From: Candidatus Kaiserbacteria bacterium RIFCSPHIGHO2_01_FULL_53_29
GTDB taxonomy: Bacteria; Patescibacteriota; Minisyncoccia; Phycocordibacterales; UBA2100
Assembly: GCA_001781125.1 (NCBI GenBank)
Contig: MFKT01000007.1
Coordinates: forward strand, 1-62,974
Length of the DNA: 62,974 nucleotides
Direction: 5' to 3'
The position numbers were made by a program, and so were the translations under genes. A model generated the notes under the pieces. The model did no database searches and had not been told where the DNA came from. It saw nothing but the letters and a program-made list of their open reading frames with translations. This document shows, piece after piece, positions 1 to 62,974 of the stretch. Numbering within the stretch: the stretch's first letter is position 1; each line of letters starts with the position of its first letter.

Positions 1-93
1 CGCATTCGGCAACCGATTGTCGCCCGTGCAATACCTGATACAGTACGAGAAATTACCAGCGGAGTGCAAAACCACCTGCGGTCATACATCTTT

Positions 94-122
94 TTGCTCG
101 AGAGCGTATTTTTTGTTATACT
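94..122 (+). promoter_or_regulatory. sigma70-like promoter of grpE (TTGCTC-N17-TATACT)
   Basis: TTGCTC 94-99, 17-nt spacer, TATACT 117-122, ATG at 131 only 8 nt downstream. No Shine-Dalgarno in between. Confidence 0.55.
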
Positions 123-130
123 CTTGCTCC

Positions 131-670
131 ATGAAAGATTCTCCTGATGAAGAAGTTAACTTTGAACCCGAGGATGAGCTGGGAGATTTGGGTGCTGCGC
201 AGGCCAAGTTGAAAAAGCTTAAGGATGAGCTTGCCAAGGTAAAAGCAGAGCGACAAGAATATCTCGATGGCTGGCAGCGATGCAAGGCAGATTCGATAAA
301 CACTCGAAAGGAAACTCTTGCGACTGCAGAACGCATGGGAGTGCGTGCAAAGGAGACGCTTATCGAAGAAATTATCCCTGTTTTGGACGGCTTTGACGTG
401 GCCGCCGGCTCACCCGCGTGGGAATCGCTGGACGCACAGTGGCGAAGCGGCATCGAGCAGATACGAGATCAATTACTCGACATCCTTTCGCGCAACAGCG
501 TTGAGCGATTCGGCAAAGTTGGTGATACATTCAATCATACCTTGCACGAAGCCGTACAAGAAGTAGTGGACATGCCCGGAGAATCAAATTCCATCGTGCG
601 GATGTTGCGATACGGATACAAACTTAATGGTCGCGTCCTGCGGCCGGCACAAGTAATTGTTAAAAAGTAA
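131..670 (+). CDS. grpE: Nucleotide exchange factor GrpE
   Basis: Track ORF 17..670 starts at TTG; the first ATG is 131. Coiled-coil N-terminus (KLKKLKDELAKVKAERQEYLDGWQR) plus a C-terminal beta domain. Lies directly upstream of dnaK-dnaJ. Confidence 0.9.
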   Translation: MKDSPDEEVNFEPEDELGDLGAAQAKLKKLKDELAKVKAERQEYLDGWQRCKADSINTRKETLATAERMGVRAKETLIEEIIPVLDGFDVAAGSPAWESLDAQWRSGIEQIRDQLLDILSRNSVERFGKVGDTFNHTLHEAVQEVVDMPGESNSIVRMLRYGYKLNGRVLRPAQVIVKK

Positions 671-690
671 CCTCCAAAAATGTCCGCAGG

Positions 691-719
691 TTGACAACGT
701 GACTGCGGAGCTGTATACA
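691..719 (+). promoter_or_regulatory. Candidate dnaK promoter TTGACA-N17-TATACA with flanking inverted repeat
   Basis: TTGACA 691-696 and TATACA 714-719. The inverted repeat TCCGCAG (683-689) / CTGCGGA (703-709) brackets the -35 box and could be an operator. No CIRCE consensus is present. Confidence 0.45.
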
Positions 720-763
720 TTTCTTCATCCATAGAACCCTTTAGCAAAGTAACCTTAAGAACA

Positions 764-2656
764 ATGGCAAAAATACTCGGTATTGATCTCGGAACAACAA
801 ATTCGGCGATGGCCATCGTTAAAGGCGGCGAGCCGGAGATCATTGAGAATGCGGAAGGTGCGCGCACGACCCCCTCGGTCGTCGCCATTTCAAAGACGAG
901 CGAGCGTTTGGTGGGGCTCCTCGCGAGACGCCAGGGCGTTACCAACCCCAAGAACACCGTCTACCAAATAAAGCGCTTCATCGGCCACAACTTCGACGAG
1001 CCCGCTGTAGCGAAAGACCGTGCATCAGTGCCGTTCGAGACGCAAAAGTCCGCAAATGGAGGTCTGGAGGTAAAAATGGCCGAAAAGTGGTATCGGCCGG
1101 AAGAAATATCGGCGATGATATTGCAAAAATTGAAGCAGGACGCCGAGGCACGCCTCGGTGAGACGATTACCGAAGCGGTCATCACCGTCCCCGCATACTT
1201 CAACGATGCGCAGCGACAGGCCACCAAAGACGCGGGCAAGATCGCAGGCTTAGACGTGAAGCGCATCATCAACGAGCCGACCGCAGCGGCCCTCGCATAC
1301 GGTTTCAATAAAAAAAAGAACGAGAAGATAGCGGTCTTCGATTTCGGCGGCGGTACGTTCGATGTCTCGGTGCTTGAAGTCGGTGATGATGTGATAGAGG
1401 TACGCTCAACCGACGGCGATGCGCACTTGGGCGGAAAGGATATAGATCAGAAGATCATGGATTGGCTTGCCGACGCGTTCAAGAAAGAATCGGGCATTGA
1501 CGTGCGCAAAGACCCGCTCGCGCGCCAGCGCCTCGATGAGGCTGCCGAGAAGGCAAAAATCGAGCTCTCGAGCGCCGTCGACACGGAGATTAACATTCCT
1601 TTTATCACGTCAACCGATGCCGGACCGCAGCATCTTCTCATCAAAATGAGCCGCGCAAAGCTGGAAGAGCTTTCCAATGAATTTGTGGAGCGCGCGATGG
1701 CTATCACCAAACGTGCGATGGAAGCCTCCCCATTCAAGGTCGGCGACCTCAACGAAGTGATACTTGTGGGCGGCCAGACACGCATGCCGGCCATGCAACA
1801 GGCTGTCGAGAAATTCTTCGGCAAGAAACCAAACATGACGGTGAACCCCGACGAAGTCGTCGCCATCGGCGCAGCCATTCAGGGCGGTATCCTGCAGGGT
1901 GACGTCAAAGACGTGCTACTTCTCGACGTCATCCCGCTCTCGCTCGGCATCGAAACGATGGGCGGGGTCGCGACCAAGCTCATCGAGCGCAATACGACCA
2001 TCCCCACATCGCGCTCGCAGACCTTCTCTACCGCCTCCGACAACCAGCCATCAGTCGAGATACACGTGGTGCAAGGCGAGCGGCCTATGGCGGGAGATAA
2101 CAAATCCCTCGGGCGCTTCAATCTCGACGGCATTCCTCCGGCGCCGCGCGGTATGCCGCAGGTGGAAGTGTCTTTTGACATCGACGCCAACGGCATCCTC
2201 TCGGTCAAAGCGAAGGACAAATCGACTAATAAAGAGCAGTCTATCCGTATCGAAGCCACTTCAGGACTATCCGACGCGGAAGTGGAAAAAATGCGTAAGG
2301 ATGCGGATACCAACGCGGAGGCGGATAAAAAGAAACATGAGCTCGTCGAGGCGCAAAATGCCGCAGACCAGGTGCTCTATGCGGCCGAGAAAGCGCTCAA
2401 AGAGCACGGAGATAAGGTGGGCGAGGACATCAAGAAGGATGTGCAGGAAAGAATAGACGCGGTTAAGGCCGCACGCGGAAGTGCTGACGCTGCGGCTATC
2501 AAAACGGCTGCAGAGGCACTCTCGACCGCGATGAGCACGATAGGCCCCGCCGTCGCCAAGGCTAAGGCGGACGAGGAGGCAATGGCCAAGAACCAGCCGC
2601 CACCTCAAGAGCCGCCCAAAGACGACCAAAAACCACCCGAAGAACCGAAGCAATAA
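764..2656 (+). CDS. dnaK: Chaperone DnaK (Hsp70)
   Basis: 630 aa. Hsp70 signatures [18 protein letters not shown] and [11 protein letters not shown], with a Pro/acidic C-terminal tail. Confidence 0.98.
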
Positions 2657-2701
2657 GTGAACGGCACTTGTTAGTGTGAGGTGAGGCGAACATCTGCGAC
2701 A

Positions 2702-2732
2702 AAGGGCGCCGCGTGTGGCGCCCTTTTGCTTT
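2702..2732 (+). terminator. Rho-independent terminator after dnaK
   Basis: Stem GGGCGCC (2704-2710) / GGCGCCC (2717-2723), 6-nt loop, then TTTTGCTTT. Confidence 0.7.
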
Positions 2733-2763
2733 GCAACTTTCTTTCGGGTAGTATAAGGAGTAC

Positions 2764-3843
2764 ATGAAAAACTATTACGATTTACTCGGAGTGCCGAAGA
2801 CTGCGAATGAGGACGATATCAAGAAGGCGTTCCGAAAACTTGCGCACAAGTATCATCCCGACAAGAAAGGGGGCGACGAGGCGAAGTTCAAAGAGGTGAG
2901 CGAGGCGTATGCGGTGCTTTCGGACCAAAAGAAGCGTGCCGAGTACGATACCTATGGCAAGACATTTGCCGGAGGGGGAGGACCGCAACAAGGAGGTTTT
3001 GGCGGGTTCGACTTTTCTAACTTCTCCGCCGGAGGCGGACCCTCCTTCGGAGGGCAGCAGTTCGAATTCGATCTCGGCGACATATTTGGCGATGTCTTCG
3101 GAGGAGGCCAGACGCGCACGCGCCGCGGGCGCGACATCTCGATAGATATCGAGCTTTCATTTCGTGAGTCGATATTTGGTGCTGAGCGACGGGTGCTGCT
3201 CTCCAAGATGAGCGCGTGTGATGTGTGCGACGGGACGGGTGCAAAAAGTGGCTCGAAGACCATTTCCTGCACGACGTGCAACGGCAAGGGCGAGATACGC
3301 GAATCGCGCAATTCTTTCTTCGGTACCTTCAGCTCGTCACGCCCGTGTCCGCGCTGCCGTGGGCGCGGAGAGATCCCCGAGAGTCCTTGTGAGGCGTGTC
3401 GCGGTGAAGGCACACGGAAACGTGAGGAGGAAATACATGTGGTCGTACCTTCAGGAGTCGAGGATGGTGAGATGATACGCATGCCGGGCCGCGGTGAAGC
3501 TGCGGCAGGCGCCGGAGCGGGTGATCTCTACGTCAAACTCCATATAAAATCTGACGCAAAATTTTCGCGAGACGGCAACAATCTCCTTACCTCGCTTCCT
3601 ATCAAGCTCACCGACGCACTCTTGGGAGGCGAATACCTTCTTCACACGCTCGAGGGACAGGAAACTATCCGTGTGCCGGGGGGTGTCGTCCACGGCGAGA
3701 CTATTCGGGTACGAGGTCGTGGTGTGCCCTACGGGCGGGGAAATCGCGGAGACTTACATGTCCGCATCGATATTGAGTTTCCGAAAAAGCTTTCGCACAG
3801 CGCACGCGAGCTGATCGAAAAGTTGCGCAGTGAAGGACTTTGA
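2764..3843 (+). CDS. dnaJ: Co-chaperone DnaJ
   Basis: J-domain with HPD (KYHPDKK), a Gly/Phe-rich linker, and four CxxCxGxG repeats ([32 protein letters not shown]). TAGTAT at 2749-2754 lies 9 nt before the ATG. Confidence 0.95.
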
Positions 3844-3844
3844 A

Positions 3845-3927
3845 CAGCTGCCAGCTTCTAGTTTTCAGCTTTTAGGCAATACACAGGTAACGTTCCTGAC
3901 AGCTGAAAGCTGGCACCTGAAAGCTAT
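3845..3927. repeat. Inverted pair of degenerate heptamer arrays (CAGCTnn family) filling the dnaJ-downstream gap
   Basis: Left arm: cagctgc cagcttc tagtttt cagcttt (3845-3873). Right arm: cagctga aagctgg cacctga aagct (3900-3925). The arms are imperfectly complementary, sharing TGCCAGCTT. The right arm abuts TATAAT 3925-3930. Confidence 0.6.
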
Positions 3928-3936
3928 AATGTTCGC

Positions 3937-4425
3937 ATGGACCTGAACACTGTTGCGAACATTTTCAGTCACTGGCCTACGGACTGGATCATTATTGGCG
4001 CACTCGTAGCCTTCATCGCACTTGATGCGCTGCGCTCCGGCTCTGCGCGAGCTGCTTCGCTCGTTCTTGCGCTGCCTGCAACAGTACTCCTCACCAATGC
4101 GCTGCCGCAGGCTGTTGTCGTTGGACCTCTGTCCGCACAATTTACAGCTCCTGCCGCGCAACTCATCATTTTTGCCGCAATTTTTGTGCTGCTCTACATA
4201 GCATGCCATCGCATCATCTTTACTTTCTCCGAGGATGGCGGAGTACTCCAAGCTCTCATCACCGGAGTTAGCGCGACGGTCGTTCTTGTCGTGATATTGC
4301 TGCAGGTACCGGGCCTCCAATCGCTCTGGCACTTCGGCGATCAAGTCCAGCTCGTATTTGGCGAAGCCTACCGCTTTTGGTGGCTCCTCGCTGCCTACGG
4401 GGGACTTGCCTTCGTCCGCAGTTAG
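3937..4425 (+). CDS. Hypothetical integral membrane protein
   Basis: 162 aa with about four hydrophobic helices and no recognisable motif. TATAAT lies 6 nt upstream of the ATG. Confidence 0.5.
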   Translation: MDLNTVANIFSHWPTDWIIIGALVAFIALDALRSGSARAASLVLALPATVLLTNALPQAVVVGPLSAQFTAPAAQLIIFAAIFVLLYIACHRIIFTFSEDGGVLQALITGVSATVVLVVILLQVPGLQSLWHFGDQVQLVFGEAYRFWWLLAAYGGLAFVRS

Positions 4426-4498
4426 TACAATATCTTGTACACACGGAGTGCTTGTGAGAAATTAGATTTGTGGTGTACTTGTGCTAATTCTCTTGTAT

Positions 4499-5392
4499 AT
4501 GCCGCAAGAACTCCTGATTGCCATAATCGCTGGACTCGGTGGAATGTTCGGCTGGGGCTTTGCTGATTTTTTCGCAAAAAAGACCATATCCTCGATAGGT
4601 GATACCTTAAGTCTCGCTTGGGCGGGAGTGTTTGGAACAGTCGTGTTCCTCCTTGCAGCTGCATATCAACTACTCTGGGGGAGTGGGGCGCTTGCGATCC
4701 CTCAAGATCTCGCTGTATGGCTCGGGCTCGCTTTCTTTGGCGCACTGCAGGCGGGCGTATATCTTTTCGCATATAAGGGATTCGGAAAGGGGCAGATATC
4801 GCTGCTAGCACCCGTTTTCGCATCTTTTTCAGGCATCGTTGCCCTCATTTCAATACTATTCCTCGGAGAACCTGTGACCGCGCCGCACATCATGGCACTT
4901 GTAGTCATCTTCGGCGGCGTCATGCTCATGAGTATTGATCTCAACGCCTTCCGTGGTCGCGTCGACCTTGTCCATGTTCCCGGTCTCAAAGAAGTGCTTA
5001 TCGCGACCCTACTTGCGGCCCTTTGGACCGTGCTCTGGGACCAATTCGTAAGTGGACAGGATTGGCTCGCGTATGCGCTCTACATGTTCGCTTTTATGAC
5101 GATTGCTGTGTTCGTGATGGCCAAAGTGCAGGGGGTGCTACGTGGCATCTCTTCCCGAAACGTCTGGATCTTTGTCGCGCTTATTGGGATAAGTGAGACT
5201 GTTGCGTATCTCGCCATCAGTCTTGGGTACAGCGCAACCTCGTTCACGAGCATCGTGACTCTGATAAGCGGTGCGTTTTCCTTACCGACCATTATCCTGG
5301 CGCGCATTTTTCTCGAGGAGCGGCCGACCAGAGTCCAGACCCTCGGCTCTATGTTCATAATTGCCGGCATTGCCGCACTCTCTCTGCTATAA
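4499..5392 (+). CDS. EamA/DMT-family transporter
   Basis: About 10 hydrophobic helices in two similar halves, the typical EamA pattern. The track start 4481 is GTG; the first ATG is 4499 (MPQELLIAIIAGLGG...). Confidence 0.7.
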   Translation: MPQELLIAIIAGLGGMFGWGFADFFAKKTISSIGDTLSLAWAGVFGTVVFLLAAAYQLLWGSGALAIPQDLAVWLGLAFFGALQAGVYLFAYKGFGKGQISLLAPVFASFSGIVALISILFLGEPVTAPHIMALVVIFGGVMLMSIDLNAFRGRVDLVHVPGLKEVLIATLLAALWTVLWDQFVSGQDWLAYALYMFAFMTIAVFVMAKVQGVLRGISSRNVWIFVALIGISETVAYLAISLGYSATSFTSIVTLISGAFSLPTIILARIFLEERPTRVQTLGSMFIIAGIAALSLL

Positions 5393-5402
5393 TCTTCCGA
5401 AT

Positions 5403-6530
5403 ATGGTAGATATTTTTAGTAAGAAATTCTTGGAAGGTCTCGAATATGAGACACCTTTTTTCGTGTTCTCCAAAAAAGCCCTTCGTGAACGTTACAAAGA
5501 GTTCAAGAAATATTTTCCGGACTCGTCCATCTATTACGCGATGAAAGCAGACGCCGAGAAAGGCGTTCTTGAAACGCTTTTTGAGGTCGGATCGGGTTTT
5601 GAAGCAGCGTCTTTGTATGAGCTGAAACTTCTCAAAGAACTGCACGTGCCGCCAGATAGAATCCTCTATGGCACATCAGTGAAGCCTACGTCCCACATAA
5701 AAGAATTCCACGACTATGGGGTCAACCGTTTTGCGTTCGATTCATTCCCCGAGCTCGAAAAGATAGCCTCTATCGCACCAAAAGCGCGCGTATATGTGCG
5801 TGTGAGCGTGAACGACGCGGGGAGTATTTATCGCTTCTCGGAGAAATTCGGGACTGTACATGAAAATATCGTGCCGCTTCTGGTGAGGGCACGTGAATTA
5901 GGTCTCGAGCACTACGGTATCAGTTTTCACGTCGGTTCACAGGCAAGCAATCCTGAGGCGTGGAAGAACGCCGTGAGTAGTTTGCACCCTGTTCTCAAAC
6001 ACTTGCATGAGCTTGGCCTTAAGATCGAGATTTTAAATATCGGCGGCGGGTATCCCTGCATGTATGCCTCGACCGACGAAGAGATTACGCTGAAAGAGGT
6101 GGCAAAGAGCGTTGCGGCGGAATGCAAGAAACTGCCCTATCAACCGCATCTCGTTCTTGAGCCGGGGCGTGCGATGGTAGCTGATTCCGCTGTTCTCGTT
6201 ACAAGCGTCATCGCACGAGTCGAGAGAATAGAGCATACGTGGCTTTTCCTCGATGCAGGCGTATACAACGGTCTCTTCGAGAGTCTCGCATATCAGGGCT
6301 CGATTCGGTATCACGTGACTGCTGTGCGGCCCTCATACGATGCCGGGGAGGCAACATTCGCACTCGCAGGACCCACGGGCGATAGCTGGGATGTGGTGAG
6401 CCGTGAGGCGCAACTGCCCCAAGACATCGCAGTCGGCGATAAATTGGTTTTTCACAGCGTTGGAGCCTATAACCTCGTGATGGTAGGCAGGTTCAACGGT
6501 TTCCCCAAGCCAGCGGTCTATTTCGTTTGA
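5403..6530 (+). CDS. PLP-dependent ornithine/lysine/DAP decarboxylase family (group IV) protein
   Basis: PLP-lysine motif YYAMKAD, plus GGGYP and EPGR motifs. The track start 5361 is TTG; ATG 5403 lies 9 nt after TATAAT (5388-5393). The active-site motif reads GPTGD instead of GPTCD. Confidence 0.8.
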   Translation: MVDIFSKKFLEGLEYETPFFVFSKKALRERYKEFKKYFPDSSIYYAMKADAEKGVLETLFEVGSGFEAASLYELKLLKELHVPPDRILYGTSVKPTSHIKEFHDYGVNRFAFDSFPELEKIASIAPKARVYVRVSVNDAGSIYRFSEKFGTVHENIVPLLVRARELGLEHYGISFHVGSQASNPEAWKNAVSSLHPVLKHLHELGLKIEILNIGGGYPCMYASTDEEITLKEVAKSVAAECKKLPYQPHLVLEPGRAMVADSAVLVTSVIARVERIEHTWLFLDAGVYNGLFESLAYQGSIRYHVTAVRPSYDAGEATFALAGPTGDSWDVVSREAQLPQDIAVGDKLVFHSVGAYNLVMVGRFNGFPKPAVYFV

Positions 6531-6569
6531 CACGTCTGTAGGGCGTTCTACACTTACGGTACACCCTCC

Positions 6570-7700
6570 ATGAATGCTATCCAGCGTATCTGCATTACGT
6601 TTTATGCTGTTTGTACGGTACTTTGGGCCGCACTTTTTTTTCAAGACATAACGTCGGGCTTTTACAACTACCTGTATTCGTTCCTCTTCGGATTGATACC
6701 GCTTTTCGGCGGTATAGTCGCAATGCTCCGGTCCGATATTTGGGGAAGGTTCAAAAGTGCTGTCGGCAAAGCTGTTTTTTTCACAGGCCTCGGCGTCTTT
6801 TGTTGGGGCGTGGGCGAGCTGATCTGGTCATACTACAATCTTGTCCTCAATGTCGCTGCACCGTACCCGTCGCTGGCTGACATCGGTTTTGCCCCGAGCA
6901 TCTTCTTTTACAGTCTCGGCGCGTACTACTTGTCCAAGGCTGCCGGCGCTCAATTCGGACTGCGTCACCCCCTTGCAAAAGTATTCGTGGCAGTAACACC
7001 CCTCGTTGTCTTCGCATTCTCATGGTGGATGCTTATTATGGTCGCCCGCGGCGGTGTCTTGGTGCCTGAAGGCGAGCCGCTCCTCAAGGCGATCCTCGAT
7101 ATCATGTACCCCTTGGGCGATTTCGTCGGGCTCGCGATCGCGATAATCGTCTCAGGACTGTCCTTCAGATACTTGGGCGGTCGCTACATGTGGGACATCA
7201 TCGCGATATTCCTCGGACTCTTTTTCATGTACGTTGGCGACACCATCTTTTCCTACACGACTACCGTCGGGACATTCTACAACGGACAATTCGGCGATCT
7301 GATGCTCTCGACCGGTACCTTCCTCCTCACCTATGGAGCTCTGGGCTTTTCTACCGTTAAGGTCGGGTTCGAAAATATACAAGCCTTGGGCGCAGTGACC
7401 ACTGAGCGGATAAAAACGGTCCTCGACAATGTCGTTGCTAAAATCATCAAAGAACAGGAATTAGTGATCGGGCCGCTTGCATGGGCCGAGGCACAAAAAG
7501 TGCAGGGGCTTCATATCGACAAGCAACGTGGCGAGGTAGGGATCTCGAACGGCGATCCCAAAGCTGTCGTTGATCGCCTTGTCGCGCAGTACGAGCGCCT
7601 CTTCGGCAAAGCATCGCAGGAGGTGTGCAAGGAGGCAGCGGCGCCGCTTATCGCGAGTCTTTCGCCCGCTGACGTTCCTTCAAGTTTACGTACTGCATAG
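6570..7700 (+). CDS. Polytopic membrane protein with ~110-aa soluble C-terminal domain (possible sensor partner of the adjacent kinase)
   Basis: 376 aa with about 7-8 hydrophobic helices followed by a soluble tail. The stop lies 16 nt before the histidine kinase ATG. Confidence 0.55.
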   Translation: MNAIQRICITFYAVCTVLWAALFFQDITSGFYNYLYSFLFGLIPLFGGIVAMLRSDIWGRFKSAVGKAVFFTGLGVFCWGVGELIWSYYNLVLNVAAPYPSLADIGFAPSIFFYSLGAYYLSKAAGAQFGLRHPLAKVFVAVTPLVVFAFSWWMLIMVARGGVLVPEGEPLLKAILDIMYPLGDFVGLAIAIIVSGLSFRYLGGRYMWDIIAIFLGLFFMYVGDTIFSYTTTVGTFYNGQFGDLMLSTGTFLLTYGALGFSTVKVGFENIQALGAVTTERIKTVLDNVVAKIIKEQELVIGPLAWAEAQKVQGLHIDKQRGEVGISNGDPKAVVDRLVAQYERLFGKASQEVCKEAAAPLIASLSPADVPSSLRTA

Positions 7701-7716
7701 GGTACAATAGCAGTCT

Positions 7717-8529
7717 ATGGATCCCGTTCCAGGGAAGACGCATGAAGATTACGAATCGGAATTAAAAGCTGCCAACGAGATCGTTTATAAGCACTCATTG
7801 GAGCTTGCACGTCTCAAACAAGCATTAGAAGTCGCCAATGCGCAGCAGGAGAATCTTTTGCACTTCATCAGCCACGAGGTCAAGGGGTATCTCACCGAGG
7901 GAGAGGCTGGTTTTGCTGCGATCATCGAGGGCGATTACGGCGCGGTGCCGGATGCGCTTAAACGAATGGCGACGAACGCGCTCGGGAGTGTACGCAAGGG
8001 TGTTGCCACCGTGATGGATATTCTCGACGCATCGAATCTCAAGAAAGGTACCGTTTCCTACAAAAAAGCTACCTTTGATTTCAGGGTCGCCGTCCAAAGT
8101 ATCGTCGCCGAACAAAAACCCATCGCATACGAAAAGCATCTCGGACTCGATGTGGATATCGCGGGAGGCAAGTACCGGATGGAAGGCGACGAAGAGAAAA
8201 TTCGCGAGCATGTAATACGCAATCTCATCGACAACGCCATCAAGTACACACCAACGGGCACGATACGAGTAGAATTGAGCGACGGCGATGGAAAGATACG
8301 ATTCGCGGTCAAAGACAGCGGTGTGGGTATTACACCGGAAGACATGGCGAATCTCTTTACCGAAGGTGGTCACGGCAAGGATGCCATCAAGGTCAACGTC
8401 CACTCTACCGGCTACGGCCTCTATATCGCCAAACAAGTTACCCTCGCCCACGGGGGCAAAATTTGGGCGGAATCGGAGGGAGAAGGCAAGGGCTCAACAT
8501 TCATCGTTGAATTACCCGCCGCAGCTTAA
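7717..8529 (+). CDS. Soluble histidine kinase (DHp + HATPase_c), no transmembrane or sensor domain
   Basis: H-box FISHEVKGYL, N-box NLIDNAIKYT, G1 VKDSGVGI, G2 GYGLYIAK. N-terminal coiled coil. TACAAT (7703-7708) lies 8 nt before the ATG. Confidence 0.85.
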   Translation: MDPVPGKTHEDYESELKAANEIVYKHSLELARLKQALEVANAQQENLLHFISHEVKGYLTEGEAGFAAIIEGDYGAVPDALKRMATNALGSVRKGVATVMDILDASNLKKGTVSYKKATFDFRVAVQSIVAEQKPIAYEKHLGLDVDIAGGKYRMEGDEEKIREHVIRNLIDNAIKYTPTGTIRVELSDGDGKIRFAVKDSGVGITPEDMANLFTEGGHGKDAIKVNVHSTGYGLYIAKQVTLAHGGKIWAESEGEGKGSTFIVELPAAA

Positions 8530-8561
8530 AATATCCCCATTTTTCTGCTATTATAGGGCAC

Positions 8562-9497
8562 ATGCAACGCCTTTTGACAGGCCTACAGCCTTCTGGAGCA
8601 CTCCATATTGGCAACTATTTGGGTGCCTTAAAACCCTTTGTAGGCATGTACGAGGAGTACGAGAGCATCCTCATGGTCGCCGATTATCATGCGCTGACGA
8701 CCCTCAAAGATCCCGTACAGCTGCGACAGAACATCCTTGATGTCGTGCGCGACTATGTGGCAGTCGGAGTTGACCCGAAAAAGGCCTTGATCTTCCAACA
8801 GTCCGAAGTGCAAGCACACACGGAGCTCACGTGGATATTCAATACCCTCATTACCATGTCTTTTCTCGAACTTGCTCACGCGTACAAGGATAAAGAGGCT
8901 CGCGGCATTGAGAGGACTGTCGGGCTCTTCGATTATCCCGTCCTCATGGCGGCCGATATACTTCTCTACGATACGGATGTTGTGCCGGTGGGGCAGGACC
9001 AAAAGCAACACGTGGAGTATGCGCGCGAGATCGCGGGGAAATTCAATACGGCATACGGTGAGACGTTCAAAATGCCAAAAGAACAGATACGCAAAGACGA
9101 AGCATCTGTGCCCGGTACCGACGGCAAGAAGATGAGCAAGAGCTACGGTAATACCATTCCGCTTTTTGGTACGTATGAGGAGATACAAAAGGCTGTAATG
9201 GGCATTATCACGGACTCGTCCGGAGAAAGTCCTTCCAATGTCTACAACATCCATCGCCTGCTCAAAAGCGAATCCGAGCTGGCACCAGTCTACAAGGCCA
9301 ATAAGGGCAACTACAAAGCAAGTAAGGAGGCTCTTATCGCGGACATCGAAGCGGTGGTTGGTCCAATGCGTGAAAAGCGTGCCAGCATCACCGACGCGGA
9401 TGTGAAGGCGATACTGAAAGATGGGGGAGGCAAAGCGCGTGCGCGGGCGGAAAAGAAAATGCTCGATGTGCGCAAAAAGATCGGCGTCAAGATTTAA
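8562..9497 (+). CDS. trpS: Tryptophan--tRNA ligase
   Basis: GLQPSGALHIGNYLG (HIGH-type motif), KMSKS, and class Ic length (311 aa). Confidence 0.93.
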   Translation: MQRLLTGLQPSGALHIGNYLGALKPFVGMYEEYESILMVADYHALTTLKDPVQLRQNILDVVRDYVAVGVDPKKALIFQQSEVQAHTELTWIFNTLITMSFLELAHAYKDKEARGIERTVGLFDYPVLMAADILLYDTDVVPVGQDQKQHVEYAREIAGKFNTAYGETFKMPKEQIRKDEASVPGTDGKKMSKSYGNTIPLFGTYEEIQKAVMGIITDSSGESPSNVYNIHRLLKSESELAPVYKANKGNYKASKEALIADIEAVVGPMREKRASITDADVKAILKDGGGKARARAEKKMLDVRKKIGVKI

Positions 9498-9502
9498 ATA
9501 TG

Positions 9503-17447: not shown

Positions 17448-18800
17448 ATGTCTAATATTCGCGTCCGCTTTCCACCAAGCCCCACAGGGTTTTGCCATGT
17501 GGGCACCGCCCGCATGGCTGTCTTAAATTATCTCTTCGCCCGCAAACACGGAGGCACGATCGTATTCCGCAGCGAAGATACCGACAAAGAGCGCAGCTCT
17601 CCAGAATTTGAGGAAGACATCCTCGATAGTTTGAAATGGCTCGGTCTCTCGTGGGACGAGTTTTATCGACAGTCGGAACGGACAGAAATATATCGTGCGG
17701 CACTGCGTACACTTATCGATGAAGGGAAAGCTTACGTCTCTGAAGAAGAGAGCAAAAAAGAAGCCGGTGTAAAAGTCCGAATCATCCGTCTCAAGAATCC
17801 CGGAACAAAAATTACATTTACCGACATCATCCGCGGCGATATCACCTTCGACACGACCGAGCTCAAAGACTTCGCCATCGCGCGCTCCGATGTCGACCCG
17901 CTCTACCACCTCGCCGTCGTCGTGGACGATGCCGACATGAAAATTACGCACGTCATTCGGGGAGAAGACCATATCTCGAATACGCCACGCCAGATACTGA
18001 TACAAGAAGCGCTCGGATATCCCCGGCCTGTCTACGCACACTATCCGCTGCATCTCTCGGCCGACAGATCCAAACTCTCCAAGCGGACGGGGGACGTCGC
18101 GGTACGTTCTTATCGGGAAAAAGGATATTTGGGAGATGCGCTTCTTAATTACATCGCCGTATTGGGCTGGACACCGCCGTCGGAGCGTGAGATCCTCTCG
18201 CTCGACGAAATGATAGCGGAATTCGAACTCAAAGACCTTCATAAAAGCGGCGCTGTTTTTGATCTCGAAAAATTGCGCTGGTACAACCGCGAGTACCTGC
18301 TTCAAAAAACCGACGAAGAATTTGCTGTGTATGCGCTCCCGATACTCGAAGATGCCCTGAAAGAGCGCGGGGTTGCATGGGACAGTGCGATGGGACAAAA
18401 CATACTTCACATCATCCGTGAACGGATCAGCGTTGGCGATGACATTAAAAATTTTGCAGCAGAAGGGGAGTTTGATTTTTTCTTTGCCGATCCACTCCTT
18501 GACAGCACTCGTATCCCGCAAAAAGGCGTAGGCGCGACCGACACCACACGTCATTTGGAGGCAGTGAGACAACTCCTCGGCGACCTTGCAGAGAGCGCGT
18601 ACCGCGATGCAGAGACGATAAAAGGCGCGGTGTGGGACTATGCCACGGCAGAAGGCCGCGGCGCGGTCTTGTGGCCGCTTCGATACGCCCTCACGGGCAA
18701 GGATAAGAGTCCGGATCCCTTCGTCGTTGCACATATCATCGGTAAAGAGGTAACCCTGCGACGCATCGATTCGGCTCTGAAGAATTTAGCAAACGTATGA
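17448..18800 (+). CDS. gltX: Glutamate--tRNA ligase
   Basis: RFPPSPTGFCHVGTAR (HIGH region) and KLSKR (KMSKS region). Confidence 0.93.
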   Translation: MSNIRVRFPPSPTGFCHVGTARMAVLNYLFARKHGGTIVFRSEDTDKERSSPEFEEDILDSLKWLGLSWDEFYRQSERTEIYRAALRTLIDEGKAYVSEEESKKEAGVKVRIIRLKNPGTKITFTDIIRGDITFDTTELKDFAIARSDVDPLYHLAVVVDDADMKITHVIRGEDHISNTPRQILIQEALGYPRPVYAHYPLHLSADRSKLSKRTGDVAVRSYREKGYLGDALLNYIAVLGWTPPSEREILSLDEMIAEFELKDLHKSGAVFDLEKLRWYNREYLLQKTDEEFAVYALPILEDALKERGVAWDSAMGQNILHIIRERISVGDDIKNFAAEGEFDFFFADPLLDSTRIPQKGVGATDTTRHLEAVRQLLGDLAESAYRDAETIKGAVWDYATAEGRGAVLWPLRYALTGKDKSPDPFVVAHIIGKEVTLRRIDSALKNLANV

Positions 18801-20107
18801 ATAAGTTAGCGAGACTTACCGGCGTGCTTGTGGCTGTCGCGGTTCTGCCTTTAGCGTTGGCGCCGTATCTCTCGATGGCGCAAAGTGATATGAGCGTCTC
18901 CAATACAGCCGCGAGTATCCAGCGGGAGATCGATGACCACAACGCGCAAATAGCACAGCTCGACAAAGAGATCGCCCAATATCAGACACAGCTCGATGCC
19001 GTTTCAAGCAAGAAACAAACGCTTCAAAATACGCTCGCGCAACTTACTCTGACGGTAAAGAAGACAACTGCGTCTATCAATGCGACGAAGCAAAAAATTA
19101 GCGCCACACAGCTTGAGATCCAGCAGCTCTCCCAAGGGATCGCCGGAAAACAAGCATCCATAGATACCGGTCATGCGGGGCTCGGTGAATCCGTCCGCCG
19201 GCTCAATGAATCCGAAACGCAACCACTCGTTGTTCAGGTACTGTCATTAAAAAATCTCTCCGAAGTTTGGAACGATGTCGACGCCAGTCAATCATTGCAA
19301 ACGGCGATCAATACTCAGATAAATACGCTTGCAAGCGAGAAGCAATCTCTTTCGGACACGAAGAAAGCCACGGAAGACAAGCGCGCGCAACTTCTGAAAC
19401 AGCAAAATACACTCGTAGCGCAACAAGGATCGCTCAACGCGCAAAAAAAAGCACAGAGCGATCTCCTGGCACAGACAAAATCGCAGGAATCCACCTATCA
19501 GGCGATCCTTGCGCAAAAGAAAGCTCAGCAGGCGAGCATTGAGGCAGCGCTTTCCGACCTCAAGTCGCAATTTCAAAAAGCAGTCAATCCCTCTGAAATA
19601 ACCGCCGCCGGCAAGGGTGTTTTGCACTGGCCGCTCGACAATGTGCGGATCACGCAGTATTTCGGCAACACCCCATTCGCACAATCAGGAGCATATGCCG
19701 GCAAAGGGCACAACGGTATCGACCTCGCCGCCTCGATCGGCACTCCCCTCAAAGCCGCGCTCTCCGGAGAGGTCATCGGCACGGGCAATACGGATGCGGT
19801 ACGCGGATGCTATTCCTTCGGTAAATGGGTGATGATAAAACATGGCAATGGCCTCTCCACGATGTACGCGCACCTCTCACAAACAAGTGTATCGAAAGGT
19901 GCATCGGTCTCCACCGGCCAGATCATCGGCTACAGCGGAGAAACGGGTTATGCGACAGGTCCGCACTTGCATTTTGGAGTCTACGTATCATCGGCGACAC
20001 AGATCGTAACGCTCGGATCTGCAACAAATAAAACCACCCCGTGCTCCAGTGCCATTATGCCCATTACGCCGATTACAGGATACCTTAATCCGCTCAATTA
20101 TCTGTAA
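18797..20107 (+). CDS. Secreted coiled-coil M23 peptidoglycan endopeptidase (EnvC-like)
   Basis: Signal peptide and a long Gln-rich coiled coil. M23 motifs HNGIDLAA, MYAHLS and GPHLHFGVY. ATGA overlap with gltX. Confidence 0.85.
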   Translation: MNKLARLTGVLVAVAVLPLALAPYLSMAQSDMSVSNTAASIQREIDDHNAQIAQLDKEIAQYQTQLDAVSSKKQTLQNTLAQLTLTVKKTTASINATKQKISATQLEIQQLSQGIAGKQASIDTGHAGLGESVRRLNESETQPLVVQVLSLKNLSEVWNDVDASQSLQTAINTQINTLASEKQSLSDTKKATEDKRAQLLKQQNTLVAQQGSLNAQKKAQSDLLAQTKSQESTYQAILAQKKAQQASIEAALSDLKSQFQKAVNPSEITAAGKGVLHWPLDNVRITQYFGNTPFAQSGAYAGKGHNGIDLAASIGTPLKAALSGEVIGTGNTDAVRGCYSFGKWVMIKHGNGLSTMYAHLSQTSVSKGASVSTGQIIGYSGETGYATGPHLHFGVYVSSATQIVTLGSATNKTTPCSSAIMPITPITGYLNPLNYL

Positions 20108-20748
20108 CGCTTCCCGTCGCGCTTCCATTCGGTCGCATCAAGCGCATTGCGCTCGATGTGTGCAGCAGGTCGCAACCTACGCAGGTTTTTTCTCGGTGCG
20201 ATAGGGAAATGGCGGCTACGGTCGAGCGCCTCCACGAGCCAAAGAAGGTCTTCCTCTGCGCTCACCCACCTTTCAGGCGCAAACTTCGAGAGATCGAAGG
20301 GTATTGAATACGCTCGCAAGGACTTAGTGCCGTCTTTCCAAAGCACATACTCGTGGAAATACGACATGGCGAGTTCGCGCGGGGATTCATAGACAGGGTC
20401 TCGGTAACGCAGTATCGAATGATTGGTCTTGCTTATGGCGCCCCAGCGTCCGAATTGCCTGAAAAGGGCGACCACATGGTCCTCGTCGCTCGGCAAGGTC
20501 CGGAGGTCCATGAGAAGCGGCGGCTCTCCATGATACGCAAGCGCCGCCGCCGCCACAAGCGCACCTTCAAAGCAGTGCGCCGTTCTTCTTTTAACAGTGC
20601 GCCTCGGCGACATGTACGTCTCGCCGCGGATCTCAAAATTTATCGGAAGTCTATCCAAATAATCCTGTATCTTTTGTGGTGTCGTGAGCTTCTCAAAAAT
20701 TTTCCGCTCGGAAGGGGACAGGATCGATTTCACCTTATCCGAATACAT
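20098..20748 (-). CDS. Hypothetical protein, possibly transglutaminase-like cysteine peptidase fold
   Basis: 216 aa. AHCFEGALVAAAALA followed by DEDHVVALF resembles a Cys...His arrangement of the transglutaminase core. Weak, motif-level evidence only. Confidence 0.4.
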   Translation of the reverse strand: MYSDKVKSILSPSERKIFEKLTTPQKIQDYLDRLPINFEIRGETYMSPRRTVKRRTAHCFEGALVAAAALAYHGEPPLLMDLRTLPSDEDHVVALFRQFGRWGAISKTNHSILRYRDPVYESPRELAMSYFHEYVLWKDGTKSLRAYSIPFDLSKFAPERWVSAEEDLLWLVEALDRSRHFPIAPRKNLRRLRPAAHIERNALDATEWKRDGKRYR

Positions 20749-20770
20749 AATCGACTGGGATCAGCATGAT

Positions 20771-20852
20771 AAGTCTAGATAAGTCTAGCAGACAATTAAG
20801 AAAAAGACTGGGTGTTGGTTTCGGGGAAGCACGAAGTCTAGAAAAGTCTACA
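20771..20852. promoter_or_regulatory. Four direct copies of AAGTCTA(G/C) upstream of the 20098..20748 gene
   Basis: AAGTCTAG at 20771-20778 and 20781-20788 (10-bp spacing), GAAGTCTAG at 20833-20841, AAGTCTAC at 20845-20852. Confidence 0.4.
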
Positions 20853-21048
20853 GAAGGCTTTTTAACCTCGTATACGAGGCTAGGAGAGACGAGAGTAGCA
20901 GAGGCCGCGCTTTGGTGCGCGGGAATATCAGAGTCTGATCTGATGTCTTATTTAATTTACTAGGTCTACACGTCGCAAAACAAACATTGTGCGACGTCGG
21001 CATATATGAAGAAGTCGTATTACAACATCACACCACGAAGATGTAAAA

Positions 21049-21543
21049 TCACCATTTACCGGTCTCCCCTCGCACACCATCGCGATACGCTTCGATCCGC
21101 CGACGATTTGCCGGAGAAATTTCTTCAGGCAGAGTATCGATGTCAAACCAGCACCTCCCCATTATTTCTAAATTCGGTTTGAGAGCGAGAGAGCCTCCAA
21201 AATCTCCCGTGTAATAGACCGCTATCAGGTCCCCCCTACCCCACCTCCCCTGGTATCGTCCAATTTCGCCCGCGAGAGACTTTACGGTGAAGCCTGTTTC
21301 TTCACGCGCTTCTCGAATTGCCGCATCTTCTGGTTTTTCATTTTTTTGTACGCCGCCACCCGGAAGTGTCCACGCCCACGGCGCATACCAATGAGAGACC
21401 AATATGACCCGACGCTCCTGCACGAGGATAATACGCACACCTTGAATTGGGTTGGTAGAAAAGTCCGTCCAGTATCGTATCGCATGCACAACGCTAATGA
21501 TCGTGAGCGAGAGATACATTCCGAGACGTCGGATAATGCGCAT
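21049..21543 (-). CDS. NUDIX hydrolase
   Basis: Nudix box GGGVQKNEKPEDAAIREAREETGF. N-terminal hydrophobic segment. Confidence 0.85.
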   Translation of the reverse strand: MRIIRRLGMYLSLTIISVVHAIRYWTDFSTNPIQGVRIILVQERRVILVSHWYAPWAWTLPGGGVQKNEKPEDAAIREAREETGFTVKSLAGEIGRYQGRWGRGDLIAVYYTGDFGGSLALKPNLEIMGRCWFDIDTLPEEISPANRRRIEAYRDGVRGETGKW

Positions 21544-21548
21544 ACTGA

Positions 21549-22604
21549 TCAGGAATAGGTATAGAAGGAATCTTTGATGGTGGTCTTTCCTCGAGTTTGA
21601 GGATCAGGATACTGTTGCTCCCTTTCAATCACATCAATTATTTTCTCAACTACAGCTTTTTTCAAGTCGCGATAAGAATCGAGAACTTGTTTCATTTCCT
21701 CATCAGTAAAATCTCTGACGACCTGATCAATATTGAAGGTGTATGGCGGTTTTGGTTCATGCGGGTTGCCTGATGACCGATAATCCACTGAATTTGCTTG
21801 ATATTTGCCCAAAAGACCCTTCGATTGCAAAACGTGAGTGCATGCGATGTTTGCGAGCGGATAACCCTGCCCTCCGCGCTCGGAGAGAATGACTTGGAAC
21901 TCTTTGAGGATTTCCTCTGACGAAGCGGCTCTGTACGTAAAAGGCGCTCCGGTGCGTTGAATACTAGAATATGCAGAAGCAAATTCAGGACCCATGACGT
22001 CGTCGGCAACTAGCCTATTGAGTATCGGGTCTATCTCCGTCATGCTGCGCACCACGTGCCGGAAAGCATGCCGGCCATCGAGAGTGCCGCCATCTTTCGG
22101 ATCAACATATACTCCAAGAACATCTTCAATGAATTCCTTGCTCGATGTGTCGGATATAGGAGGGGGCCCCATAAGCAATAAATGCAGAGCTCGACCAGTT
22201 CTGCCGTTTCCGTCTTCAAAGGGGTGGATGCTTTGTAACGTCATGTATAAAAGGAGCCCGGCGTCATCTTCCCTCTTACTCAAAATGAGTCGCTGCATTG
22301 AATCATATGTTTTATGTAAAAGCTCGAGTCTATCTTCGATATTAGGGGCTACGAATATTGGGTCGAGGATAAAGTGCCCCACACCACCGGCGCCCTTTTT
22401 GAGCTCTTCCTTATCTATCGGACGCACGGACTTGCTTTGAACTGCATGATTGAGACCAATGAGTATGTCTAAAAAACTTTCGAACGTTGCACTTTTGACC
22501 CATGCTCGTAATTTCTCCGGGTCTGCAAGTTTTTCTCCGATATGGGTGTTAGCGAGTATGGATCCGATACGCTCTGAAGGTAGCAACTGCTTCTTCTCAA
22601 GCAT
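21549..22604 (-). CDS. Fic-domain protein (AMPylase family)
   Basis: Fic motif HPFEDGNGRTGRAL. ATG 22604 (MLEKKQLL) lies 1 nt downstream of the upstream gene's stop (22606-22608). Visibly AT-richer than neighbouring genes. Confidence 0.88.
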   Translation of the reverse strand: MLEKKQLLPSERIGSILANTHIGEKLADPEKLRAWVKSATFESFLDILIGLNHAVQSKSVRPIDKEELKKGAGGVGHFILDPIFVAPNIEDRLELLHKTYDSMQRLILSKREDDAGLLLYMTLQSIHPFEDGNGRTGRALHLLLMGPPPISDTSSKEFIEDVLGVYVDPKDGGTLDGRHAFRHVVRSMTEIDPILNRLVADDVMGPEFASAYSSIQRTGAPFTYRAASSEEILKEFQVILSERGGQGYPLANIACTHVLQSKGLLGKYQANSVDYRSSGNPHEPKPPYTFNIDQVVRDFTDEEMKQVLDSYRDLKKAVVEKIIDVIEREQQYPDPQTRGKTTIKDSFYTYS

Positions 22605-22605
22605 A

Positions 22606-23202
22606 TCAACTACGCGCCCACGGAATTTCGAATTGCATAAATTCGGGGAGCAATTTCCGCCCGTAGAGGAGGCGCGAGATGACCTCTGCATGCGAGAGCG
22701 CGCCGGTGAGCGCGTTGTGCGGGCTCGGCTCTTCGGGTATGCCGCAGTAATTGAGCACGGCGTCGAGATCGAGCGCGCTGCGGCGATGCTTCACCGGCGG
22801 CTGCAAGCCCTTTCCTATCATGTGCATGTAAGCGAGCGTGTGGGTATCAATGGTGCGATATGCAAAAGGCCATTCAGTATGCCCGGCGCGCTCGGCTGCT
22901 GCTTTGAGGAAGTCGCGGTCGAAGGATACATTTTGTCCGGCAAGCGTGCGTTCCTCCACGCTCTCGCTCCAATGGAGGAAGGCGTGTATGAGGTCGCCCT
23001 CGCTCTGTTTCTTCGGGTCGATAATCTGCTCTTTGGTAAATCCATTGACCGCAAGCGCCTCATCCATCACATGCGCGCCATCCCATATCCGACATTCTTC
23101 ATAAAAACGATTCGAGGGATTGGCAAAATCCAAGGCACCCAAGCTCACAATTGAGTGTTTCCACGGCTCTGTGCCAGATGCTTCGACGTCTACGACTAGC
23201 AT
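22606..23202 (-). CDS. DEDD-type 3'-5' exonuclease (DnaQ/epsilon-like)
   Basis: Exo I VVDVEASG, Exo II GQNVSFDRDFL, Exo III HNALTGALSHAE. The track start 23247 is TTG and lies inside the repeat; ATG 23202 sits 7 nt after the repeat arm. Confidence 0.72.
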   Translation of the reverse strand: MLVVDVEASGTEPWKHSIVSLGALDFANPSNRFYEECRIWDGAHVMDEALAVNGFTKEQIIDPKKQSEGDLIHAFLHWSESVEERTLAGQNVSFDRDFLKAAAERAGHTEWPFAYRTIDTHTLAYMHMIGKGLQPPVKHRRSALDLDAVLNYCGIPEEPSPHNALTGALSHAEVISRLLYGRKLLPEFMQFEIPWARS

Positions 23203-23209
23203 AGAAAAA

Positions 23210-23303
23210 GCCTGTAGCTTGTAGCCGGTAGCTTGTAGCAGAGACAATCCTTCATAGGCGACATTCTCTCATGGCTGCAGGCTACAAGCTACTGGCTTCA
23301 GGC
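23210..23303. repeat. Inverted pair of heptamer arrays (TAGCTTG/TAGCCGG family)
   Basis: Left arm gcctgtagcttgtagccggtagcttgtagc (23210-23239). Right arm gctgcaggctacaagctactggcttcaggc (23274-23303). The right arm contains the stop and last codons of the upstream gene. Confidence 0.7.
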
Positions 23304-23665
23304 TGTCCGAGTCCTTTGCAATTCTTTGCCGGCCGATAACCCGCCTTCTGTGCAGCGCCCTCGCTTGGGAACCACGCTTGATTGGTGGGAAGGATCTTCT
23401 GCGCACCAGTGCACCACGGATAGTAATAGACGCTGCCCGTCCTCGATGCCACAAAAAGACCTCCCATATACATCCCCTGCGGTTTCTGCTCGGAGGGAAC
23501 CTGTTCTATCGAAACAGGCGGACGCGCATCTTCAAGAGCCGATAATCTACCCAGTCCGAAGGAGCCAAGAGCAACGAGAAAAACAATGATTATAAGACCC
23601 CATTCCCCCACCGCATCTGCGACCCAGTTCTTGATTTCCTGCCTCATTTCCTGTATGCTCCTCAT
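23282..23665 (-). CDS. Membrane-anchored small protein with YYYPWC...AGYRPAKNC metal-binding-like C-terminal motif
   Basis: 127 aa with an N-terminal TM helix. The C-terminal pattern resembles the small Cys-containing 'sunset'/Ada-like domain; this is from memory, not from a search. Confidence 0.45.
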   Translation of the reverse strand: MRSIQEMRQEIKNWVADAVGEWGLIIIVFLVALGSFGLGRLSALEDARPPVSIEQVPSEQKPQGMYMGGLFVASRTGSVYYYPWCTGAQKILPTNQAWFPSEGAAQKAGYRPAKNCKGLGQPEASSL

Positions 23666-23678
23666 GTCCGTAATAATA

Positions 23679-23713
23679 CTAGAACCTAGTCCCTAGAAGC
23701 TAGCACCTAATTC
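23679..23713. repeat. Five tandem CTAGnnn heptamers abutting the rpmA start
   Basis: ctagaac ctagtcc ctagaag ctagcac ctaattc, then 1 nt, then ATG 23715. TAATAAT at 23671-23677 lies just upstream. Confidence 0.7.
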
Positions 23714-23714
23714 C

Positions 23715-23987
23715 ATGGCCCATACCAAAGCAGGAGGAACAGCGCACAACCTCACCGATTCAAATCCGAAGTATCTCGGCGTAAAGCGCGCGGACGGCCA
23801 GAAAGTCGGCGTGGGCGAAATAATCGTCCGACAGCGCGGCACGGCCATCATGGCAGGCAAAAATATCGGCGTTGGCGTAGACCATACCCTCTTTGCTCGC
23901 ACAGCAGGGACAGTGCATTTCCGCAGCAAACGAAAAGTTAACTTCGACGGGCGCAGAGTGGATCGCCGCGTCGTCGACGTCGTGTAA
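23715..23987 (+). CDS. rpmA: 50S ribosomal protein L27
   Basis: MAHTKAGGTAHNLTDSNPKYLGVKRADGQ...IVRQRGT is the canonical L27 sequence. Confidence 0.95.
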   Translation: MAHTKAGGTAHNLTDSNPKYLGVKRADGQKVGVGEIIVRQRGTAIMAGKNIGVGVDHTLFARTAGTVHFRSKRKVNFDGRRVDRRVVDVV

Positions 23988-24032
23988 GAGATTCAACAGG
24001 TTTGGTCCACAAGAGACTTGCAATTTCTGTAT

Positions 24033-24066
24033 ACACTAACTTTATGCTATAGCATAAAGTTAGTGT
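24033..24066. terminator. Perfect 34-nt palindrome between convergent rpmA and rplI
   Basis: ACACTAACTTTATGCTA|TAGCATAAAGTTAGTGT. No clear U-tract on either side, so a terminator function is only presumed. Confidence 0.4.
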
Positions 24067-24068
24067 AG

Positions 24069-24503
24069 TTAGAGTTGAGCAGTGACGTCAAGCGTAATCG
24101 TAGCTTCCGCGCCAGCCGCGGCAATTTTGACCACATACTCCCCTATTTCTTTGATGGGTTTGGTGAGTTGAATAGAATCTTCCGGAATTTCTTTTCCTAT
24201 TACTTTCTTAATGTCGGCCGCTGTGATCGACTTGAAAAGCCCGCCCTTTTCGGTCGCGCGCGCTTTTATCTCGATACGCTTGCCCTCAAGACTTTTTATA
24301 GTCGCAACAGTAGCCTGAGCCTCCTTCTCGCGCGCCTCCCCTTCCCTCTTCTGCATCGCTGTGTGTGCGGCAATTTTCTCCGGAGTCGCCTGCACCGCGA
24401 GCCCCCGCGCGATAAGGAAATTGAGCGCGTACCCATCCGCCACATCCTTGATAGTTCCATGCTGCCCCACCTTCGCCATGTCTTTGAGTAAAATGACTTT
24501 CAT
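24069..24503 (-). CDS. rplI: 50S ribosomal protein L9
   Basis: MKVILLKDMAKVGQHGTIKDVADGYALNFLIARGLA is the canonical L9 N-domain; 144 aa. Confidence 0.93.
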   Translation of the reverse strand: MKVILLKDMAKVGQHGTIKDVADGYALNFLIARGLAVQATPEKIAAHTAMQKREGEAREKEAQATVATIKSLEGKRIEIKARATEKGGLFKSITAADIKKVIGKEIPEDSIQLTKPIKEIGEYVVKIAAAGAEATITLDVTAQL

Positions 24504-24505
24504 AT

Positions 24506-24715
24506 CTATAGATGATCTGGTTTAAGTCCTGTGTGTTTTGCAATACGCGCAAGCATGCGCGGACCGATTTCCTCCCGATCGTGGAACGCAAACGTAACAT
24601 CTGGGCATCCCGGCTTCGCAAGAATCCTATGTGAACCTTTTTGTCGTTTGATATTCCACCCCAAGCGCAGAAGGGCTCTGAGAACTTGCGAGGCCTTAGC
24701 GGCCCGCCACTCCAT
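24506..24715 (-). CDS. hicA: HicA-family mRNA interferase toxin
   Basis: 69 aa: MEWRAAKASQVLRALLRLGWNIKRQKGSHRIL...GPRMLARIAKHTGL (YcfA/HicA pattern with GSH). The longer track ORF is an upstream extension. Confidence 0.8.
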   Translation of the reverse strand: MEWRAAKASQVLRALLRLGWNIKRQKGSHRILAKPGCPDVTFAFHDREEIGPRMLARIAKHTGLKPDHL

Positions 24716-24941
24716 ACCCGAAAAGACGAGAAACTGGCGTAAACAGATTTCCTTGCTCAACACTGTCGGCGAGCGTGCGAAGCGCCACGGCGTAGACACG
24801 CTGCAAGGCCTCACGCTTTGTTGCGCCATACGCCATAACGCCGGGAAGCTTGGGGACCTCGGCAATCCAGCGGCCGTCAACTTCACGGTCAAATTCGACC
24901 GCGAGCGATGATGTGGATATCTTGTTTCGTTTACCTTTCAT
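24696..24941 (-). CDS. hicB: HicB-like antitoxin
   Basis: 81 aa. DGRWIAEVPKLPGVMAYGATKREALQRV is a HicB/UPF0150 pattern. Overlaps hicA by 20 nt. TGTTATACT extended -10 lies 7 nt before the ATG. Confidence 0.72.
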   Translation of the reverse strand: MKGKRNKISTSSLAVEFDREVDGRWIAEVPKLPGVMAYGATKREALQRVYAVALRTLADSVEQGNLFTPVSRLFGYGVAGR

Positions 24942-25029
24942 GTCGCCTAGTATAACACATCACGCTTTTATTCCATACTCCCGTTTTACTTACTGCGTAG
25001 CAGTTAGAAAAACGCAGTCCCCCTGCGGG

Positions 25030-25072
25030 GCTGCCCCACCTTCGCCACGTCTTTGAGCAGAATGACCTTCAT
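25030..25072 (-). pseudogene. rplI: Duplicated 5' fragment of rplI (first 14 codons)
   Basis: 43 nt with 39/43 identity to 24461-24503. Encodes MKVILLKDVAKVGQ and then runs into a stop at 25004-25006. Lies 2 nt after the ctpA-like stop, the same spacing the real rplI now has after hicA. Confidence 0.8.
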
Positions 25073-25074
25073 GC

Positions 25075-26346
25075 CTATTTGCCGTTGAGGATCTCTACCG
25101 CCTTATCCATCTGCGGGTCTTTGTCGGCCTTGGCCTCTTCGTCGGTTATCTCCACTTTTACATCCGGCACTATCCCCTCTCGCGGGATCTGGATGCCGTC
25201 AGGCCCCAACCAGCGAGCCACAGTGATCTTGAGCGCGGTTTCCGGCGTGATCTTCACCAATTCCTGCACCGAGCCTTTGCCGAATGTATTAGTGCCCACA
25301 AGCTTGGCCTTGCCGTAGTAGCGCAGCGCATCGGCAAGGATCTCGGAAGCAGATGCGGAGCCATGATCGACAAGTATCACCATCTTCAGATTTTTGTTGA
25401 AAATATTGTAGCCGAGGGATCGATGTACGACATTACCCGCGTGGCCAGCATAGTCTTCCGTCACCACGACCTTCCCCAAAGGCAAAAACCAGCTCGCCAT
25501 ACTCACCGCAGCATCCAAATACCCGCCGGGATTCCCGCGCAGATCGAGCACGAGCTTCTTGTTACCCGATTCGATGAATTTTCTCAAGGCATTGCGAAAG
25601 AGATCTGGCGAATTGGAGGTGAATGTGGAAAGCGTGATAACGTAGATACCGTCGGAGCGCGTCTCTCCCGTGTGAGCGGATGTCGTTACCACGGGCACAT
25701 TGATCACATCGCGTGTCACCTTGATCTCACGTGGCGAGCTCCAGCCTTCGCGTTGCACCGTAAGCGTCACCTCCGTGCCTTTCGGGCCACGGATCTTTGA
25801 GACTGCAGCGCCGACGTCCATGCCGTGGGTCGACGTGCCGTCGATCTTCAAGATGATATCTTTGCTCTTGATACCTGCTTTGTCGGCAGGTGTGCCCTTC
25901 AAGGGCGAGACGACCGTGAGCACTTGGTCCTTGACCGCGATCTCCATTCCAACGCCCTCAAAGCTGCCGCTCATGTCGGAAGTGAATTGCTCATTTTCCT
26001 GCGGTGCCAGAAAGAAAGTATACGGATCATTGAGAGACGCCGCTAAGCCTTCCATCATGCCCCAAATGCGTTCTTGATCCTGTGCGGCAGTCGTGGTCGC
26101 GATCTTTGTTGAGGTTGCAACAGCCGCAGGCACAAATTTTTCATCAATAATATGCCACGCCTTCCACAAGGGTGAAAAATCCACACCCGGGGGCGGTCCT
26201 GCGTTGATCGAAAGACTCGCTGCATTCACGTTGGGTGCATGTCCTCCCATGAGAAACCCTCCCGCAAATGCGATACCCGCAAGGAGTATTGCGCCGATGA
26301 CCACAGAATTGATTGGAAGGGGTGTTCTCTCTTTTTCTTCGAACAT
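25075..26346 (-). CDS. Carboxy-terminal processing protease (S41) with PDZ domain
   Basis: N-terminal anchor, PDZ (GMEIAVKD...SPLKGTPADKAGIK), GNPGGYL, SASASEI. TGAGATAAT lies 6 nt before the ATG. Confidence 0.88.
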   Translation of the reverse strand: MFEEKERTPLPINSVVIGAILLAGIAFAGGFLMGGHAPNVNAASLSINAGPPPGVDFSPLWKAWHIIDEKFVPAAVATSTKIATTTAAQDQERIWGMMEGLAASLNDPYTFFLAPQENEQFTSDMSGSFEGVGMEIAVKDQVLTVVSPLKGTPADKAGIKSKDIILKIDGTSTHGMDVGAAVSKIRGPKGTEVTLTVQREGWSSPREIKVTRDVINVPVVTTSAHTGETRSDGIYVITLSTFTSNSPDLFRNALRKFIESGNKKLVLDLRGNPGGYLDAAVSMASWFLPLGKVVVTEDYAGHAGNVVHRSLGYNIFNKNLKMVILVDHGSASASEILADALRYYGKAKLVGTNTFGKGSVQELVKITPETALKITVARWLGPDGIQIPREGIVPDVKVEITDEEAKADKDPQMDKAVEILNGK

Positions 26347-26373
26347 CGAACGATTATCTCATAAACAGAGATT

Positions 26374-26448
26374 AGCCACTAGGGTCTGGGCACTGGAAAT
26401 ATTCGCCATCAACACAGTTCAACCGCTAGTGGCTAGTCGCCAGTGGCT
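26374..26448. repeat. Inverted pair of heptamer arrays (CCACTAG / CTAGTGGCT family) in the divergent ctpA/corA region
   Basis: Left arm agccactagggtctgggcactgg (26374-26396). Right arm ccgctagtggctagtcgccagtggct (26423-26448). The right arm abuts TATACT 26450-26455. Confidence 0.65.
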
Positions 26449-26461
26449 ATATACTATTCCC

Positions 26462-27373
26462 ATGCATTCGCGCTATGAACACAACGGGCTGGTCTGGATC
26501 GACCTCGAATCGCCGAGCCGCGACGAGGTGCGGGACATTATGGACCAGTTCGCTATCGCGCCGCTGATCGCCGAAGAATTGCTCCTTCCCTCGATCAAGC
26601 CGCGTGCGGAATTTTATGAGAGATACATCTACCTCGTCTTGCACTTCCCTGCGCTCCGGCACTCGCACAAAACGCGCGAACAGGAGATAGATTTTGTGGT
26701 CGGGCGCAATTTTCTCGTCACCACGCACTACGATACCATCGACCCTCTCCACAAATTCTCGAAAGTGCTCGAGGTGAATTCCGTTTTGGACAAGAGTAAT
26801 CTGGGCGACCATGCCGGATATATGTTCTTCTATATGCTGAAAAAGCTCTACCAGGCAGTGGAGCACGAAGTGGAATATGTGCGGCACGATCTCTCGGCAG
26901 TCGAGGAGCATATTTTCTCGGGCCACGAAGTAGCGATGGTCGCAGCACTTTCGGCAAGCGCTAGGGATCTTTTGAGCCTGCGGCAGCGGATCGAACCCCA
27001 CCGCGAGGTCTTGCGGGAGTTCGAAGCAGGCGGAGCGCAATTTTTCGGGGAGGATTTCAAACCGTATTTGCGTGCACTCTCCGATGAATACTATCGCGTG
27101 CACAATCATGTCATGCGCGAGACCGAATCGCTCCATGAACTGCGCGAGACCAACAACTCGCTCCTCACAACCAAGCAGAATGAAACGATGCGCATTCTTA
27201 CCATCATGGCGCTTCTTACATTTCCCCTTGCTCTCTTTGTCGCCATCTTCGATATAAATGCTAAGCACAACCCAATAATCGGCTTGCCCTACGATTTCTG
27301 GATAATTGTGGGGGCGGTCCTTGGAGCCGGAGCCATAATGCTTTGGTATTTTAGGCACAAGAAATGGCTATAG
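26462..27373 (+). CDS. corA: CorA-family divalent cation channel (non-canonical DIN instead of GMN)
   Basis: 303 aa starting MHSRYEHNGLVWIDLE, with a CorA cytoplasmic domain and two C-terminal TM helices. The part of the track ORF upstream of 26462 is antisense to ctpA. Confidence 0.85.
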   Translation: MHSRYEHNGLVWIDLESPSRDEVRDIMDQFAIAPLIAEELLLPSIKPRAEFYERYIYLVLHFPALRHSHKTREQEIDFVVGRNFLVTTHYDTIDPLHKFSKVLEVNSVLDKSNLGDHAGYMFFYMLKKLYQAVEHEVEYVRHDLSAVEEHIFSGHEVAMVAALSASARDLLSLRQRIEPHREVLREFEAGGAQFFGEDFKPYLRALSDEYYRVHNHVMRETESLHELRETNNSLLTTKQNETMRILTIMALLTFPLALFVAIFDINAKHNPIIGLPYDFWIIVGAVLGAGAIMLWYFRHKKWL

Positions 27374-27380
27374 AATAGAT

Positions 27381-27408
27381 TTCAGGTGTCAGGTTCCAGC
27401 TTTCAGAT
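27381..27408 (+). repeat. Single heptamer array in the cysS leader
   Basis: ttcaggt gtcaggt tccagct ttcagat. Close to the reverse complement of the right arm at 3900-3925. Lies between TAGAAT (27371-27376) and ATG 27414. Confidence 0.6.
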
Positions 27409-27413
27409 GCAAC

Positions 27414-28904
27414 ATGTCTTGGTTCAAACAACTATTCGGAAAAAAGGAAGTACTCCAAACTCCGTTGTTCTTTTTTAATACCTTAGGGAAAGAAAAACAA
27501 CTGTTTGAAGCGGCACCTCATACAAAAGAGGTGCGCATGTACAACTGCGGCCCCACCGTCTACGGCCGCCAGCATATCGGCAACCTTTCCATGTTCGTCT
27601 TTACCGATACCCTCCGGCATACACTCGAGTACAACGACTTCAAGGTCAAACAAGTCATCAACTTCACCGATTTCGGACATCTTTCCTCGGACGCCGATGA
27701 AGGGGAAGACAAAATGACCAAGGGCCTCAAGCGCGAAGGCCTTGCACCGACCCTCGATAATATGCGCGCACTCGGAGAAAAGTATGCAAATCTTTTTCTT
27801 GAAGACATACGCGCACTGAATATCGAGGTCGACAAAGTAACCTTTCCACGTGCGAGTGATTTCATCCCTGCACAGATCGCGATGATAAAAGCGCTGGAAG
27901 AAAAAGGCTACGCGTACAAGACAAAGCGCGGAGTCTATTTCGACACGTCGCGTTTTCCCGACTACGGCAAACTCGGAAATATAAACTTGGAAGGTCAGAA
28001 AGAGGGAGCACGCATCGGCAAGGATCCGGAAAAGCGAAATCCCATCGATTTCTTGCTTTGGAAGAATGACAAGAAACTCGGTTGGGATTCGCCGTGGGGG
28101 AAAGGATTTCCGGGATGGCACATCGAATGTTCCGCGATGATACGCGCGACTCTAGGGCTCCAGATAGACATCCATACCGGCGGTATCGAACACATTCCGG
28201 TGCACCACAACAATGAGATTGCCCAGTCGGAGAGCGCGACCGGCAAAAAGCCGCTTGCACGATTTTGGCTCCATCGCGCGCACCTGCAGCTGGAGGGTGC
28301 GAAGATCGCAAAATCCGAAGGCAATGTCGTGTACCTCTCCGACATCATCGAACGCGGATTCCATCCCCTCTCGCTGCGATACCTTCTCCTAAGCGCCCAC
28401 TACCGCACCAGCGCCAATTTCACGTGGGAGGCTCTCGGTGCCGCGCAGACTGCTTACGCCAAACTCCTTGCCATGAGGCTGAAAAGCCAAAAGGTGTCAC
28501 CTCCTGGATTCTCCCAAACAACGTTAGCGTGGAAGCAAAAATTTACCGAACGTATCAACGATGACCTCGATACCCCCGGAGCGCTTGCAGTCCTTTGGGA
28601 GATGACGAAAGATGAAGAACTTCCGTCCGAAGAACTCCTCGCGGCGCTTCTCGATTTCGACAGCGTTCTTGGACTCAACTTGAGTGAACCGGATGAAGCG
28701 GCGAGAAGGTTGGCCGCCACAGAAACGAAAAAGGAAATTACCCTCGATTCCCTGCCGGAGGATATCCGCACTCTCATCAAAGAACGCGAAGAAGCGCGCG
28801 AGAATAAAGATTGGCCGCGCGCCGATGAACTGCGAACAAAAATCGAGAACCTTGGTTACGCCCTAGAGGACAGCGCGTCCGGCACACGTGTTTTCGAGCC
28901 ATGA
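27414..28904 (+). CDS. cysS: Cysteine--tRNA ligase
   Basis: MYNCGPTVYGRQHIGN (HIGH), WHIECSAM, KIAKSEGN (KMSKS-like). Confidence 0.93.
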   Translation: MSWFKQLFGKKEVLQTPLFFFNTLGKEKQLFEAAPHTKEVRMYNCGPTVYGRQHIGNLSMFVFTDTLRHTLEYNDFKVKQVINFTDFGHLSSDADEGEDKMTKGLKREGLAPTLDNMRALGEKYANLFLEDIRALNIEVDKVTFPRASDFIPAQIAMIKALEEKGYAYKTKRGVYFDTSRFPDYGKLGNINLEGQKEGARIGKDPEKRNPIDFLLWKNDKKLGWDSPWGKGFPGWHIECSAMIRATLGLQIDIHTGGIEHIPVHHNNEIAQSESATGKKPLARFWLHRAHLQLEGAKIAKSEGNVVYLSDIIERGFHPLSLRYLLLSAHYRTSANFTWEALGAAQTAYAKLLAMRLKSQKVSPPGFSQTTLAWKQKFTERINDDLDTPGALAVLWEMTKDEELPSEELLAALLDFDSVLGLNLSEPDEAARRLAATETKKEITLDSLPEDIRTLIKEREEARENKDWPRADELRTKIENLGYALEDSASGTRVFEP

Positions 28905-28969
28905 CCATGCACGAGCCGATATTCCCGAATTGCGCGATAGCGCACGAAATGGAATATCGTTCATTCATT

Positions 28970-31900
28970 CTACACAACGAAATTCACCAATCGGCCAGGC
29001 ACGACAATGGTGCGGAGAATCTCTTTCCCTTCCAACCGTGCAGCAACCGTCGCACGCGCTGCCTTTTCAATCGCCTCCTTATCTGCGTCGGCCGGTACTT
29101 GTACATCGGCGCGGACCTTACCGTTGATCTGGATCGCGATAGTGATACTTTCATTGACCAATTTCGCCGGATCAAATGTGGGCCATTGTTCGACATGGAT
29201 AGACGTTTTACGACGTTCGCGCCAAAGCTCCTCGGTAAGATGCGGAGCGAAGGGCGACAAGAGTCTTAAGAATTGCTCCCATTGGGTCTTGCCGAGCTTC
29301 TTCTCTTTTTCTACGCCGTTCAAGAAGATCATGAGTTGACTGATCGCGGTATTGAATTTGAGCGCGGCAATATCCTCGCCCACCTTCTTTATGCTCTTAT
29401 GGAGAAGTGGGTCAAGCGCTGCGACACTGGCCGGATTTACGTATTCGCTCGCGCGACACACTCGTTCGAGGAAACGCCGAATACCAACGACACCATCTGG
29501 ATTCCACGGGTAACTTGCGACCTCGTTGTATGGGCCGATAAAGGCAAGGTACATGCGCACAGTGTCGGCACCGAGTTGTTCAACGAGTTTATCCGGGTCG
29601 GCTACATTGCCGTGCGATTTGCTCATCTTTTGTCCGTCGGGACCCAAGATTACGCCGTGGTTCATGCGACGTAGATACGGTTCGGCGTCTTTCACCAATC
29701 CGAGGTCGAAGAGCGCTTTGTGCCAGAAGCGCGAATATAAGAGGTGCATCGTCGTGTGCTCTGCACCTCCGGAATAGAGATCGACCGGCATCCAGTTCGC
29801 CATCTTTTTCGCGTCAGCAAATTTCTTTTTGTTCTTCGGGTCGGTGTAACGCAAGAAATACCACGAAGAATCGACGAATGTATCGAGCGTATCGGTCTCT
29901 CGCTCTGCCTTTCCGCCACATACTGGACATTGGATGTCCAACCACTTACGAGCTTTCGCAAGGGGCGACTTTCCTGTTCCTTCCGGAAGATAGTCTTTTA
30001 CCTCCGGAAGCTTCACCGGCAGATCCTTGTCGGGCACGGCGACTACTCCGCATTTGGGGCAATGGATCATCGGGATGGGCACGCCCCAATATCGCTGGCG
30101 CGAGATTATCCAATCCCGTAAATGATACTGCTTCACGACGCGACCGAACTTTGCCCCAACCTTCGGAATCGCCTCGTCGCTCGTAAGTCCGTTAAATTCT
30201 CCAGAATCAAAGAGCATCCCTTTCCCCGCGTAACACATCTCGCCGTGTACGCGACTCCAAGCGATACGCATATCCTCCCGATTTATAAAAGCGTCGAATT
30301 CTTCCTTGGTGAGCCATGAAATATCGTGCTCTTCTTTCTCTTTGGGAGAAATTTCTGCGCGTGCTTCGTCTTCAAGCTGGAACAAAAGCGGCGTAAAGTG
30401 CACGAACAAATTGCCGTATTTCTGACTGTAGTATTTGGAATGAATAGGTCCCCCGAGTTTCCGGATAAATCTCGCGTGTTCATATCCGGTTTCTTCTGCT
30501 ATCTCGCGTTTCGCCGCTGCAATAGGATCCTCCGCTCCGTCAACCCCGCCCGAGACCCCTCCTCTTACGTCCGTAGGCTTGAAACGTACCGCAAGATATT
30601 TTTCCTCGGACCAGTGTTTTACGATGGCGAGGATCGAAGAGCGATCAATTGCCGGTTCTTTGGTGTGAAAAGCGTCAGGTCCGGCCCCTTGAACGACTAC
30701 GGGCTCCAGCGTTTCCTTGAGCGGAATGTCGTACTTCTTTGCAAAGGCATAGTCGCGCTCGTCGTGCGCATCAGCAAATACCGCTCCAGTACCATAACTC
30801 CCGATAACGAAATCCGCGACCCAGAGCGGCATTTCCGCGCCCGTCGTGGGATTGATTGCTTTGACACCTTTGAGCTCTACTCCCGTTTTTTCTTTATCGT
30901 CAGTTTGCCGTTCGAGTTCTGTCTTCTTTTTTGCTTTTTCGACATATGCTTTCACTTCAGCTTTATTTGTAAGCACATCGTGTTTGTCATCTATCGCGAG
31001 CGCGACCCATGGGTGCTCGGGTGCCAACACCAAATATGTGCCGCCGAATAGTGTGTCGGCGCGTGTGGTGAAAACGGTAATGTGTGGAAGAAGACTCATT
31101 AAAATCATTGGTTCTTCCTTACCGAAGAAATGTTCCTCGCTGGCATTTCCCTCAATCAGAGCAACTCCAAGTTTTTGCGCCACAGTTTTGAGATATGGTA
31201 CGCGGGGAGCGCCTTCTTGGAGATCGCAAAGTACCGCAGAAAAGCGAACGAGCTTTTTGATTCGTTCATAATCAATATCCCAGTTGAAGTGTTTCCAGAA
31301 GGGACGTTTTTTCGCTCCTTGGACCGATGGATTCATTGCGGGAGCAACAAGAACTAGCCCAGCGATAGGCCTGTTGATTTTTTCTAAGACTTTAAGTGCT
31401 ACGGCTCCGCCAAGACTATGCCCAACGATAATAGTATGTTCGTCAATGGTGCAGGTATTTAAGACGTCTGCAACTTGTTTGATTTCTTTTGGGTTCTCAG
31501 GGTTGGGAAGATTTGGTGCCTGTACTTCGAAACCCTTCTCCTCAAGAGCTTTCTTAAGCCAAGGGATAAAAGCGCCGGCGGCAGAATCCTTATACCAACC
31601 ATGCAAAATGAGATAGTTCGGCTTCGGACCGTTCTTTTTCTCAAATTCAAGAGGAAAATTTATCTCCGCTCCTTCGCTCCTCCCTATCCAGTTGCGCTGC
31701 GAATCTTTGATCTCTTTTGGCCAATCGAGGGGCTCGAGGTCGTCGATGAGCCGGTCGGCGTAGTCGGTGATCTTGATGTTCCACTGGAGCATATTCCGCT
31801 GCACCACCTCACTGTCGCAGCGCTCGCATTTGCCGTTCACCACCTGCTCGTTGGCGAGCACCGTCTTATCCTTCGGACACCAATTGACCGCGGTTTCTTT

Positions 31901-32383
31901 GCGGTAAACGAGACCTTTTTTGAAGAGCTGGAGAAAAAGCCACTGCGTCCATTTGTAATAGGCAGGATCACAGGTGACGACTTTGCGCGACCAATCGAAC
32001 GACGTACCCATCGATTCGATCTGCTTCGTCATATAGGCGATATTTTTCTCCGTCCATGTGCGCGGATTTAGTTTGTTTTTGATAGCGGCATTTTCGGCTG
32101 GCAATCCAAATGCATCGAATCCTATCGGGTACATCACATTTTTGCCCTGCATCCGAAGTGTGCGGGCAAGGATATCCGGCACCGCAAATGCATACCAGTG
32201 CCCTACGTGGAGGTTGCCCGAAGGGTACGGGAACTCAACGAGAAGATGGAAATTCTCTTTCTTGCCCTCCTTGGCTTTAGCGGCGGAGGGGCCCTTGGCC
32301 TTGTCTGGGGTTTTGTAGAGGCTGGTCTTTTTCCAGCGCGCCTGCCACTTTCGTTCAATGGCTTTATGATCGTATTTTTTCAT
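28970..32383 (-). CDS. leuS: Leucine--tRNA ligase with two inserted domains (serine alpha/beta-hydrolase and Nudix)
   Basis: HVGH and KMSKS motifs. CP1 editing motifs TTRADT and GTGAVFADAHDERDY. Insert 1 (aa ~245-432): LILHGW...VGHSLGG...LVLVAP. Insert 2 (aa ~575-718): Nudix box GGVDGAEDPIAAAKREIAEETGY. 1137 aa in total. Confidence 0.95.
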   Translation of the reverse strand: MKKYDHKAIERKWQARWKKTSLYKTPDKAKGPSAAKAKEGKKENFHLLVEFPYPSGNLHVGHWYAFAVPDILARTLRMQGKNVMYPIGFDAFGLPAENAAIKNKLNPRTWTEKNIAYMTKQIESMGTSFDWSRKVVTCDPAYYKWTQWLFLQLFKKGLVYRKETAVNWCPKDKTVLANEQVVNGKCERCDSEVVQRNMLQWNIKITDYADRLIDDLEPLDWPKEIKDSQRNWIGRSEGAEINFPLEFEKKNGPKPNYLILHGWYKDSAAGAFIPWLKKALEEKGFEVQAPNLPNPENPKEIKQVADVLNTCTIDEHTIIVGHSLGGAVALKVLEKINRPIAGLVLVAPAMNPSVQGAKKRPFWKHFNWDIDYERIKKLVRFSAVLCDLQEGAPRVPYLKTVAQKLGVALIEGNASEEHFFGKEEPMILMSLLPHITVFTTRADTLFGGTYLVLAPEHPWVALAIDDKHDVLTNKAEVKAYVEKAKKKTELERQTDDKEKTGVELKGVKAINPTTGAEMPLWVADFVIGSYGTGAVFADAHDERDYAFAKKYDIPLKETLEPVVVQGAGPDAFHTKEPAIDRSSILAIVKHWSEEKYLAVRFKPTDVRGGVSGGVDGAEDPIAAAKREIAEETGYEHARFIRKLGGPIHSKYYSQKYGNLFVHFTPLLFQLEDEARAEISPKEKEEHDISWLTKEEFDAFINREDMRIAWSRVHGEMCYAGKGMLFDSGEFNGLTSDEAIPKVGAKFGRVVKQYHLRDWIISRQRYWGVPIPMIHCPKCGVVAVPDKDLPVKLPEVKDYLPEGTGKSPLAKARKWLDIQCPVCGGKAERETDTLDTFVDSSWYFLRYTDPKNKKKFADAKKMANWMPVDLYSGGAEHTTMHLLYSRFWHKALFDLGLVKDAEPYLRRMNHGVILGPDGQKMSKSHGNVADPDKLVEQLGADTVRMYLAFIGPYNEVASYPWNPDGVVGIRRFLERVCRASEYVNPASVAALDPLLHKSIKKVGEDIAALKFNTAISQLMIFLNGVEKEKKLGKTQWEQFLRLLSPFAPHLTEELWRERRKTSIHVEQWPTFDPAKLVNESITIAIQINGKVRADVQVPADADKEAIEKAARATVAARLEGKEILRTIVVPGRLVNFVV

Positions 32384-32505
32384 ATGATTTTTGCTTGCCC
32401 GTCCGAAGCTTTAGCGAAGGAGGGCCATTTTTTCTCTATTTTTGTATGGTCGTACGCTCGCATATCAGCGTAGCCTATCATGCGACAGACGCGGAGAAAA
32501 CGTCT

Positions 32506-33495
32506 CTAGAAACCCGCGGTTTTTGGATACGGAGGGTAGCGCTCCGGGTCGATGATCCGTTCAAAACAGGCCTCCCCTGCTCCATGCTGCCAGCTGTCTT
32601 GAATAGGTGTGCCCGCGCTCACAGGCTCCATCGGTTTCGCCGTTGGACGATAGGGACCACCTTCCATGCTATCGCCCGCGTTTGCGAACGTCGCGCACAA
32701 CTTGAAAGCCATTTTGCCAGTGGTCTCGTAGGAGTATTGCGCCTTGGTCTGGGGATCCACGGGGAGCATGTTGTTCGTTATCGGATCGTTGAGTTCGGCG
32801 AGGGAAACCGGCAACTTTTCCTTCTGCTGCCAGTAATTCACGATCTGATATTGGATGTTTTGGAGGTCCTGCACGCGTATCGCGTCCTGCTTTTTCTCGC
32901 GCATTTGCTGCGGCGTTCCGAGAATGAAAAATCCGGCGATTATCGTAATGAGGACCACAGCTCCAACGGCATAGTTCACCATGCGAGCGCGCATGGGCTC
33001 GCGGTCCCAGTAGCCACGAAGGTCGGCGAGGAAATGCATGAAGCCAAGGCCCGTGACGAGCAGCACCGTCAACACCTTGAGGAGAAAGCCGGTCGTGAGG
33101 TCTTCCCCTTGCAGGAATGTGTTGAGAAGTATGATGAGATCAACGACCATGGTTGCTCCCGCGAGGAAGAGCGTGAGGAAGAGCGCCCAGCGGCGTACCC
33201 ACACTTCCCGGCGCGAATGATCGTGCGCCATGTCGTTGCGGATAACGCGCATCAAGATCAGGAAGACCGGCGTAAGCACGATGAGCGCGGCCATTTCGTA
33301 GCTTACGCTCGTAGAATAACCGCTGTAGTACGAATATGAATCTGTTACCGGATTCGGGAAGGCGTGGTTAATGTAGTCGAATATCAGATTAATGAAAGCT
33401 ATGACACCCGCGTAGAGTGTCACCATCGCGCCTACCCAGAGCACAAAATCCTTCGGAGTTACCTTTGTTTTGTCCATATAGCGGAAGTATACCAC
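32506..33495 (-). CDS. Hypothetical multi-pass membrane protein with extracytoplasmic C-terminal domain
   Basis: 329 aa. The N-terminal TM bundle resembles the DUF5671-type pattern common in CPR genomes; this is from memory, not from a search. Confidence 0.5.
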   Translation of the reverse strand: MVYFRYMDKTKVTPKDFVLWVGAMVTLYAGVIAFINLIFDYINHAFPNPVTDSYSYYSGYSTSVSYEMAALIVLTPVFLILMRVIRNDMAHDHSRREVWVRRWALFLTLFLAGATMVVDLIILLNTFLQGEDLTTGFLLKVLTVLLVTGLGFMHFLADLRGYWDREPMRARMVNYAVGAVVLITIIAGFFILGTPQQMREKKQDAIRVQDLQNIQYQIVNYWQQKEKLPVSLAELNDPITNNMLPVDPQTKAQYSYETTGKMAFKLCATFANAGDSMEGGPYRPTAKPMEPVSAGTPIQDSWQHGAGEACFERIIDPERYPPYPKTAGF

Positions 33496-33557
33496 TAAAT
33501 CTTAAACCCCATCACCCCAGTACCACACGCTTCGCGTGGCTACGGGGCAGGCATCCC

Positions 33558-34655
33558 TTACACTTTAAACTCCATAACATCTCCGTCGTTAACAACGTAT
33601 TCACGGCCTTCTGTACGAACGAGTCCTTTTTCGCGGGCTTTGGCCCAAGAGCCCTCCTTCAGAAGGACGTCCCAACGGATGACGTCGGCGCGGATGAATT
33701 TGTCGCGGAAGTCGGTGTGAATCGCGGCTCCTGCCTCCGGCGCCGTAGAGCCCCTACGAATAGTCCACGCGCGGCTTTCTTTCTCGCCCGTCGTGAGGAA
33801 TGAAATGAGGTCGAGAAGCTTGTAGCCGGCTTTGATGAGGTCGTCGAGCCCGTCGTTCGATACTCCAAGCTCGCGGCGGAAATCCGCGCGCTCGTCGTCG
33901 TGCACGTCGGAGAGGTCGCTTTCCACACCTGCGTCAACCACCACAGAATCCGCTCCCGAAGAATCGAGGAACTCTTTCAGTTGCCGCCAGCGCTCACCCC
34001 CCTCCGCATCCACATTGACCGTGCCGCTCTTCCTATTGAGCACATAAAGAACGGGCTTCATCGTGAGCAAATGCAGGCCCTTTGCCGCAAGCTGCTCCTT
34101 CGTGTCGAGCACTAAGGTCCGCGCAGCCTTTCCAGATTGGAGAACAGGTACTATCTTGCGCAGCACATCGCGTTCGGCAAGAAGTTCCTTTTCTCCGCTT
34201 TTCGAATCGCGTTCAACGCGCTCAAGTCGCTTCTCTGCTGTCTGCATATCAGCGAGAACGAGCTCCATGTCGATAATTTCGATATCATGGACCGGATCGA
34301 CGTGCCCCGCGACATGGTGCACATCCTCATCGTCGAACATGCGCACGACCTCGGCGATAGCATCGGTTTCACGGATGTGCGTGAGAAATTGATTACCAAG
34401 TCCCTCCCCTTGCGAGGCACCCTTTACCAAGCCTGCAATGTCTACGAACTCCACCGCTGCGGGCACTTTCTTTTCCGAATGCGACATCTCCGCGAGCTTG
34501 TCGAGACGAAAATCCGGTACCGCAACGACCCCCACATTCGGATCAATCGTATTAAAAGGATAATTCTCCGCCGGCACCCCTTTCTTGGTCAATGCATTAA
34601 AAAGCGTCGATTTGCCAACATTAGGTAATCCAACTATACCGATACAAACAGACAT
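33558..34655 (-). CDS. ychF: Ribosome-binding ATPase YchF
   Basis: GIVGLPNVGKSTLFNALT P-loop and a C-terminal TGS-like domain (AWTIRRGSTAPEAGAAIHTDF). Confidence 0.93.
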   Translation of the reverse strand: MSVCIGIVGLPNVGKSTLFNALTKKGVPAENYPFNTIDPNVGVVAVPDFRLDKLAEMSHSEKKVPAAVEFVDIAGLVKGASQGEGLGNQFLTHIRETDAIAEVVRMFDDEDVHHVAGHVDPVHDIEIIDMELVLADMQTAEKRLERVERDSKSGEKELLAERDVLRKIVPVLQSGKAARTLVLDTKEQLAAKGLHLLTMKPVLYVLNRKSGTVNVDAEGGERWRQLKEFLDSSGADSVVVDAGVESDLSDVHDDERADFRRELGVSNDGLDDLIKAGYKLLDLISFLTTGEKESRAWTIRRGSTAPEAGAAIHTDFRDKFIRADVIRWDVLLKEGSWAKAREKGLVRTEGREYVVNDGDVMEFKV

Positions 34656-34690
34656 CCGAGCATCCTAGCTGAAAATTGGCATTCAAGCCA

Positions 34691-37600
34691 TCAAATCCCT
34701 TGTGTTCTCGGTAATAACTCCGCAGCAACCCAAGCGGAGATGTAGAGTTGCAGGGCCTGTGCCGGACTCCTCGCCTCCATCGAGGCTGCGCGATCATACA
34801 TATTTTGAATCTGCGTTATGGTCCTGTCCAAGATCCTCTGCTCGAGAGCGTTTTTTGCCCGGCTGTTTTTCGCTTCATTCAATGAGAGTTGCGCGAGCAA
34901 TGCGCTTGATTGAACGATCTCCGATTGCACATCGCGGTAGAGCGCTTCGGTCGCTCCAAGCACGCTGCTTCTCCTTTGCCCTTGTCCTAGCTTATTCACA
35001 ATGTCGCCAAGCGCTTTGATAATTCTGACTTCGTTGATCAGCACCAATTGTCCGCTCGGCCACGAGAGCCGATTGCGATCGAGCCACGCTGTGTCGGCAA
35101 TGACCTTTTCAAGATCCCCTTCTACCGCATCCGTTGCCGTATCAATGTCCTGATTTCCGGTAGTTATACTCTTGAGCTTCGCCAATGCCTCGTCGAGAAG
35201 TCCCTTCACGCTGGTATCGACAATCGCTGTCTCCTGTGTCAGAAGTCCGAGCTGCACATTACCAATTTTGATTGCCGACTTCGCGTCGGTGAACGGATCG
35301 AGCCGAAATCCTATCGTGTGCTCTCCTGGAGTCAGATCTCCTACGGAAATTTCGCTTGCAGTATGAACTCCTGGATCAGTTATTCGCTCATCGATTTTAT
35401 ACGCAACCCTGTCATCAACAAATACGGTCATCATTTCTTCCGATCCCGGAACGGTGAGAAACTCGTAGTCAAAGTGCAGCACGTTTGTCGTATCTGCGGT
35501 GGAAGCGGAGAATTCAAACCACACAGGAGAACCGGGTGTTGCTTGTGCTGTGTGGGAATCTAAAAAGGTTACGGTGCCCGTTTCGCTTTGTCTGGAAATA
35601 TTGCCTTGGATGTTGAAGGCAGGCAGGTAATTGACGGAACTCCCAGTGCGGGTATTCGATGTAAGACATGGGACTTCTATGTCTTTTCTGAACGTACACA
35701 CGTTGAGTGGCTCGATGTTGGGGAACTCAAGCGGTAGACGGTCCTTGCCACCTTCGAGCGACAAGTGGTGGCCATATACTGCCAAAGGCTCGTCTGAACT
35801 CGGGTCTGACGGCCATAAAACACTGGCTTGATACCATATATGCGGCCATGCGTGGACTCGATTTAAATATGGCGTATACCGCACGACGATTTTTCCCAGC
35901 TCAACAATTTGTCGCAGGCCTGTAAAGTTATTCTCCGCGTCCCGAATTTCGTTTCCAATATCAATCTCATTTTGCGGGATTTGAAATCCGTCTCGTTCAG
36001 TTACATCAAAGTTGTATACGTGGGGCAAAAGTACATTTGTGGGTGCAAGGATGGGTCTTCCTCTTGCATCAACATACTGCTCGGCCCACCAATCTGAACG
36101 ATTCGGTATTGGAAGTCCATTTCTCGTGGGCTCTAAGCCGTATCGCAAAGAGATACCATCGGGATAATATGCGTCAAGGAAAGTCAGATGAATCTTCGTT
36201 GCTGGCGTGTTGATTCTAACCATTTCCGCAGCGGATTGGATGACATTTGATCCAGCACTATGACCTATGAAATGAATCGATTCGTACTTGTTTAGTGCCA
36301 ACTTACCGCCCACGACAGTTCCGTGGAGTCCTGCAGTCGCATATGCATCCCAGGGCGGTACAAAAAGCGGTGTCCCGATAAATACAAGATCTTTCAAGCT
36401 TACCCGAGCCGCGTCTCTGCTCCAATCGAATGTACAAACACTCCATTCGCCGGGATTTGGGACGTGCGCATTGATGTAGTTCTGCATCGAAAGCGCCATA
36501 TCCTTGACCCACCCATCCACGTTGTCGTCCCAGCCATGGGTTATAAATACCAAGTGCTTTGCCGGAGAGCATATCACCCCCGGTATTATGTTTTGCTGAG
36601 GTGCCAGATCTACAATCGACGATGCAATCGTGAAGTCCACATTTCCTGATTCGCCGAATTCCGACCAATCCGACGTTGCATTGGACGCATCGATGGCTCG
36701 TGCTCGCCAGTGATAGCTCCCAGGCGTTAGGCCTGCACGGATAATCGTCGCCACTGATTCTGCTTCTACTGAACCCGACGTGAGTATTCCGCCGTCCATC
36801 TCGCCAGTAAACGGTTGGTCAAATTCTCGAAGTTCCACTTGGAATTGCAATTGTCCTTCGTCAAAGTCGTCGAGGATAGCACTGAATGTAATCGTAGTGT
36901 CATTAATATAATGGTCTTCCGGGATACCGTCCTGCCAGGTGGCCGAAGACTGATTGAGTGCAAAAATCGTCGGCAGATGGTCCTCTAATTCTCCGGTCGG
37001 GACAATGCTGAACGACTCATCGCTCTCATCAAATTTCCCAGACAGGCCGCCACCATCGAGGTAGACTACTATCCTATAAACACTATCTCCTCCCAGCTGT
37101 CCGTCCGACAGAAAGCCGAGCGATTGAGGAACAGTAAATACATAGCTGCCGGTGTTGGTAGTATTTGCTATCGATCCCTCGCCAGACCCGAGGTTGGGAT
37201 CGAATCGTGAATCTCTTAAACCGATTTGCACCCCTGTATTCGCGGGAAAATCTGCACCATCCCAGCGAATTTCATAGGTTTTTCCGATTTCCCATACCTC
37301 GCCTCCGTTTGGCGAAAGAACAGTAATGTGTTCTCCGGACGGCGTCGTCGTTGAGGCGTAGAGCGGATTGTCCGTGACGTAAATGTCAGTTCTGGAATTA
37401 TGTTGAGGTGAAGCATCCCATGGTCCAAACGCGACGATTCTTCCGTCTCCGCTCATCGATCCGCCGCCATGACCGGAAAGGCCCGGTGCATTTTGCACAC
37501 GCGCTGTCACACCAGTTATGAGGTCACGCACATATAAATCAGCTCTATCGACAGAAGTATCATCAGGCGTTAAGTTCGAGTCACCGGACCAAAAAAGGAT

Positions 37601-38665
37601 AAATCTTCCATCGTCGCTCATTGAGAATAAAGTTCCACCTGTGGATGATTGTGTGCCGTTCGAAGATACGCTGGCTATCGTTGTGGTTCCCAGCAGTCGA
37701 TCACGAACCAAAACCTGAAAATTGTTTGACGGTTGAGAATCCGTAAAAATGGACGGGAGGGTAGTCATAAAAGCAACATACCGACCGTCAGCACTGATGA
37801 TAGGAAAACCGGTAGAACCCCTATCTTGCGATACAACGAGGGGGACGGTTATCAGCTCAGTCGTCTGCGTGACCCGATCGCGCACATAAATATGGCTCCT
37901 TGCATTATCGGTATGCCAATTCGTAGAACCCGAAACGAACGCGACATACCGCCCATCTGCAGAGATTGAAGGAGTATCGGAGTCCCCATTACCTTGTTCA
38001 CCATTGGGGCCGATACTCACGCGCTCGGTCGTTCCTGTCTGTAGATTGCGAACAAAGACGTCGCTACTAAAACCCGGCGACCCGTTCGTGTCATCGGGCA
38101 CAAGATTCGTTGCGGAAGACGAAAACGCAACAAATCGCCCATCTGCACTTAATGACGGCTGGGACGCACTCCAGTTTGCCTCTGTACCATCCAAAGCCAC
38201 GCTGATTCTCGCCGTCTCTTCGGTTTGCCTGTCGCGGACAAAGATATCGTGAGGAAGGCCTGTATTATCAGTTGGTGCCGATAAGATGCCTTCAAATGCC
38301 ACAAAGCGTCCGTCGTCGCTTATCACTCTGGGACTAGGAGTACCGAAACCGTAGCCTGTACTTCCATTACTCTGCTCGCCATTTGACGAGACATTCACGC
38401 GACTAAAGATTTTACTCGTGCGATCATAGAAAAATAAATCAAATAGATTGTTGGTATCATCGGGAACGAAATTTGATGAGAACGAACTAAATGCTACAAA
38501 TCCTCCATCCCTGTTGAGAATAGGGCCCCAAGAAACCCCGTTACCCTGCGTTGTGAACGATGCGGGGGTCGCTTGCGCCCATACAATCTGCGTCTTGGTA
38601 ACAAAAACACTCACGAAAATTAGAAGGGGGAGAAGTCCATATATACCGTAATTCAATCTCCTCAT
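34691..38665 (-). CDS. 1324-aa secreted multidomain protein: beta-propeller repeats + Ig-like domains + lipase-like alpha/beta-hydrolase + C-terminal beta-sandwich and helical tail
   Basis: Signal peptide. About 7 repeats of S.DGR[FY]VAF....N[LF][VT]PDDTN....D[IV]FVRD (aa ~40-435). ITVLSPNGGEVWEIGKTYEIRWDG Ig-like domain. HLVFITHGW ... HFIGHSAGSNV (GxSxG at aa 801-805). Confidence 0.85.
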   Translation of the reverse strand: MRRLNYGIYGLLPLLIFVSVFVTKTQIVWAQATPASFTTQGNGVSWGPILNRDGGFVAFSSFSSNFVPDDTNNLFDLFFYDRTSKIFSRVNVSSNGEQSNGSTGYGFGTPSPRVISDDGRFVAFEGILSAPTDNTGLPHDIFVRDRQTEETARISVALDGTEANWSASQPSLSADGRFVAFSSSATNLVPDDTNGSPGFSSDVFVRNLQTGTTERVSIGPNGEQGNGDSDTPSISADGRYVAFVSGSTNWHTDNARSHIYVRDRVTQTTELITVPLVVSQDRGSTGFPIISADGRYVAFMTTLPSIFTDSQPSNNFQVLVRDRLLGTTTIASVSSNGTQSSTGGTLFSMSDDGRFILFWSGDSNLTPDDTSVDRADLYVRDLITGVTARVQNAPGLSGHGGGSMSGDGRIVAFGPWDASPQHNSRTDIYVTDNPLYASTTTPSGEHITVLSPNGGEVWEIGKTYEIRWDGADFPANTGVQIGLRDSRFDPNLGSGEGSIANTTNTGSYVFTVPQSLGFLSDGQLGGDSVYRIVVYLDGGGLSGKFDESDESFSIVPTGELEDHLPTIFALNQSSATWQDGIPEDHYINDTTITFSAILDDFDEGQLQFQVELREFDQPFTGEMDGGILTSGSVEAESVATIIRAGLTPGSYHWRARAIDASNATSDWSEFGESGNVDFTIASSIVDLAPQQNIIPGVICSPAKHLVFITHGWDDNVDGWVKDMALSMQNYINAHVPNPGEWSVCTFDWSRDAARVSLKDLVFIGTPLFVPPWDAYATAGLHGTVVGGKLALNKYESIHFIGHSAGSNVIQSAAEMVRINTPATKIHLTFLDAYYPDGISLRYGLEPTRNGLPIPNRSDWWAEQYVDARGRPILAPTNVLLPHVYNFDVTERDGFQIPQNEIDIGNEIRDAENNFTGLRQIVELGKIVVRYTPYLNRVHAWPHIWYQASVLWPSDPSSDEPLAVYGHHLSLEGGKDRLPLEFPNIEPLNVCTFRKDIEVPCLTSNTRTGSSVNYLPAFNIQGNISRQSETGTVTFLDSHTAQATPGSPVWFEFSASTADTTNVLHFDYEFLTVPGSEEMMTVFVDDRVAYKIDERITDPGVHTASEISVGDLTPGEHTIGFRLDPFTDAKSAIKIGNVQLGLLTQETAIVDTSVKGLLDEALAKLKSITTGNQDIDTATDAVEGDLEKVIADTAWLDRNRLSWPSGQLVLINEVRIIKALGDIVNKLGQGQRRSSVLGATEALYRDVQSEIVQSSALLAQLSLNEAKNSRAKNALEQRILDRTITQIQNMYDRAASMEARSPAQALQLYISAWVAAELLPRTQGI

Positions 38666-38996
38666 GCCACCACTGTATAACTAAAAACCCCAGCGCAACA
38701 GAGCACCGCTCGATTACGATCTTGAGTGGTTCCTCAGGGGCATTTTCAGAGATATGGGGCCATACTCGTCTCCCCTTTCTTTGAGACATCCCTTCCGGGC
38801 AAGAATCCGTAATCTATCCCGGTCTTTAACGTCGGAGGAAGCTTTATGTGGAACTGAAATGGTATGCCCGTGCAATTCTCATGTCGAGCCATGCCCGCTC
38901 TGTGCCTATCGAAAGTCCCATTACTGGGCACTATACCAGCATTAGCGAAAATATGGAGAATGTGCTCACGGTTTTCCGACCCTTATTCTGTTGGCA

Positions 38997-39347
38997 TTAC
39001 TCTGTCATTGAGGATATCGCACCGGTCGCCTTATCGACCTCATACCAATCGAATGTTGCCGTGTGACTGTTTGCGCCCTCCGTTACGATCTCAAACACCT
39101 GGACGGCCCATGTGTCACCCTGATCTTCAACATTGAATTGTGCGACCTTACCTGCCGCTCTTAGCGTGCGTATAAACTCCTGCACTTCCGGCAGCGCAAC
39201 CACGCGATCGAGTATCTCTTGCGTTTCGGAGTCCGATGCAAGCATCGATTGCTGCGGTTCAAAGACGCCAAATGCCCAAGCGAGCGACGCAATGGCCACG
39301 AGCGCAGCAAGAATGACCAGCAGTTTTTTGAGCGAAATGTGAGTCAT
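38997..39347 (-). CDS. Small secreted/anchored protein (PepSY-like pattern)
   Basis: ATG 39347 forms an ATGA overlap with the upstream stop. Signal anchor LKKLLVILAALVAIASLAWA, and DTWAVQVFEIV...YEVDKATGAI. Confidence 0.45.
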   Translation of the reverse strand: MTHISLKKLLVILAALVAIASLAWAFGVFEPQQSMLASDSETQEILDRVVALPEVQEFIRTLRAAGKVAQFNVEDQGDTWAVQVFEIVTEGANSHTATFDWYEVDKATGAISSMTE

Positions 39348-39814
39348 GTGCTTCGTTCTTTCAATTGAAGTTGCTGCCACAACAGGAGTGCGACGACGGC
39401 GTTTGCGAGGAGGAGGAGCCCTGCGACGATGGGCGCCGCAACTGTAAGAGTGAGCGAGTATGTGGTAGGCATGAGATTAATCATAGCAGCAATAAAGACA
39501 ATCGCCGCCGCGGAGCTCGCGAGAGTGCCTGCTTTATTCGCAGCGGAGGATGGGAGGACGAAGAACACGGCCGAAAGTGTGACGAGTGCCGCGGCGGTCG
39601 TCGCGAGCAAATGTCCCGCTCGGACGAGCGCCCATCCAGTCTCGTTATTCAGGGGTAGCCACGGCAAAAGAAAGAGAATAAGAACTGCAAGATCAACGCT
39701 GAGAGCAGTGAGCCGCAGGCGCCGAATTTGTTCGCTCTTGTACGAAAAGTAGAATGTCTTCAGCGCCCAGAATGAGATGACGCCCCACACGATCCAAAAA
39801 AGAGCAGTTTCCAT
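39344..39814 (-). CDS. Hypothetical 4-5 TM membrane protein
   Basis: 156 aa, highly hydrophobic. Tightly packed in the operon: starts 3 nt after the upstream stop. Confidence 0.5.
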   Translation of the reverse strand: METALFWIVWGVISFWALKTFYFSYKSEQIRRLRLTALSVDLAVLILFLLPWLPLNNETGWALVRAGHLLATTAAALVTLSAVFFVLPSSAANKAGTLASSAAAIVFIAAMINLMPTTYSLTLTVAAPIVAGLLLLANAVVALLLWQQLQLKERST

Positions 39815-39817
39815 GCG

Positions 39818-40369
39818 CTACTCCTTCCCGACATCAAATGATGCAACGATAGAGGCGAGAATCTCTTCGTACTTCCCGCCCGTTTCATCCTCGGCGCGAA
39901 TCTGATACCGCATGCCGCCAGAGACAAATCCGATCTCTGTAAAAAGAATGGATTGCCCGCCATCGAAGCGCGTCCCGCTCGCCCAGTATAGGGGATCTTC
40001 ACCGGGTATGAGCTTGAAATCGGCGATATCGTAAGAGGGATCGCGTCTCAATGCCTCTCCAATCGCGCCAAATGCATCGGCGACACCTGCGTCGGAATCC
40101 GCTATGACGATGACCCGTGCCGAGCCAAGTTCGCTAGAGAGAGCGATGCCATTTTCCAATTCGGTTTTTATCCACCAGCCGGGATAGTCGATCGAATAGT
40201 TGCCGCTCTCGTAAGAAACGGAATCGTAGACCGGCTCGTATGGCTCTGCAGCTGATGGTGCGCTCTTCCCCGAAAACGCGAAAAGCGCGATAAGGACACA
40301 CGCAAGCAAAGTACCTCCCGCGATCGCGAGATATTTAGGTGTAAGATATTTTTGAACGTCGATTTCCAT
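39818..40369 (-). CDS. Membrane-anchored extracytoplasmic protein (PsbP/DUF1795-like pattern)
   Basis: 183 aa with an N-terminal anchor. YSIDYPGWWIKTE... mixed alpha/beta pattern. Starts 3 nt after the upstream stop. Confidence 0.45.
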   Translation of the reverse strand: MEIDVQKYLTPKYLAIAGGTLLACVLIALFAFSGKSAPSAAEPYEPVYDSVSYESGNYSIDYPGWWIKTELENGIALSSELGSARVIVIADSDAGVADAFGAIGEALRRDPSYDIADFKLIPGEDPLYWASGTRFDGGQSILFTEIGFVSGGMRYQIRAEDETGGKYEEILASIVASFDVGKE

Positions 40370-40372
40370 ATG

Positions 40373-42640
40373 TTATCGAGGGGGTTCCACCGGACAGCGA
40401 GGATCGCTGGCGGGAGCTCTCGCAAGATTTAGCCCTTCGTCGAGCGCCTCCCATGAGAGCCGCGCAAGCACAGCCGGAAGTTCCGATACCGCATTTGGAA
40501 AGCTGCACGGAGAGCCATCTCCAGTGCTGCTCAAGTCGAGGTCAAGCGGCGGCTCAGCGTCGTTCGGGAAAGAGAGCAATGGACACACAAATTCCACATT
40601 CTCGACCGTGTCGCTCGTGAGCTCGTATTCCGGTTCAACTTTCTCCCATTCCGCCTGCCAACTTGCTCCGCCCGCCTTGCACGAGAACGACTCCGTGCCC
40701 TCCCACATGCGCACGCGCACCGGTATCACAATACGGCCGATCATGCGGGTTTTTTTCGTGAAATCCTGGATGTCGCCGATGAGCGTTTGCGCCTTCTCGG
40801 CAGCTCCGCCGATGCTATCAGGCGTATAAGTGCCATACCGTGTCTCTGCGACAGGCTTTAATTTTCCTACGGCTTTATTTGCAAGGTACTTGGTAGCCTC
40901 TTCGACGGCGCCGAAAAGGGCCTTCCCCGCGCTTTTAAGGTCGAGAACTTTACTGATAGCTCCGACAACCGCAAATCCATTCCTGAAACCTCGGAGGTCC
41001 GCGTCGGGGATCGCGACAGCCGGATTCGCCTCTATAGTTGGCAGGCGATCTGCGACTTCGGCGTAGCTGCATGCATATGGTTCTTCGGCACGCACTTCCC
41101 CTGTTTTGCATTGGTCGACATAATCGCCCGCGCATAGCGGCGCCTGGATCGAGGAGGGTACGAGGCCCGCGACTTGTTTTTTGTGAAAATCGCTTACCTT
41201 TTCTCGAAGCTCCTGCTTCTGCGCCTCCTTTTCTGCTGCCGCTTTCTGAGCAAGCATTTCGGCGGCCGCTCTCCGAGCAGAATCTTCGGACGATTGCCGG
41301 CGTGCCTGTGCCTCTTCTTCAAGACTGCGCTGCTGCGACTCCAACCTGCAGCGTGAAGCTTTTGAAAGCGCGTCGGCGTGCGCCGCAATGGCTGCTTCCT
41401 TCTCTTGCTGCGCTTGCGCTACGCGTGTGGCGAGCTGGTCTCGCTCCGCCTTGGCGCGCGGCAGTCCTTCTTCGAGCATCGCGAGCGCTGCCTCGATCTT
41501 TTTCTGCTCTCGCAAGTTTTCTGCGACCGAGAGACCGGAGTCCTTTCTCGTCTGTATCAACGAGACTACTTGTGCAATCTCCTGCTTTGTGAGCGATATG
41601 TCGCTCTCAAGTCTTCGTACACGCAATCCTTGTTTCTGAAACCGATCATCGAGTCGATCAAGTTCACTGACCGTCGCCACGAGCGCGACATCGGCTTCTG
41701 TCGCGTTGATCTGCGCCGCTGCGGCTTCGGAAGCGGAGCACAAGGGTCCATGTGGCACTTCCGTGGGAGCTTGGACGCGAGTCGCAGGTGGAGGTTCAGA
41801 CATAGAATTCACAGTTTCCGGCGCGGCAATCGGTTTTTTACACATCTCCGGTTCAGAAGGGATAGGAGGCGCTGCGGCAGGTTGTGCCGGAGTCAGACAT
41901 GCGTTCCGTTCCTCATCACACTGGGCATAGCACGAGCTTTCCCCCTCGTCCGTACATGGTCCGATAAGGCCGCCATATTCGCACATCTGACCCGCGCTTG
42001 CGTTGCGTGCGCCTTCAAGGCTTCGCGCCGTGGCCGCACACTGACCATGGCAAGCAGCAATGTCCGCTTCAGCCGACCGTTTACATGCCTCGTATGGTAT
42101 GCGGCACTTGCTTTGGAGCTCTTCTTCGCAGGACAGATTTCCAAACGCGACGTTGCCGGTGCATGTGCGATTCCCCTTTGCATCTCGTTTATCTATGACT
42201 TTATATCTGCAATCAATATCTTTTTTGGTGCAGCTTTGAAATGCAGCGTCGTAGCTATCGCCATATGTCGCACGGCATTGCCCCTTGCATGCATTTTCGG
42301 CAGTGTAGATTTCCTGAAATGTTGGAAGGTCATTTTTTTTCGAACGAGGTTCCCCTTTGCACTTTGCACTACAGACATCATATGCTGCGTTACACTTTTG
42401 TCGTTGTTGCATAGAGGGCTCCGCCTCTCTGGCAGACGAGCCATCTCGTCCGCCGTCTGATTCGGTCATTGCACCATTCGACCGGCACGTACCATCGGCA
42501 TGCTTCTCACAATCCTCATATGTCGTGGAGCTTTGCGCGAAAGCGAGTGATGCCAATGCGGTCGCTACGAACACGCCAACTGCGATACACACGGTGCCTG
42601 CTGTCACAACGCTCGCAGGCACGTCGAGGAGCTTTTTCAT
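40373..42640 (-). CDS. Secreted Cys-rich / coiled-coil protein of unknown function
   Basis: Start set at ATG 42640 (MKKLLDVPA...), 7 nt after TACGAT; the track start 42673 is GTG. Signal peptide, a ~220-aa region with ~26 Cys, a Pro-rich linker, a ~180-aa coiled coil and a ~250-aa C-terminal domain. Confidence 0.7.
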   Translation of the reverse strand: MKKLLDVPASVVTAGTVCIAVGVFVATALASLAFAQSSTTYEDCEKHADGTCRSNGAMTESDGGRDGSSAREAEPSMQQRQKCNAAYDVCSAKCKGEPRSKKNDLPTFQEIYTAENACKGQCRATYGDSYDAAFQSCTKKDIDCRYKVIDKRDAKGNRTCTGNVAFGNLSCEEELQSKCRIPYEACKRSAEADIAACHGQCAATARSLEGARNASAGQMCEYGGLIGPCTDEGESSCYAQCDEERNACLTPAQPAAAPPIPSEPEMCKKPIAAPETVNSMSEPPPATRVQAPTEVPHGPLCSASEAAAAQINATEADVALVATVSELDRLDDRFQKQGLRVRRLESDISLTKQEIAQVVSLIQTRKDSGLSVAENLREQKKIEAALAMLEEGLPRAKAERDQLATRVAQAQQEKEAAIAAHADALSKASRCRLESQQRSLEEEAQARRQSSEDSARRAAAEMLAQKAAAEKEAQKQELREKVSDFHKKQVAGLVPSSIQAPLCAGDYVDQCKTGEVRAEEPYACSYAEVADRLPTIEANPAVAIPDADLRGFRNGFAVVGAISKVLDLKSAGKALFGAVEEATKYLANKAVGKLKPVAETRYGTYTPDSIGGAAEKAQTLIGDIQDFTKKTRMIGRIVIPVRVRMWEGTESFSCKAGGASWQAEWEKVEPEYELTSDTVENVEFVCPLLSFPNDAEPPLDLDLSSTGDGSPCSFPNAVSELPAVLARLSWEALDEGLNLARAPASDPRCPVEPPR

Positions 42641-42681
42641 CACAATCATCGTATCATTGACTTGTCTGACCACTGTCGATT

Positions 42682-43296
42682 ATGCACAGATTCGTTTCAA
42701 CATCGCTTCTTTCCCTTCTCGCGGTCAATATCGGCGTCATCGTGTTCGCCGTCAAGGACGAGTGGTCGCCGCCGACGATCCTTGCAACCTACTGGCTCCA
42801 GAGTGTCATCATCGGGATTTTTCAAGCGAAGAAGATGTCGGGCCTGCAGAAATTTCGTACCGACGGACTCAAGATAAACGAGCAGCCTGTCGCTCCGGTC
42901 GCTTCAACTCGAAGGAAAGTTGTCCGTTTTTTCCTTTTTCACTACGGCCTCTTTCATGTCGTCTACCTTTCTTTTCTCTTTACATATGCCGGTGCGCCCG
43001 ACTTTGTTGGGGTCCTTACTGCCGGAGCAGCTTTCTTCGCAAATCATCTTTTCTCATATTATGAGAATCACGAGCGCGATTTGAGACATGTGCCAAATAT
43101 CGGTGGCATGATGTTTTTCCCCTACATTCGCATCATCCCGATGCATCTTTTCGTCGTGCTTGGAGCGATCGTAATACCGACAACCGCCGGTCTCGTTTTC
43201 TTCCTGACACTGAAAACGCTCGCCGACGCCGCGATGCATATGATCGAGCATTACGGCGATACCAACACTTTACGGAGTAGCGGTCGTTTTTACTGA
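42682..43296 (+). CDS. Hypothetical membrane protein
   Basis: 204 aa with 5-6 hydrophobic helices (FFLFHYGLFHVVYLSFLF). Confidence 0.5.
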   Translation: MHRFVSTSLLSLLAVNIGVIVFAVKDEWSPPTILATYWLQSVIIGIFQAKKMSGLQKFRTDGLKINEQPVAPVASTRRKVVRFFLFHYGLFHVVYLSFLFTYAGAPDFVGVLTAGAAFFANHLFSYYENHERDLRHVPNIGGMMFFPYIRIIPMHLFVVLGAIVIPTTAGLVFFLTLKTLADAAMHMIEHYGDTNTLRSSGRFY

Positions 43297-43534
43297 CCGT
43301 CTCACGGTAACGTAGTTCGGCGCGGGGGGTCTAATCGTTAACTCAAAAGGGATGCGCTTCACGCTTTGGCTGTAGAGGGGGTGTCGAGCTGCACACTCGC
43401 CGTACCGATACTCAAAGACATACCGGAATACTAACGGAAATACGCGGGATGCGAAAGAGATTTGCTTGTCGATGGAGTGTTTCCGTGATACTTCTGCGTA
43501 TAGCCGCCCCGAAACAGCGCAGGAGTATCTCGTC

Positions 43535-43696
43535 ATGTATAACGCGGGCAATCAGCAGCCGTCGTCGTCAAAGTACGACGGCGAACCGCCGAAGCCGATG
43601 CCGCTCACCGCACGCGAACGGAGGGAAAGGTGGGCGATCATAGCGTTCGTCACCGCCTTTGTCATCGGCGTTTACGTTCTCGCGTTCGGCTGGTGA
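43535..43696 (+). CDS. Possible small tail-anchored protein
   Basis: 53 aa: MYNAGNQQ...RERRERWAIIAFVTAFVIGVYVLAFGW. AGGAG lies 9 nt upstream. Weak call. Confidence 0.25.
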   Translation: MYNAGNQQPSSSKYDGEPPKPMPLTARERRERWAIIAFVTAFVIGVYVLAFGW

Positions 43697-43753
43697 GCCG
43701 AACGCCCATATGCGCCGTCCCGTCTTCGCGGGACGGCGCACGATCTTTGTAGG

Positions 43754-44347
43754 CTACTCGGCGCGCGAGCCAAGCGACCGCACTTTTGCAAGCCAGCAGG
43801 CCTTGCGTCCTTCGGGGATGTTTTCTGACGGGCCGAACCAATTTGTGCGGACTTTAAATCCGGCGAACCACAAAATCCCCCATCGAAGTTGCGCGTTGAC
43901 GCTACCGGGCAAAAAACGTACGAGCCATGGATTGGTGCCGCTCGTCAGGATCGTGCGCGCGGTTTTGCCGCGGAGCATGCGGTGCCAGAATATGCTGCGT
44001 GTGCCGTCTTTTAATTTGATATAGCGGAAAGCGGAGCCTGGAAGCCACGCACGGTCAAAAAGACCCTTGAGAAGCGCGGGCATACTCACCCACCACACTG
44101 GATAGACGATAACAAAATGGTCCGAGGTTGTAACGAGCTGTTGGAATTTAACGAGGTCAGGTTCCAATTCCTGCCGCTCACGATAGCCTTTGTGTAAGAT
44201 GGGGTCGAATTGCATCTCGCCAAGATTCATCCGTTCTACTGTGTGGCCTGCTCCGCGCGCGGCACGCTCATACGTATCCGCGATCTCTCCACAAAAACCA
44301 CTTTTATCCGGATGTCCGAGAAGCAGCAGGATTTTCTTGGAGTGCAT
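43754..44347 (-). CDS. NAD(P)H dehydrogenase (quinone) / flavodoxin-like fold oxidoreductase
   Basis: KILLLLGHPDKSGFCGEIADTY ... DHFVIVYPVWWVSMPALLKGLFDR is the typical Flavodoxin_2 pattern. Confidence 0.8.
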   Translation of the reverse strand: MHSKKILLLLGHPDKSGFCGEIADTYERAARGAGHTVERMNLGEMQFDPILHKGYRERQELEPDLVKFQQLVTTSDHFVIVYPVWWVSMPALLKGLFDRAWLPGSAFRYIKLKDGTRSIFWHRMLRGKTARTILTSGTNPWLVRFLPGSVNAQLRWGILWFAGFKVRTNWFGPSENIPEGRKACWLAKVRSLGSRAE

Positions 44348-44359
44348 ATATTGTTATTG

Positions 44360-44635
44360 TTATAGATCGTCCGGGTGCTTTTCTTCGTTGTGCTTGGAGA
44401 GCTCCGCCGCTTTGCGTTCTCTCTCGAGATTCTGCACTTCTTCCTCGGGAGTCTCTTCCAATGCTTCGTTCTCTCTGAATTCGCGATCAGATATGGCCGT
44501 TTCCGACCGACCGAAAAGAATGGGATGGAGTAATTTTCTCATGAATAAGACGATCCATGCCTCCCGCCCATCGCGTTGCTTCGTCAGATCTTCGTCCGGA
44601 TACGGTACGACATCGTCGTGTTGAGGATTTGACAT
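44360..44635 (-). CDS. Hypothetical acidic protein
   Basis: 91 aa from ATG 44635; highly charged C-terminus; no motif. The longer track ORF overlaps the upstream gene. Confidence 0.3.
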   Translation of the reverse strand: MSNPQHDDVVPYPDEDLTKQRDGREAWIVLFMRKLLHPILFGRSETAISDREFRENEALEETPEEEVQNLERERKAAELSKHNEEKHPDDL

Positions 44636-44652
44636 TCTCCCATGATGCCACG

Positions 44653-44952
44653 TTAGTGGATTCCTGCAATACCGAGTGCGGCCTGCATGTCGTCGTTTTC
44701 GGCAAGCGCATTGCGCCGCGTCATACGACAGCGCTGACATCGATGGACTATGGCGTATTCAGGCGAGGCGCCTTCGAGCGCTATCGGCTCCATCATACCC
44801 GCACACACGGCCGCCCGATCGCCTGGATCCACATCCACATGCTTGCTCCAGAGACATGAAGGGCAATGATTGGTATATCCACTACCCGTCACCGATGTGC
44901 CACAATGCTCACACACAAAATCCTCTATCCTCCTTTGGAAACGCTTTGCCAT
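44653..44952 (-). CDS. RNHCP-domain zinc-ribbon protein
   Basis: FVCEHCGTSVTGSGYTNHCPSCLWSKHVD...HRCQRCRMTR. ATG 44952 (MAKRFQRR) avoids overlap with the upstream gene. Confidence 0.7.
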   Translation of the reverse strand: MAKRFQRRIEDFVCEHCGTSVTGSGYTNHCPSCLWSKHVDVDPGDRAAVCAGMMEPIALEGASPEYAIVHRCQRCRMTRRNALAENDDMQAALGIAGIH

Positions 44953-44957
44953 TGTAG

Positions 44958-46181
44958 TTAATTGACGGTGACAAATGCCGTTTGCCGGATCATAGCTCCG
45001 GAGTGCGCCGCGCACGAAAGAGTAAATGTCATAGGACCGCGAGGTGTGCTTGCATCGGTCGGTATGATCTTCGAGCCTTCATTCTTTTGCGCAAGGACCG
45101 AGGTTTTATTGCTTACTGTACAAGGCGCGTCGGTTTTCATTCCGACACTCGACCACGACAGGACGATCGAATTGCCGCGGACAACGATGCGCGGCTGGAC
45201 GAAAAGCGTTGCTTCCGATGGGATCCCTGCCGGAGGAATGGGAGTGGCGGAGAGCGTCGAGGCTGTTCCACGCAGAGCATTCAAAAGCTGCTGTGCGATG
45301 GATGACTGCTCTACCGGCGTCGAAGGCTGCAAGATCGAGAGCGGCTGCGACGCGAGCACGGGCTGAATCGCTATCGTCGGAGGACTTGAAACATTACTCG
45401 GGGGCGGCGGGTTTGGGGGCGGCGCGGCAAAATAATTGCTTGGAGCCGGCGTCACATTGGCAAACGGACTCCCGTATCCGCTACTATATCCATTTGCCCC
45501 ACTACCAAAACCTGAATGCGTGTAGCCTCCGTAGGGTGGGGCGTTGAATCCGGTGTTTTGCTGGCCGCCTTGATATCCAGCGTTCCCTGCCAGGTCGGGA
45601 GAAGTACCCCCCTTCTGTGACAGAGGGTTCGGAGGTGCAACGACGGACAACTCTTTCCCGACGGTCACCGTTTTCCCGACAGTTGGTGCCGGGGGTTGAG
45701 CCGCCACCGATGTCGGAGCTATGCGACTCATGTTCCGCCCCTGCTTGCAAGCAACTTCATACGCGGCCTCGGGATTTGTCGCACATTTCGACACTGTGAC
45801 ACTACCAGACAAACAACCGGTCTTGCTTTTGTCGATAACTGTTGTCACCGTCGGCTGTGTCTGATCCGCTCGTTCGCAACCAACTTTATCCATTTGGGCT
45901 TGCGTGGTGCATATACAGGTCACTTCATCGCTAAGCACGTTTCCAAGACCCGTTAGTGTGACTTTCTCATTTGTACAGAAATTTGTACTTCCGACTAAGT
46001 TCGTGAATGCTTCTTTTCCAACAGCCGGATCCAACGACCAAATTGGTGGTGCTGACTTAACGGTTGTTCCCGACTTGCAGATACTTTTTTGAAGTCCGTG
46101 AGGTAACGTTTCAGCATGAACAGTGCCGGAAATGAGAACTATCAGCAAACTAAGAAGGATTTCCTTTCGTATCATATTCAT
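44958..46181 (-). CDS. Secreted protein: 9-Cys N-module + low-complexity linker + shared 84-aa C-terminal domain
   Basis: Signal peptide MNMIRKEILLSLLIVLISGTVHA. CTD: ATLFVQPRIVVRGNSIVLSWSSVG...MTFTLSCAAHSG. ATGA overlap with the upstream paralog. Confidence 0.7.
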   Translation of the reverse strand: MNMIRKEILLSLLIVLISGTVHAETLPHGLQKSICKSGTTVKSAPPIWSLDPAVGKEAFTNLVGSTNFCTNEKVTLTGLGNVLSDEVTCICTTQAQMDKVGCERADQTQPTVTTVIDKSKTGCLSGSVTVSKCATNPEAAYEVACKQGRNMSRIAPTSVAAQPPAPTVGKTVTVGKELSVVAPPNPLSQKGGTSPDLAGNAGYQGGQQNTGFNAPPYGGYTHSGFGSGANGYSSGYGSPFANVTPAPSNYFAAPPPNPPPPSNVSSPPTIAIQPVLASQPLSILQPSTPVEQSSIAQQLLNALRGTASTLSATPIPPAGIPSEATLFVQPRIVVRGNSIVLSWSSVGMKTDAPCTVSNKTSVLAQKNEGSKIIPTDASTPRGPMTFTLSCAAHSGAMIRQTAFVTVN

Positions 46182-47503
46182 TCGATCAAGGTCGACGCGG
46201 AGCGCTCGATTTTATCTCCGCTTTGCGACATGCACGAGAGCGTGAACGTCATTGTACCGCGCGCAGTCTGTGGAGTGGTGGATATCACTTTTGAACCTTC
46301 GCTCTTTTGCGCGATCGTGATGTTGCCCGTGCGCACCGTGCATGGAGTGCTCTGACTCGTCCCGACCGACGACCACGAGACAAGGACGGGGTTGCCGCGT
46401 GAGACTGATCGAGGTTGCACAAAAATCGTCGCGACGGACTGTATGGAAGGTACTGCGGGCTTGGGGAACGGTACGGGAGCCGGGGGAGGACTCACCTTAA
46501 GAGCCTGCATGAGTTGCTGCACTATTGGCATTCCCGCTTGCGGAGTCGATGCATAGGGAACACTGGACTGACTGCCGATCGGCGTTTGCACGACTGATGT
46601 GGGTTGAGCAGCGGGAAATGACGGCCGCGAGACAGGTTGCTGCATCTGTGCAAGCGGCGCTTGCTGCATTTGTGGCGGAGGCAGGGGCGGCCGCGGAGGC
46701 GCGTATTGCGATTGATTGTTGTAGCAATTGGAGGGAAATTGGGTTCCCGCCGGTACGGGGATGACGATTATGGGCTCGATGCTAGTAATGCAGTAATAAT
46801 CCTGACTGTAAACCGGGCCTCCGTACGGATTATAGGTAGGGGGTGCAAACGTTGGGGGATATCCGATAGTCGTTGGATACCCGACCGTATACGGTGAAGG
46901 TCCGAGATTCGTTACCGTGTTGATGCCCACCGGTCCGCCGATTTGGAACCATGTGCGCGACGCAGTAGAACCTGAAACGATGCTCATCGCTTGGCCATCC
47001 GATTTCCCGCGAAAATCGCCAACGGCGATATCGAATTTGTCAGGCCTCGGCTGACTACTAAACATTCCTTTTTTACCTCCGTAATTCGGACATGAGCCGT
47101 TAAACGCGCAGCCAGTGTCATGTACGTACCCAACAACATTGCTCATCGTATATGTCTGCCCATCAATGGGACTCCGATATCGCAATGTCGGAATCTTGTA
47201 CCACTTGCCGTAATTCGATGCTGCCGATGCGAGCGTCACATATTTTGACCTCCCGAGTCGCACCTCATCGAGCGTATGCGGGATAGACTTTCCTTCTCTG
47301 TTGGGTCTTGATGTCGCAAACCCGCCCTGCATGGTGCCGCTTGCGCCGGGGCCGTAGAACGTCGGCACGACATTCACGGGCGTGCCGCCCGAAGAAATAT
47401 CAGGTGTCTTGATTATACCGCCCTCAACCGCAGTAATCGCAGCGTACGCGGCGGTAGCTGACAACAGAAAAAAGACGAGGCCAAGTCCTGTCGTGCGTAT
47501 CAC
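46178..47503 (-). CDS. Secreted protein: 3D/MltA-like (DPBB) module + linker + shared 84-aa C-terminal domain
   Basis: GTG start 6 nt after TATAAT. Signal peptide. YVTLASAASNYGKWYKIP...VGYVHDTGCAF...KFDIAVGDF. CTD: ATIFVQPRSVSRGNPVLVSWSSVG...MTFTLSCMSQSG. Confidence 0.68.
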   Translation of the reverse strand: MIRTTGLGLVFFLLSATAAYAAITAVEGGIIKTPDISSGGTPVNVVPTFYGPGASGTMQGGFATSRPNREGKSIPHTLDEVRLGRSKYVTLASAASNYGKWYKIPTLRYRSPIDGQTYTMSNVVGYVHDTGCAFNGSCPNYGGKKGMFSSQPRPDKFDIAVGDFRGKSDGQAMSIVSGSTASRTWFQIGGPVGINTVTNLGPSPYTVGYPTTIGYPPTFAPPTYNPYGGPVYSQDYYCITSIEPIIVIPVPAGTQFPSNCYNNQSQYAPPRPPLPPPQMQQAPLAQMQQPVSRPSFPAAQPTSVVQTPIGSQSSVPYASTPQAGMPIVQQLMQALKVSPPPAPVPFPKPAVPSIQSVATIFVQPRSVSRGNPVLVSWSSVGTSQSTPCTVRTGNITIAQKSEGSKVISTTPQTARGTMTFTLSCMSQSGDKIERSASTLIE

Positions 47504-47574
47504 CTCCTCATTATACTCCGACGACGCGATGCGAGCGGATGCCGTGTTGATTACAGCACTACAACATCAATATA

Positions 47575-48750
47575 TTAACGAATAGTTGCCGAAGTTGATC
47601 GCTCGACATTTTGTCCACTTTGCGACGTGCACGAGAGCGTGAACGTCATTGGACCGAGCGCATTTGTGAGGTTAGTGGATACGATCTTTGTTCCTTCATT
47701 CTTTTTGGCGAGTTCGAGCGAACCGGCGCGGACAACGCAAGGCGCATCTGTTTTCATGCCGACACTCGTCCACGACACGATGATGGGATTCCCGCGTGCA
47801 ACGACGGGTGGCTGCGCGATGATGAGGGCCCGACTTGCGATCGTCGCGGCCGTAGACGTAGGAGCTCCCGTTTGAGTCGTCTGCCCTTGCGTCTGCGTTT
47901 GTGACTGAAACTGCGGCAGCACCGCTTGCAAAAGTTTTTGCACGACCGACGGTTGGTTTGCCGGACTGAATGCGGAGTTCGGCACAAGCGGAAGCGTGGG
48001 CTGCTGAGGATTGGCTAAGCCGGTCGGCAAATATGTCGTCGGATACGTACGCTGCGTATCCGGCACTATCGGGGTCGATGCGGGCAAATACGCGCTTGCC
48101 GGTATATCAGCGTTCGTCCGCGAATATGGAATTCCGTTTCTATCTTCGAAATTTCCTGTCACCTGAATGCTTCCGCCCGCCCCCATCCTTCTTGAGATCT
48201 CCTGCAGAACGCCCGCTAATGTTCTGTTGCCGCCGAGAAGTCCCGCATTCCATCTGCACTCTCTGGGAAATTCTCTGCATGCATTCGCCTGCGGGTTTTG
48301 CACGTAAAAAGATAAGAATCGCCGAGCTCCACCCAATCCCAAAAAGTGGCCCATATAGATGCCGACGCACGGGTCGATTCTCGCTTGACTGATCAAACTC
48401 CGTAAATTATTGAAGTTGTCTTTCGCGTGAACTGCGGTGACTTTGGCTGCTACGGACGGGTTGAAGCGTTGAGAATCGTCAAGAGGTCCTCCAGTTCCCG
48501 ACACTGCCCGCGAGACCGCCCTCCACGAGTCACGAGTCCATTGGAATACCCCTGCCGCATTCCCCGTCTGCGCGTTCACGACATTTCTACCACCGCTCTC
48601 AATACGAGCGATTTTTGCGAGGCATCCCGTGGGAAGTTGATACTGCCGCTCGAGCTCTGAGAGAATCTGATTGAAATCTGTACTGGCAGAAGACGTGGAT
48701 GGGGCAAGGATGATCAGTAGTAGAAGAGTCGAAAGGAGCCATGCTTTCAT
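47575..48750 (-). CDS. Secreted protein: SLT-like lytic transglycosylase module + linker + shared 84-aa C-terminal domain
   Basis: Signal peptide. LAKIARIESGG...NAAGVFQWTRDSW resembles the E-S...GLMQ motifs of SLT. CTD: ALIIAQPPVVARGNPIIVSWTSVG...MTFTLSCTSQSG. TATACT lies 6 nt before the ATG. Confidence 0.68.
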   Translation of the reverse strand: MKAWLLSTLLLLIILAPSTSSASTDFNQILSELERQYQLPTGCLAKIARIESGGRNVVNAQTGNAAGVFQWTRDSWRAVSRAVSGTGGPLDDSQRFNPSVAAKVTAVHAKDNFNNLRSLISQARIDPCVGIYMGHFLGLGGARRFLSFYVQNPQANACREFPRECRWNAGLLGGNRTLAGVLQEISRRMGAGGSIQVTGNFEDRNGIPYSRTNADIPASAYLPASTPIVPDTQRTYPTTYLPTGLANPQQPTLPLVPNSAFSPANQPSVVQKLLQAVLPQFQSQTQTQGQTTQTGAPTSTAATIASRALIIAQPPVVARGNPIIVSWTSVGMKTDAPCVVRAGSLELAKKNEGTKIVSTNLTNALGPMTFTLSCTSQSGQNVERSTSATIR

Positions 48751-48801
48751 GCGATCAGTATAGCGTGCCTCACCATCATCGGAGGATGCTTTGTTGAAAA
48801 A

Positions 48802-49041
48802 CTAGAGAAGAACGACCGCGCGATTGGCGGACATTTCGAGAACACCGCTTTCGATCTCAAATCGTTTTGCCTCACCTGATGTGCGCACCGTGATAGTTCC
48901 GGGCTTCAAGGTTGTCACGATGGGCTCGTGATGCGCCAGCACGGTCAGCTCGCCCGCTTCCCCCGGCAGAGTCGCCGAAATTGCCTCGCCATCGAAGCGC
49001 GTCTCGCCCACAGACGCGATAATAAGATGAAAAGTATTCAT
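48802..49041 (-). CDS. atpC: F1 ATP synthase epsilon subunit, beta-sandwich domain only
   Basis: 79 aa: HLIIASVGETRFDGEAISATLPGEAGELTVLAHHEPIVTTLKPG. Lacks the C-terminal two-helix domain. Last gene of the atp operon. Confidence 0.8.
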   Translation of the reverse strand: MNTFHLIIASVGETRFDGEAISATLPGEAGELTVLAHHEPIVTTLKPGTITVRTSGEAKRFEIESGVLEMSANRAVVLL

Positions 49042-49048
49042 AGCACTT

Positions 49049-50814
<1,766 letters not shown>

Positions 50815-50822
<8 letters not shown>

Positions 50823-51168
50823 TATTTGTGTTTATGATTTCCTTCAAGTACGCGTCGAGAGCCGCACGATACCCATCGATTATTGTGTCGTTGGCTTCAA
50901 AGCCGAGCAGTTCCAGGTCTTTTATCAATTCTTCGCCACTTATAAAAGCAATTCTCTTCCATTCATCGACTGATTGGGGTATTTCATGCGGTGAATATCG
51001 CACCATCGCTTCGTTGATCCCGGCAATGATCGTATCCTCATTGGTAGTTCCCCACTTGTGCTCATGACCGAGCTCGCGTATCGCCATGTGAGCCGCGTCC
51101 GCGACGAAGGCTTTGGGAGTTGCCTTTTCGGCCAAATTCTCCACGGACTTCTTCGGCTGCTCGAGCAT
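50815..51168 (-). CDS. Hypothetical protein encoded inside the atp operon
   Basis: 117 aa with no recognised motif. The ATG is 1 nt after the atpG stop. Overlaps the next ORF by 8 nt (ATGCCTAG). Confidence 0.5.
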
Positions 51169-51169
51169 A

Positions 51170-52087
51170 CTATTTCATCGCCTCAATGCCGGAAGTGATC
51201 TCGGAAACTTCGCGGGTAATAGCGGCTTGACGGACTTTGTTGAACTTACGGGTAAGGTCGCCAGCCATTTCTTTGGCCTTGTCGGTGGCGCTTTTCATTG
51301 CCACACGCCGCGCGGAGTGCTCGGAAGCCTTCGCTTCCAGAAGCCCGTGGAAAACCGCAATGTTGAGGAGTTTCGGAAGTAGAACGGCCAAGACACTCTG
51401 CGGATCCGGCTCGACGGTGTAGACGGCAGGCCGTACGATCTTCTCTTCCGCATCGGGTGCATATTTCCCGCGCGCGGGCCTGATACCCGCGACGATCTCG
51501 CGGATAGTCTCCGGTTGTATCGGGACTATCTGGCGGACGATGGGCTCCTGTTCGAATGTCGAAACGAAGTTGGTGTACGCAATAACAGCGGCTCCGATCT
51601 CACTGGCGGCATGCCACTCCACGACCTTGTCGGTGACCATCCGCATCTCGTCCTCGACGACGCTATCGCTCACATTCTCGAGTTTTTCGCGGACCTCGTA
51701 TCCTCGATTCGCAAAATAATCCGCGCCGCGCCTCCCGACGCCGATCATGACAACGTCTTCGCGCTTGAGCTTCCGAGCCACGATCTCCTGTTCGACGCGG
51801 CGAATGACACCGCTGTTGAGAGAGCCTGCGAGCCCCTTGTCGCTTGTGACGACAATTATGCACGTCTTGCCCGCGCGCTCACGCATGAGCGGGTGGTGAG
51901 CGACATCTGCTGTCCCCGAAAGCCGTTCAAGGACCGAGAGCGCTGCGGCCGCATAGCTGCGGCCGGAAAGCGCGCGCTCCTGCGATTTGCGCATCTTGAC
52001 GGCCGAGACTGCCTCCATGGCATGAGTGACAGTGCCGGTCTTTTTGTAGGACAGGATCTTTAGCTTGATGTTTTTAAGCGAGGCCAT
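51170..52087 (-). CDS. atpG: F1 ATP synthase gamma subunit
   Basis: MASLKNIKLKILSYKKTGTVTHAMEAVSAVKMRK and the C-terminal ITREVSEITSG helix. Confidence 0.92.
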   Translation of the reverse strand: MASLKNIKLKILSYKKTGTVTHAMEAVSAVKMRKSQERALSGRSYAAAALSVLERLSGTADVAHHPLMRERAGKTCIIVVTSDKGLAGSLNSGVIRRVEQEIVARKLKREDVVMIGVGRRGADYFANRGYEVREKLENVSDSVVEDEMRMVTDKVVEWHAASEIGAAVIAYTNFVSTFEQEPIVRQIVPIQPETIREIVAGIRPARGKYAPDAEEKIVRPAVYTVEPDPQSVLAVLLPKLLNIAVFHGLLEAKASEHSARRVAMKSATDKAKEMAGDLTRKFNKVRQAAITREVSEITSGIEAMK

Positions 52088-52093
52088 ACGGGT

Positions 52094-52176
52094 CAGCTTG
52101 CAGCCGGTAGCTTGTAGCTTGTAGCGGGATGCATAATTCGGTTTTGCTACTGGCTGCAGGCTACGGGCTACTGGCT
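52094..52176. repeat. Inverted pair of heptamer arrays (TAGCTTG family) bracketing the atpA-atpG gap
   Basis: cagcttgcagccggtagcttgtagcttgtagc (52094-52125) and gctactggctgcaggctacgggctactggct (52146-52176). The upstream arm contains the atpA stop. The downstream arm ends 6 nt before the atpG ATG. Confidence 0.7.
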
Positions 52177-53733
52177 AAATAATTCTTTGTGCGCGAGCGT
52201 GAATTCTTCAAGTGCGCGATTTAGATCTTTCTTCAGATCTTCCGAGACGGTCCCCGTCTTTTTGATCGCGGCCAATGTCTTGGGGTGTTGGCCATCGAGG
52301 TACTCGACGAGTTCGGCTTCCACGGCGGTTACTTTCGCCACCAGCACGTCGGCGAAAAATTTGTGGCTGGCAGCATAGAGTATCGCCACCTGCATCTCGA
52401 TGGGAATGGGTGCGCCATTCTTCTGCTTCAATACTTCCACCATACGCTGACCGCTCGCGATGCGGTCGGCGGTCACTTTGTCGAGATCCTGTGCGAACTG
52501 CATGAATGCTTCGAGCTCGCGGAATTGCGCGAGCTCCAGCTTGAGACCGCCCGCGACCGATTTCATCGCCTTTGTCTGTGCAGAGGAGCCCACGCGGGAG
52601 ACCGAAATACCGACATCGATTGCCGGTCGCACGCCCTTGTTGAAAAGCTCGGCAATAAGGAATATCTGCCCGTCGGTGATAGAAATGACGTTGGTCGGAA
52701 TGTAGCCGGATACGTCGCCCTCTTGCGTCTCGATAATGGGAAGTCCCGTGATCGAGCCGCCGCCCTTCTCTTTCGAAAGGCACGCGGCGCGCTCGAGCAA
52801 GCGCGAGTGGAGGTAGAAAATGTCGCCCGGATACGCTTCACGCCCCGGTGGTCGGCGCAAGAGGAGCGAGAGCTCACGATAAGCCACCGCCTGCTTCGAG
52901 AGGTCGTCGTAGACGATGAGCACGTCATAGCCGCGATCCATAAAATATTCGCCGATGGCAACACCGGAAAACGGTGCGAGGAATTGCAGCGCCGCGGGCG
53001 CAGAGGCCGGCGCGTCGACGATTATCGTGTACTCAAGCGCTCGCTCGCGACGCAGCTGCTCGACGATGCGTGCGGTCTTACTTTCCTTTTGGCCGATAGC
53101 AACATAGATGCAGATGGGGCGGTTGTCTTTGGGCTCGTTGCGCTGGTTGATGATGGTGTCGACGGCGACGGTGGTCTTGCCCGTGCCGCGATCGCCAATG
53201 ATGAGCTCGCGTTGCCCGCGGCCGATGGGGATCATCGAGTCGATCGCCTTGATGCCTGTCTGGAGTGGTACTGATACTGACTTGCGATCGATGACGCCGG
53301 CAGCCTGCCGCTCCACAGGCATCATGGTCGTTTCTTTAAAAGGCCCCTTGCCGTCAATAGGCTCGCCCAAGGCGTTCACAACGCGCCCGAGCAGTTCTTC
53401 GCCGGACGGTACCGAGAGAATTTTACCGGTCGATTTGACCGTCATGCCTTCATTGACGCGCGCGGTGTCGCCAAGGATAGTCGCTCGCACGCCATCTTCT
53501 TCGAGATTCAAGATGAGACCATAGAGCTCGCTTTGCCCCTGCATCCCCTCTGCCAACTTTTTGCCTTTCCCTTCCTCAAAGATAACGATCTCGCTCATCA
53601 CCGCCTTGGAGAGACCGTCGATGGCCACGACTCCATCGCCGACCGATGTGACACGCCCCACATGCTGGCTTTCATGCGAAGGAGCGAAATGCTCTATTTC
53701 TTTTATTATCTTTTCAACGGTTGATGCATCCAT
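52168..53733 (-). CDS. atpA: F1 ATP synthase alpha subunit
   Basis: GDRGTGKTTVAVDTI Walker A, 521 aa. Confidence 0.97.
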   Translation of the reverse strand: MDASTVEKIIKEIEHFAPSHESQHVGRVTSVGDGVVAIDGLSKAVMSEIVIFEEGKGKKLAEGMQGQSELYGLILNLEEDGVRATILGDTARVNEGMTVKSTGKILSVPSGEELLGRVVNALGEPIDGKGPFKETTMMPVERQAAGVIDRKSVSVPLQTGIKAIDSMIPIGRGQRELIIGDRGTGKTTVAVDTIINQRNEPKDNRPICIYVAIGQKESKTARIVEQLRRERALEYTIIVDAPASAPAALQFLAPFSGVAIGEYFMDRGYDVLIVYDDLSKQAVAYRELSLLLRRPPGREAYPGDIFYLHSRLLERAACLSKEKGGGSITGLPIIETQEGDVSGYIPTNVISITDGQIFLIAELFNKGVRPAIDVGISVSRVGSSAQTKAMKSVAGGLKLELAQFRELEAFMQFAQDLDKVTADRIASGQRMVEVLKQKNGAPIPIEMQVAILYAASHKFFADVLVAKVTAVEAELVEYLDGQHPKTLAAIKKTGTVSEDLKKDLNRALEEFTLAHKELFSQ

Positions 53734-53738
53734 ACAAA

Positions 53739-54128
53739 TTAGATTCCAGTCGCACGATTATACATCTCCAACAGGTATTTCTTAAAACTTGCATCGACGA
53801 GCCGCTCGCGGCCCTCCACTCTCCAGCCGCCGATAAGCGTGTCGTCAACATGCACTGTTACACCTTTGGGATCGAGGTGCATTTCGGAAAGGAATTCTTC
53901 TGCCTCTTTTTTGGCTCGTGACTCGTCTTTTTCTCGCGCTATCGAGAGCACGACATCACTTCGACCCTCGTCGCGCATCGCAATACTCACGAGGGCACGG
54001 CCGATTTTGGGCAAGAGGCTTACGCGCCCAAGGCGAAGCAGCATTTCGTGGAGCGCATGAACAGCCTCTTTGGCCTTCATGCCGTTTCCTATCATTTTCC
54101 AAAGCGCCTGAGCGTATGCGTGTTCCAT
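53739..54128 (-). CDS. atpH: F1 ATP synthase delta (OSCP) subunit, short form
   Basis: 129 aa. YAQALWKM N-terminus and C-terminal LIGGWRVEGRERLVDASFKKYL match the OSCP pattern. Lies between atpF and atpA. Confidence 0.7.
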   Translation of the reverse strand: MEHAYAQALWKMIGNGMKAKEAVHALHEMLLRLGRVSLLPKIGRALVSIAMRDEGRSDVVLSIAREKDESRAKKEAEEFLSEMHLDPKGVTVHVDDTLIGGWRVEGRERLVDASFKKYLLEMYNRATGI

Positions 54129-54137
54129 GTTTTTTCA

Positions 54138-54172
54138 CTACGTGCTACGTTCTACCAACTACTTACTGGCTA
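54138..54172. repeat. Five tandem CTACnnn-type heptamers across the atpF stop
   Basis: ctacgtg ctacgtt ctaccaa ctactta ctggcta. On the coding (-) strand the array ends 9 nt before the atpH ATG (54128). Confidence 0.65.
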
Positions 54173-54602
54173 ATATTTTCTCCGCCGCAAGCATCGCAGC
54201 GCGCGCGATCTCCCGTTCGCTCTCCTTGAGCGCCTGGCGCTTGGCTTCCTCGGCACGCTCTGCAGCATCTTTGATGGTGGCCGCCGCGCGTGCCTCCGCC
54301 GCTTTCACGATCTCGGTACCCCGCTCGTCGGCGCGCGTTCGCGCGGAAGCGACGAGGCCCTCCGCCTCGCGCGCCGCCGTACCCACGATGCCTTCTCTCT
54401 CCTCTTTTGCATCAGCGAGCTGCTTTGCTGCCGCCTCGGCGGTACGCACACCTTCGGCGATTTTTTCCCGTCGTTCGTCAATGATGCGGAGAATAGGCTT
54501 GTAGAGAAAATATGTCAGTACGGAAAGCAGTAAACCGAAATTGACTGCCTGTATGAGAAGCAGTTTCCAATTGACGCCGAATGTCGCGAATAATTCACCC
54601 AT
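54159..54602 (-). CDS. atpF: Fo ATP synthase subunit b
   Basis: 147 aa with an N-terminal TM helix followed by a long Ala/Glu/Arg-rich helix. Confidence 0.8.
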   Translation of the reverse strand: MGELFATFGVNWKLLLIQAVNFGLLLSVLTYFLYKPILRIIDERREKIAEGVRTAEAAAKQLADAKEEREGIVGTAAREAEGLVASARTRADERGTEIVKAAEARAAATIKDAAERAEEAKRQALKESEREIARAAMLAAEKILASK

Positions 54603-54618
54603 ATCGAGCGTCGGGGCT

Positions 54619-54858
<240 letters not shown>

Positions 54859-54913
54859 CTAGTTAATAAAATTTGATTTCGACCACCCCATACTACCATG
54901 CATAATTGGCGTT

Positions 54914-55681
54914 TCAATGCGCCGGGGTGATGGCGATCTTGATGAAAAAGAGCGTCAGGAGGGCGAAGATGGCGGCTTGGATGAAGCCGACGAAAACTTC
55001 GAACGCCATAAGTGGCACGGGCCCCGCATACGGAATGAAGTAGGTCGCGACGAGTATCAGCACTTCGCCGGCGAGGATGTTGCCGAAGAGCCGGAAAGAA
55101 AAGGAGATGAGGCGAGCAAGCTCGGAGAAGACCTCGATGAAGCCTACAACGGAGCCTATCGGGTTCTTAAAAGGATTGGGGAAAAACTTGTGGAGGTATG
55201 TGCCCAAGCCCATCACAACAATGCCCGTCACCTCGATGACCACGAACGCGATAGCCGCGAGCGCAAGCGTCACATTGAGATCCGTGTTGACGCTGCGCAG
55301 AAGTGGTGTGAACTCATGTCCGCCGGAGGCGGATCCGCCTCCGGCGGAGAAAAATCCGATGCTTCCGATACCGGGCGTGAATTCCAAAAGGTTGGCTGTA
55401 AAGATAAAAAGAAAGAGCGTCACGAGAAGCGGGAAGAACGTGCGCGCGAGAGCCTTGCTCTCAAGGATTTCCGCGACGTAGTCGTAGATGAATTCCACGA
55501 GCCACTCGAAGAGTGTTTGGAGACGGCTCGGCGTCATTTTGAGCCTTGTGCCGATGGTGAATGCGAGAACGACAAGAAGCGCGATGACTATCCAGCTTGT
55601 TATCAGTGTATTGGTGATGGGAATCCCCCACAGGCTGCCAAGCTGCTCGGGGGCGAGAACGACATGGATTCCTTGTTCCAT
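54914..55681 (-). CDS. atpB: Fo ATP synthase subunit a
   Basis: 255 aa. SFSFRLFGNILAGEVL contains the conserved Arg motif. TGATAGAAT lies 8 nt before the ATG. Confidence 0.9.
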   Translation of the reverse strand: MEQGIHVVLAPEQLGSLWGIPITNTLITSWIVIALLVVLAFTIGTRLKMTPSRLQTLFEWLVEFIYDYVAEILESKALARTFFPLLVTLFLFIFTANLLEFTPGIGSIGFFSAGGGSASGGHEFTPLLRSVNTDLNVTLALAAIAFVVIEVTGIVVMGLGTYLHKFFPNPFKNPIGSVVGFIEVFSELARLISFSFRLFGNILAGEVLILVATYFIPYAGPVPLMAFEVFVGFIQAAIFALLTLFFIKIAITPAH

Positions 55682-55736
55682 AAATCACGATTCTATCACA
55701 CGACTCGTTATGCCGAAGATACAGTGAGATGTCATC

Positions 55737-56621
55737 TCATTGTGTCTTTCGAGGCCTTAAGAACTGCCGAATTGCGCGAGCGACCTCCTTTTCCCCATCC
55801 TTGAAGCTATGAGGCACTTTGGGGACGATAACGACCCGATGCGGTGCACGTATATGTCCATCGAACCATTCCGCAATCTTTTTCGCGGGGCGATCCGCAA
55901 ATTCGTCTTTTTCGGCGAGGAGGACAAGGGTCGGCACGCGAGATTTTTTTAGCGCCGTAGGATTTTTATGCGGTTGAGAATAAGGAAACAATTCCTCGAC
56001 ACTCTCTCCTGAATACAGACTTAGGAAACGCTGCGCATCGGCAAGAAGCTTCCAGTCCCATACATCTGCCGGCAGAAGATCATGCGCCCTCCCCTTCCGT
56101 ACCAGCTTGCGTGCAACTTCCGCCGCGCGCGTTACTGCTCTCTTTCCGGAAAGCATGGTGGCGGCAGAATAATCACTCATCGGAGCGAGCAAGATAATGC
56201 CCTTGACCCGCTTGCCCTTTTTGTACCCCCAATAAGCAGACTTTTGAGAGCCCGTGGAGTGTCCCGCCAGGTAGATATTTTTGACACCCGCATGTCTTGC
56301 AAAATTGATCGCGCCTTCAATATCATCAATGCAGTCCGTGAATACCTCGTGTGCTGCTCCGCCTTTAATGCGCTTGCCGCCGACACCGGATACACTGGCG
56401 ACTTTGTTATGCCCGCGATTATTGAAAACGAGAACGGCAGTTTCGTGATCGACAAGCTCATCCGCGATCAAGAGCTTGCCGAACATTGAACTTCCAAGCC
56501 CATGGATCCAAATAATCACCCGCTTCGGTTTCTTGGGTCCAAACCACAAGCCGTTCAGGATAAATTTCTTCGGCGTTACGATCTCGACAACATACGCCGC
56601 ACGCATTTGTATTTTCTTCAT
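55737..56621 (-). CDS. Alpha/beta-fold hydrolase
   Basis: IWIHGLGSS and the nucleophile elbow LAGHSTGSQ; 294 aa. Confidence 0.75.
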   Translation of the reverse strand: MKKIQMRAAYVVEIVTPKKFILNGLWFGPKKPKRVIIWIHGLGSSMFGKLLIADELVDHETAVLVFNNRGHNKVASVSGVGGKRIKGGAAHEVFTDCIDDIEGAINFARHAGVKNIYLAGHSTGSQKSAYWGYKKGKRVKGIILLAPMSDYSAATMLSGKRAVTRAAEVARKLVRKGRAHDLLPADVWDWKLLADAQRFLSLYSGESVEELFPYSQPHKNPTALKKSRVPTLVLLAEKDEFADRPAKKIAEWFDGHIRAPHRVVIVPKVPHSFKDGEKEVARAIRQFLRPRKTQ

Positions 56622-56637
56622 ACCTGTTCCCTCGCAT

Positions 56638-56656
56638 CTAGTCCCTAGAACCTAGG
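56638..56656. repeat. CTAGnnn heptamer run in the ahcY-hydrolase gap
   Basis: ctagtcc ctagaac ctagg shares CTAGTCCCTAGAA with the array at 23679. Confidence 0.55.
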
Positions 56657-57910
56657 TTACGTCCCCTCCTGCCAGCTTGAGAGATACTTTTTTTGCTCCG
56701 CGGTGAGCTCGTCGATCTCGATGCCCATCGAGGCAAGCTTTAATTTTGCGACCGTGTTCTCGATATCTTCTGGGACGTCGTAGACGGCGGGAGCGAGACG
56801 CTTTGGCTGTTTGGCCAGCCATTCGCATGCGAGCGCTTGGGTGGAGAAACTCATATCCATGACCGACGCGGGGTGTCCTTCGGCCGCCGCGAGATTCACG
56901 AGGCGGCCTTCAGCCAAAAGATATATTTTTTTGCCTCCGACGGTATATTGATCAACGTTGTCCCTCACGCGCACCGGCTTCCCGCCAAGTTTCTCCAAGT
57001 CCGTGATGCTGACCTCCACATCGAAATGCCCCGCGTTACATACGAATGCGCCGTCTTTCATTTTCTTGAAGTGCTCGCCGCGGATGACATTGATGTCGCC
57101 CGTAACGGTGCAGAAGAGATCGCCTTGCTCGCAGGCTTCTGCCATTGGGAGTACACGAAATCCGTCCATGGCAGCTTCGAGCGCTTTTATCGCATCGACT
57201 TCACATACGATGATATTCGCCCCCATACCACGTGCGCGCATCGCAAGCCCCTTGCCGCACCACCCGTATCCGGCAATGACGAACGTGCGGCCCGCGACGA
57301 GCATGTCGGTCGCGCGGATGATCGCTTCAAGCGTGGATTGGCCTGTGCCGTAACGATTGTCGAAAAGATTCTTTGTCTTTGCGTCGTTGACCGCAACGAG
57401 CGGCATCTTGAGCGCGCCGTCGCGCGCCATCGCGCGCAGCCGGATGACGCCGGTCGTTGTCTCCTCGGTGCCACCGAGCACCGTTTGTAGAAGTCCCGTG
57501 TGGTCTTTGTGAATGGTGGTGACGAGATCTGCCCCATCGTCCATCGTGATGTCGGGTTTTATCGCAACGACTGCCGTGATGTGTTTAAAGAACGTATCGC
57601 GGTCCTCGCCGGAGATCGCAAATACGGGAATGCCGTATTCGCCCACGAGTCCCGCCGCAGCTTCGTCCTGCGAAGAAAGCGGATTCGAGGCACACAATAC
57701 CACCTCTGCCCCACCTGCTTTGAGTGCGATGACGAGGTTCGCCGTCTCGACGGTGACATGGAGACAGGCGCCGATTTTTTTGCCCTTGAAGGGCTGCTCG
57801 CGCGCGAAGCGCTCGCGTATCTGGGAGAGGACCGGCATATCGCGCGCGGCCCATTCGATAAGCCGCTTCCCTTCTGCTCCGAGTGAGATATCTTTGATGT
57901 CGTATTCCAT
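56657..57910 (-). CDS. ahcY: Adenosylhomocysteinase
   Basis: 417 aa. EYDIKDISLGAEGKRLIEWAARDMPVL, and the NAD-binding motif IAGYGWCGKG. Confidence 0.95.
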   Translation of the reverse strand: MEYDIKDISLGAEGKRLIEWAARDMPVLSQIRERFAREQPFKGKKIGACLHVTVETANLVIALKAGGAEVVLCASNPLSSQDEAAAGLVGEYGIPVFAISGEDRDTFFKHITAVVAIKPDITMDDGADLVTTIHKDHTGLLQTVLGGTEETTTGVIRLRAMARDGALKMPLVAVNDAKTKNLFDNRYGTGQSTLEAIIRATDMLVAGRTFVIAGYGWCGKGLAMRARGMGANIIVCEVDAIKALEAAMDGFRVLPMAEACEQGDLFCTVTGDINVIRGEHFKKMKDGAFVCNAGHFDVEVSITDLEKLGGKPVRVRDNVDQYTVGGKKIYLLAEGRLVNLAAAEGHPASVMDMSFSTQALACEWLAKQPKRLAPAVYDVPEDIENTVAKLKLASMGIEIDELTAEQKKYLSSWQEGT

Positions 57911-57932
57911 ATTGTTTGTTATTTGAAATTCG

Positions 57933-58883
57933 CTACTTAGTGCTTTCTATCTGAAGTGTTTCTCCGTATTTTTTCTTGTAGCGATCCTTGATATTTTCCG
58001 TCGTGAAGGTGTGAGTCTGTGTGCCATAGACTTCCACTACGTACGCGGCGGTGACACTCGCAAGCTTCGCACATGATTCCGGAGGAAAACCGACCATCAT
58101 TCCCTTGATGTATCCGGCGCGGTACGCATCGCCCGCACCCGTGGGATCCACAAGCGCTTGTGCCGGACACGCATCCACATGCATTGTACCGGCAGATGTG
58201 ATAATGTCGGATCCTTTTGCACCGTAGGTGACGACCACCGTGTGCACGCGTTCGAGTAGCTCTTGTTCACTCCATCCGGTTTTCTGTTTGATGAGTTCAA
58301 ATTCGTAGTCACTTCCGAAGAGGACCGAGGCTCCCGTGATGCCGTCTCGAAGGATTTCGGGGGTAAGCGCGGGGATCTGCTGCGCAGGGTCGTAGAGATA
58401 TTTGAATCCGCGTTTGCGGTAATACTCCGGTAGCGCCTGCATGTCGGGAACGCAACCGGGGGCAATGATCGCAATGGCACGACCTTCAGTATCCACCAGA
58501 GAATCGTACGCATTCCCTCCCGCACCCTGATGAAATGCCGCGATTTGATTATCGGCTTTGTCGGTGAGAATGAAGGCGGAGGATGTCAGGTCACTCTCAA
58601 GAATGCGGATCGATTTCGGATCCACGCCCGAGAGGAGGAGGTGCGAACGATACGAGCCAAAATCTTTACCGGCTGTCGCGATGATTTCGGGGCTTTCCCC
58701 GAGAAGGGCAAGGTTGTAGGCGATATTGCCGGCCGTGCCGCCAAATTGAATGGAGAGCGTCTCAACCTGAAAACTCAGATTGATACTATGAAGCTTTTCC
58801 GGCATGAAATGCTCTGCAAAGAGCCCCGCAAAATCCATGATGCGGTCATACGCGAGCGAGCCGGAGACAATGACGCGGGACAT
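57933..58883 (-). CDS. PfkB-family carbohydrate/nucleoside kinase (adenosine kinase plausible from context)
   Basis: FGGTAGNIAYNL and DPTGAGDAYRAGY motifs. Immediately upstream of ahcY. TATAAT lies 8 nt before the ATG. Confidence 0.82.
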   Translation of the reverse strand: MSRVIVSGSLAYDRIMDFAGLFAEHFMPEKLHSINLSFQVETLSIQFGGTAGNIAYNLALLGESPEIIATAGKDFGSYRSHLLLSGVDPKSIRILESDLTSSAFILTDKADNQIAAFHQGAGGNAYDSLVDTEGRAIAIIAPGCVPDMQALPEYYRKRGFKYLYDPAQQIPALTPEILRDGITGASVLFGSDYEFELIKQKTGWSEQELLERVHTVVVTYGAKGSDIITSAGTMHVDACPAQALVDPTGAGDAYRAGYIKGMMVGFPPESCAKLASVTAAYVVEVYGTQTHTFTTENIKDRYKKKYGETLQIESTK

Positions 58884-59087
58884 ACGGGGAGATTATACTA
58901 CCAAAGTCCGTTTGAAGCTCGAACTTCAAAAAATGACCTTAACAACAAAGGAAAAGTATGGGCCACGGAAAAATCATGGGGTTGCAATTAGACAGGGTAT
59001 AAAGATCGTGTTGTGGCGTACTAATTCATTAAGATTTCAGCTTCATGGGTTTACAATGATTCCCCTGCGATTCATGACGCGGGTCCT

Positions 59088-59813
59088 ATGTCACTTCAGA
59101 CGAACGACATCCGATCTTCTTCGCTAACATTGGCGATGTCTATCGTCGGCATGCTCTCTTTTTTTGCGCTCACCTCAATAAGTGTCCAGCATGCGTTTGC
59201 ACAAACGCGCGACGACCGAAGCGCGGAAGTACGTACCAACCAGCACGCAAGCGATACGGCGTCGGCGCGGTCCCCATCCACTTTGTCCACAGGTTCATCC
59301 GCCTCGGAGAGTACGAGTGCGAGCTCTCCTCTTCTCAATGATCTCGGTTCTCAGATTAAATACTGTGTCGTATTTCCGCTCCTCAACAGCGCCGGACCTC
59401 CCATACCCACATTCAATGTTCCCGTATGCCCAAACGCGACGAGCACGAAAGTCGATTCCGGAGGCGGAGCTGCCACATCGACCCCAACCGGCACGATCGG
59501 CGGCACGTCTGGTACGAGCACTGCCGCAACAACGTCGGCCCTTGCTGAAGTTGAGAGTAGCGGAGGTGGCGGTGGAAGTCCCTCGGTTAGTTCCGAATCT
59601 TCGGGCGGAGGTGGCGGGCCATCCGGACAAGTTCTCGGCGCCTCCACAAAAGCGCCCGAAAATTTCGGGGTGGGAGGTGGTGGTGGTGAGGTCGGCATGC
59701 CCAACGCGGGAGCAGGAGGCGATATGGTTTTGAACATTCTGGTTCTTTTAATCTCAAGTTTAACGGCCTTGCTAGGCAGCGTGTACCTTTATTTCCACGC
59801 ACGAGTAGCTTAA
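59088..59813 (+). CDS. Ser/Gly/Thr-rich surface protein with sortase-type C-terminal sorting signal (MPNAG)
   Basis: Signal peptide (MSIVGMLSFFALTSISVQHAFA; alternative start at ATG 59136). C-terminus: MPNAG-AGGD-hydrophobic 24 aa-HARVA. Directly upstream of the sortase. Confidence 0.6.
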   Translation: MSLQTNDIRSSSLTLAMSIVGMLSFFALTSISVQHAFAQTRDDRSAEVRTNQHASDTASARSPSTLSTGSSASESTSASSPLLNDLGSQIKYCVVFPLLNSAGPPIPTFNVPVCPNATSTKVDSGGGAATSTPTGTIGGTSGTSTAATTSALAEVESSGGGGGSPSVSSESSGGGGGPSGQVLGASTKAPENFGVGGGGGEVGMPNAGAGGDMVLNILVLLISSLTALLGSVYLYFHARVA

Positions 59814-59846
59814 AGAACTGACTCGGTGTCCATCGCATCGAGAGTT

Positions 59847-60449
59847 ATGAATACGCGACCAGCATGTATCAGCGCGGTTGGTGCGGTCACTGCTCTTGCG
59901 ATCGCAGTTTTCTTGTACGTAGCTGTTCATGCTTTGTTCTATGCGTCCGATAGTGGAGTGAGTGCACCGACTTCGACGATGATCGCCGTCGTCTCCACCT
60001 CGAGCAAACCCGTGCACCTCCAAATACCTTCGCTGCATATCGATGCGAATGTGCAACATGTCGGGATCAATGCGGCGGGCAATATGCAAACACCGGATAA
60101 TTATACCGATGTCGGTTGGTACAAATATGGTACCGTCCCGGGCTATTCCGGCAGCGCGGTCATTGACGGACATGTCGATAATGGCTTGGCGCTCGCCGGC
60201 GTGTTCAAACATTTAGGGGATATCGAGCTGGGAGATGACGTTTATATCATCACGCAGGGCGGTTCAAAACTCCATTTTGTGGTAACGGGTATTGAATTAT
60301 ATCCGTACTCAGATGCGCCGACCGATCTCATTTTCGGGCAAAACTATGCTCCTCGCCTCAATCTTATCACTTGCGCCGGTACGTGGGTTGCGGGCAAGAA
60401 GACATATAGCGAGCGGCTCGTCGTATTCACACAATTGTCGACATCATAA
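59847..60449 (+). CDS. Sortase-family transpeptidase
   Basis: N-terminal anchor, His motif VIDGHVD, Cys motif LNLITCAG, Arg motif SERLVVF. The track start 59826 is GTG; the first ATG is 59847. Confidence 0.8.
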   Translation: MNTRPACISAVGAVTALAIAVFLYVAVHALFYASDSGVSAPTSTMIAVVSTSSKPVHLQIPSLHIDANVQHVGINAAGNMQTPDNYTDVGWYKYGTVPGYSGSAVIDGHVDNGLALAGVFKHLGDIELGDDVYIITQGGSKLHFVVTGIELYPYSDAPTDLIFGQNYAPRLNLITCAGTWVAGKKTYSERLVVFTQLSTS

Positions 60450-60638
60450 AGACTACAGGTATTTAAAGGGTTTTCCTGTCGATATGACCTGACCCCCAAA
60501 TTTCAGACATGCTGAAATACAAGACGGTGTATCATTTGTGACGTTATCCACATACAAAAGTTGCCATAGCGGATCTAGTGCGCACACACCATCCCCCCGT
60601 TTTTGAGGAACATTATAAAACGGCGGGATGGCTCCCTG

Positions 60639-61925
60639 CTAATGAATTTGGAGCGTCGCAAACGAGGCGGTGTAAAGCGACCCATATGTAGCCCACTTAC
60701 TTTCTTCCGCAGTCCCCGTCAATTGATACACTTTCGTTGCGCTTGCGACAACGAACACTTTGGTGCGAATGATTACACCCTGTACCACGTCAGTTTGTTC
60801 GAGTGTGTATCCCGGCATTCCATAGAATGAGACATCGCTCCTGCTTACGAAAGTGCCTTTTGCCGCCATCTCCGTTTCATCCGCCGATAAACTAAACCCT
60901 GCACGCTTACTACGGATCAAAATAGTTTGTATACTCCAATCTGGGTCACTGGGATTTTTGAACACGACCATCGTGAGCCCGTTCGATTCGCCTGCGGCAA
61001 ATGAAGAATCCATAATTGCGCCGCCCTGCCAACCCGAGGGAGGTCGCAAAGTCTGTGTGCCCTTAGGGGTTGTGTAGGTGTTTGACTCAAGGAAAGAATT
61101 ATTCGTGAATGTACCTGCGGGAATAGATCCGAGTCCGGTAATTGAAGACGAAGGAGAGGGGGCGGGAGTTGGCTTTGGTTGTGGCGGAGCGGGTTTAGGT
61201 TTTGGTGAAGGTGTCAGTTGGTTAGGAGCGTTCGTAGTTTGAGTGACTGAATTCGTATTCGGCGTTTCTGTTTCGGAGTTCATTGATTCCGGCATGAGCG
61301 TATTTTGCTGAGCCGTTTTTGCAGGATGCAATACGATGTAAGCACCGGCGCCAACTGCCGCCAGCGCAACAAGTGTAAAAAGGGTCCAAAAAACTTTTCC
61401 CAGAGAACCTGTCGGGGCCTTGTCTCCAATAAGACCGGCCCACCACGACCGATACGAGACGGGTGTGCCGTAAGTATTTGGCACAGGGTTACCAGGCCAG
61501 AGTGAAATTACGATCCACGCAATTGATCCGATTGCGATAATCGCCCATGCCCACGGAGCGTATTGCGGTATACCACTTTGAGAAGTCCCTGTCCCTCCGA
61601 ATATATAAACTACCGCTGCTACAGCCCAAAAAAGAAGCACAATCCAACCCGAGAGATTAATGTCGTGCAACCGCCGAATTTGTAGTCCGAGTCCAACGAA
61701 GAATCCAAAAATACCCGCGACAAGAGCCGGAAGAAATGCTAGAAGCGCGACACCAATAACCCCGGCGAAAAGGCCGCCGATGGAGGTTGGTGAGGTTTGA
61801 CTTAGAATCGAAGCGCCAAGCGCACCGAACAAAAACGCGCCTCCTACACCAACGACCAAATTGATAAGAAGGAGCAAGAATACCGATTTCCAATAATCGC
61901 CAACTCCTGTTCGTCCGTTAAACAT
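60639..61925 (-). CDS. DUF805-type membrane domain fused to Pro-rich linker and extracytoplasmic PsbP-like domain
   Basis: GRTGVGDYWKSV...RRLHDINLSGW hallmark, further TM helices, and a PSPKPKPAPPQPKPTPAPSP linker. TGATACGAT lies 9 nt before the ATG. Confidence 0.7.
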   Translation of the reverse strand: MFNGRTGVGDYWKSVFLLLLINLVVGVGGAFLFGALGASILSQTSPTSIGGLFAGVIGVALLAFLPALVAGIFGFFVGLGLQIRRLHDINLSGWIVLLFWAVAAVVYIFGGTGTSQSGIPQYAPWAWAIIAIGSIAWIVISLWPGNPVPNTYGTPVSYRSWWAGLIGDKAPTGSLGKVFWTLFTLVALAAVGAGAYIVLHPAKTAQQNTLMPESMNSETETPNTNSVTQTTNAPNQLTPSPKPKPAPPQPKPTPAPSPSSSITGLGSIPAGTFTNNSFLESNTYTTPKGTQTLRPPSGWQGGAIMDSSFAAGESNGLTMVVFKNPSDPDWSIQTILIRSKRAGFSLSADETEMAAKGTFVSRSDVSFYGMPGYTLEQTDVVQGVIIRTKVFVVASATKVYQLTGTAEESKWATYGSLYTASFATLQIH

Positions 61926-61932
61926 TGTGCCT

Positions 61933-62529
61933 CTATCGTATCATGCCACTATTGTCTAGTGTGGCCTTGTCCCCTGACGACATCGCAGTCGTTCGCGACT
62001 GCAAATCCTTTAATTTTTGCACTGCTTCTTCTGCGGAACATGGCAACATAACACGCGGGATGTAAATTTGCGCCTTTCCGCCATCGTCCAACCCAAGTCC
62101 ACCTGCCGAACTAGTTATTTCCGTGCTCAGCTGCTGCAACAGCGGTTGTGCGTCGGCGAAATTCGGATCGTTGAGGTATATCGCGACAAACTTATGTTTT
62201 TGTGGAATGATCTGCCGACCTGTTTTGATCGTCTGCGTTGCAACAGCGATATTTTGTATTTTGTTCCATGGAATTTTCAACGTTGATCCTTTTTTCAAGG
62301 CGCTTGTTGGAGTGATTCCTTCTCCATCCGCAACAAGTGCGATGCGCGATCTGAACATCGGATACACAGCGCACAGGCTAAAAAAGCCAGCAGTAATTGT
62401 TCCCCATAGATATTCGCCGTTCCACAACATCAAAAACCCAATGGCGACAAAAATGACCGCAATAATAAAGATTCCGACTTTTTTCCACAGCGGTTGTTTA
62501 AGTATAAGAGTTTTAGAGTTATTAGGCAT
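61933..62529 (-). CDS. Hypothetical two-TM membrane protein
   Basis: Start set at ATG 62529 (MPNNSKTLILKQPLWKKVGIFIIAV...). The extension to 62622 would translate the C/G-run of the structured region. Confidence 0.45.
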   Translation of the reverse strand: MPNNSKTLILKQPLWKKVGIFIIAVIFVAIGFLMLWNGEYLWGTITAGFFSLCAVYPMFRSRIALVADGEGITPTSALKKGSTLKIPWNKIQNIAVATQTIKTGRQIIPQKHKFVAIYLNDPNFADAQPLLQQLSTEITSSAGGLGLDDGGKAQIYIPRVMLPCSAEEAVQKLKDLQSRTTAMSSGDKATLDNSGMIR

Positions 62530-62636
62530 GAAAATCCCGAACAATCGCAGAATATCACGTTCTTCATGCAGTTTACAGGTGTCAACAAGTGACGCCGCCC
62601 CTGCCCCCTGCCGCCCATTCAATTTTCAAAAACTCC

Positions 62637-62974
62637 TGCCTGCGTGGCCGAAGCCACTTCGGCGAGGCGAAGGCCCGCGAAATAGATGAGAATGGAGGAG
62701 TGTGCGGCGGGGCGGGGGCGGGCACCAATTGAATCTTGTCTCTGTCCTTGTGACCCTACGGGGAAAGCTCCCGCGACTAAATGCGCGCCGTCGCGCGCAT
62801 TTGTCTGGGCACCGGCTCGCGGTCCCGCAAGCTTGCGGGATATCGCTGCGCCGTTCGATTCCCCGTCGCAACAGTGTTCAAACACTGTTGCTTAGGGTCA
62901 AATCTTTTGGCTTCGCCAAAATTTTGACTCTATACAACTCTGCTCGAACCTATTTTAGCACTAACGGCTGATGT
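62637..62974. ncRNA. GC-rich multi-hairpin region: probable structured RNA (identity and strand unresolved), runs to window end
   Basis: Five strong hairpins: 62644-62657 (a UUCG loop if transcribed from the minus strand), 62781-62800 (8-bp stem), 62823-62840 (18-nt palindrome), 62868-62891 (9-bp stem) and 62897-62928. Three mutually exclusive pairings lie in 62644-62672. No convincing ORF. Confidence 0.3.

Follow-up and report, generated by a model that had tools for sequence, protein, structure and literature searches.

Two hydrolase domains nested within the CP1 editing domain of a predicted leucyl-tRNA synthetase from Candidatus Kaiserbacteria

A 62,974-nucleotide stretch of DNA from Candidatus Kaiserbacteria bacterium RIFCSPHIGHO2_01_FULL_53_29 (MFKT01000007.1; the whole of this stretch is referred to here as the window) contains a gene for a leucyl-tRNA synthetase (LeuRS) of 1137 aa, as against 860-878 aa for the canonical enzymes. 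The questions that this raises are what the additional sequence is, whether it leaves the synthetase itself intact, and what it might be doing there. The relevant features are as follows, where Tt denotes the Thermus thermophilus enzyme.

28970..32383, minus strand: leuS, 1137-aa bacterial-type LeuRS, stop codon included (open reading frame, TIGR00396, 1H3N)
31640..32383, minus strand: aa 1-248, N-terminal half of the catalytic domain (aligned to Tt LeuRS 1-239)
31082..31639, minus strand: insert 1, aa 249-434, YdeN/RBBP9-family alpha/beta serine hydrolase (PF06821, fold, triad)
30704..31081, minus strand: CP1 editing core, aa 435-560 (PF13603; aligned to Tt 243-363)
30242..30703, minus strand: insert 2, aa 561-714, Nudix hydrolase domain (PF00293, fold, Nudix box)
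28973..30241, minus strand: aa 715-1137, end of CP1, second half of the catalytic domain, anticodon-binding and C-terminal domains (Tt 374-579 and 637-876)

The reading frame runs from ATG to stop with no internal stop codon, in keeping with the statement in a preliminary description of this DNA that both inserts are in frame, and the product scores 915.5 bits against the equivalog HMM TIGR00396 (leuS_bact; cutoff 548.4) and aligns with 1H3N in four blocks (E 8.5e-211). The HIGH, KMSKS and CP1 editing motifs named in that description can each be located in the 1137-aa product: the class I signatures are HVGH (aa 59-62, nt 32198-32209) and KMSKS (aa 919-923, nt 29615-29629), while the editing domain has the threonine-rich motif TTRADT (aa 439-444, nt 31052-31069) and the motif GTGAVFADAHDERDY (aa 531-545, nt 30749-30793). 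Zinc-binding cysteines are present within aa 1-248 (the mean identity of aa 1-244 to homologs being 82%), the first CP1 strand is GRSEGAEINF (aa 234-243), a further LeuRS motif, GKGMLFDSGEFNGL, occupies aa 720-733, and PF08264 matches aa 994-1104. Within CP1, which matches PF13603 with 157.7 bits, residues T440, R441, T444, D541 and D544 vary little or not at all among homologs (D541 and D544 are kept in 119/119), and across 73 wider loci the editing motifs are retained in 69-73; judged by its residues, the editing domain is intact. No second leuS was found within the 63-kb window, and the product is predicted from its sequence to be the housekeeping LeuRS of this Kaiserbacteria-type member of the Patescibacteria (CPR). 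With canonical LeuRS (T. thermophilus 1H3N/2BYT, E. coli 4AQ7/3ZGZ) the window enzyme shares its catalytic core and zinc sites, both class I signatures, a CP1 with the threonine-rich motif and conserved Asp, and the anticodon-binding and C-terminal domains; it differs in having approximately 186 aa and 154 aa added inside CP1, and in lacking the leucine-specific domain of the Tt enzyme (Tt ~580-636).

In the alignment to 1H3N, insert 1 stands in place of Tt residues 240-242, in the first CP1 beta-hairpin, with its exit some 5 residues ahead of the threonine-rich editing motif, while insert 2 stands in place of Tt 364-373, in the loop that precedes the final CP1 strands. The limits proposed previously (aa 245-432 and 575-718) were thus close, though the alignment gives 249-434 and 561-714. 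The suggestion that the inserts flank CP1 did not survive, since the PF13603 match between them covers only positions 22-143 of the 185 in the profile (aa 434-562), which places the inserts inside CP1 rather than around it. That they are additions rather than replacements of LeuRS parts is agreed by Pfam, TIGR00396, the 1H3N alignment and the motifs, and the protein is best described as an otherwise intact LeuRS whose CP1 surface loops house two whole enzymes, each folding independently.

Both enzymes belong to the families originally named for them, and both pass the Pfam gathering thresholds (GA). Insert 1 matches Ser_hydrolase (PF06821, GA 22) with 36.8 bits in the whole protein and 41.0 when excised, and Abhydrolase_1 (GA 25.8) with 37.7 and 43.5 bits, respectively. 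A profile of its family matches residues 5-171 of B. subtilis YdeN (1UXO) at E 1.3e-22 and residues 18-178 of human RBBP9 at E 1e-17, and its AF2 model (pLDDT 91.5) has the minimal, roughly 190-aa alpha/beta hydrolase fold of these proteins (TM 0.73-0.81 overall; by Foldseek, 0.74/0.80 for 1UXO and 0.73-0.81 for the RBBP9 structure 7OEX, another being 2QS9). Insert 1 has their HG and GHSxG motifs and their catalytic His; it differs in being nested rather than free-standing and in having 23-24% identity. The proposed catalytic triad is S323-D387-H418: S323 (nt 31415-31417), in the GHSLGG elbow (aa 321-326), is kept in 113/113 homologs and H418 (nt 31130-31132) in 115/116, both aligning with their counterparts in YdeN and RBBP9, while D387 (nt 31223-31225) is kept in 114/115 and is a less direct assignment as the acid, because it aligns 2-3 residues away from the acidic residues of those enzymes.

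Insert 2 matches PF00293 (GA 21.1) with 39.0 bits in the whole protein and 43.5 when excised, and has a perfect Nudix box, G612-x5-E618-x7-R626-EIAEETGY634 (nt 30482-30550; consensus GX5EX7REUXEEXGU), in which G612 is kept in 113/113 homologs, E618 and R626 each in 109/111, and E627, E630, E631 and G633 each in 111/111. Its AF2 model (pLDDT 94.9, pTM 0.89) gives 527 PDB matches at E <= 0.001, of which the 50 best listed are Nudix proteins; these matches include E. faecalis Nudix 2AZW (TM 0.72/0.83) and the Aquifex Ap4A hydrolase 3I7U (0.65/0.81). Hydrolases of the ApnA type are frequent, though not exclusive, among the fold matches (3I7U, T. thermophilus Ndx1 1VC8, 9CXX, CT771 4MPO, lupin 1F3Y, 1KT9), and with these insert 2 has in common the Nudix fold and box and the X-loop aromatics: Y651 and Y652 lie at +17/+18 past the box and are F/Y and Y/F throughout the family. 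It is unlike the ApnA hydrolases and 2AZW in its low identity (16-21%), in having some 45 extra N-terminal residues, conserved within its own Nudix clade, and in being nested in aminoacyl-tRNA synthetases (aaRSs).

Given so unusual an arrangement, an obvious concern is that the gene might be a chimeric assembly, a gene-fusion miscall or a decaying pseudogene. For the window gene itself there is no support for this; some database entries may indeed be mosaics, the example being P0095, which resembles P0059 up to about aa 527 and P0005 thereafter. The uninterrupted frame, the conserved catalytic residues and the confident AF2 models all speak against an artefact, as does the distribution of the architecture: both inserts are present in 105/120 of the best protein clusters, drawn from NCBI, JGI, ENA and Logan assemblies with contigs up to 481 kb, and the Nudix clade is encoded by at least 227 Patescibacteria species genomes, LeuRS being its host in nearly every case (in some 70 of the 80 top loci from those genomes). 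The doubt about assembly can be discounted, and the chance that an artefact accounts for the gene is negligible. The same survey of CPR orthologs shows the inserts to be common, and the impression that the design is rare was mistaken, hundreds of database entries carrying it under generic names. A literature search found no paper describing a LeuRS with these nested hydrolases, as the preliminary description had also supposed. The design is genuine and frequent in these bacteria, and we found no sign that it has been studied.

Across the LeuRS relatives both modules vary in presence, copy number and insertion site. The Nudix clade occupies at least two sites in LeuRS, in up to three copies; it is also inserted in ProRS in 5 clusters from DPANN archaea, and in one locus (L044) another member of the clade, a Nudix ORF of 166 aa (called as a gene of 163 aa, 3989-4480), ends just upstream of leuS. 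All these placements link the clade to aaRSs. The hydrolase module ranges more widely, occurring at four or more different LeuRS sites, within ValRS, AlaRS, Fmt-like proteins, TsaD, Der, SecA, UvrA-like proteins and Adk, and as 74 standalone forms among its top 150 relatives, these standalone homologs spanning the same length as insert 1. A single insert is seen in some of the 120 best LeuRS homologs (the hydrolase in 9, the Nudix domain in 7); these forms are scattered among two-insert ones, their nearest two-insert relatives having up to 97% core identity. Each insert has been lost repeatedly, and both appear to be dispensable and modular.

Such a sporadic, multi-host distribution is the reason why inteins or other self-splicing elements were considered. 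They were ruled out: the inserts have complete hydrolase and Nudix folds, LeuRS has no Hint, intein or endonuclease matches in Pfam, and standalone homologs of the hydrolase exist.

In their rates of change the inserts also stand apart from the host. Homologs match the window protein at 41% and 49% identity in the two inserts, as against 69-82% in the LeuRS body, and although the catalytic residues are kept in more than 100 relatives, the remainder evolves about twice as fast as that body. Insert 1 in particular falls into discrete types bearing no relation to the phylogeny of the LeuRS core: its two halves correlate with one another at 0.80 and with every other segment at 0.00-0.09 (0.01-0.07 for the LeuRS body). 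In two MAG contigs the flanking DNA is 100% identical while insert 1 is only 50-60% identical (one of the two lacks the Nudix domain). Insert 1, as judged from these comparisons, evolves as a cassette swapped between strains. What is new here comprises the variability of the modules, the ProRS Nudix domain in DPANN, the many hosts of the hydrolase, the repeated loss of both inserts and the swapping of insert 1.

These same observations raise the possibility that the inserts are generic or selfish in-frame modules lodged in permissive surface loops of essential, highly conserved proteins, with a chemistry unrelated to LeuRS; they would have settled in such loops in streamlined genomes and been spread through recombination, and CP1 would simply be tolerant of insertion. 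The many hosts and sites and the standalone forms of the hydrolase, its free exchange, the repeated loss of both inserts, the GC3 of insert 1 (0.42, against 0.60-0.66 in the LeuRS core), and a relative, L003, whose inserts (67% and 60% identical) are closer to those of the window than is its LeuRS core (51-53%), are all consistent with this. It is more difficult to reconcile with the overwhelming confinement of the Nudix clade to aaRSs, where it partly tracks its host (rho 0.3-0.46), with the enrichment of enzymes of aminoacyl-tRNA or acyl-adenylate metabolism (LeuRS, ValRS, AlaRS, Fmt, TsaD) among hydrolase hosts, with the absence of flanking direct repeats and of endonuclease or intein features, and with the strict retention of catalytic residues, from which it follows that the insert enzymes are under selection for activity. 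The composition of the host list could itself simply mirror the gene content of tiny genomes. On balance this explanation seems to us rather unlikely, though it deserves to be taken seriously.

The reading we favour, to which we would give an even chance, is that the inserts are active but dispensable accessory clean-up enzymes, the Nudix domain being aaRS-linked and similar to ApnA hydrolases, and the hydrolase probably cleaving aminoacyl-X bonds. Both would be tethered to the mobile CP1 domain, outside the machinery of aminoacylation and CP1 editing. The Nudix domain, from a clade nearly confined to aaRSs of ultra-small prokaryotes, would most likely split adenine dinucleoside polyphosphates (Ap4A/Ap3A type) or some related adenylylated by-product, such as might arise when aminoacyl-AMP reacts with ATP, while the YdeN-like domain would most likely hydrolyse aminoacyl-X bonds bearing a free alpha-amine, candidate substrates being aminoacyl esters or amides, possibly aminoacyl-tRNA or peptide N-termini. 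The chemistry proposed for insert 1 is that demonstrated for RBBP9, which can be acylated by single residues of Leu/Ile, Met, Phe, Tyr or Trp and requires a free alpha-amine (PMC8866121), and which is reported to activate valacyclovir, a valyl ester (Shenoy et al. 2020, cited in PMC7730578). For insert 2 an ApnA-type substrate is the best available guess, and the earlier idea of a Nudix acting on Ap4A fares accordingly: it is favoured by the top PDB match of the insert 2 profile (1F3Y, E 2.6e-7, over the box region only), by the ApnA enzymes among the fold matches, and by the X-loop aromatics, a Tyr some 16-18 residues past the box being correlated with ApnA activity (PMC5389931), while the subfamily assignment itself is weak, sequence matches to characterised enzymes lying mostly over the box, with E values of 1e-3 to 1e-7, and none of the NCBIfam Nudix subfamily models coming near its cutoff on insert 2.

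Several points speak against the clean-up interpretation. The presence of the hydrolase in SecA, UvrA-like proteins and Der, none of which has aminoacyl chemistry, argues against a role specific to LeuRS. Glu108, the residue that anchors the alpha-amine in RBBP9 and determines its aminopeptidase specificity, aligns with aa 359 of insert 1, a position that varies among homologs (K, P, E or V) and adjoins a conserved R360; the alignment of this loop is uncertain. Finally, a Nudix gene independent of leuS is already present in the genome, at 21049-21543. LeuRS is not known to be among the strongest producers of Ap4A.

A more specific role, and the one originally proposed for the hydrolase, would be as an extra proofreading site in cis, deacylating mischarged tRNA-Leu or cleaving non-cognate aminoacyl-AMP and so complementing CP1. 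The closeness of insert 1 to the threonine-rich motif, the preference of the family for aminoacyl-X bonds with a free alpha-amine, and the presence of the module in the editing synthetases ValRS and AlaRS, and in Fmt, would all suit such a role. However, the CP1 editing residues are fully intact, leaving no obvious gap for a second editing site to fill; the hydrolase is repeatedly lost in close relatives and occurs alone, at several LeuRS sites and in unrelated proteins; and the free exchange of divergent types between strains is hard to square with a finely positioned second site. Proofreading specific to LeuRS is weakened on all these counts, and we regard it as improbable.

More improbable still is that the modules protect LeuRS from aminoacyl-nucleotide antibiotics (non-hydrolysable mimics of aminoacyl-adenylate), the hydrolase cleaving the aminoacyl part and the Nudix domain the nucleotide part, by analogy with the immunity enzymes MccF and MccE. 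The inserts evolve fast, exist as discrete types that are swapped, and are lost sporadically, a pattern like that expected of conflict systems, and NCBIfam includes an IleRS fused to a GNAT acetyltransferase (NF040702). Against this, the fold of MccF is different, the hosts include proteins not known as antibiotic targets, and PADLOC gave nothing notable, its only match to the Nudix domain being PDC-S07 (E 0.0019, 15.9 bits), with none to the hydrolase domain or to the whole LeuRS.

If the favoured clean-up role were to extend beyond LeuRS, the aaRSs of CPR and DPANN organisms might carry exchangeable, catalytically active hydrolase cassettes as a modular and so far unrecognised layer of synthetase quality control, a generalisation that for the present seems doubtful. 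Were it true, the cassettes, an aaRS-specific Nudix clade and a YdeN-type aminoacyl hydrolase, would sit on the mobile editing domain, be shuffled from strain to strain through recombination, and remove by-products, inhibitors or mis-acylated products. In a narrower sense, a LeuRS with nested hydrolases extends the known theme of enzyme domains fused to aaRSs. The principle of an accessory enzyme on an essential synthetase is shared with the IleRS-GNAT protein and with ProRS carrying YbaK or B3_4 (P0240, P0203), but those are terminal fusions or known editing domains, whereas the additions to the window LeuRS lie within its editing domain and come from two non-editing families of hydrolases.

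All of the motifs named in the preliminary description are found in the window LeuRS, within a gene that is open from start to stop codon:

28970..32383, minus strand: leuS open reading frame, ATG to stop, 1137 aa, uninterrupted
aa 59-62: HVGH
aa 234-243: GRSEGAEINF
aa 321-326: GHSLGG
aa 439-444: TTRADT
aa 531-545: GTGAVFADAHDERDY
aa 626-634: last block of the Nudix box G612-x5-E618-x7-REIAEETGY
aa 919-923: KMSKS

The protein is unambiguously a bacterial LeuRS (TIGR00396, 915.5 bits against a cutoff of 548.4), and the earlier claim that it carries two hydrolase inserts is confirmed by the uninterrupted reading frame together with TIGR00396 and Pfam scores that exceed their cutoffs. Both the LeuRS and its CP1 editing domain are intact, and the CP1 editing residues are as well conserved as the active sites of the inserts, both among the homologs and in 69-73 of 73 more distant loci. 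Alignment to T. thermophilus LeuRS (Tt, structure 1H3N) gives the following correspondences:

window aa 1-248: Tt 1-239
window aa 435-560: Tt 243-363
window aa 715-914: Tt 374-579
window aa 919-1137: Tt 637-876

Insert 1 spans aa 249-434 (about 186 aa) and takes the place of the three residues at the tip of the first beta-hairpin of Tt CP1; the threonine-rich editing motif begins some 5 residues after it ends. Insert 2 spans aa 561-714 (about 154 aa), where Tt has a ten-residue loop, Tt 364-373. The limits of CP1 we take to be Tt 224-417. Since the Pfam editing-domain model matches only at positions 22-143 of 185 between the inserts, both are nested within CP1, not spliced around it as had first been thought. 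The accompanying view that they are additions was correct, in that no part of the LeuRS has been replaced and the CP1 residues are all in place. The leucine-specific domain of the Tt enzyme (approximately Tt 580-636) is missing from the window LeuRS (aa 915-923, nt 29615-29640), and the N-terminus of the latter has a short Lys/Ala-rich insertion, KAKGPSAAKAKEGKKEN (aa 28-44, nt 32252-32302).

When the two inserts are compared with Pfam, both of the proposed assignments score above the gathering threshold (GA): Ser_hydrolase PF06821 reaches 36.8 bits on the whole protein and 41.0 on the excised insert (GA 22), and NUDIX 39.0 and 43.5 bits respectively (GA 21.1), while Abhydrolase_1 reaches 37.7 and 43.5 bits (GA 25.8). 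AlphaFold2 models of the inserts taken in isolation, made from alignments of 27-28 sequences, have a pLDDT of 91.5 for insert 1 and 94.9 for insert 2, with a pTM of 0.89 in each case. The structures nearest to insert 1 are B. subtilis YdeN (1UXO, TM 0.74/0.80) and human RBBP9, including its phenylalanine complex 7OEX, and the family profile matches both over their full length (E 1.3e-22 for YdeN, 1e-17 for RBBP9). For insert 2 the nearest structure is a Nudix fold from E. faecalis (2AZW, TM 0.72/0.83), followed by the Ap4A/Ap6A hydrolases 3I7U, 1VC8, 9CXX, 4MPO, 1F3Y and 1KT9, and the top match of its profile in the PDB is lupin Ap4A hydrolase (E 2.6e-7). Conservation of the proposed catalytic triad of insert 1 and of the Nudix box among homologs is as follows:

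S323: kept in 113/113
D387: kept in 114/115
H418: kept in 115/116
G612: kept in 113/113
E618: kept in 109/111
R626: kept in 109/111
E627, E630, E631, G633: each kept in 111/111

Mean identity to the window protein is 41% for insert 1 and 49% for insert 2, as against 69-82% for the LeuRS body, and because the inserts evolve quickly and yet have frozen active sites, they are most simply read as active enzymes. An intein-like element is ruled out by the folds of the inserts and by the lack of Hint or endonuclease features.

Among the 120 best protein clusters (58-97% identity; designated by P numbers), 105 have both inserts, 9 the hydrolase only and 7 the Nudix only. The clusters derive from NCBI, JGI, ENA and Logan assemblies, on contigs of up to 481 kb, and nearly all of the named entries are Candidatus Kaiserbacteria, Parcubacteria or Patescibacteria, under such generic names as “class I tRNA ligase family protein”, “alpha/beta fold hydrolase” or “NUDIX domain-containing protein”. 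Given that independent assemblies repeat the architecture and that the active sites are conserved, the window gene is neither an assembly chimera nor a pseudogene.

When the Nudix-insert alignment was used to search GTDB genomes, one for each species, a relative was found to be encoded in 227 of them; in roughly 70 of the best 80 loci (designated by L numbers) the Nudix lies inside LeuRS. The lineages concerned are Kaiser-, Adler-, Jorgensen-, Taylor-, Colwell-, Nomura-, Lipton-, Magasanik- and Zambryskii-bacteria together with other Patescibacteria, and among these 80 loci the identity of the LeuRS core to that of the window falls to about 40-50%. The commonest form among them carries the Nudix alone (38 loci that parse cleanly into N-terminal core, CP1, Nudix and C-terminal core), while the two-insert form of the window is seen in at least 15. 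In other arrangements the Nudix occupies a second site farther upstream (L023, L037, L052, L053) or is present in tandem or triplicate (L025, L035, L053 with 1559 aa, L054 with 1461 aa), or the hydrolase occupies a third site, downstream of the Nudix (L067, L069, L071, L074). LeuRS genes with two or three Nudix domains are L053:2639-7315 and L054:1328-5710, and those of L025, L035, L037 and L052; some of the copies are at the upstream site, ahead of the GRSEG strand, and in L054 the CP1 core is itself partly duplicated. In the wider family (L001-L080) the Nudix-box residues E15 and E19 are present in 78/78 copies and E18 in 77/78, the one exception being Gly, and in one subclade replacement of E6 (the first Glu, of GX5E) by Q co-varies with that of R14 (the Arg of REUXEE) by A or K.

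In a tree of the LeuRS core, variants with one insert are scattered among the two-insert forms, and their closest relatives are two-insert proteins (core identity up to 96.8%, P0108 vs P0022), implying that each insert is dispensable and has disappeared on several occasions. The sequences of insert 1 group into separate types (clusters of 50, 31, 8, 6 and fewer members) that are unrelated to core similarity, pairs of the same type and pairs of different type both averaging 74% core identity. The two halves of insert 1 show a mutual correlation of 0.80, and one of 0.00-0.09 with every other segment (0.01-0.07 for the LeuRS body); for insert 2 the corresponding figures are 0.70 between halves and 0.1-0.46 with the core. 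Within the window, insert 1 (31082-31639) has a GC3 of 0.42 as compared with 0.66 in the N-terminal and 0.60 in the C-terminal core, with intermediate values in the CP1 core (0.53) and insert 2 (0.50), a pattern suggesting that the CP1 cassette may be of foreign or more recent origin. At L003:2354-5830 (Kaiserbacteria RIFCSPHIGHO2_01_FULL_58_22) identity to the window is 51-53% in the core, 67% in insert 1 and 60% in insert 2, as though the cassette had passed from one LeuRS lineage to another, divergent one. Two MAG contigs, L081 (GCA_038911655.1) and L082 (GCA_039741275.1), are 98-100% identical in DNA sequence upstream of leuS and at both ends of the gene (the first 650 nt or so and the last 1250 nt or so). 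Identity drops to just 50-60% in insert 1, the CP1 core is 74-91% identical, and L082 has no counterpart to the Nudix of L081; either one CP1 cassette has been exchanged for another within a population, or an assembly is chimeric. Similarly, P0095 resembles a one-crossover mosaic, and individual pairs of this kind may be assembly chimeras, but it is hard to see how chimeric assembly could explain a lack of correlation that is family-wide. Overall, the comparisons point to replacement of the CP1 cassette by recombination. Target-site duplications and flanking repeats were looked for at the insert borders, and none were found.

Both modules are found in other hosts. The same Nudix clade, together with its N-terminal extension, occurs in archaeal-type ProRS between the anticodon-binding and C-terminal domains, in five protein clusters (P0121-P0125; 641-674 aa) of independent source from Woese-/Nanoarchaeota-type assemblies; the nearest ProRS without the insert have about 482-488 aa. 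These ProRS copies score 110-161 bits against the HMM derived from the LeuRS Nudix, and one such locus is:

L042:2840-4861: Nudix-ProRS (JBFHXM010000039.1, MAG labelled Woesearchaeota)

Some ProRS copies have a degenerate box (R replaced by K or N, first Glu missing). B3_4 and YbaK-type domains were considered as occupants of the ProRS Nudix site and rejected; in the DPANN-type ProRS P0203, P0226 and P0240 the B3_4 (PF03483) or YbaK-type editing (PF04073) domains are N-terminal fusions. A free Nudix of the same clade at L044 (166-aa open reading frame 3980-4477; called gene 163 aa, 3989-4480) stops just upstream of leuS (open reading frame from 4493, called start 4532). The distribution of the clade is almost wholly restricted to aminoacyl-tRNA synthetases. 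Free-standing Nudix genes also adjoin leuS at L025:6586-7089, L035:7248-7778, L038:6590-7096, L040:6306-6938 and L054:7129-7728; in several MAGs labelled Saccharimonadales it is a different Nudix, with a “GH[IV]E.GE” box, that lies about 0.5-1.5 kb downstream of leuS.

For the hydrolase, searching 1.84 billion representative proteins with its profile gave 4508 relatives at E ≤ 0.001, with 82 below 1e-30; the best 150 of the 4508 comprise 57 LeuRS, 74 standalone proteins (≤260 aa) and 19 others. The best standalone form (P0245, 180 aa, 232 bits) equals the LeuRS-embedded copies in score. Pfam scans place the module in, or fused to, TsaD, Der/EngA, a UvrA-like protein, SecA, adenylate kinase, AlaRS (between its catalytic and editing parts), ValRS and an Fmt-like formyltransferase, as well as in a free protein combining Nudix, YdeN and alpha/beta-hydrolase domains (the non-LeuRS hosts being P0290, P0322, P0308, P0281, P0364, P0304, P0298, P0318 and P0381), and in LeuRS itself it occupies at least 4 different sites. 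Proofreading in cis by the hydrolase, specific to LeuRS, is unlikely, because the same module is also present in SecA, UvrA and Der. That the modules are functionally unrelated hitch-hiking or mobile cassettes is possible, if doubtful; even if the modules had nothing to do with translation, this would still be an unusually frequent nesting of whole enzymes in essential proteins. PADLOC gave no significant match to a defence system for the LeuRS or the inserts.

The reading adopted here, an evenly balanced judgement, is that the inserts are dispensable accessory clean-up enzymes, the Nudix being tied to aminoacyl-tRNA synthetase chemistry. The Nudix would hydrolyse an adenine dinucleotide or some comparable side product of adenylate chemistry, as suggested by its ApnA-hydrolase neighbours in profile and fold searches, by its independent association with a class I LeuRS and a class II ProRS, which share no chemistry beyond aminoacyl-AMP, ATP and the tRNA end, and by an aromatic pair conserved at +17/+18 in the insert 2 family, an X-loop Tyr being correlated with ApnA activity in Nudix proteins (PMC5389931). 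The YdeN-type domain may be an aminoacyl-X hydrolase. Acyl-enzymes of RBBP9 are formed with one Leu/Ile, Met, Phe, Tyr or Trp residue; the enzyme depends on a free alpha-amine, and it acts on aminoacyl-AMC as well as on the N-termini of peptides (PMC8866121). Activation of valacyclovir, a valyl ester, has also been reported for it (as cited in PMC7730578). By analogy, such chemistry would suit aminoacyl-tRNA or aminoacyl esters, and equally an aminopeptidase, although Glu108, the amine anchor of RBBP9, is not conserved in the aligned insert 1 family.

LeuRS is among the best-studied of proofreading enzymes, and its CP1 is a drug target. Here the host is an ordinary bacterial LeuRS, and neither insert is unusual for its family (PF06821 and PF00293); what is new is their combination and their nesting within CP1. 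The statement that no LeuRS of this architecture had been described agrees with full-text literature searches, which returned nothing describing it; with NCBIfam, which has a model for IleRS with a GNAT domain and none for LeuRS with these inserts; with the 2017 survey of the Nudix clan, in which the words tRNA and synthetase are absent (PMC5389931); and with the 2024 AARS Online catalogue of synthetase domains, which mentions neither Nudix nor hydrolase (PMC11580382). Such sequences being abundant in public databases, the architecture is undescribed rather than undiscovered. For a synthetase specialist the surprise would lie in the recurrent link to Nudix and in a natural LeuRS with three hydrolytic active sites on a single swivelling domain, conserved across hundreds of uncultured species, which raises the question of what a synthetase must have cleared besides mis-acylated tRNA. 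The recurrent link of one Nudix clade to two unrelated synthetases points to a substrate common to their chemistry, for which ApnA or an adenylate derivative is a candidate; the host organisms, with their minimal genomes, may be without the usual free-standing enzymes. The exchange of YdeN-type modules, and their host range, also bear on how new protein architectures arise in tiny genomes.

As to the surroundings of leuS in the window, the operon context is uninformative: next to the gene are those for CysS (cysS, convergent), for a membrane protein with DUF5671 and for YchF. Rfam gave no matches in the window, and at E ≤ 1e-4 Pfam recognises nothing in three open reading frames on the minus strand, 34691-38665, 26447-27358 and 20098-20748 (1324, 303 and 216 aa); the first of these is three genes away from leuS. 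There is also a separate Nudix gene:

21049-21543, minus strand: Nudix protein, 164 aa (PF00293, 74.7 bits)

It is weakly related to the Nudix insert of the LeuRS, and is directly adjoined by a gene for a 380-aa Fic/DOC-domain protein (21549-22691, minus strand).

Follow-up and report, generated by a model that had tools for sequence, protein, structure and literature searches.

Lipases of the pancreatic lipase family (PF00151) share an alpha/beta-hydrolase core. In this core the oxyanion motif HG follows the first strand; there are also a "DW" strand and a nucleophile elbow of the form G-H-S-x-G, and the acid lies in the motif x-L-D-x-x-x-P directly past the next strand. The catalytic His is placed on a helix behind a variable insert at the "lid" position, and a beta-sandwich follows the catalytic domain. 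In pancreatic lipase the Ser and the Asp of the triad are 24 residues apart (Ser152/Asp176), and the distance is 28 residues in the vespid phospholipase A1 (PLA1). In the pancreatic and lipoprotein lipases the C-terminal sandwich is a PLAT/colipase-binding domain, which is missing in vespid PLA1. A different group of proteins, the propellers of the PD40/TolB type (PF07676), which JGI labels "Tol biopolymer transport system component", is recognized by repeats with the signature S-x-D-G-R-[FY]-V-A-F ... D-[IV]-F-V-R-D. Lipid synthesis is generally missing in the Patescibacteria (CPR). A secreted relative of PLA1 and pancreatic lipase offers a concrete candidate, open to assay, for lipid acquisition or for attack on a host envelope in these bacteria.

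Here we describe a gene of Candidatus Kaiserbacteria bacterium RIFCSPHIGHO2_01_FULL_53_29 whose product, as judged from its sequence and from structural models, is most likely a secreted, head-targeted lipid esterase, a reading that we hold as probable. The window, i.e. the whole stretch of DNA that was analyzed, has 62,974 nucleotides, and the gene occupies positions 34691-38665 on its minus strand, with 1324 open codons counted from the first ATG and 5 codons of open frame further upstream. In the read-level check set beforehand, the gene was intact, free of indels and identical in contigs of four independent metagenome runs, which confirmed the uninterrupted frame of the preliminary description; one metagenome contig showed 0 differences from positions 34874-39000. 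The string TATACA (38679-38674) precedes the ATG by 8 nt and had been taken as the gene's own -10 box. The string is present, yet the promoter scan gave no two-hexamer site at it, and promoter-like matches in the region were no commoner than in shuffled sequences, so that nothing but the string speaks for the assignment. A terminator scan likewise did no better than the shuffles, and no RNA-seq run holding the gene was found among those searched.

The order of domains first parsed was recovered in full: signal peptide, PD40 propeller, two Ig-like modules, hydrolase, beta-sandwich and helix-rich tail (all coordinates of these parts refer to the minus strand). The Sec-type signal peptide (aa 1-30, 38576..38665) has the expected n-h-c organization, with MRR, a hydrophobic core of 20 residues, and VWA followed by QA, between which the cleavage site was assigned by the AXA rule. 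A hydropathy scan of the protein peaked once, at aa 4-30, and showed no further membrane segment; the protein revealed no anchor motif. The product is a predicted Sec-exported protein.

The hydrolase domain spans aa 690-990 (35696..36598). The motifs HLVFITHGW and HFIGHSAGSNV reported for it are both present, and the AlphaFold2 model (pLDDT 80.9, pTM 0.85) adopts the alpha/beta-hydrolase fold, in which HG, the elbow GHSAG and FLD are preceded by strands. The motifs and their order are those described for PF00151. The nucleophile S803 (codon 36257-36259) is kept in all of 83 homologues, and D831 (36173-36175) and H938 (35852-35854) in 82 of them; H710 and G711 of the oxyanion motif (36533-36538) and W748 vary little or not at all in the family. 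Placement by sequence and secondary structure also fits a triad, given that the Ser is in the GxSxG elbow, the Asp comes after the next strand and the His after the lid region. Of the 83 homologues, 60 have a Ser-to-Asp spacing of 28 or 27 residues. Immediately ahead of H938, the lid position is occupied by a variable insert (aa ~897-935, 35861..35977), which was delimited by low pLDDT and spacing: the model falls below a pLDDT of 50 at its residues 216-240 (aa 905-929), and the 51 residues from D887 to H938 are the longest such distance among the 83 proteins, against a family median of 19.

The detection of solved relatives required family profiles. In single-sequence searches against the PDB, the whole protein matched nothing and the isolated hydrolase domain gave only a chance match (E 0.83). 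In contrast, the family profile matched pancreatic lipase-related proteins with E-values from 3e-11 to 1e-8 (1w52, 3e-11; 2ppl, 1.8e-10; 1hpl, 2.2e-10), the hornet PLA1 4qnn (3.6e-7) and lipoprotein lipase 6u7m (4.2e-5); a weak second segment of the profile pairs sHaWPyefY of the family with cNHLkSfeYY, in which the His is weakly aligned with CNHL. The hornet PLA1 was also the top Foldseek match of the hydrolase model (E 2.2e-6), with a TM-score of 0.37, a low value that denotes a strongly diverged fold. In contrast to the described PF00151 enzymes, the present family is bacterial, shows motifs of its own (WAEQYVD, AYNFDVT, HxWPxxWY) and carries large exchangeable N-terminal heads. The protein itself is below the Pfam threshold: neither the whole sequence nor the isolated domain matched PF00151 even at E<=10, and the best Pfam match was DUF676 (E 0.023). 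Among 35 relatives, 6 matched PF00151 (best E 1.6e-5), and L018 scored 19 bits against a gathering threshold of 27 bits; precomputed PF00151 matches exist for a few family members, and the others are labelled "hypothetical". From these data the lipase-like assignment can be sharpened: the domain is distantly related to the pancreatic-lipase/PLA1 enzymes, and its Ser-Asp-His residues are nearly invariant. We think it probable that the hydrolase is a distant branch of this lineage, without a Pfam model of its own.

The exhaustive HMMER search yielded 711 representative clusters of the hydrolase family with E<=1e-3, of which 154 reach E<=1e-10. The 711 clusters are distributed among Planctomycetota, Acidobacteriota, Pseudomonadota, Verrucomicrobiota and CPR; this large bacterial family, which lacks its own Pfam model, links the animal lipases to bacterial relatives. 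In a scan of genome contigs, the single hydrolase domain as query retrieved no relatives and the family profile retrieved 231. The hydrolase is followed by the jelly-roll in 151 of 232 family members, and a PD40 propeller head is present in only 7, including a Sulfuricaulis MAG. Other members carry a beta-helix, an FGE-sulfatase fold, a DUF5122 propeller, Lcl_C, a C-type lectin or TIG/Big_2 as heads. The fusion of propeller and hydrolase, which the preliminary description regarded as possibly new and whose conservation was to be judged by an ortholog search, is therefore not unique, nor is it what the family conserves; the conserved unit, according to the sequences compared, is the hydrolase with its jelly-roll, and the N-terminal heads are freely exchanged. 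Head swapping in the family is recent. In P0003, which is 73% identical over aa 441-1320, a beta-helix replaces the propeller, and the head of P0004 is formed by a beta-helix plus a propeller. In the tree, the PD40-headed copy falls outside the main CPR clade, whose members are FGE-headed; FGE-headed forms, confirmed in L039 and L041, appear to have the hydrolase and jelly-roll cassette in common with the present copy, which differs from them in its PD40 head, its clade-specific helical tail and its location on an island. The interest of the propeller-lipase fusion is tempered by the fact that it is one combination among many, in a gene that is accessory and rare.

The PD40-type propeller (aa ~38-436, 37358..38554) contains seven D-G-R-[FYI]-[VI]-[ALF]-F cores, at aa 53, 118, 175, 237, 293, 352 and 407, recurring every 55-65 aa, in agreement with the approximately seven repeats first counted. 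By phmmer this region is homologous to more than 7000 proteins annotated with PF07676, with E-values down to 1e-289; the Pfam PD40 score is marginal, 20.2-20.8 bits, and lies below the cut-off of 20.9. The two Ig/FN3-like modules previously proposed appear weakly Ig-like, with no match above cut-off. Module 1 (aa 441-556, 36998..37345) matches Kre9_KNH with 22.6 bits (cut-off 24.6) and among the family members is common only to P0003. Module 2 (aa 557-684, 36614..36997), with the motif ...GLTPGSYHWRARAID..., immediately precedes the hydrolase in 9 members of the family, and in the relatives it gives weak matches to Big_13 and Ig_Rha78A_N; its profile reached only E>0.3 against the PDB.

The beta-sandwich-like region that follows the hydrolase (aa ~1005-1150, 35216..35653) is a jelly-roll in the AlphaFold2 model (pLDDT 89). 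A PLAT identity was considered for this sandwich, given that pancreatic lipase has one, and was ruled out: its Foldseek matches are carbohydrate-binding jelly-rolls of CBM6, CBM35 and CBM11, with CBM36 also among the best (E 4e-5, TM 0.4-0.5, 8-16% identity), and no lipase or lipoxygenase PLAT structure is among the 50 matches listed. A CBM-like jelly-roll hence takes the place of the PLAT/colipase-binding sandwich of the pancreatic and lipoprotein lipases, and it probably tethers the enzyme to a surface or to its substrate. The tail (aa 1151-1324, 34694..35215) consists of 52% A/E/L/K/Q/R/M and 7% P+G, a composition that fits the helices proposed for it. In the tail search, its homologues were limited to P0002, P0003, P0004 and P0124, plus one degraded relic in the same genome; its identity to that of P0004 is 74%, compared with 43% over the remainder of the protein.

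The composition of the protein admits other readings. The propeller had been called TolB-like, and a TolB-like envelope component of a Tol-Pal-type system would account for the PD40 repeats and for a partial match to TIGR02800 (E 5e-6). The term holds for the PD40 repeats and fails for TolB proper, since the equivalog score is 25.7 bits against a cut-off of 343.15 bits. Moreover, Pfam finds no TolB N-terminal domain, no tol or pal gene is among the neighbours, the repeats are seven instead of six, and this type of propeller is fused to hundreds of unrelated extracellular architectures, here as the N-terminal head of a predicted esterase. With an equivalog score so far below the cut-off, and in this genomic context, the TolB reading is effectively refuted and retains a negligible probability. 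It is also conceivable that the protein is mainly an adhesin or surface binder whose hydrolase fold acts in binding and not in catalysis, considering that about three quarters of the polypeptide are putative binding or spacer modules (the propeller, both Ig-like modules, the jelly-roll and the tail). The elbow, the Asp, the His and the HG motif are nevertheless kept in 82-83 of 83 homologues from many phyla, which indicates selection for catalysis and makes a purely adhesive role very unlikely.

The choice of substrate is a closer matter. A carbohydrate or polymer esterase, which would de-acetylate or de-acylate cell-wall material or exopolysaccharide or act as a cutinase/polyesterase, with the jelly-roll and the head as glycan-binding parts, is suggested by the CBM families among the top structural matches of the jelly-roll and by the fact that 18 of 35 relatives match only the generic Abhydrolase_1. 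Members of the family also carry domains such as dockerin, fn3, ChitinaseA_N, CHB_HEX_C, NlpC/P60-like, C-type lectin and beta-helix (NosD), partners typical of enzymes that act on glycans. On the other hand, the specific affinity of the core in sequence and fold is to the lipid-acting pancreatic-lipase/PLA1 enzymes and to no family of carbohydrate esterases, the matches to CBM modules are weak in TM-score and identity, and jelly-rolls bind non-glycan ligands too. We regard this activity as unlikely.

According to the lipid esterase reading, the protein would be a serine esterase of modular build, exported by the Sec route, with Ser803, Asp831 and His938 as its putative triad and H710-G711 as the oxyanion motif. 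The PD40 propeller and the two Ig-like spacers would form an exchangeable head that probably sets the docking target. After secretion, the head and the jelly-roll would bind a ligand of a cell envelope or particle, and the lipase-like core may then cleave acyl esters, of the lipid, phospholipid sn-1 or galactolipid type, which would free fatty acids and lysolipids. The source genome lacks PlsY and has only a partial ketoacyl-synthase match, and it keeps a PlsC-type acyltransferase. Lipid scavenging from a host, as formerly suggested, is still speculative; it cannot be a core function, given that none of 60 related genomes at genus and order level, and only 7 of 400 sampled genomes of the phylum (~2%), have the hydrolase domain, a distribution that argues against an essential role in lipid acquisition. 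Equipped with one of many interchangeable heads and encoded on a strain-specific island, the protein is a plausible, unproven tool to act on the lipids of other cells. A wider scenario seems to us quite unlikely: that the hydrolase and jelly-roll are a horizontally mobile, surface-targeted cassette of the PLA1 type, retargeted by exchange of its heads (PD40 propeller, beta-helix, FGE-fold, lectin), with which ultrasmall CPR bacteria unable to synthesize fatty acids release lysolipids and fatty acids from the envelope of a host or neighbour, that the PlsC-type acyltransferase could re-acylate the lysolipids, and that the cassette reached this strain on the 9-kb island along with a four-gene operon.

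The gene is accessory, not core to the lineage, and belongs to a strain-specific segment of ~9.1 kb (34656..43753) inserted between ychF and a flavodoxin-like gene; in four genomes of the same genus (G011, G001, G008 and G012) these two genes are separated by 37-66 nt. Neither flanking direct repeats nor an integrase were found at the boundaries of the island. The segment also carries the four-gene operon (38997-42673) and a DUF6498 gene (42682-43296). The operon proteins had no matches at more than 80 loci of the hydrolase family, so that co-acquisition on the island is their only link to the hydrolase gene. The gene neighbours are ychF, a DUF5671 gene, leuS and this unrelated operon. The source organism is an ultrasmall groundwater bacterium. 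Its genome measures 1.11 Mb and those of its relatives 0.5-1.1 Mb, sizes that fit a CPR-type bacterium.

The notable object encoded at 34691-38665 on the minus strand is an uncharacterised pancreatic-lipase-like hydrolase joined to a jelly-roll domain, a cassette that carries exchangeable heads, rather than a propeller-lipase fusion as such. When residues 685-985 were searched alone, Pfam returned only DUF676 at E = 0.023 and no match was obtained in the PDB. An exhaustive HMMER search recovered 711 representative clusters at E<=1e-3, 154 of them at E<=1e-10, and the core common to these homologues corresponds to residues ~700-895. Alignments of 35, 83 and 115 homologues revealed the invariant or near-invariant positions H710-G711, W748, H798, H802-S803-A804-G805, T828-F-L-D831, G843, Y864, N885 and H938. 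S803 is conserved in 83 of 83 homologues, D831 and H938 in 82 of 83 each, and 60 of the 83 place the Asp 28 or 27 residues after the Ser. In the AF2 model generated from the 83-sequence alignment (pLDDT 80.9, pTM 0.85), strands terminate at the HG motif, the GHSAG elbow and the FLD motif.

The family profile matched pancreatic lipase-related proteins in the PDB (E 3e-11 to 1e-8), hornet venom PLA1 (4e-7) and lipoprotein lipase (4e-5). An additional, weak alignment set sHaWPyefY of the family against cNHLkSfeYY of the lipase-related proteins, the segment that holds the catalytic His of pancreatic lipase. Independently, Foldseek ranked the hornet PLA1 structure 4qnn first (E 2e-6), followed by generic alpha/beta-hydrolases, at low TM-scores (0.37). 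Precomputed matches to PF00151, the pancreatic lipase/PLA1 family, exist for a few members, and most members are labelled 'hypothetical protein'. We conclude that the hydrolase belongs to a bacterial branch that has diverged within the pancreatic-lipase/PLA1 lineage and is missed by current Pfam. The stretch directly before H938 (residues ~897-935), where pancreatic lipases have their lid, is of low confidence in the AF2 model, and the insert found there, of 51 residues, is the longest among the 83 homologues (median 19).

The protein has 1324 residues counted from the first in-frame ATG, upstream of which the frame is open for five codons only. Its N-terminus is formed by MRR, a hydrophobic core of ~20 residues and VWA|QA, and according to a hydropathy scan this is the sole hydrophobic segment, so that the straightforward reading is export as a soluble protein by way of a Sec signal peptide. 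The gene is covered without indels by contigs of four metagenome runs, which stem from several studies and from both groundwater and soil, one contig being identical to 34874-39000 with zero differences, and a 98%-identical variant of equal length was also found; thus the ORF is intact and is no assembly artefact. In one metagenome run (X8), a low-depth contig shows clustered substitutions at 36442-36620, with 108 nt (36 codons, around residues 683-718) skipped or replaced; this contig probably comes from a diverged strain, and the change affects the strand of the HG motif. A -10 box had been proposed for the gene, and TATACA is present at 38679-38674, 8 nt before the ATG, but a promoter scan detected no two-hexamer site there and such matches occur at background frequency. 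A terminator-like hairpin with a T-run (38691-38708, minus strand), which ends just before TATACA, might insulate the gene from the operon that lies upstream; matches of this kind are likewise at background frequency.

The domain order given in the preliminary description was borne out, whereas the propeller-lipase fusion is not a conserved unit: only 7 of 232 family members, among them the relative P0004 and a Sulfuricaulis MAG, have a PD40 propeller ahead of the hydrolase, and in 151 of the 232 the hydrolase is followed by a jelly-roll. The propeller contains seven D-G-R-[FYI]-[VI]-[ALF]-F cores (residues 53, 118, 175, 237, 293, 352 and 407) and scores just under the Pfam PD40 threshold (20.2-20.8 vs 20.9 bits). 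It matches more than 7000 proteins annotated as PF07676 or 'Tol biopolymer transport system component' (E down to 1e-289), nearly all of them over residues ~30-440 only and with unrelated partners (dockerin, cadherin, Big, RTX, proteases). Judged from these matches it is a common extracellular module and not TolB, for which the equivalog model TIGR02800 gave 25.7 vs 343 bits. The model of residues 985-1160 (pLDDT 89) is a jelly-roll that most resembles CBM6, CBM35 and CBM11 modules (E 4e-5, TM 0.4-0.5); a PLAT identity was discarded on these grounds, as no PLAT-domain structure of a lipase or lipoxygenase is among the 50 matches listed. Other members carry a head of the FGE-sulfatase fold, in a ~840-residue form that is frequent among Taylorbacteria, Saccharibacteria and Paceibacterota and confirmed in two loci (L039, L041), or a DUF5122 propeller, Lcl_C, C-type lectin, TIG/Big_2 or NosD-type beta-helix. 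The relative P0003 is 73% identical over residues 441-1320, yet has ~935 residues of beta-helix in place of the propeller, and the head of P0004 combines beta-helix and propeller; head exchange within the clade formed by these proteins is therefore recent. The tail, helix-rich as judged by its composition, has homologues only in P0002, P0003, P0004 and P0124, and its identity to P0004 is 74%, that of the rest of the protein 43%. Elsewhere in the genome, an intergenic stretch (G000:C4:17995-18189; L087:5996-6190) shares 48% identity with the final ~65 residues of the tail and includes an internal TAG; it resembles what would be left of another gene with such a tail, since lost. A Taylorbacteria contig (L081) bears two hydrolase plus jelly-roll cassettes, at 1-1572 and 4042-6579, ~2.5 kb apart.

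The observation of an exported propeller-hydrolase protein was confirmed, and the interpretation given in the preliminary description is supported in part. The hydrolase core would cleave acyl esters of lipids, and the jelly-roll and head would dock the enzyme to a surface. The CBM-like jelly-roll partner and the accessory domains of glycan-enzyme type in relatives suggest the main alternative, an esterase acting on glycans or polymers. In this genome of 1.11 Mb PlsY was not found, the ketoacyl-synthase match is only partial and one PlsC-type acyltransferase is retained, which would fit a reliance on lipids from outside. Lipid acquisition by Patescibacteria is unsolved, and lysolipids from neighbours are suspected (PMC11665869, which cites Probst et al. 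2020, 10.1101/465690 / PMC7242380). The hydrolase domain occurs in none of 60 sampled genus- and order-level relatives, and a sample of 400 genomes from the phylum contained it in 7; given this rarity, the gene cannot be the general solution.

Here the cassette is encoded by an accessory gene carried on an island. In four sister genomes (G011, G001, G008, G012) the distance between ychF and a flavodoxin-like gene is 37-66 nt; here it is 9.1 kb (34656-43753). This strain-specific segment holds the lipase-like gene, a four-gene operon lacking significant Pfam matches (within 38997-43296) and a DUF6498 gene (42682-43296, plus strand). Neither an integrase nor flanking repeats were found at this segment, and the operon and DUF6498 proteins have no homologues near other members of the hydrolase family. 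Among named genomes the family is found in Planctomycetota, Acidobacteriota, Pseudomonadota, Verrucomicrobiota, Nitrospirota and several CPR groups. The phyla are intermixed in a quick ML tree of moderate support, where the closest partner of this copy is P0004, followed by one sequence each from Saccharibacteria and Doudnabacteria; the main clade of FGE-headed CPR proteins does not include this copy. The ychF/flavodoxin junction is also variable in other sister genomes, one with a different ~1.6-kb insert and another without the flavodoxin-like gene (L092, G014:C9, 2157-3818; L089, G002:C1, 2164-3097), and may be a hotspot of gene gain and loss. Nearby, the 1137-residue leucyl-tRNA synthetase at 28970-32383 (minus strand) contains an extra internal alpha/beta-hydrolase (residues 258-376) and a NUDIX domain (residues 608-696).

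Follow-up and report, generated by a model that had tools for sequence, protein, structure and literature searches.

We found that three consecutive minus-strand genes in the window (the whole 62,974-nucleotide stretch analyzed here) encode proteins of 391, 441, and 407 aa that share one C-terminal domain, and with moderate confidence we interpret these proteins, hereafter C391, B441, and A407, as Sec-exported modular wall enzymes that would cleave glycan strands while being anchored or targeted by this common Ig-like domain. A sequence-only reading of the same DNA had described tandem, apparently secreted modular paralogs with a single C-terminal domain in common; the ORFs are present as it gave them and, together with an 84-aa gapless alignment, support that description. 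Each protein would begin with a signal peptide that is cleaved off, followed by its N-terminal working module, a tether of 110–170 disordered residues rich in Pro, Gln, Ser, and Gly, and finally a C-terminal Ig/PKD-like beta-sandwich. The N termini of all three resemble Sec signal peptides (basic residues first, then a hydrophobic core and a small-x-small site, assigned by eye from sequence), with predicted cleavage at VHA-E, AYA-A, and SSA-S.

The final 84 residues of C391 (308–391; 47578..47829, minus strand), B441 (358–441; 46181..46432, minus strand), and A407 (324–407; 44961..45212, minus strand) align without gaps, with 42–45 of 84 positions identical per pair (50–54%) and 58–62% DNA identity between copies over 255 nt. 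The domain boundaries originally proposed (44958–45212, 46178–46432, and 47575–47829) are exact, the stop codon being counted in them. A BLASTP comparison of two copies (E = 3e-31) lies far past composition effects; a local HMM also recognizes the copies in B441 and in C391 (149 bits in the latter). The parallel plus-strand shadow ORFs that had been pointed out are real (44962–45366, 47627–47875, and others), and they are antisense by-products of C-domain conservation. The AF2 model of the A407 copy (pLDDT ∼98) is all-beta, with seven to eight strands, and a cysteine pair (Cys354 and Cys390 in A407 numbering) is conserved. The closest structural matches are Ig-like domains of the PKD, FnIII, and MG types, and a Foldseek search with this copy retrieved the ColG PKD domain (4tn9/2y72; E = 5e-4, TM 0.65–0.67). 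The PKD-like domain of Clostridium histolyticum ColG (4TN9/2Y72) and the FnIII-like modules of CbhA, its nearest structural neighbors over ∼89 aligned positions, serve as accessory domains in secreted enzymes that degrade polymers, but identity to them is only 12–14%, no Pfam PKD or FnIII model matches, and the C-domain has its own conserved Cys pair and SWSSVG and TFTLSC motifs. Pfam and NCBIfam models, including those for type IX sorting domains, gave no match. The C-domain is thus confidently predicted to be a previously undescribed Ig/PKD-like beta-sandwich, although the fold, as modeled, is generic and uninformative on the ligand.

The N-terminal module is most readily identified in C391 (47575..48750, minus strand, ATG start). 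Residues 22–186 match PDB 3bkh/9xps (E = 4e-11), and the protein matches the PHROG transglycosylase family phrog_4067 (E = 1.5e-17); its Pfam SLT match is weak (16.9 bits, under the cut-off), and the orthologue in locus L004 clears that cut-off. The homology to the endolysin gp144 of Pseudomonas phage phiKZ (PDB 3BKH; SLT/lysozyme-like superfamily) spans the whole catalytic domain, and the alignment places Glu51 of the ARIESGG motif opposite gp144 Glu115 and preserves the Y..HF.G..ARRFL motif. The suggestion that this module is SLT-like was therefore well founded, and homology shows the head of C391 (residues ∼24–190; 48181..48681, minus strand) to be a phiKZ-gp144-type lytic transglycosylase with Glu51 as its predicted catalytic residue. 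The phage enzyme binds peptidoglycan through an N-terminal domain and lacks a signal peptide; C391, by contrast, has a signal peptide but no such binding domain, and a long disordered tether joins its head to the Ig-like domain at the C terminus.

In B441 (46178..47503, minus strand), the 441-aa form requires a GTG start, and the public gene call (P0010, 384 aa) begins 57 codons further downstream; we favor the long form because the L002 orthologue (64% identity over 239 aa) and P0003/P0004 conserve the upstream part. Its head, the B-module (residues ∼22–197; 46913..47440, minus strand), is a candidate new wall-degrading module. An alignment with six homologues leaves Asp79, Asp114, Asp129 (HDTG), and Asp158 (KFDI) invariant. 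The sequence-only reading had likened the HDTG...KFDI region to 3D/MltA-type enzymes, and there are indeed short collinear motifs resembling Escherichia coli MltA (D[TV]GGA[FI]xG, [FL]D[IV], and, in phage-type homologues, VASD), but B441 has Ala where the 3D triad has its first Asp. Pfam, PDB-sequence, and profile searches found no known family or characterized hydrolase, and sequence tests against E. coli MltA and RlpA-like domains were not significant, be it by HMM, profile, or pairwise comparison. What stands of the 3D/MltA proposal is the predicted fold: in the AF2 model (pLDDT 77, pTM 0.76), the best PDB matches are double-psi barrels (GH45 barrels, PA4485, and MltA), all weak (E ≥ 0.019, TM 0.24–0.30). 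The closest true relatives are uncharacterized phage virion proteins. The phage protein A0A0F7L8N3 matches the module (E = 1.9e-10), which also occurs at 39–50% identity in 18 IMG/VR viral contigs. In phages the module sits next to a DNA-ejection protein or within a tail-region protein of 1174 aa, there adjoining an endolysin domain, and it is also met near P22 portal and coat genes. Because it is found in phage ejection and tail proteins, a wall-degrading role for the B-module gains independent support. As judged from sequence, then, B441 and phage ejection/tail proteins have in common a previously unclassified module, which probably cleaves glycans and resembles a double-psi barrel; Asp129 and Asp158 are its candidate catalytic residues. 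The B441 linker also contains a two-cysteine mini-motif, YYCITSIEPIIVIPVPAGTQFPSNCYN (residues 236–262; 46718..46798, minus strand), that recurs in P0013, which has a DPBB_1 head, and in L004, which has a gp144-type head.

A407 (44958..46181, minus strand, ATG start) carries a Cys-rich N-module (residues ∼24–150; 45732..46112, minus strand), and the protein gave no Pfam, NCBIfam, PHROG, or PDB match. The nine cysteines first ascribed to this module are eight, the whole protein having 10, two of them in the C-domain. Nor is the module an alternative enzyme: it serves the family as its customary N-terminal accessory, found in 67 family proteins with an A407-seeded HMM and in ∼97 of 130 full-length members with wider N-terminal HMMs. 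Four Cys, one Gly, and one Pro are invariant across the family; no relatives outside the family were found in the PDB or databases searched, and the AF2 model is of low confidence. A407 thus has no recognizable catalytic module and is probably noncatalytic. Between this module and the C-domain runs a linker (residues 151–323; 45213..45731, minus strand), 76% P/Q/G/S/T/A/Y/N in composition and predicted by AF2 to be disordered, that contains an SPFANV motif and, at residues 295–304, IAQQLLNAL as a predicted short helix. The linker motif reported as shared (IAQQLLNAL/IVQQLMQAL/VVQKLLQAV) is present in all three proteins, but in the wider family only ∼25 of 130 full-length members have it.

A profile of the C-domains, suggested earlier as a way to catalogue the fused N-modules, retrieved a large family of at least 317 protein clusters (E ≤ 1e-3) to which different wall-cleaving modules are attached. 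In a census made with HMMs built here from family members, and confirmed in part only by Pfam or PDB, ∼120 of the 130 full-length members bear a glycan-cleaving-type module: SLT/gp144-like in 83, phage Gp29/endolysin-like in 17 (PDB 9vvp, 1.2e-10; 7q47, 3e-4), RlpA-like barrels in 12 (Pfam DPBB_1, 1.3e-15), and the B-module in 8. The barrels are true DPBB_1 domains, like those of RlpA-like lytic transglycosylases, on family members in the same genomic slot; amidase or peptidase modules were not seen among the 130. The closest relatives by C-domain bear differing N-modules, which shows that related genomes retain the tail domain in the slot and swap the enzyme head in a cassette-like manner. 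The same logic, interchangeable heads on one retention or targeting module, governs the modular autolysins and endolysins of monoderms (LysM, SH3b, SLH, and choline-binding repeats), likewise secreted and domain-shuffled; here, unlike there, the shared module is one Ig/PKD-like domain for which databases have no model, always at the very C terminus and limited to glycan-cleaving heads and one conserved slot in a CPR clade. Polymorphic toxin and effector loci also combine a constant module with exchangeable heads in tandem paralogs at one locus, but in this family the order is inverted, the N-terminal part varying and the C-terminal part staying constant, no immunity genes were found between or after the three genes, and the heads are wall glycan-cleaving enzymes rather than toxins.

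One could also envision the C-domain as a sorting signal, recognized by dedicated machinery of the envelope and thereafter cleaved off or attached covalently, in the manner of type IX cargo or other C-terminal sorting tags. Such sorting domains are likewise beta-sandwiches of ∼80–100 residues at the extreme C terminus of many secreted cargos, and the all-beta C-domain lies at the exact C terminus in 143 of 149 proteins, as one copy of ∼84 residues per protein, is joined to many different heads, and has strongly conserved surface motifs (QP, RG, SWSSVG, NEGS, and TFTLSC). We nonetheless consider this unlikely: the sorting-domain models do not match, the proteins already bear predicted Sec signal peptides, and the cargo is one class of wall-glycan enzymes at one locus, where a general tag would be expected genome-wide on many kinds of protein. 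No conserved candidate for a processing enzyme was found beside the slot, and CPR cells are not known to have an outer membrane, so that the secretion context of type IX cargo is missing.

The slot itself is bounded upstream by atpC, encoding ATP synthase epsilon (48805..49053, minus strand; Pfam ATP-synt_DE_N and synteny), and downstream by an RNHCP-domain gene (44653..44952, minus strand; Pfam RNHCP, E = 1.8e-29, and synteny). This order, atpC, family gene(s), RNHCP, was found in Kaiserbacteria/Parcubacteria genomes at nine loci in the first searches and in four of five further look-ups, the fifth locus beginning at a contig end; nearly all family members examined occupy it. All related loci are in Kaiserbacteria/Parcubacteria MAGs, in keeping with the initial view that the organism is a CPR bacterium. 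It is very improbable that these genes are a prophage remnant, that is, degraded genes for phage endolysins or tail lysins that do nothing for the cell. Phages do carry homologues of their heads (gp144, Gp29/endolysin, and, in viral contigs, the B-module), but the ORFs are intact and have predicted signal peptides, no phage genes were found flanking the three-gene locus, every related genome has this same chromosomal slot occupied, and a search of viral contigs did not find the C-domain.

A further possibility, which we hold to be real but rather doubtful, is that the proteins are host-directed lysins, which the cell would release or display so as to break through a bacterial host's peptidoglycan in episymbiosis, with the C-domain binding the host surface or wall. 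The producer belongs to a CPR lineage, its enzyme heads are phage-type lysin modules that are swapped between genomes and present here in three copies, the long tethers could provide reach, and a role in host adhesion has been proposed for secreted Ig-like and PKD-like proteins of Paceibacteria (PMC10936435). Against this, endolysins, receptor-binding proteins, and bacteriocins usually vary the binding part and keep the enzyme, whereas here the binding-type domain is constant; the family gene is a positional core gene next to the ATP-synthase operon in all genomes examined, the C-domain was not found in viral contigs, and the known hosts of Paceibacteria include archaea without murein. The organism's own peptidoglycan, moreover, requires such enzymes: it builds its own wall polymer, and the window codes for MraY, FtsW, and MurG as well as for an S11 carboxypeptidase and an M23 peptidase. 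The phage-derived heads, the cassette exchange, and the three-gene expansion would also fit an offensive, host-directed role.

Returning to the exported wall enzymes that we favor, the constant C-domain would most likely fix the variable heads to a single conserved part of the producer's envelope, for which the wall, a wall polymer, or a surface protein is a candidate, and the heads, each on a flexible tether, would act on peptidoglycan at its glycan strands. The constancy of the C-domain and the conserved slot next to housekeeping genes are at least as compatible with a role directed at, or anchored on, the producer itself as with an attack on a host, and we lean slightly toward the producer's own envelope as the anchoring site. 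Directed at the producer's own wall, these enzymes may serve growth, division, or the insertion of pili or secretion systems.

Downstream of the ATP-synthase operon, the window carries three consecutive minus-strand genes, which we name by protein length: C391 (391 aa, 47575-48750), B441 (441 aa, 46178-47503) and A407 (407 aa, 44958-46181). The open reading frames lie exactly where the sequence-only reading had placed them; the long form of B441 requires a GTG start and is supported by the conservation of the upstream residues in an orthologue. Spacing across the cluster is tight (54 nt, 71 nt, a 4-nt overlap, then 5 nt to the RNHCP-domain gene), and a promoter and terminator scan gave a result no better than shuffles. 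To judge by sequence, each of the three proteins starts with what resembles a Sec signal peptide. The C-terminal 84 residues, hereafter the C-domain, align without gaps as had been claimed, with each pair sharing 42–45 identical residues and 58–62% DNA identity over 255 nt; because BLASTP of two of these domains alone gives E = 3e-31, the similarity is homology and not a matter of composition. The plus-strand shadow ORFs noticed earlier (e.g., 44962-45366 and 47627-47875) arise where this conserved domain is read on the opposite strand.

No Pfam or NCBIfam model matched the C-domain in searches with the three proteins at E≤1, including Pfam PKD, fn3 and Big_x. This counts against a type IX sorting domain, and we consider it quite improbable that the C-domain serves as a sorting signal. 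A word-indexed protein search with the C-domain profile returned one fragment only, and the family came to light when 1.84 billion cluster representatives were searched exhaustively with HMMER: 317 proteins at E≤1e-3, 170 of them at E≤1e-10. The domain occurs in a single copy per protein and reaches the last residue in 143 of the 149 best matches; weak matches in multiple stretches were also seen in P0153, a 2139-aa repeat adhesin. Two cysteines and one tryptophan are invariant across 83 members, and the consensus keeps the motifs QP, RG, SWSSVG, NEGS and TFTLSC. AlphaFold2, run on A407 with the family alignment, predicts a beta-sandwich of 7–8 strands (pLDDT ∼98), preceded by a short helix that corresponds to the shared linker motif (IAQQLLNAL / IVQQLMQAL / VVQKLLQAV, as first read) and by ∼150 disordered residues. 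The best PDB neighbours found by Foldseek are the PKD-like domain of ColG collagenase (4tn9/2y72; E = 5e-4, TM 0.65–0.67), followed by other Ig-like domains (alpha2-macroglobulin MG domains, CbhA FnIII modules and Rib), with 3pdg, 2p9r and 6s5w giving similar matches. As modelled, then, the proteins are modular, with a predicted disordered tether leading to a tail at the extreme C-terminus whose fold is an Ig-like beta-sandwich close to solved PKD and FnIII domains, with no matching sequence model in Pfam or NCBIfam. Members in public records are named only "hypothetical protein", and full-text literature searches turned up no account of the family.

Using HMMs built here from the family, we classified the N-terminal modules, or heads, of 130 full-length representatives. 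Most (83/130) bear an SLT/gp144/lysozyme-like head; 17 have a phage Gp29/endolysin-like head, a label based on PDB 9vvp (1.2e-10) and 7q47 (3e-4), 12 an RlpA-like barrel, 8 the module found in B441 (the B-module), 9 a cysteine-rich module only, and 1 something else. An independent Pfam run on 83 members identified SLT in 14, DPBB_1 in 4 (best 1.3e-15), Transglycosylas in 4, Phage_lysozyme2 in 2 and Destabilase in 1, and no amidase or peptidase families. Profile search and catalogue thus bear out the proposal of a family with one tail and varied heads, mostly of glycan-cleaving type.

The genomic position of the family is fixed. A C-domain profile scan of one genome per species returned eight loci, all in CPR metagenome-assembled genomes, with loci labelled Kaiserbacteria, Parcubacteria and, in some cases, Saccharibacteria; their ATP synthase beta is 84–94% identical to that of the window. 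In the window, the three genes stand directly after the ATP-synthase operon (atpB 54914-55681, atpF, atpH, atpA 52168-53733, atpG 51170-52087, atpD 49117-50487 and atpC 48805-49053) and directly before the RNHCP-domain gene (44653-44952) and a flavodoxin-like gene. The order atpC, family gene or genes, RNHCP recurs in L001–L009 and at four of the five additional loci inspected for divergent members; the remaining one begins at a contig end and has a flavodoxin gene downstream. The slot is therefore conserved in every inspectable locus. What occupies it varies: three genes in the window, a gene with the cysteine-rich module only plus a B-module gene in L002, one long gene combining the cysteine-rich module and an enzyme in each of L003, L005 and L012, a gp144-type gene in L004, an endolysin-like gene in L007 and L008, and a DPBB_1 gene in L014. 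Since the C-domains closest to each other bear different heads, we conclude that the tail domain has stayed in place and its heads have been exchanged.

Several other features of these loci are recorded here. In L008 (Kaiserbacteria GW2011_GWA2_52_12), a polytopic membrane protein of ∼500 aa (5401-6909, plus strand) lies between atpC and the C-domain gene; it looks like an ArnT/PMT-type glycosyltransferase, which makes glycosylation of the Ser/Thr/Pro-rich tethers conceivable. Between atpG and atpD the window has two small minus-strand ORFs (50484-51168; 112 and 117 aa) without a Pfam match, and a gap of ∼1 kb with unrelated content occurs at this point in L004, L007 and L009 and not in L002, L003 or L005. 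The YchF and flavodoxin-like genes, adjacent in L002, L004, L005, L012 and L014, are separated in the window by an island of ∼9 kb (34691-43296) encoding large unknown proteins (1324 aa with a weak PD40 match, 766, 183 and 156 aa, and a DUF6498 protein). Elsewhere, the minus strand encodes a leucyl-tRNA synthetase of 1137 aa (28970-32383) with unusual inserted domains by Pfam (alpha/beta-hydrolase, residues 257–376; NUDIX, residues 608–696) and a 380-aa protein (21549-22691) with a Fic/DOC domain match. Scans of the 63-kb window found no tRNA genes, and no Rfam families at the gathering threshold.

Of the three heads, that of C391 is the most readily assigned. Residues 22–186 are homologous to the catalytic part of gp144, the endolysin of phage phiKZ and itself a lytic transglycosylase (PDB 3bkh/9xps, residues 86–248; phmmer E = 4e-11), and the PHROG match is a transglycosylase (E = 1.5e-17). 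In the alignment, Glu51 of C391 (ARIESGG) pairs with gp144 Glu115 (IES), reported as the catalytic residue in the gp144 structure paper, and a downstream Y..HF.G..ARRFL motif is retained. The Pfam SLT model (PF01464) gives C391 16.9 bits, below the gathering cut-off of 21.3, and the positional orthologue in L004 passes with 27.7 bits. The likeness to SLT noted from the ARIESGG motif thus holds, and by sequence homology this head is an SLT/gp144-type lytic transglycosylase carrying the predicted catalytic glutamate.

The B-module (B441 residues ∼22–197) had been compared to 3D/MltA-type double-psi beta-barrels on the strength of its HDTG...KFDI motifs, and here the evidence divides. On the one hand, Asp79, Asp114, Asp129 (HDTG) and Asp158 (KFDI) are invariant in an alignment of seven sequences, and the motifs around the last two resemble LDVGG and FDIY in the E. 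coli MltA series VASD ... LDVGGAIKG ... FDIY, a correspondence by motif only; the first aspartate of that triad (VASD) is present in phage-type homologues and is alanine in B441. The best fold matches of the AlphaFold2 model (pLDDT 77, pTM 0.76) are likewise all double-psi beta-barrels, at TM 0.23–0.30 and none at E≤1e-3: GH45 endoglucanase barrels at the top (weak, E 0.019–0.029, TM 0.24–0.30), then PA4485 (E 0.1) and MltA (E 1.3). On the other hand, the B-module has no match in Pfam, NCBIfam, PHROGs or PDB sequences; Pfam at E≤10 with B441 and six homologues gave none, including 3D, MltA and DPBB_1; a PDB profile search returned nothing relevant; hhalign against the family's own RlpA-like DPBB_1 members gave probabilities of ≤1%; and Smith-Waterman scores against E. 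coli MltA equalled those of shuffled sequences (z about 0). Given these negative comparisons, we do not file the B-module under 3D/MltA, an affinity that stands as a lead rather than a classification, and membership in any described hydrolase family is not demonstrable.

Stronger and independent evidence links the B-module to phages. Six homologues were found at 47–51% identity, all without a C-domain, and portal and coat genes of P22 type are found close to the homologue P0006. The module also has a match in an uncultured marine virus, to a protein of 1003 aa (E = 1.9e-10, TM 0.58, 26% identity) and occurs on 18 IMG/VR contigs at 39–50% identity, in proteins of 568–1174 aa (L019 5965-7668, L031 5203-7728 and L036 4714-8235) that adjoin a DNA-ejection protein (phrog_4287) or a tail protein; in one such protein, in a tail region, an endolysin-type domain (phrog_938/2649) is directly beside the module. 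A tblastn search of INPHARED phage genomes with B441 and P0006 gave no match. As virion proteins of the DNA-ejection and tail types typically carry wall-degrading domains, a wall-degrading role for the B-module is a reasonable inference from this context, and we regard it as a candidate new virion-associated wall-degrading module. The C-domain itself was not found on IMG/VR viral contigs, which lends no support to the notion that CPR phages use it for wall binding, and a prophage-remnant origin for the locus was considered and dropped on context. The linker of B441 contains a two-cysteine mini-motif (YYCIxSIxPxxVxP...CYN; residues 236–262, window 46718-46798, minus strand) that may form a small disulfide loop; it recurs in members that bear different heads (B441, the DPBB_1 protein P0013 and the gp144-type protein of L004), with looser versions in L002b, P0136 and P0084.

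A407 consists of a cysteine-rich module (residues ∼24–150), a tether and the C-domain, with no catalytic module, a short architecture shared by 9/130 representatives. The module has eight cysteines rather than the nine first counted, four of them invariant, and was present in ∼97/130 full-length proteins with wider N-terminal HMMs and in 67 family proteins with an HMM seeded on A407 alone; it usually precedes a helical stretch and then a catalytic module. Neither a PDB profile search nor a word-indexed protein profile search found relatives outside the family, and the AlphaFold2 model is poor (pLDDT 35–65). The A407 linker also includes the motif SPF[AS]N(V/L/M)SP (window 45450-45470 region), which recurs in the linkers of 27/130 members ∼170 residues before the C-terminus and is present in P0003, a B-module protein without a C-domain.

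The cluster had been proposed to be a polymorphic effector family. Polymorphic toxin systems pair a constant N-terminal trafficking part with a variable C-terminal toxin and a cognate immunity gene; here the arrangement is turned around, with the variable part N-terminal and the constant part C-terminal, and the cluster neither contains nor is followed by small immunity-like ORFs, so we reject this reading. The same logic as in the C-domain proteins is instead found in modular autolysins and endolysins. We envision that the three proteins would be exported through Sec, that the B-module would cut wall glycan, and that the C-domain would keep or target these enzymes. Its partners are almost exclusively glycan-cleaving heads, which indirectly suggests that it may bind peptidoglycan or a wall polymer. 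The window encodes MraY, FtsW, MurG, an S11 DD-carboxypeptidase and an M23 peptidase, indicating that the organism builds its own peptidoglycan. These wall genes lie at 12568-20107 (plus strand) and 25075-26346 (minus strand), in the order S11 DD-carboxypeptidase, MraY, FtsW and MurG, then GltX, the M23 peptidase with a coiled-coil N-terminus and an S41/PDZ protease, and none of the genes of this wall-synthesis and maturation region carries a C-domain. When a system is shuffled, the part that stays constant normally meets an invariant partner, and here that part belongs to a positional core gene with housekeeping neighbors, in a bacterium with a wall of its own making; we thus slightly favor binding of the C-domain to a conserved component of the producer's own envelope, a position that would not prevent the heads from acting on a neighbor's wall. 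That heads and C-domain together serve a host-directed role seems to us the less probable alternative, though one to be taken seriously. A more elaborate version, in which the C-domain is a CPR-specific surface-display or anchoring device, the locus a dedicated, hypervariable lysin cassette that repeatedly captures its heads from phages, the B-module an entirely new peptidoglycan-cleaving fold that phage DNA-ejection proteins also carry and the tethered lysins the means by which these ultra-small cells open the host wall, is in our judgment unlikely as a whole.

Almost none of the Parcubacteria-type CPR bacteria has been cultured, and the locus described here bears on how they build, remodel or breach cell walls. 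It defines three unannotated modules: the C-terminal Ig-like domain (at least 317 clusters), the cysteine-rich N-module and the B-module. Its fixed position and repeatedly replaced head provide an easy comparative marker of wall-enzyme turnover in CPR genomes. The C391 head and the B-module are short, soluble candidates for enzyme study, and the C-domain is a candidate for telling self- from host-directed action. If the wall-degrading role of the B-module is true, it would represent a new enzyme family, of relevance to phage entry as well, and if the locus is indeed a host-wall-opening cassette, it would offer a concrete molecular handle on contact between Parcubacteria and their hosts.
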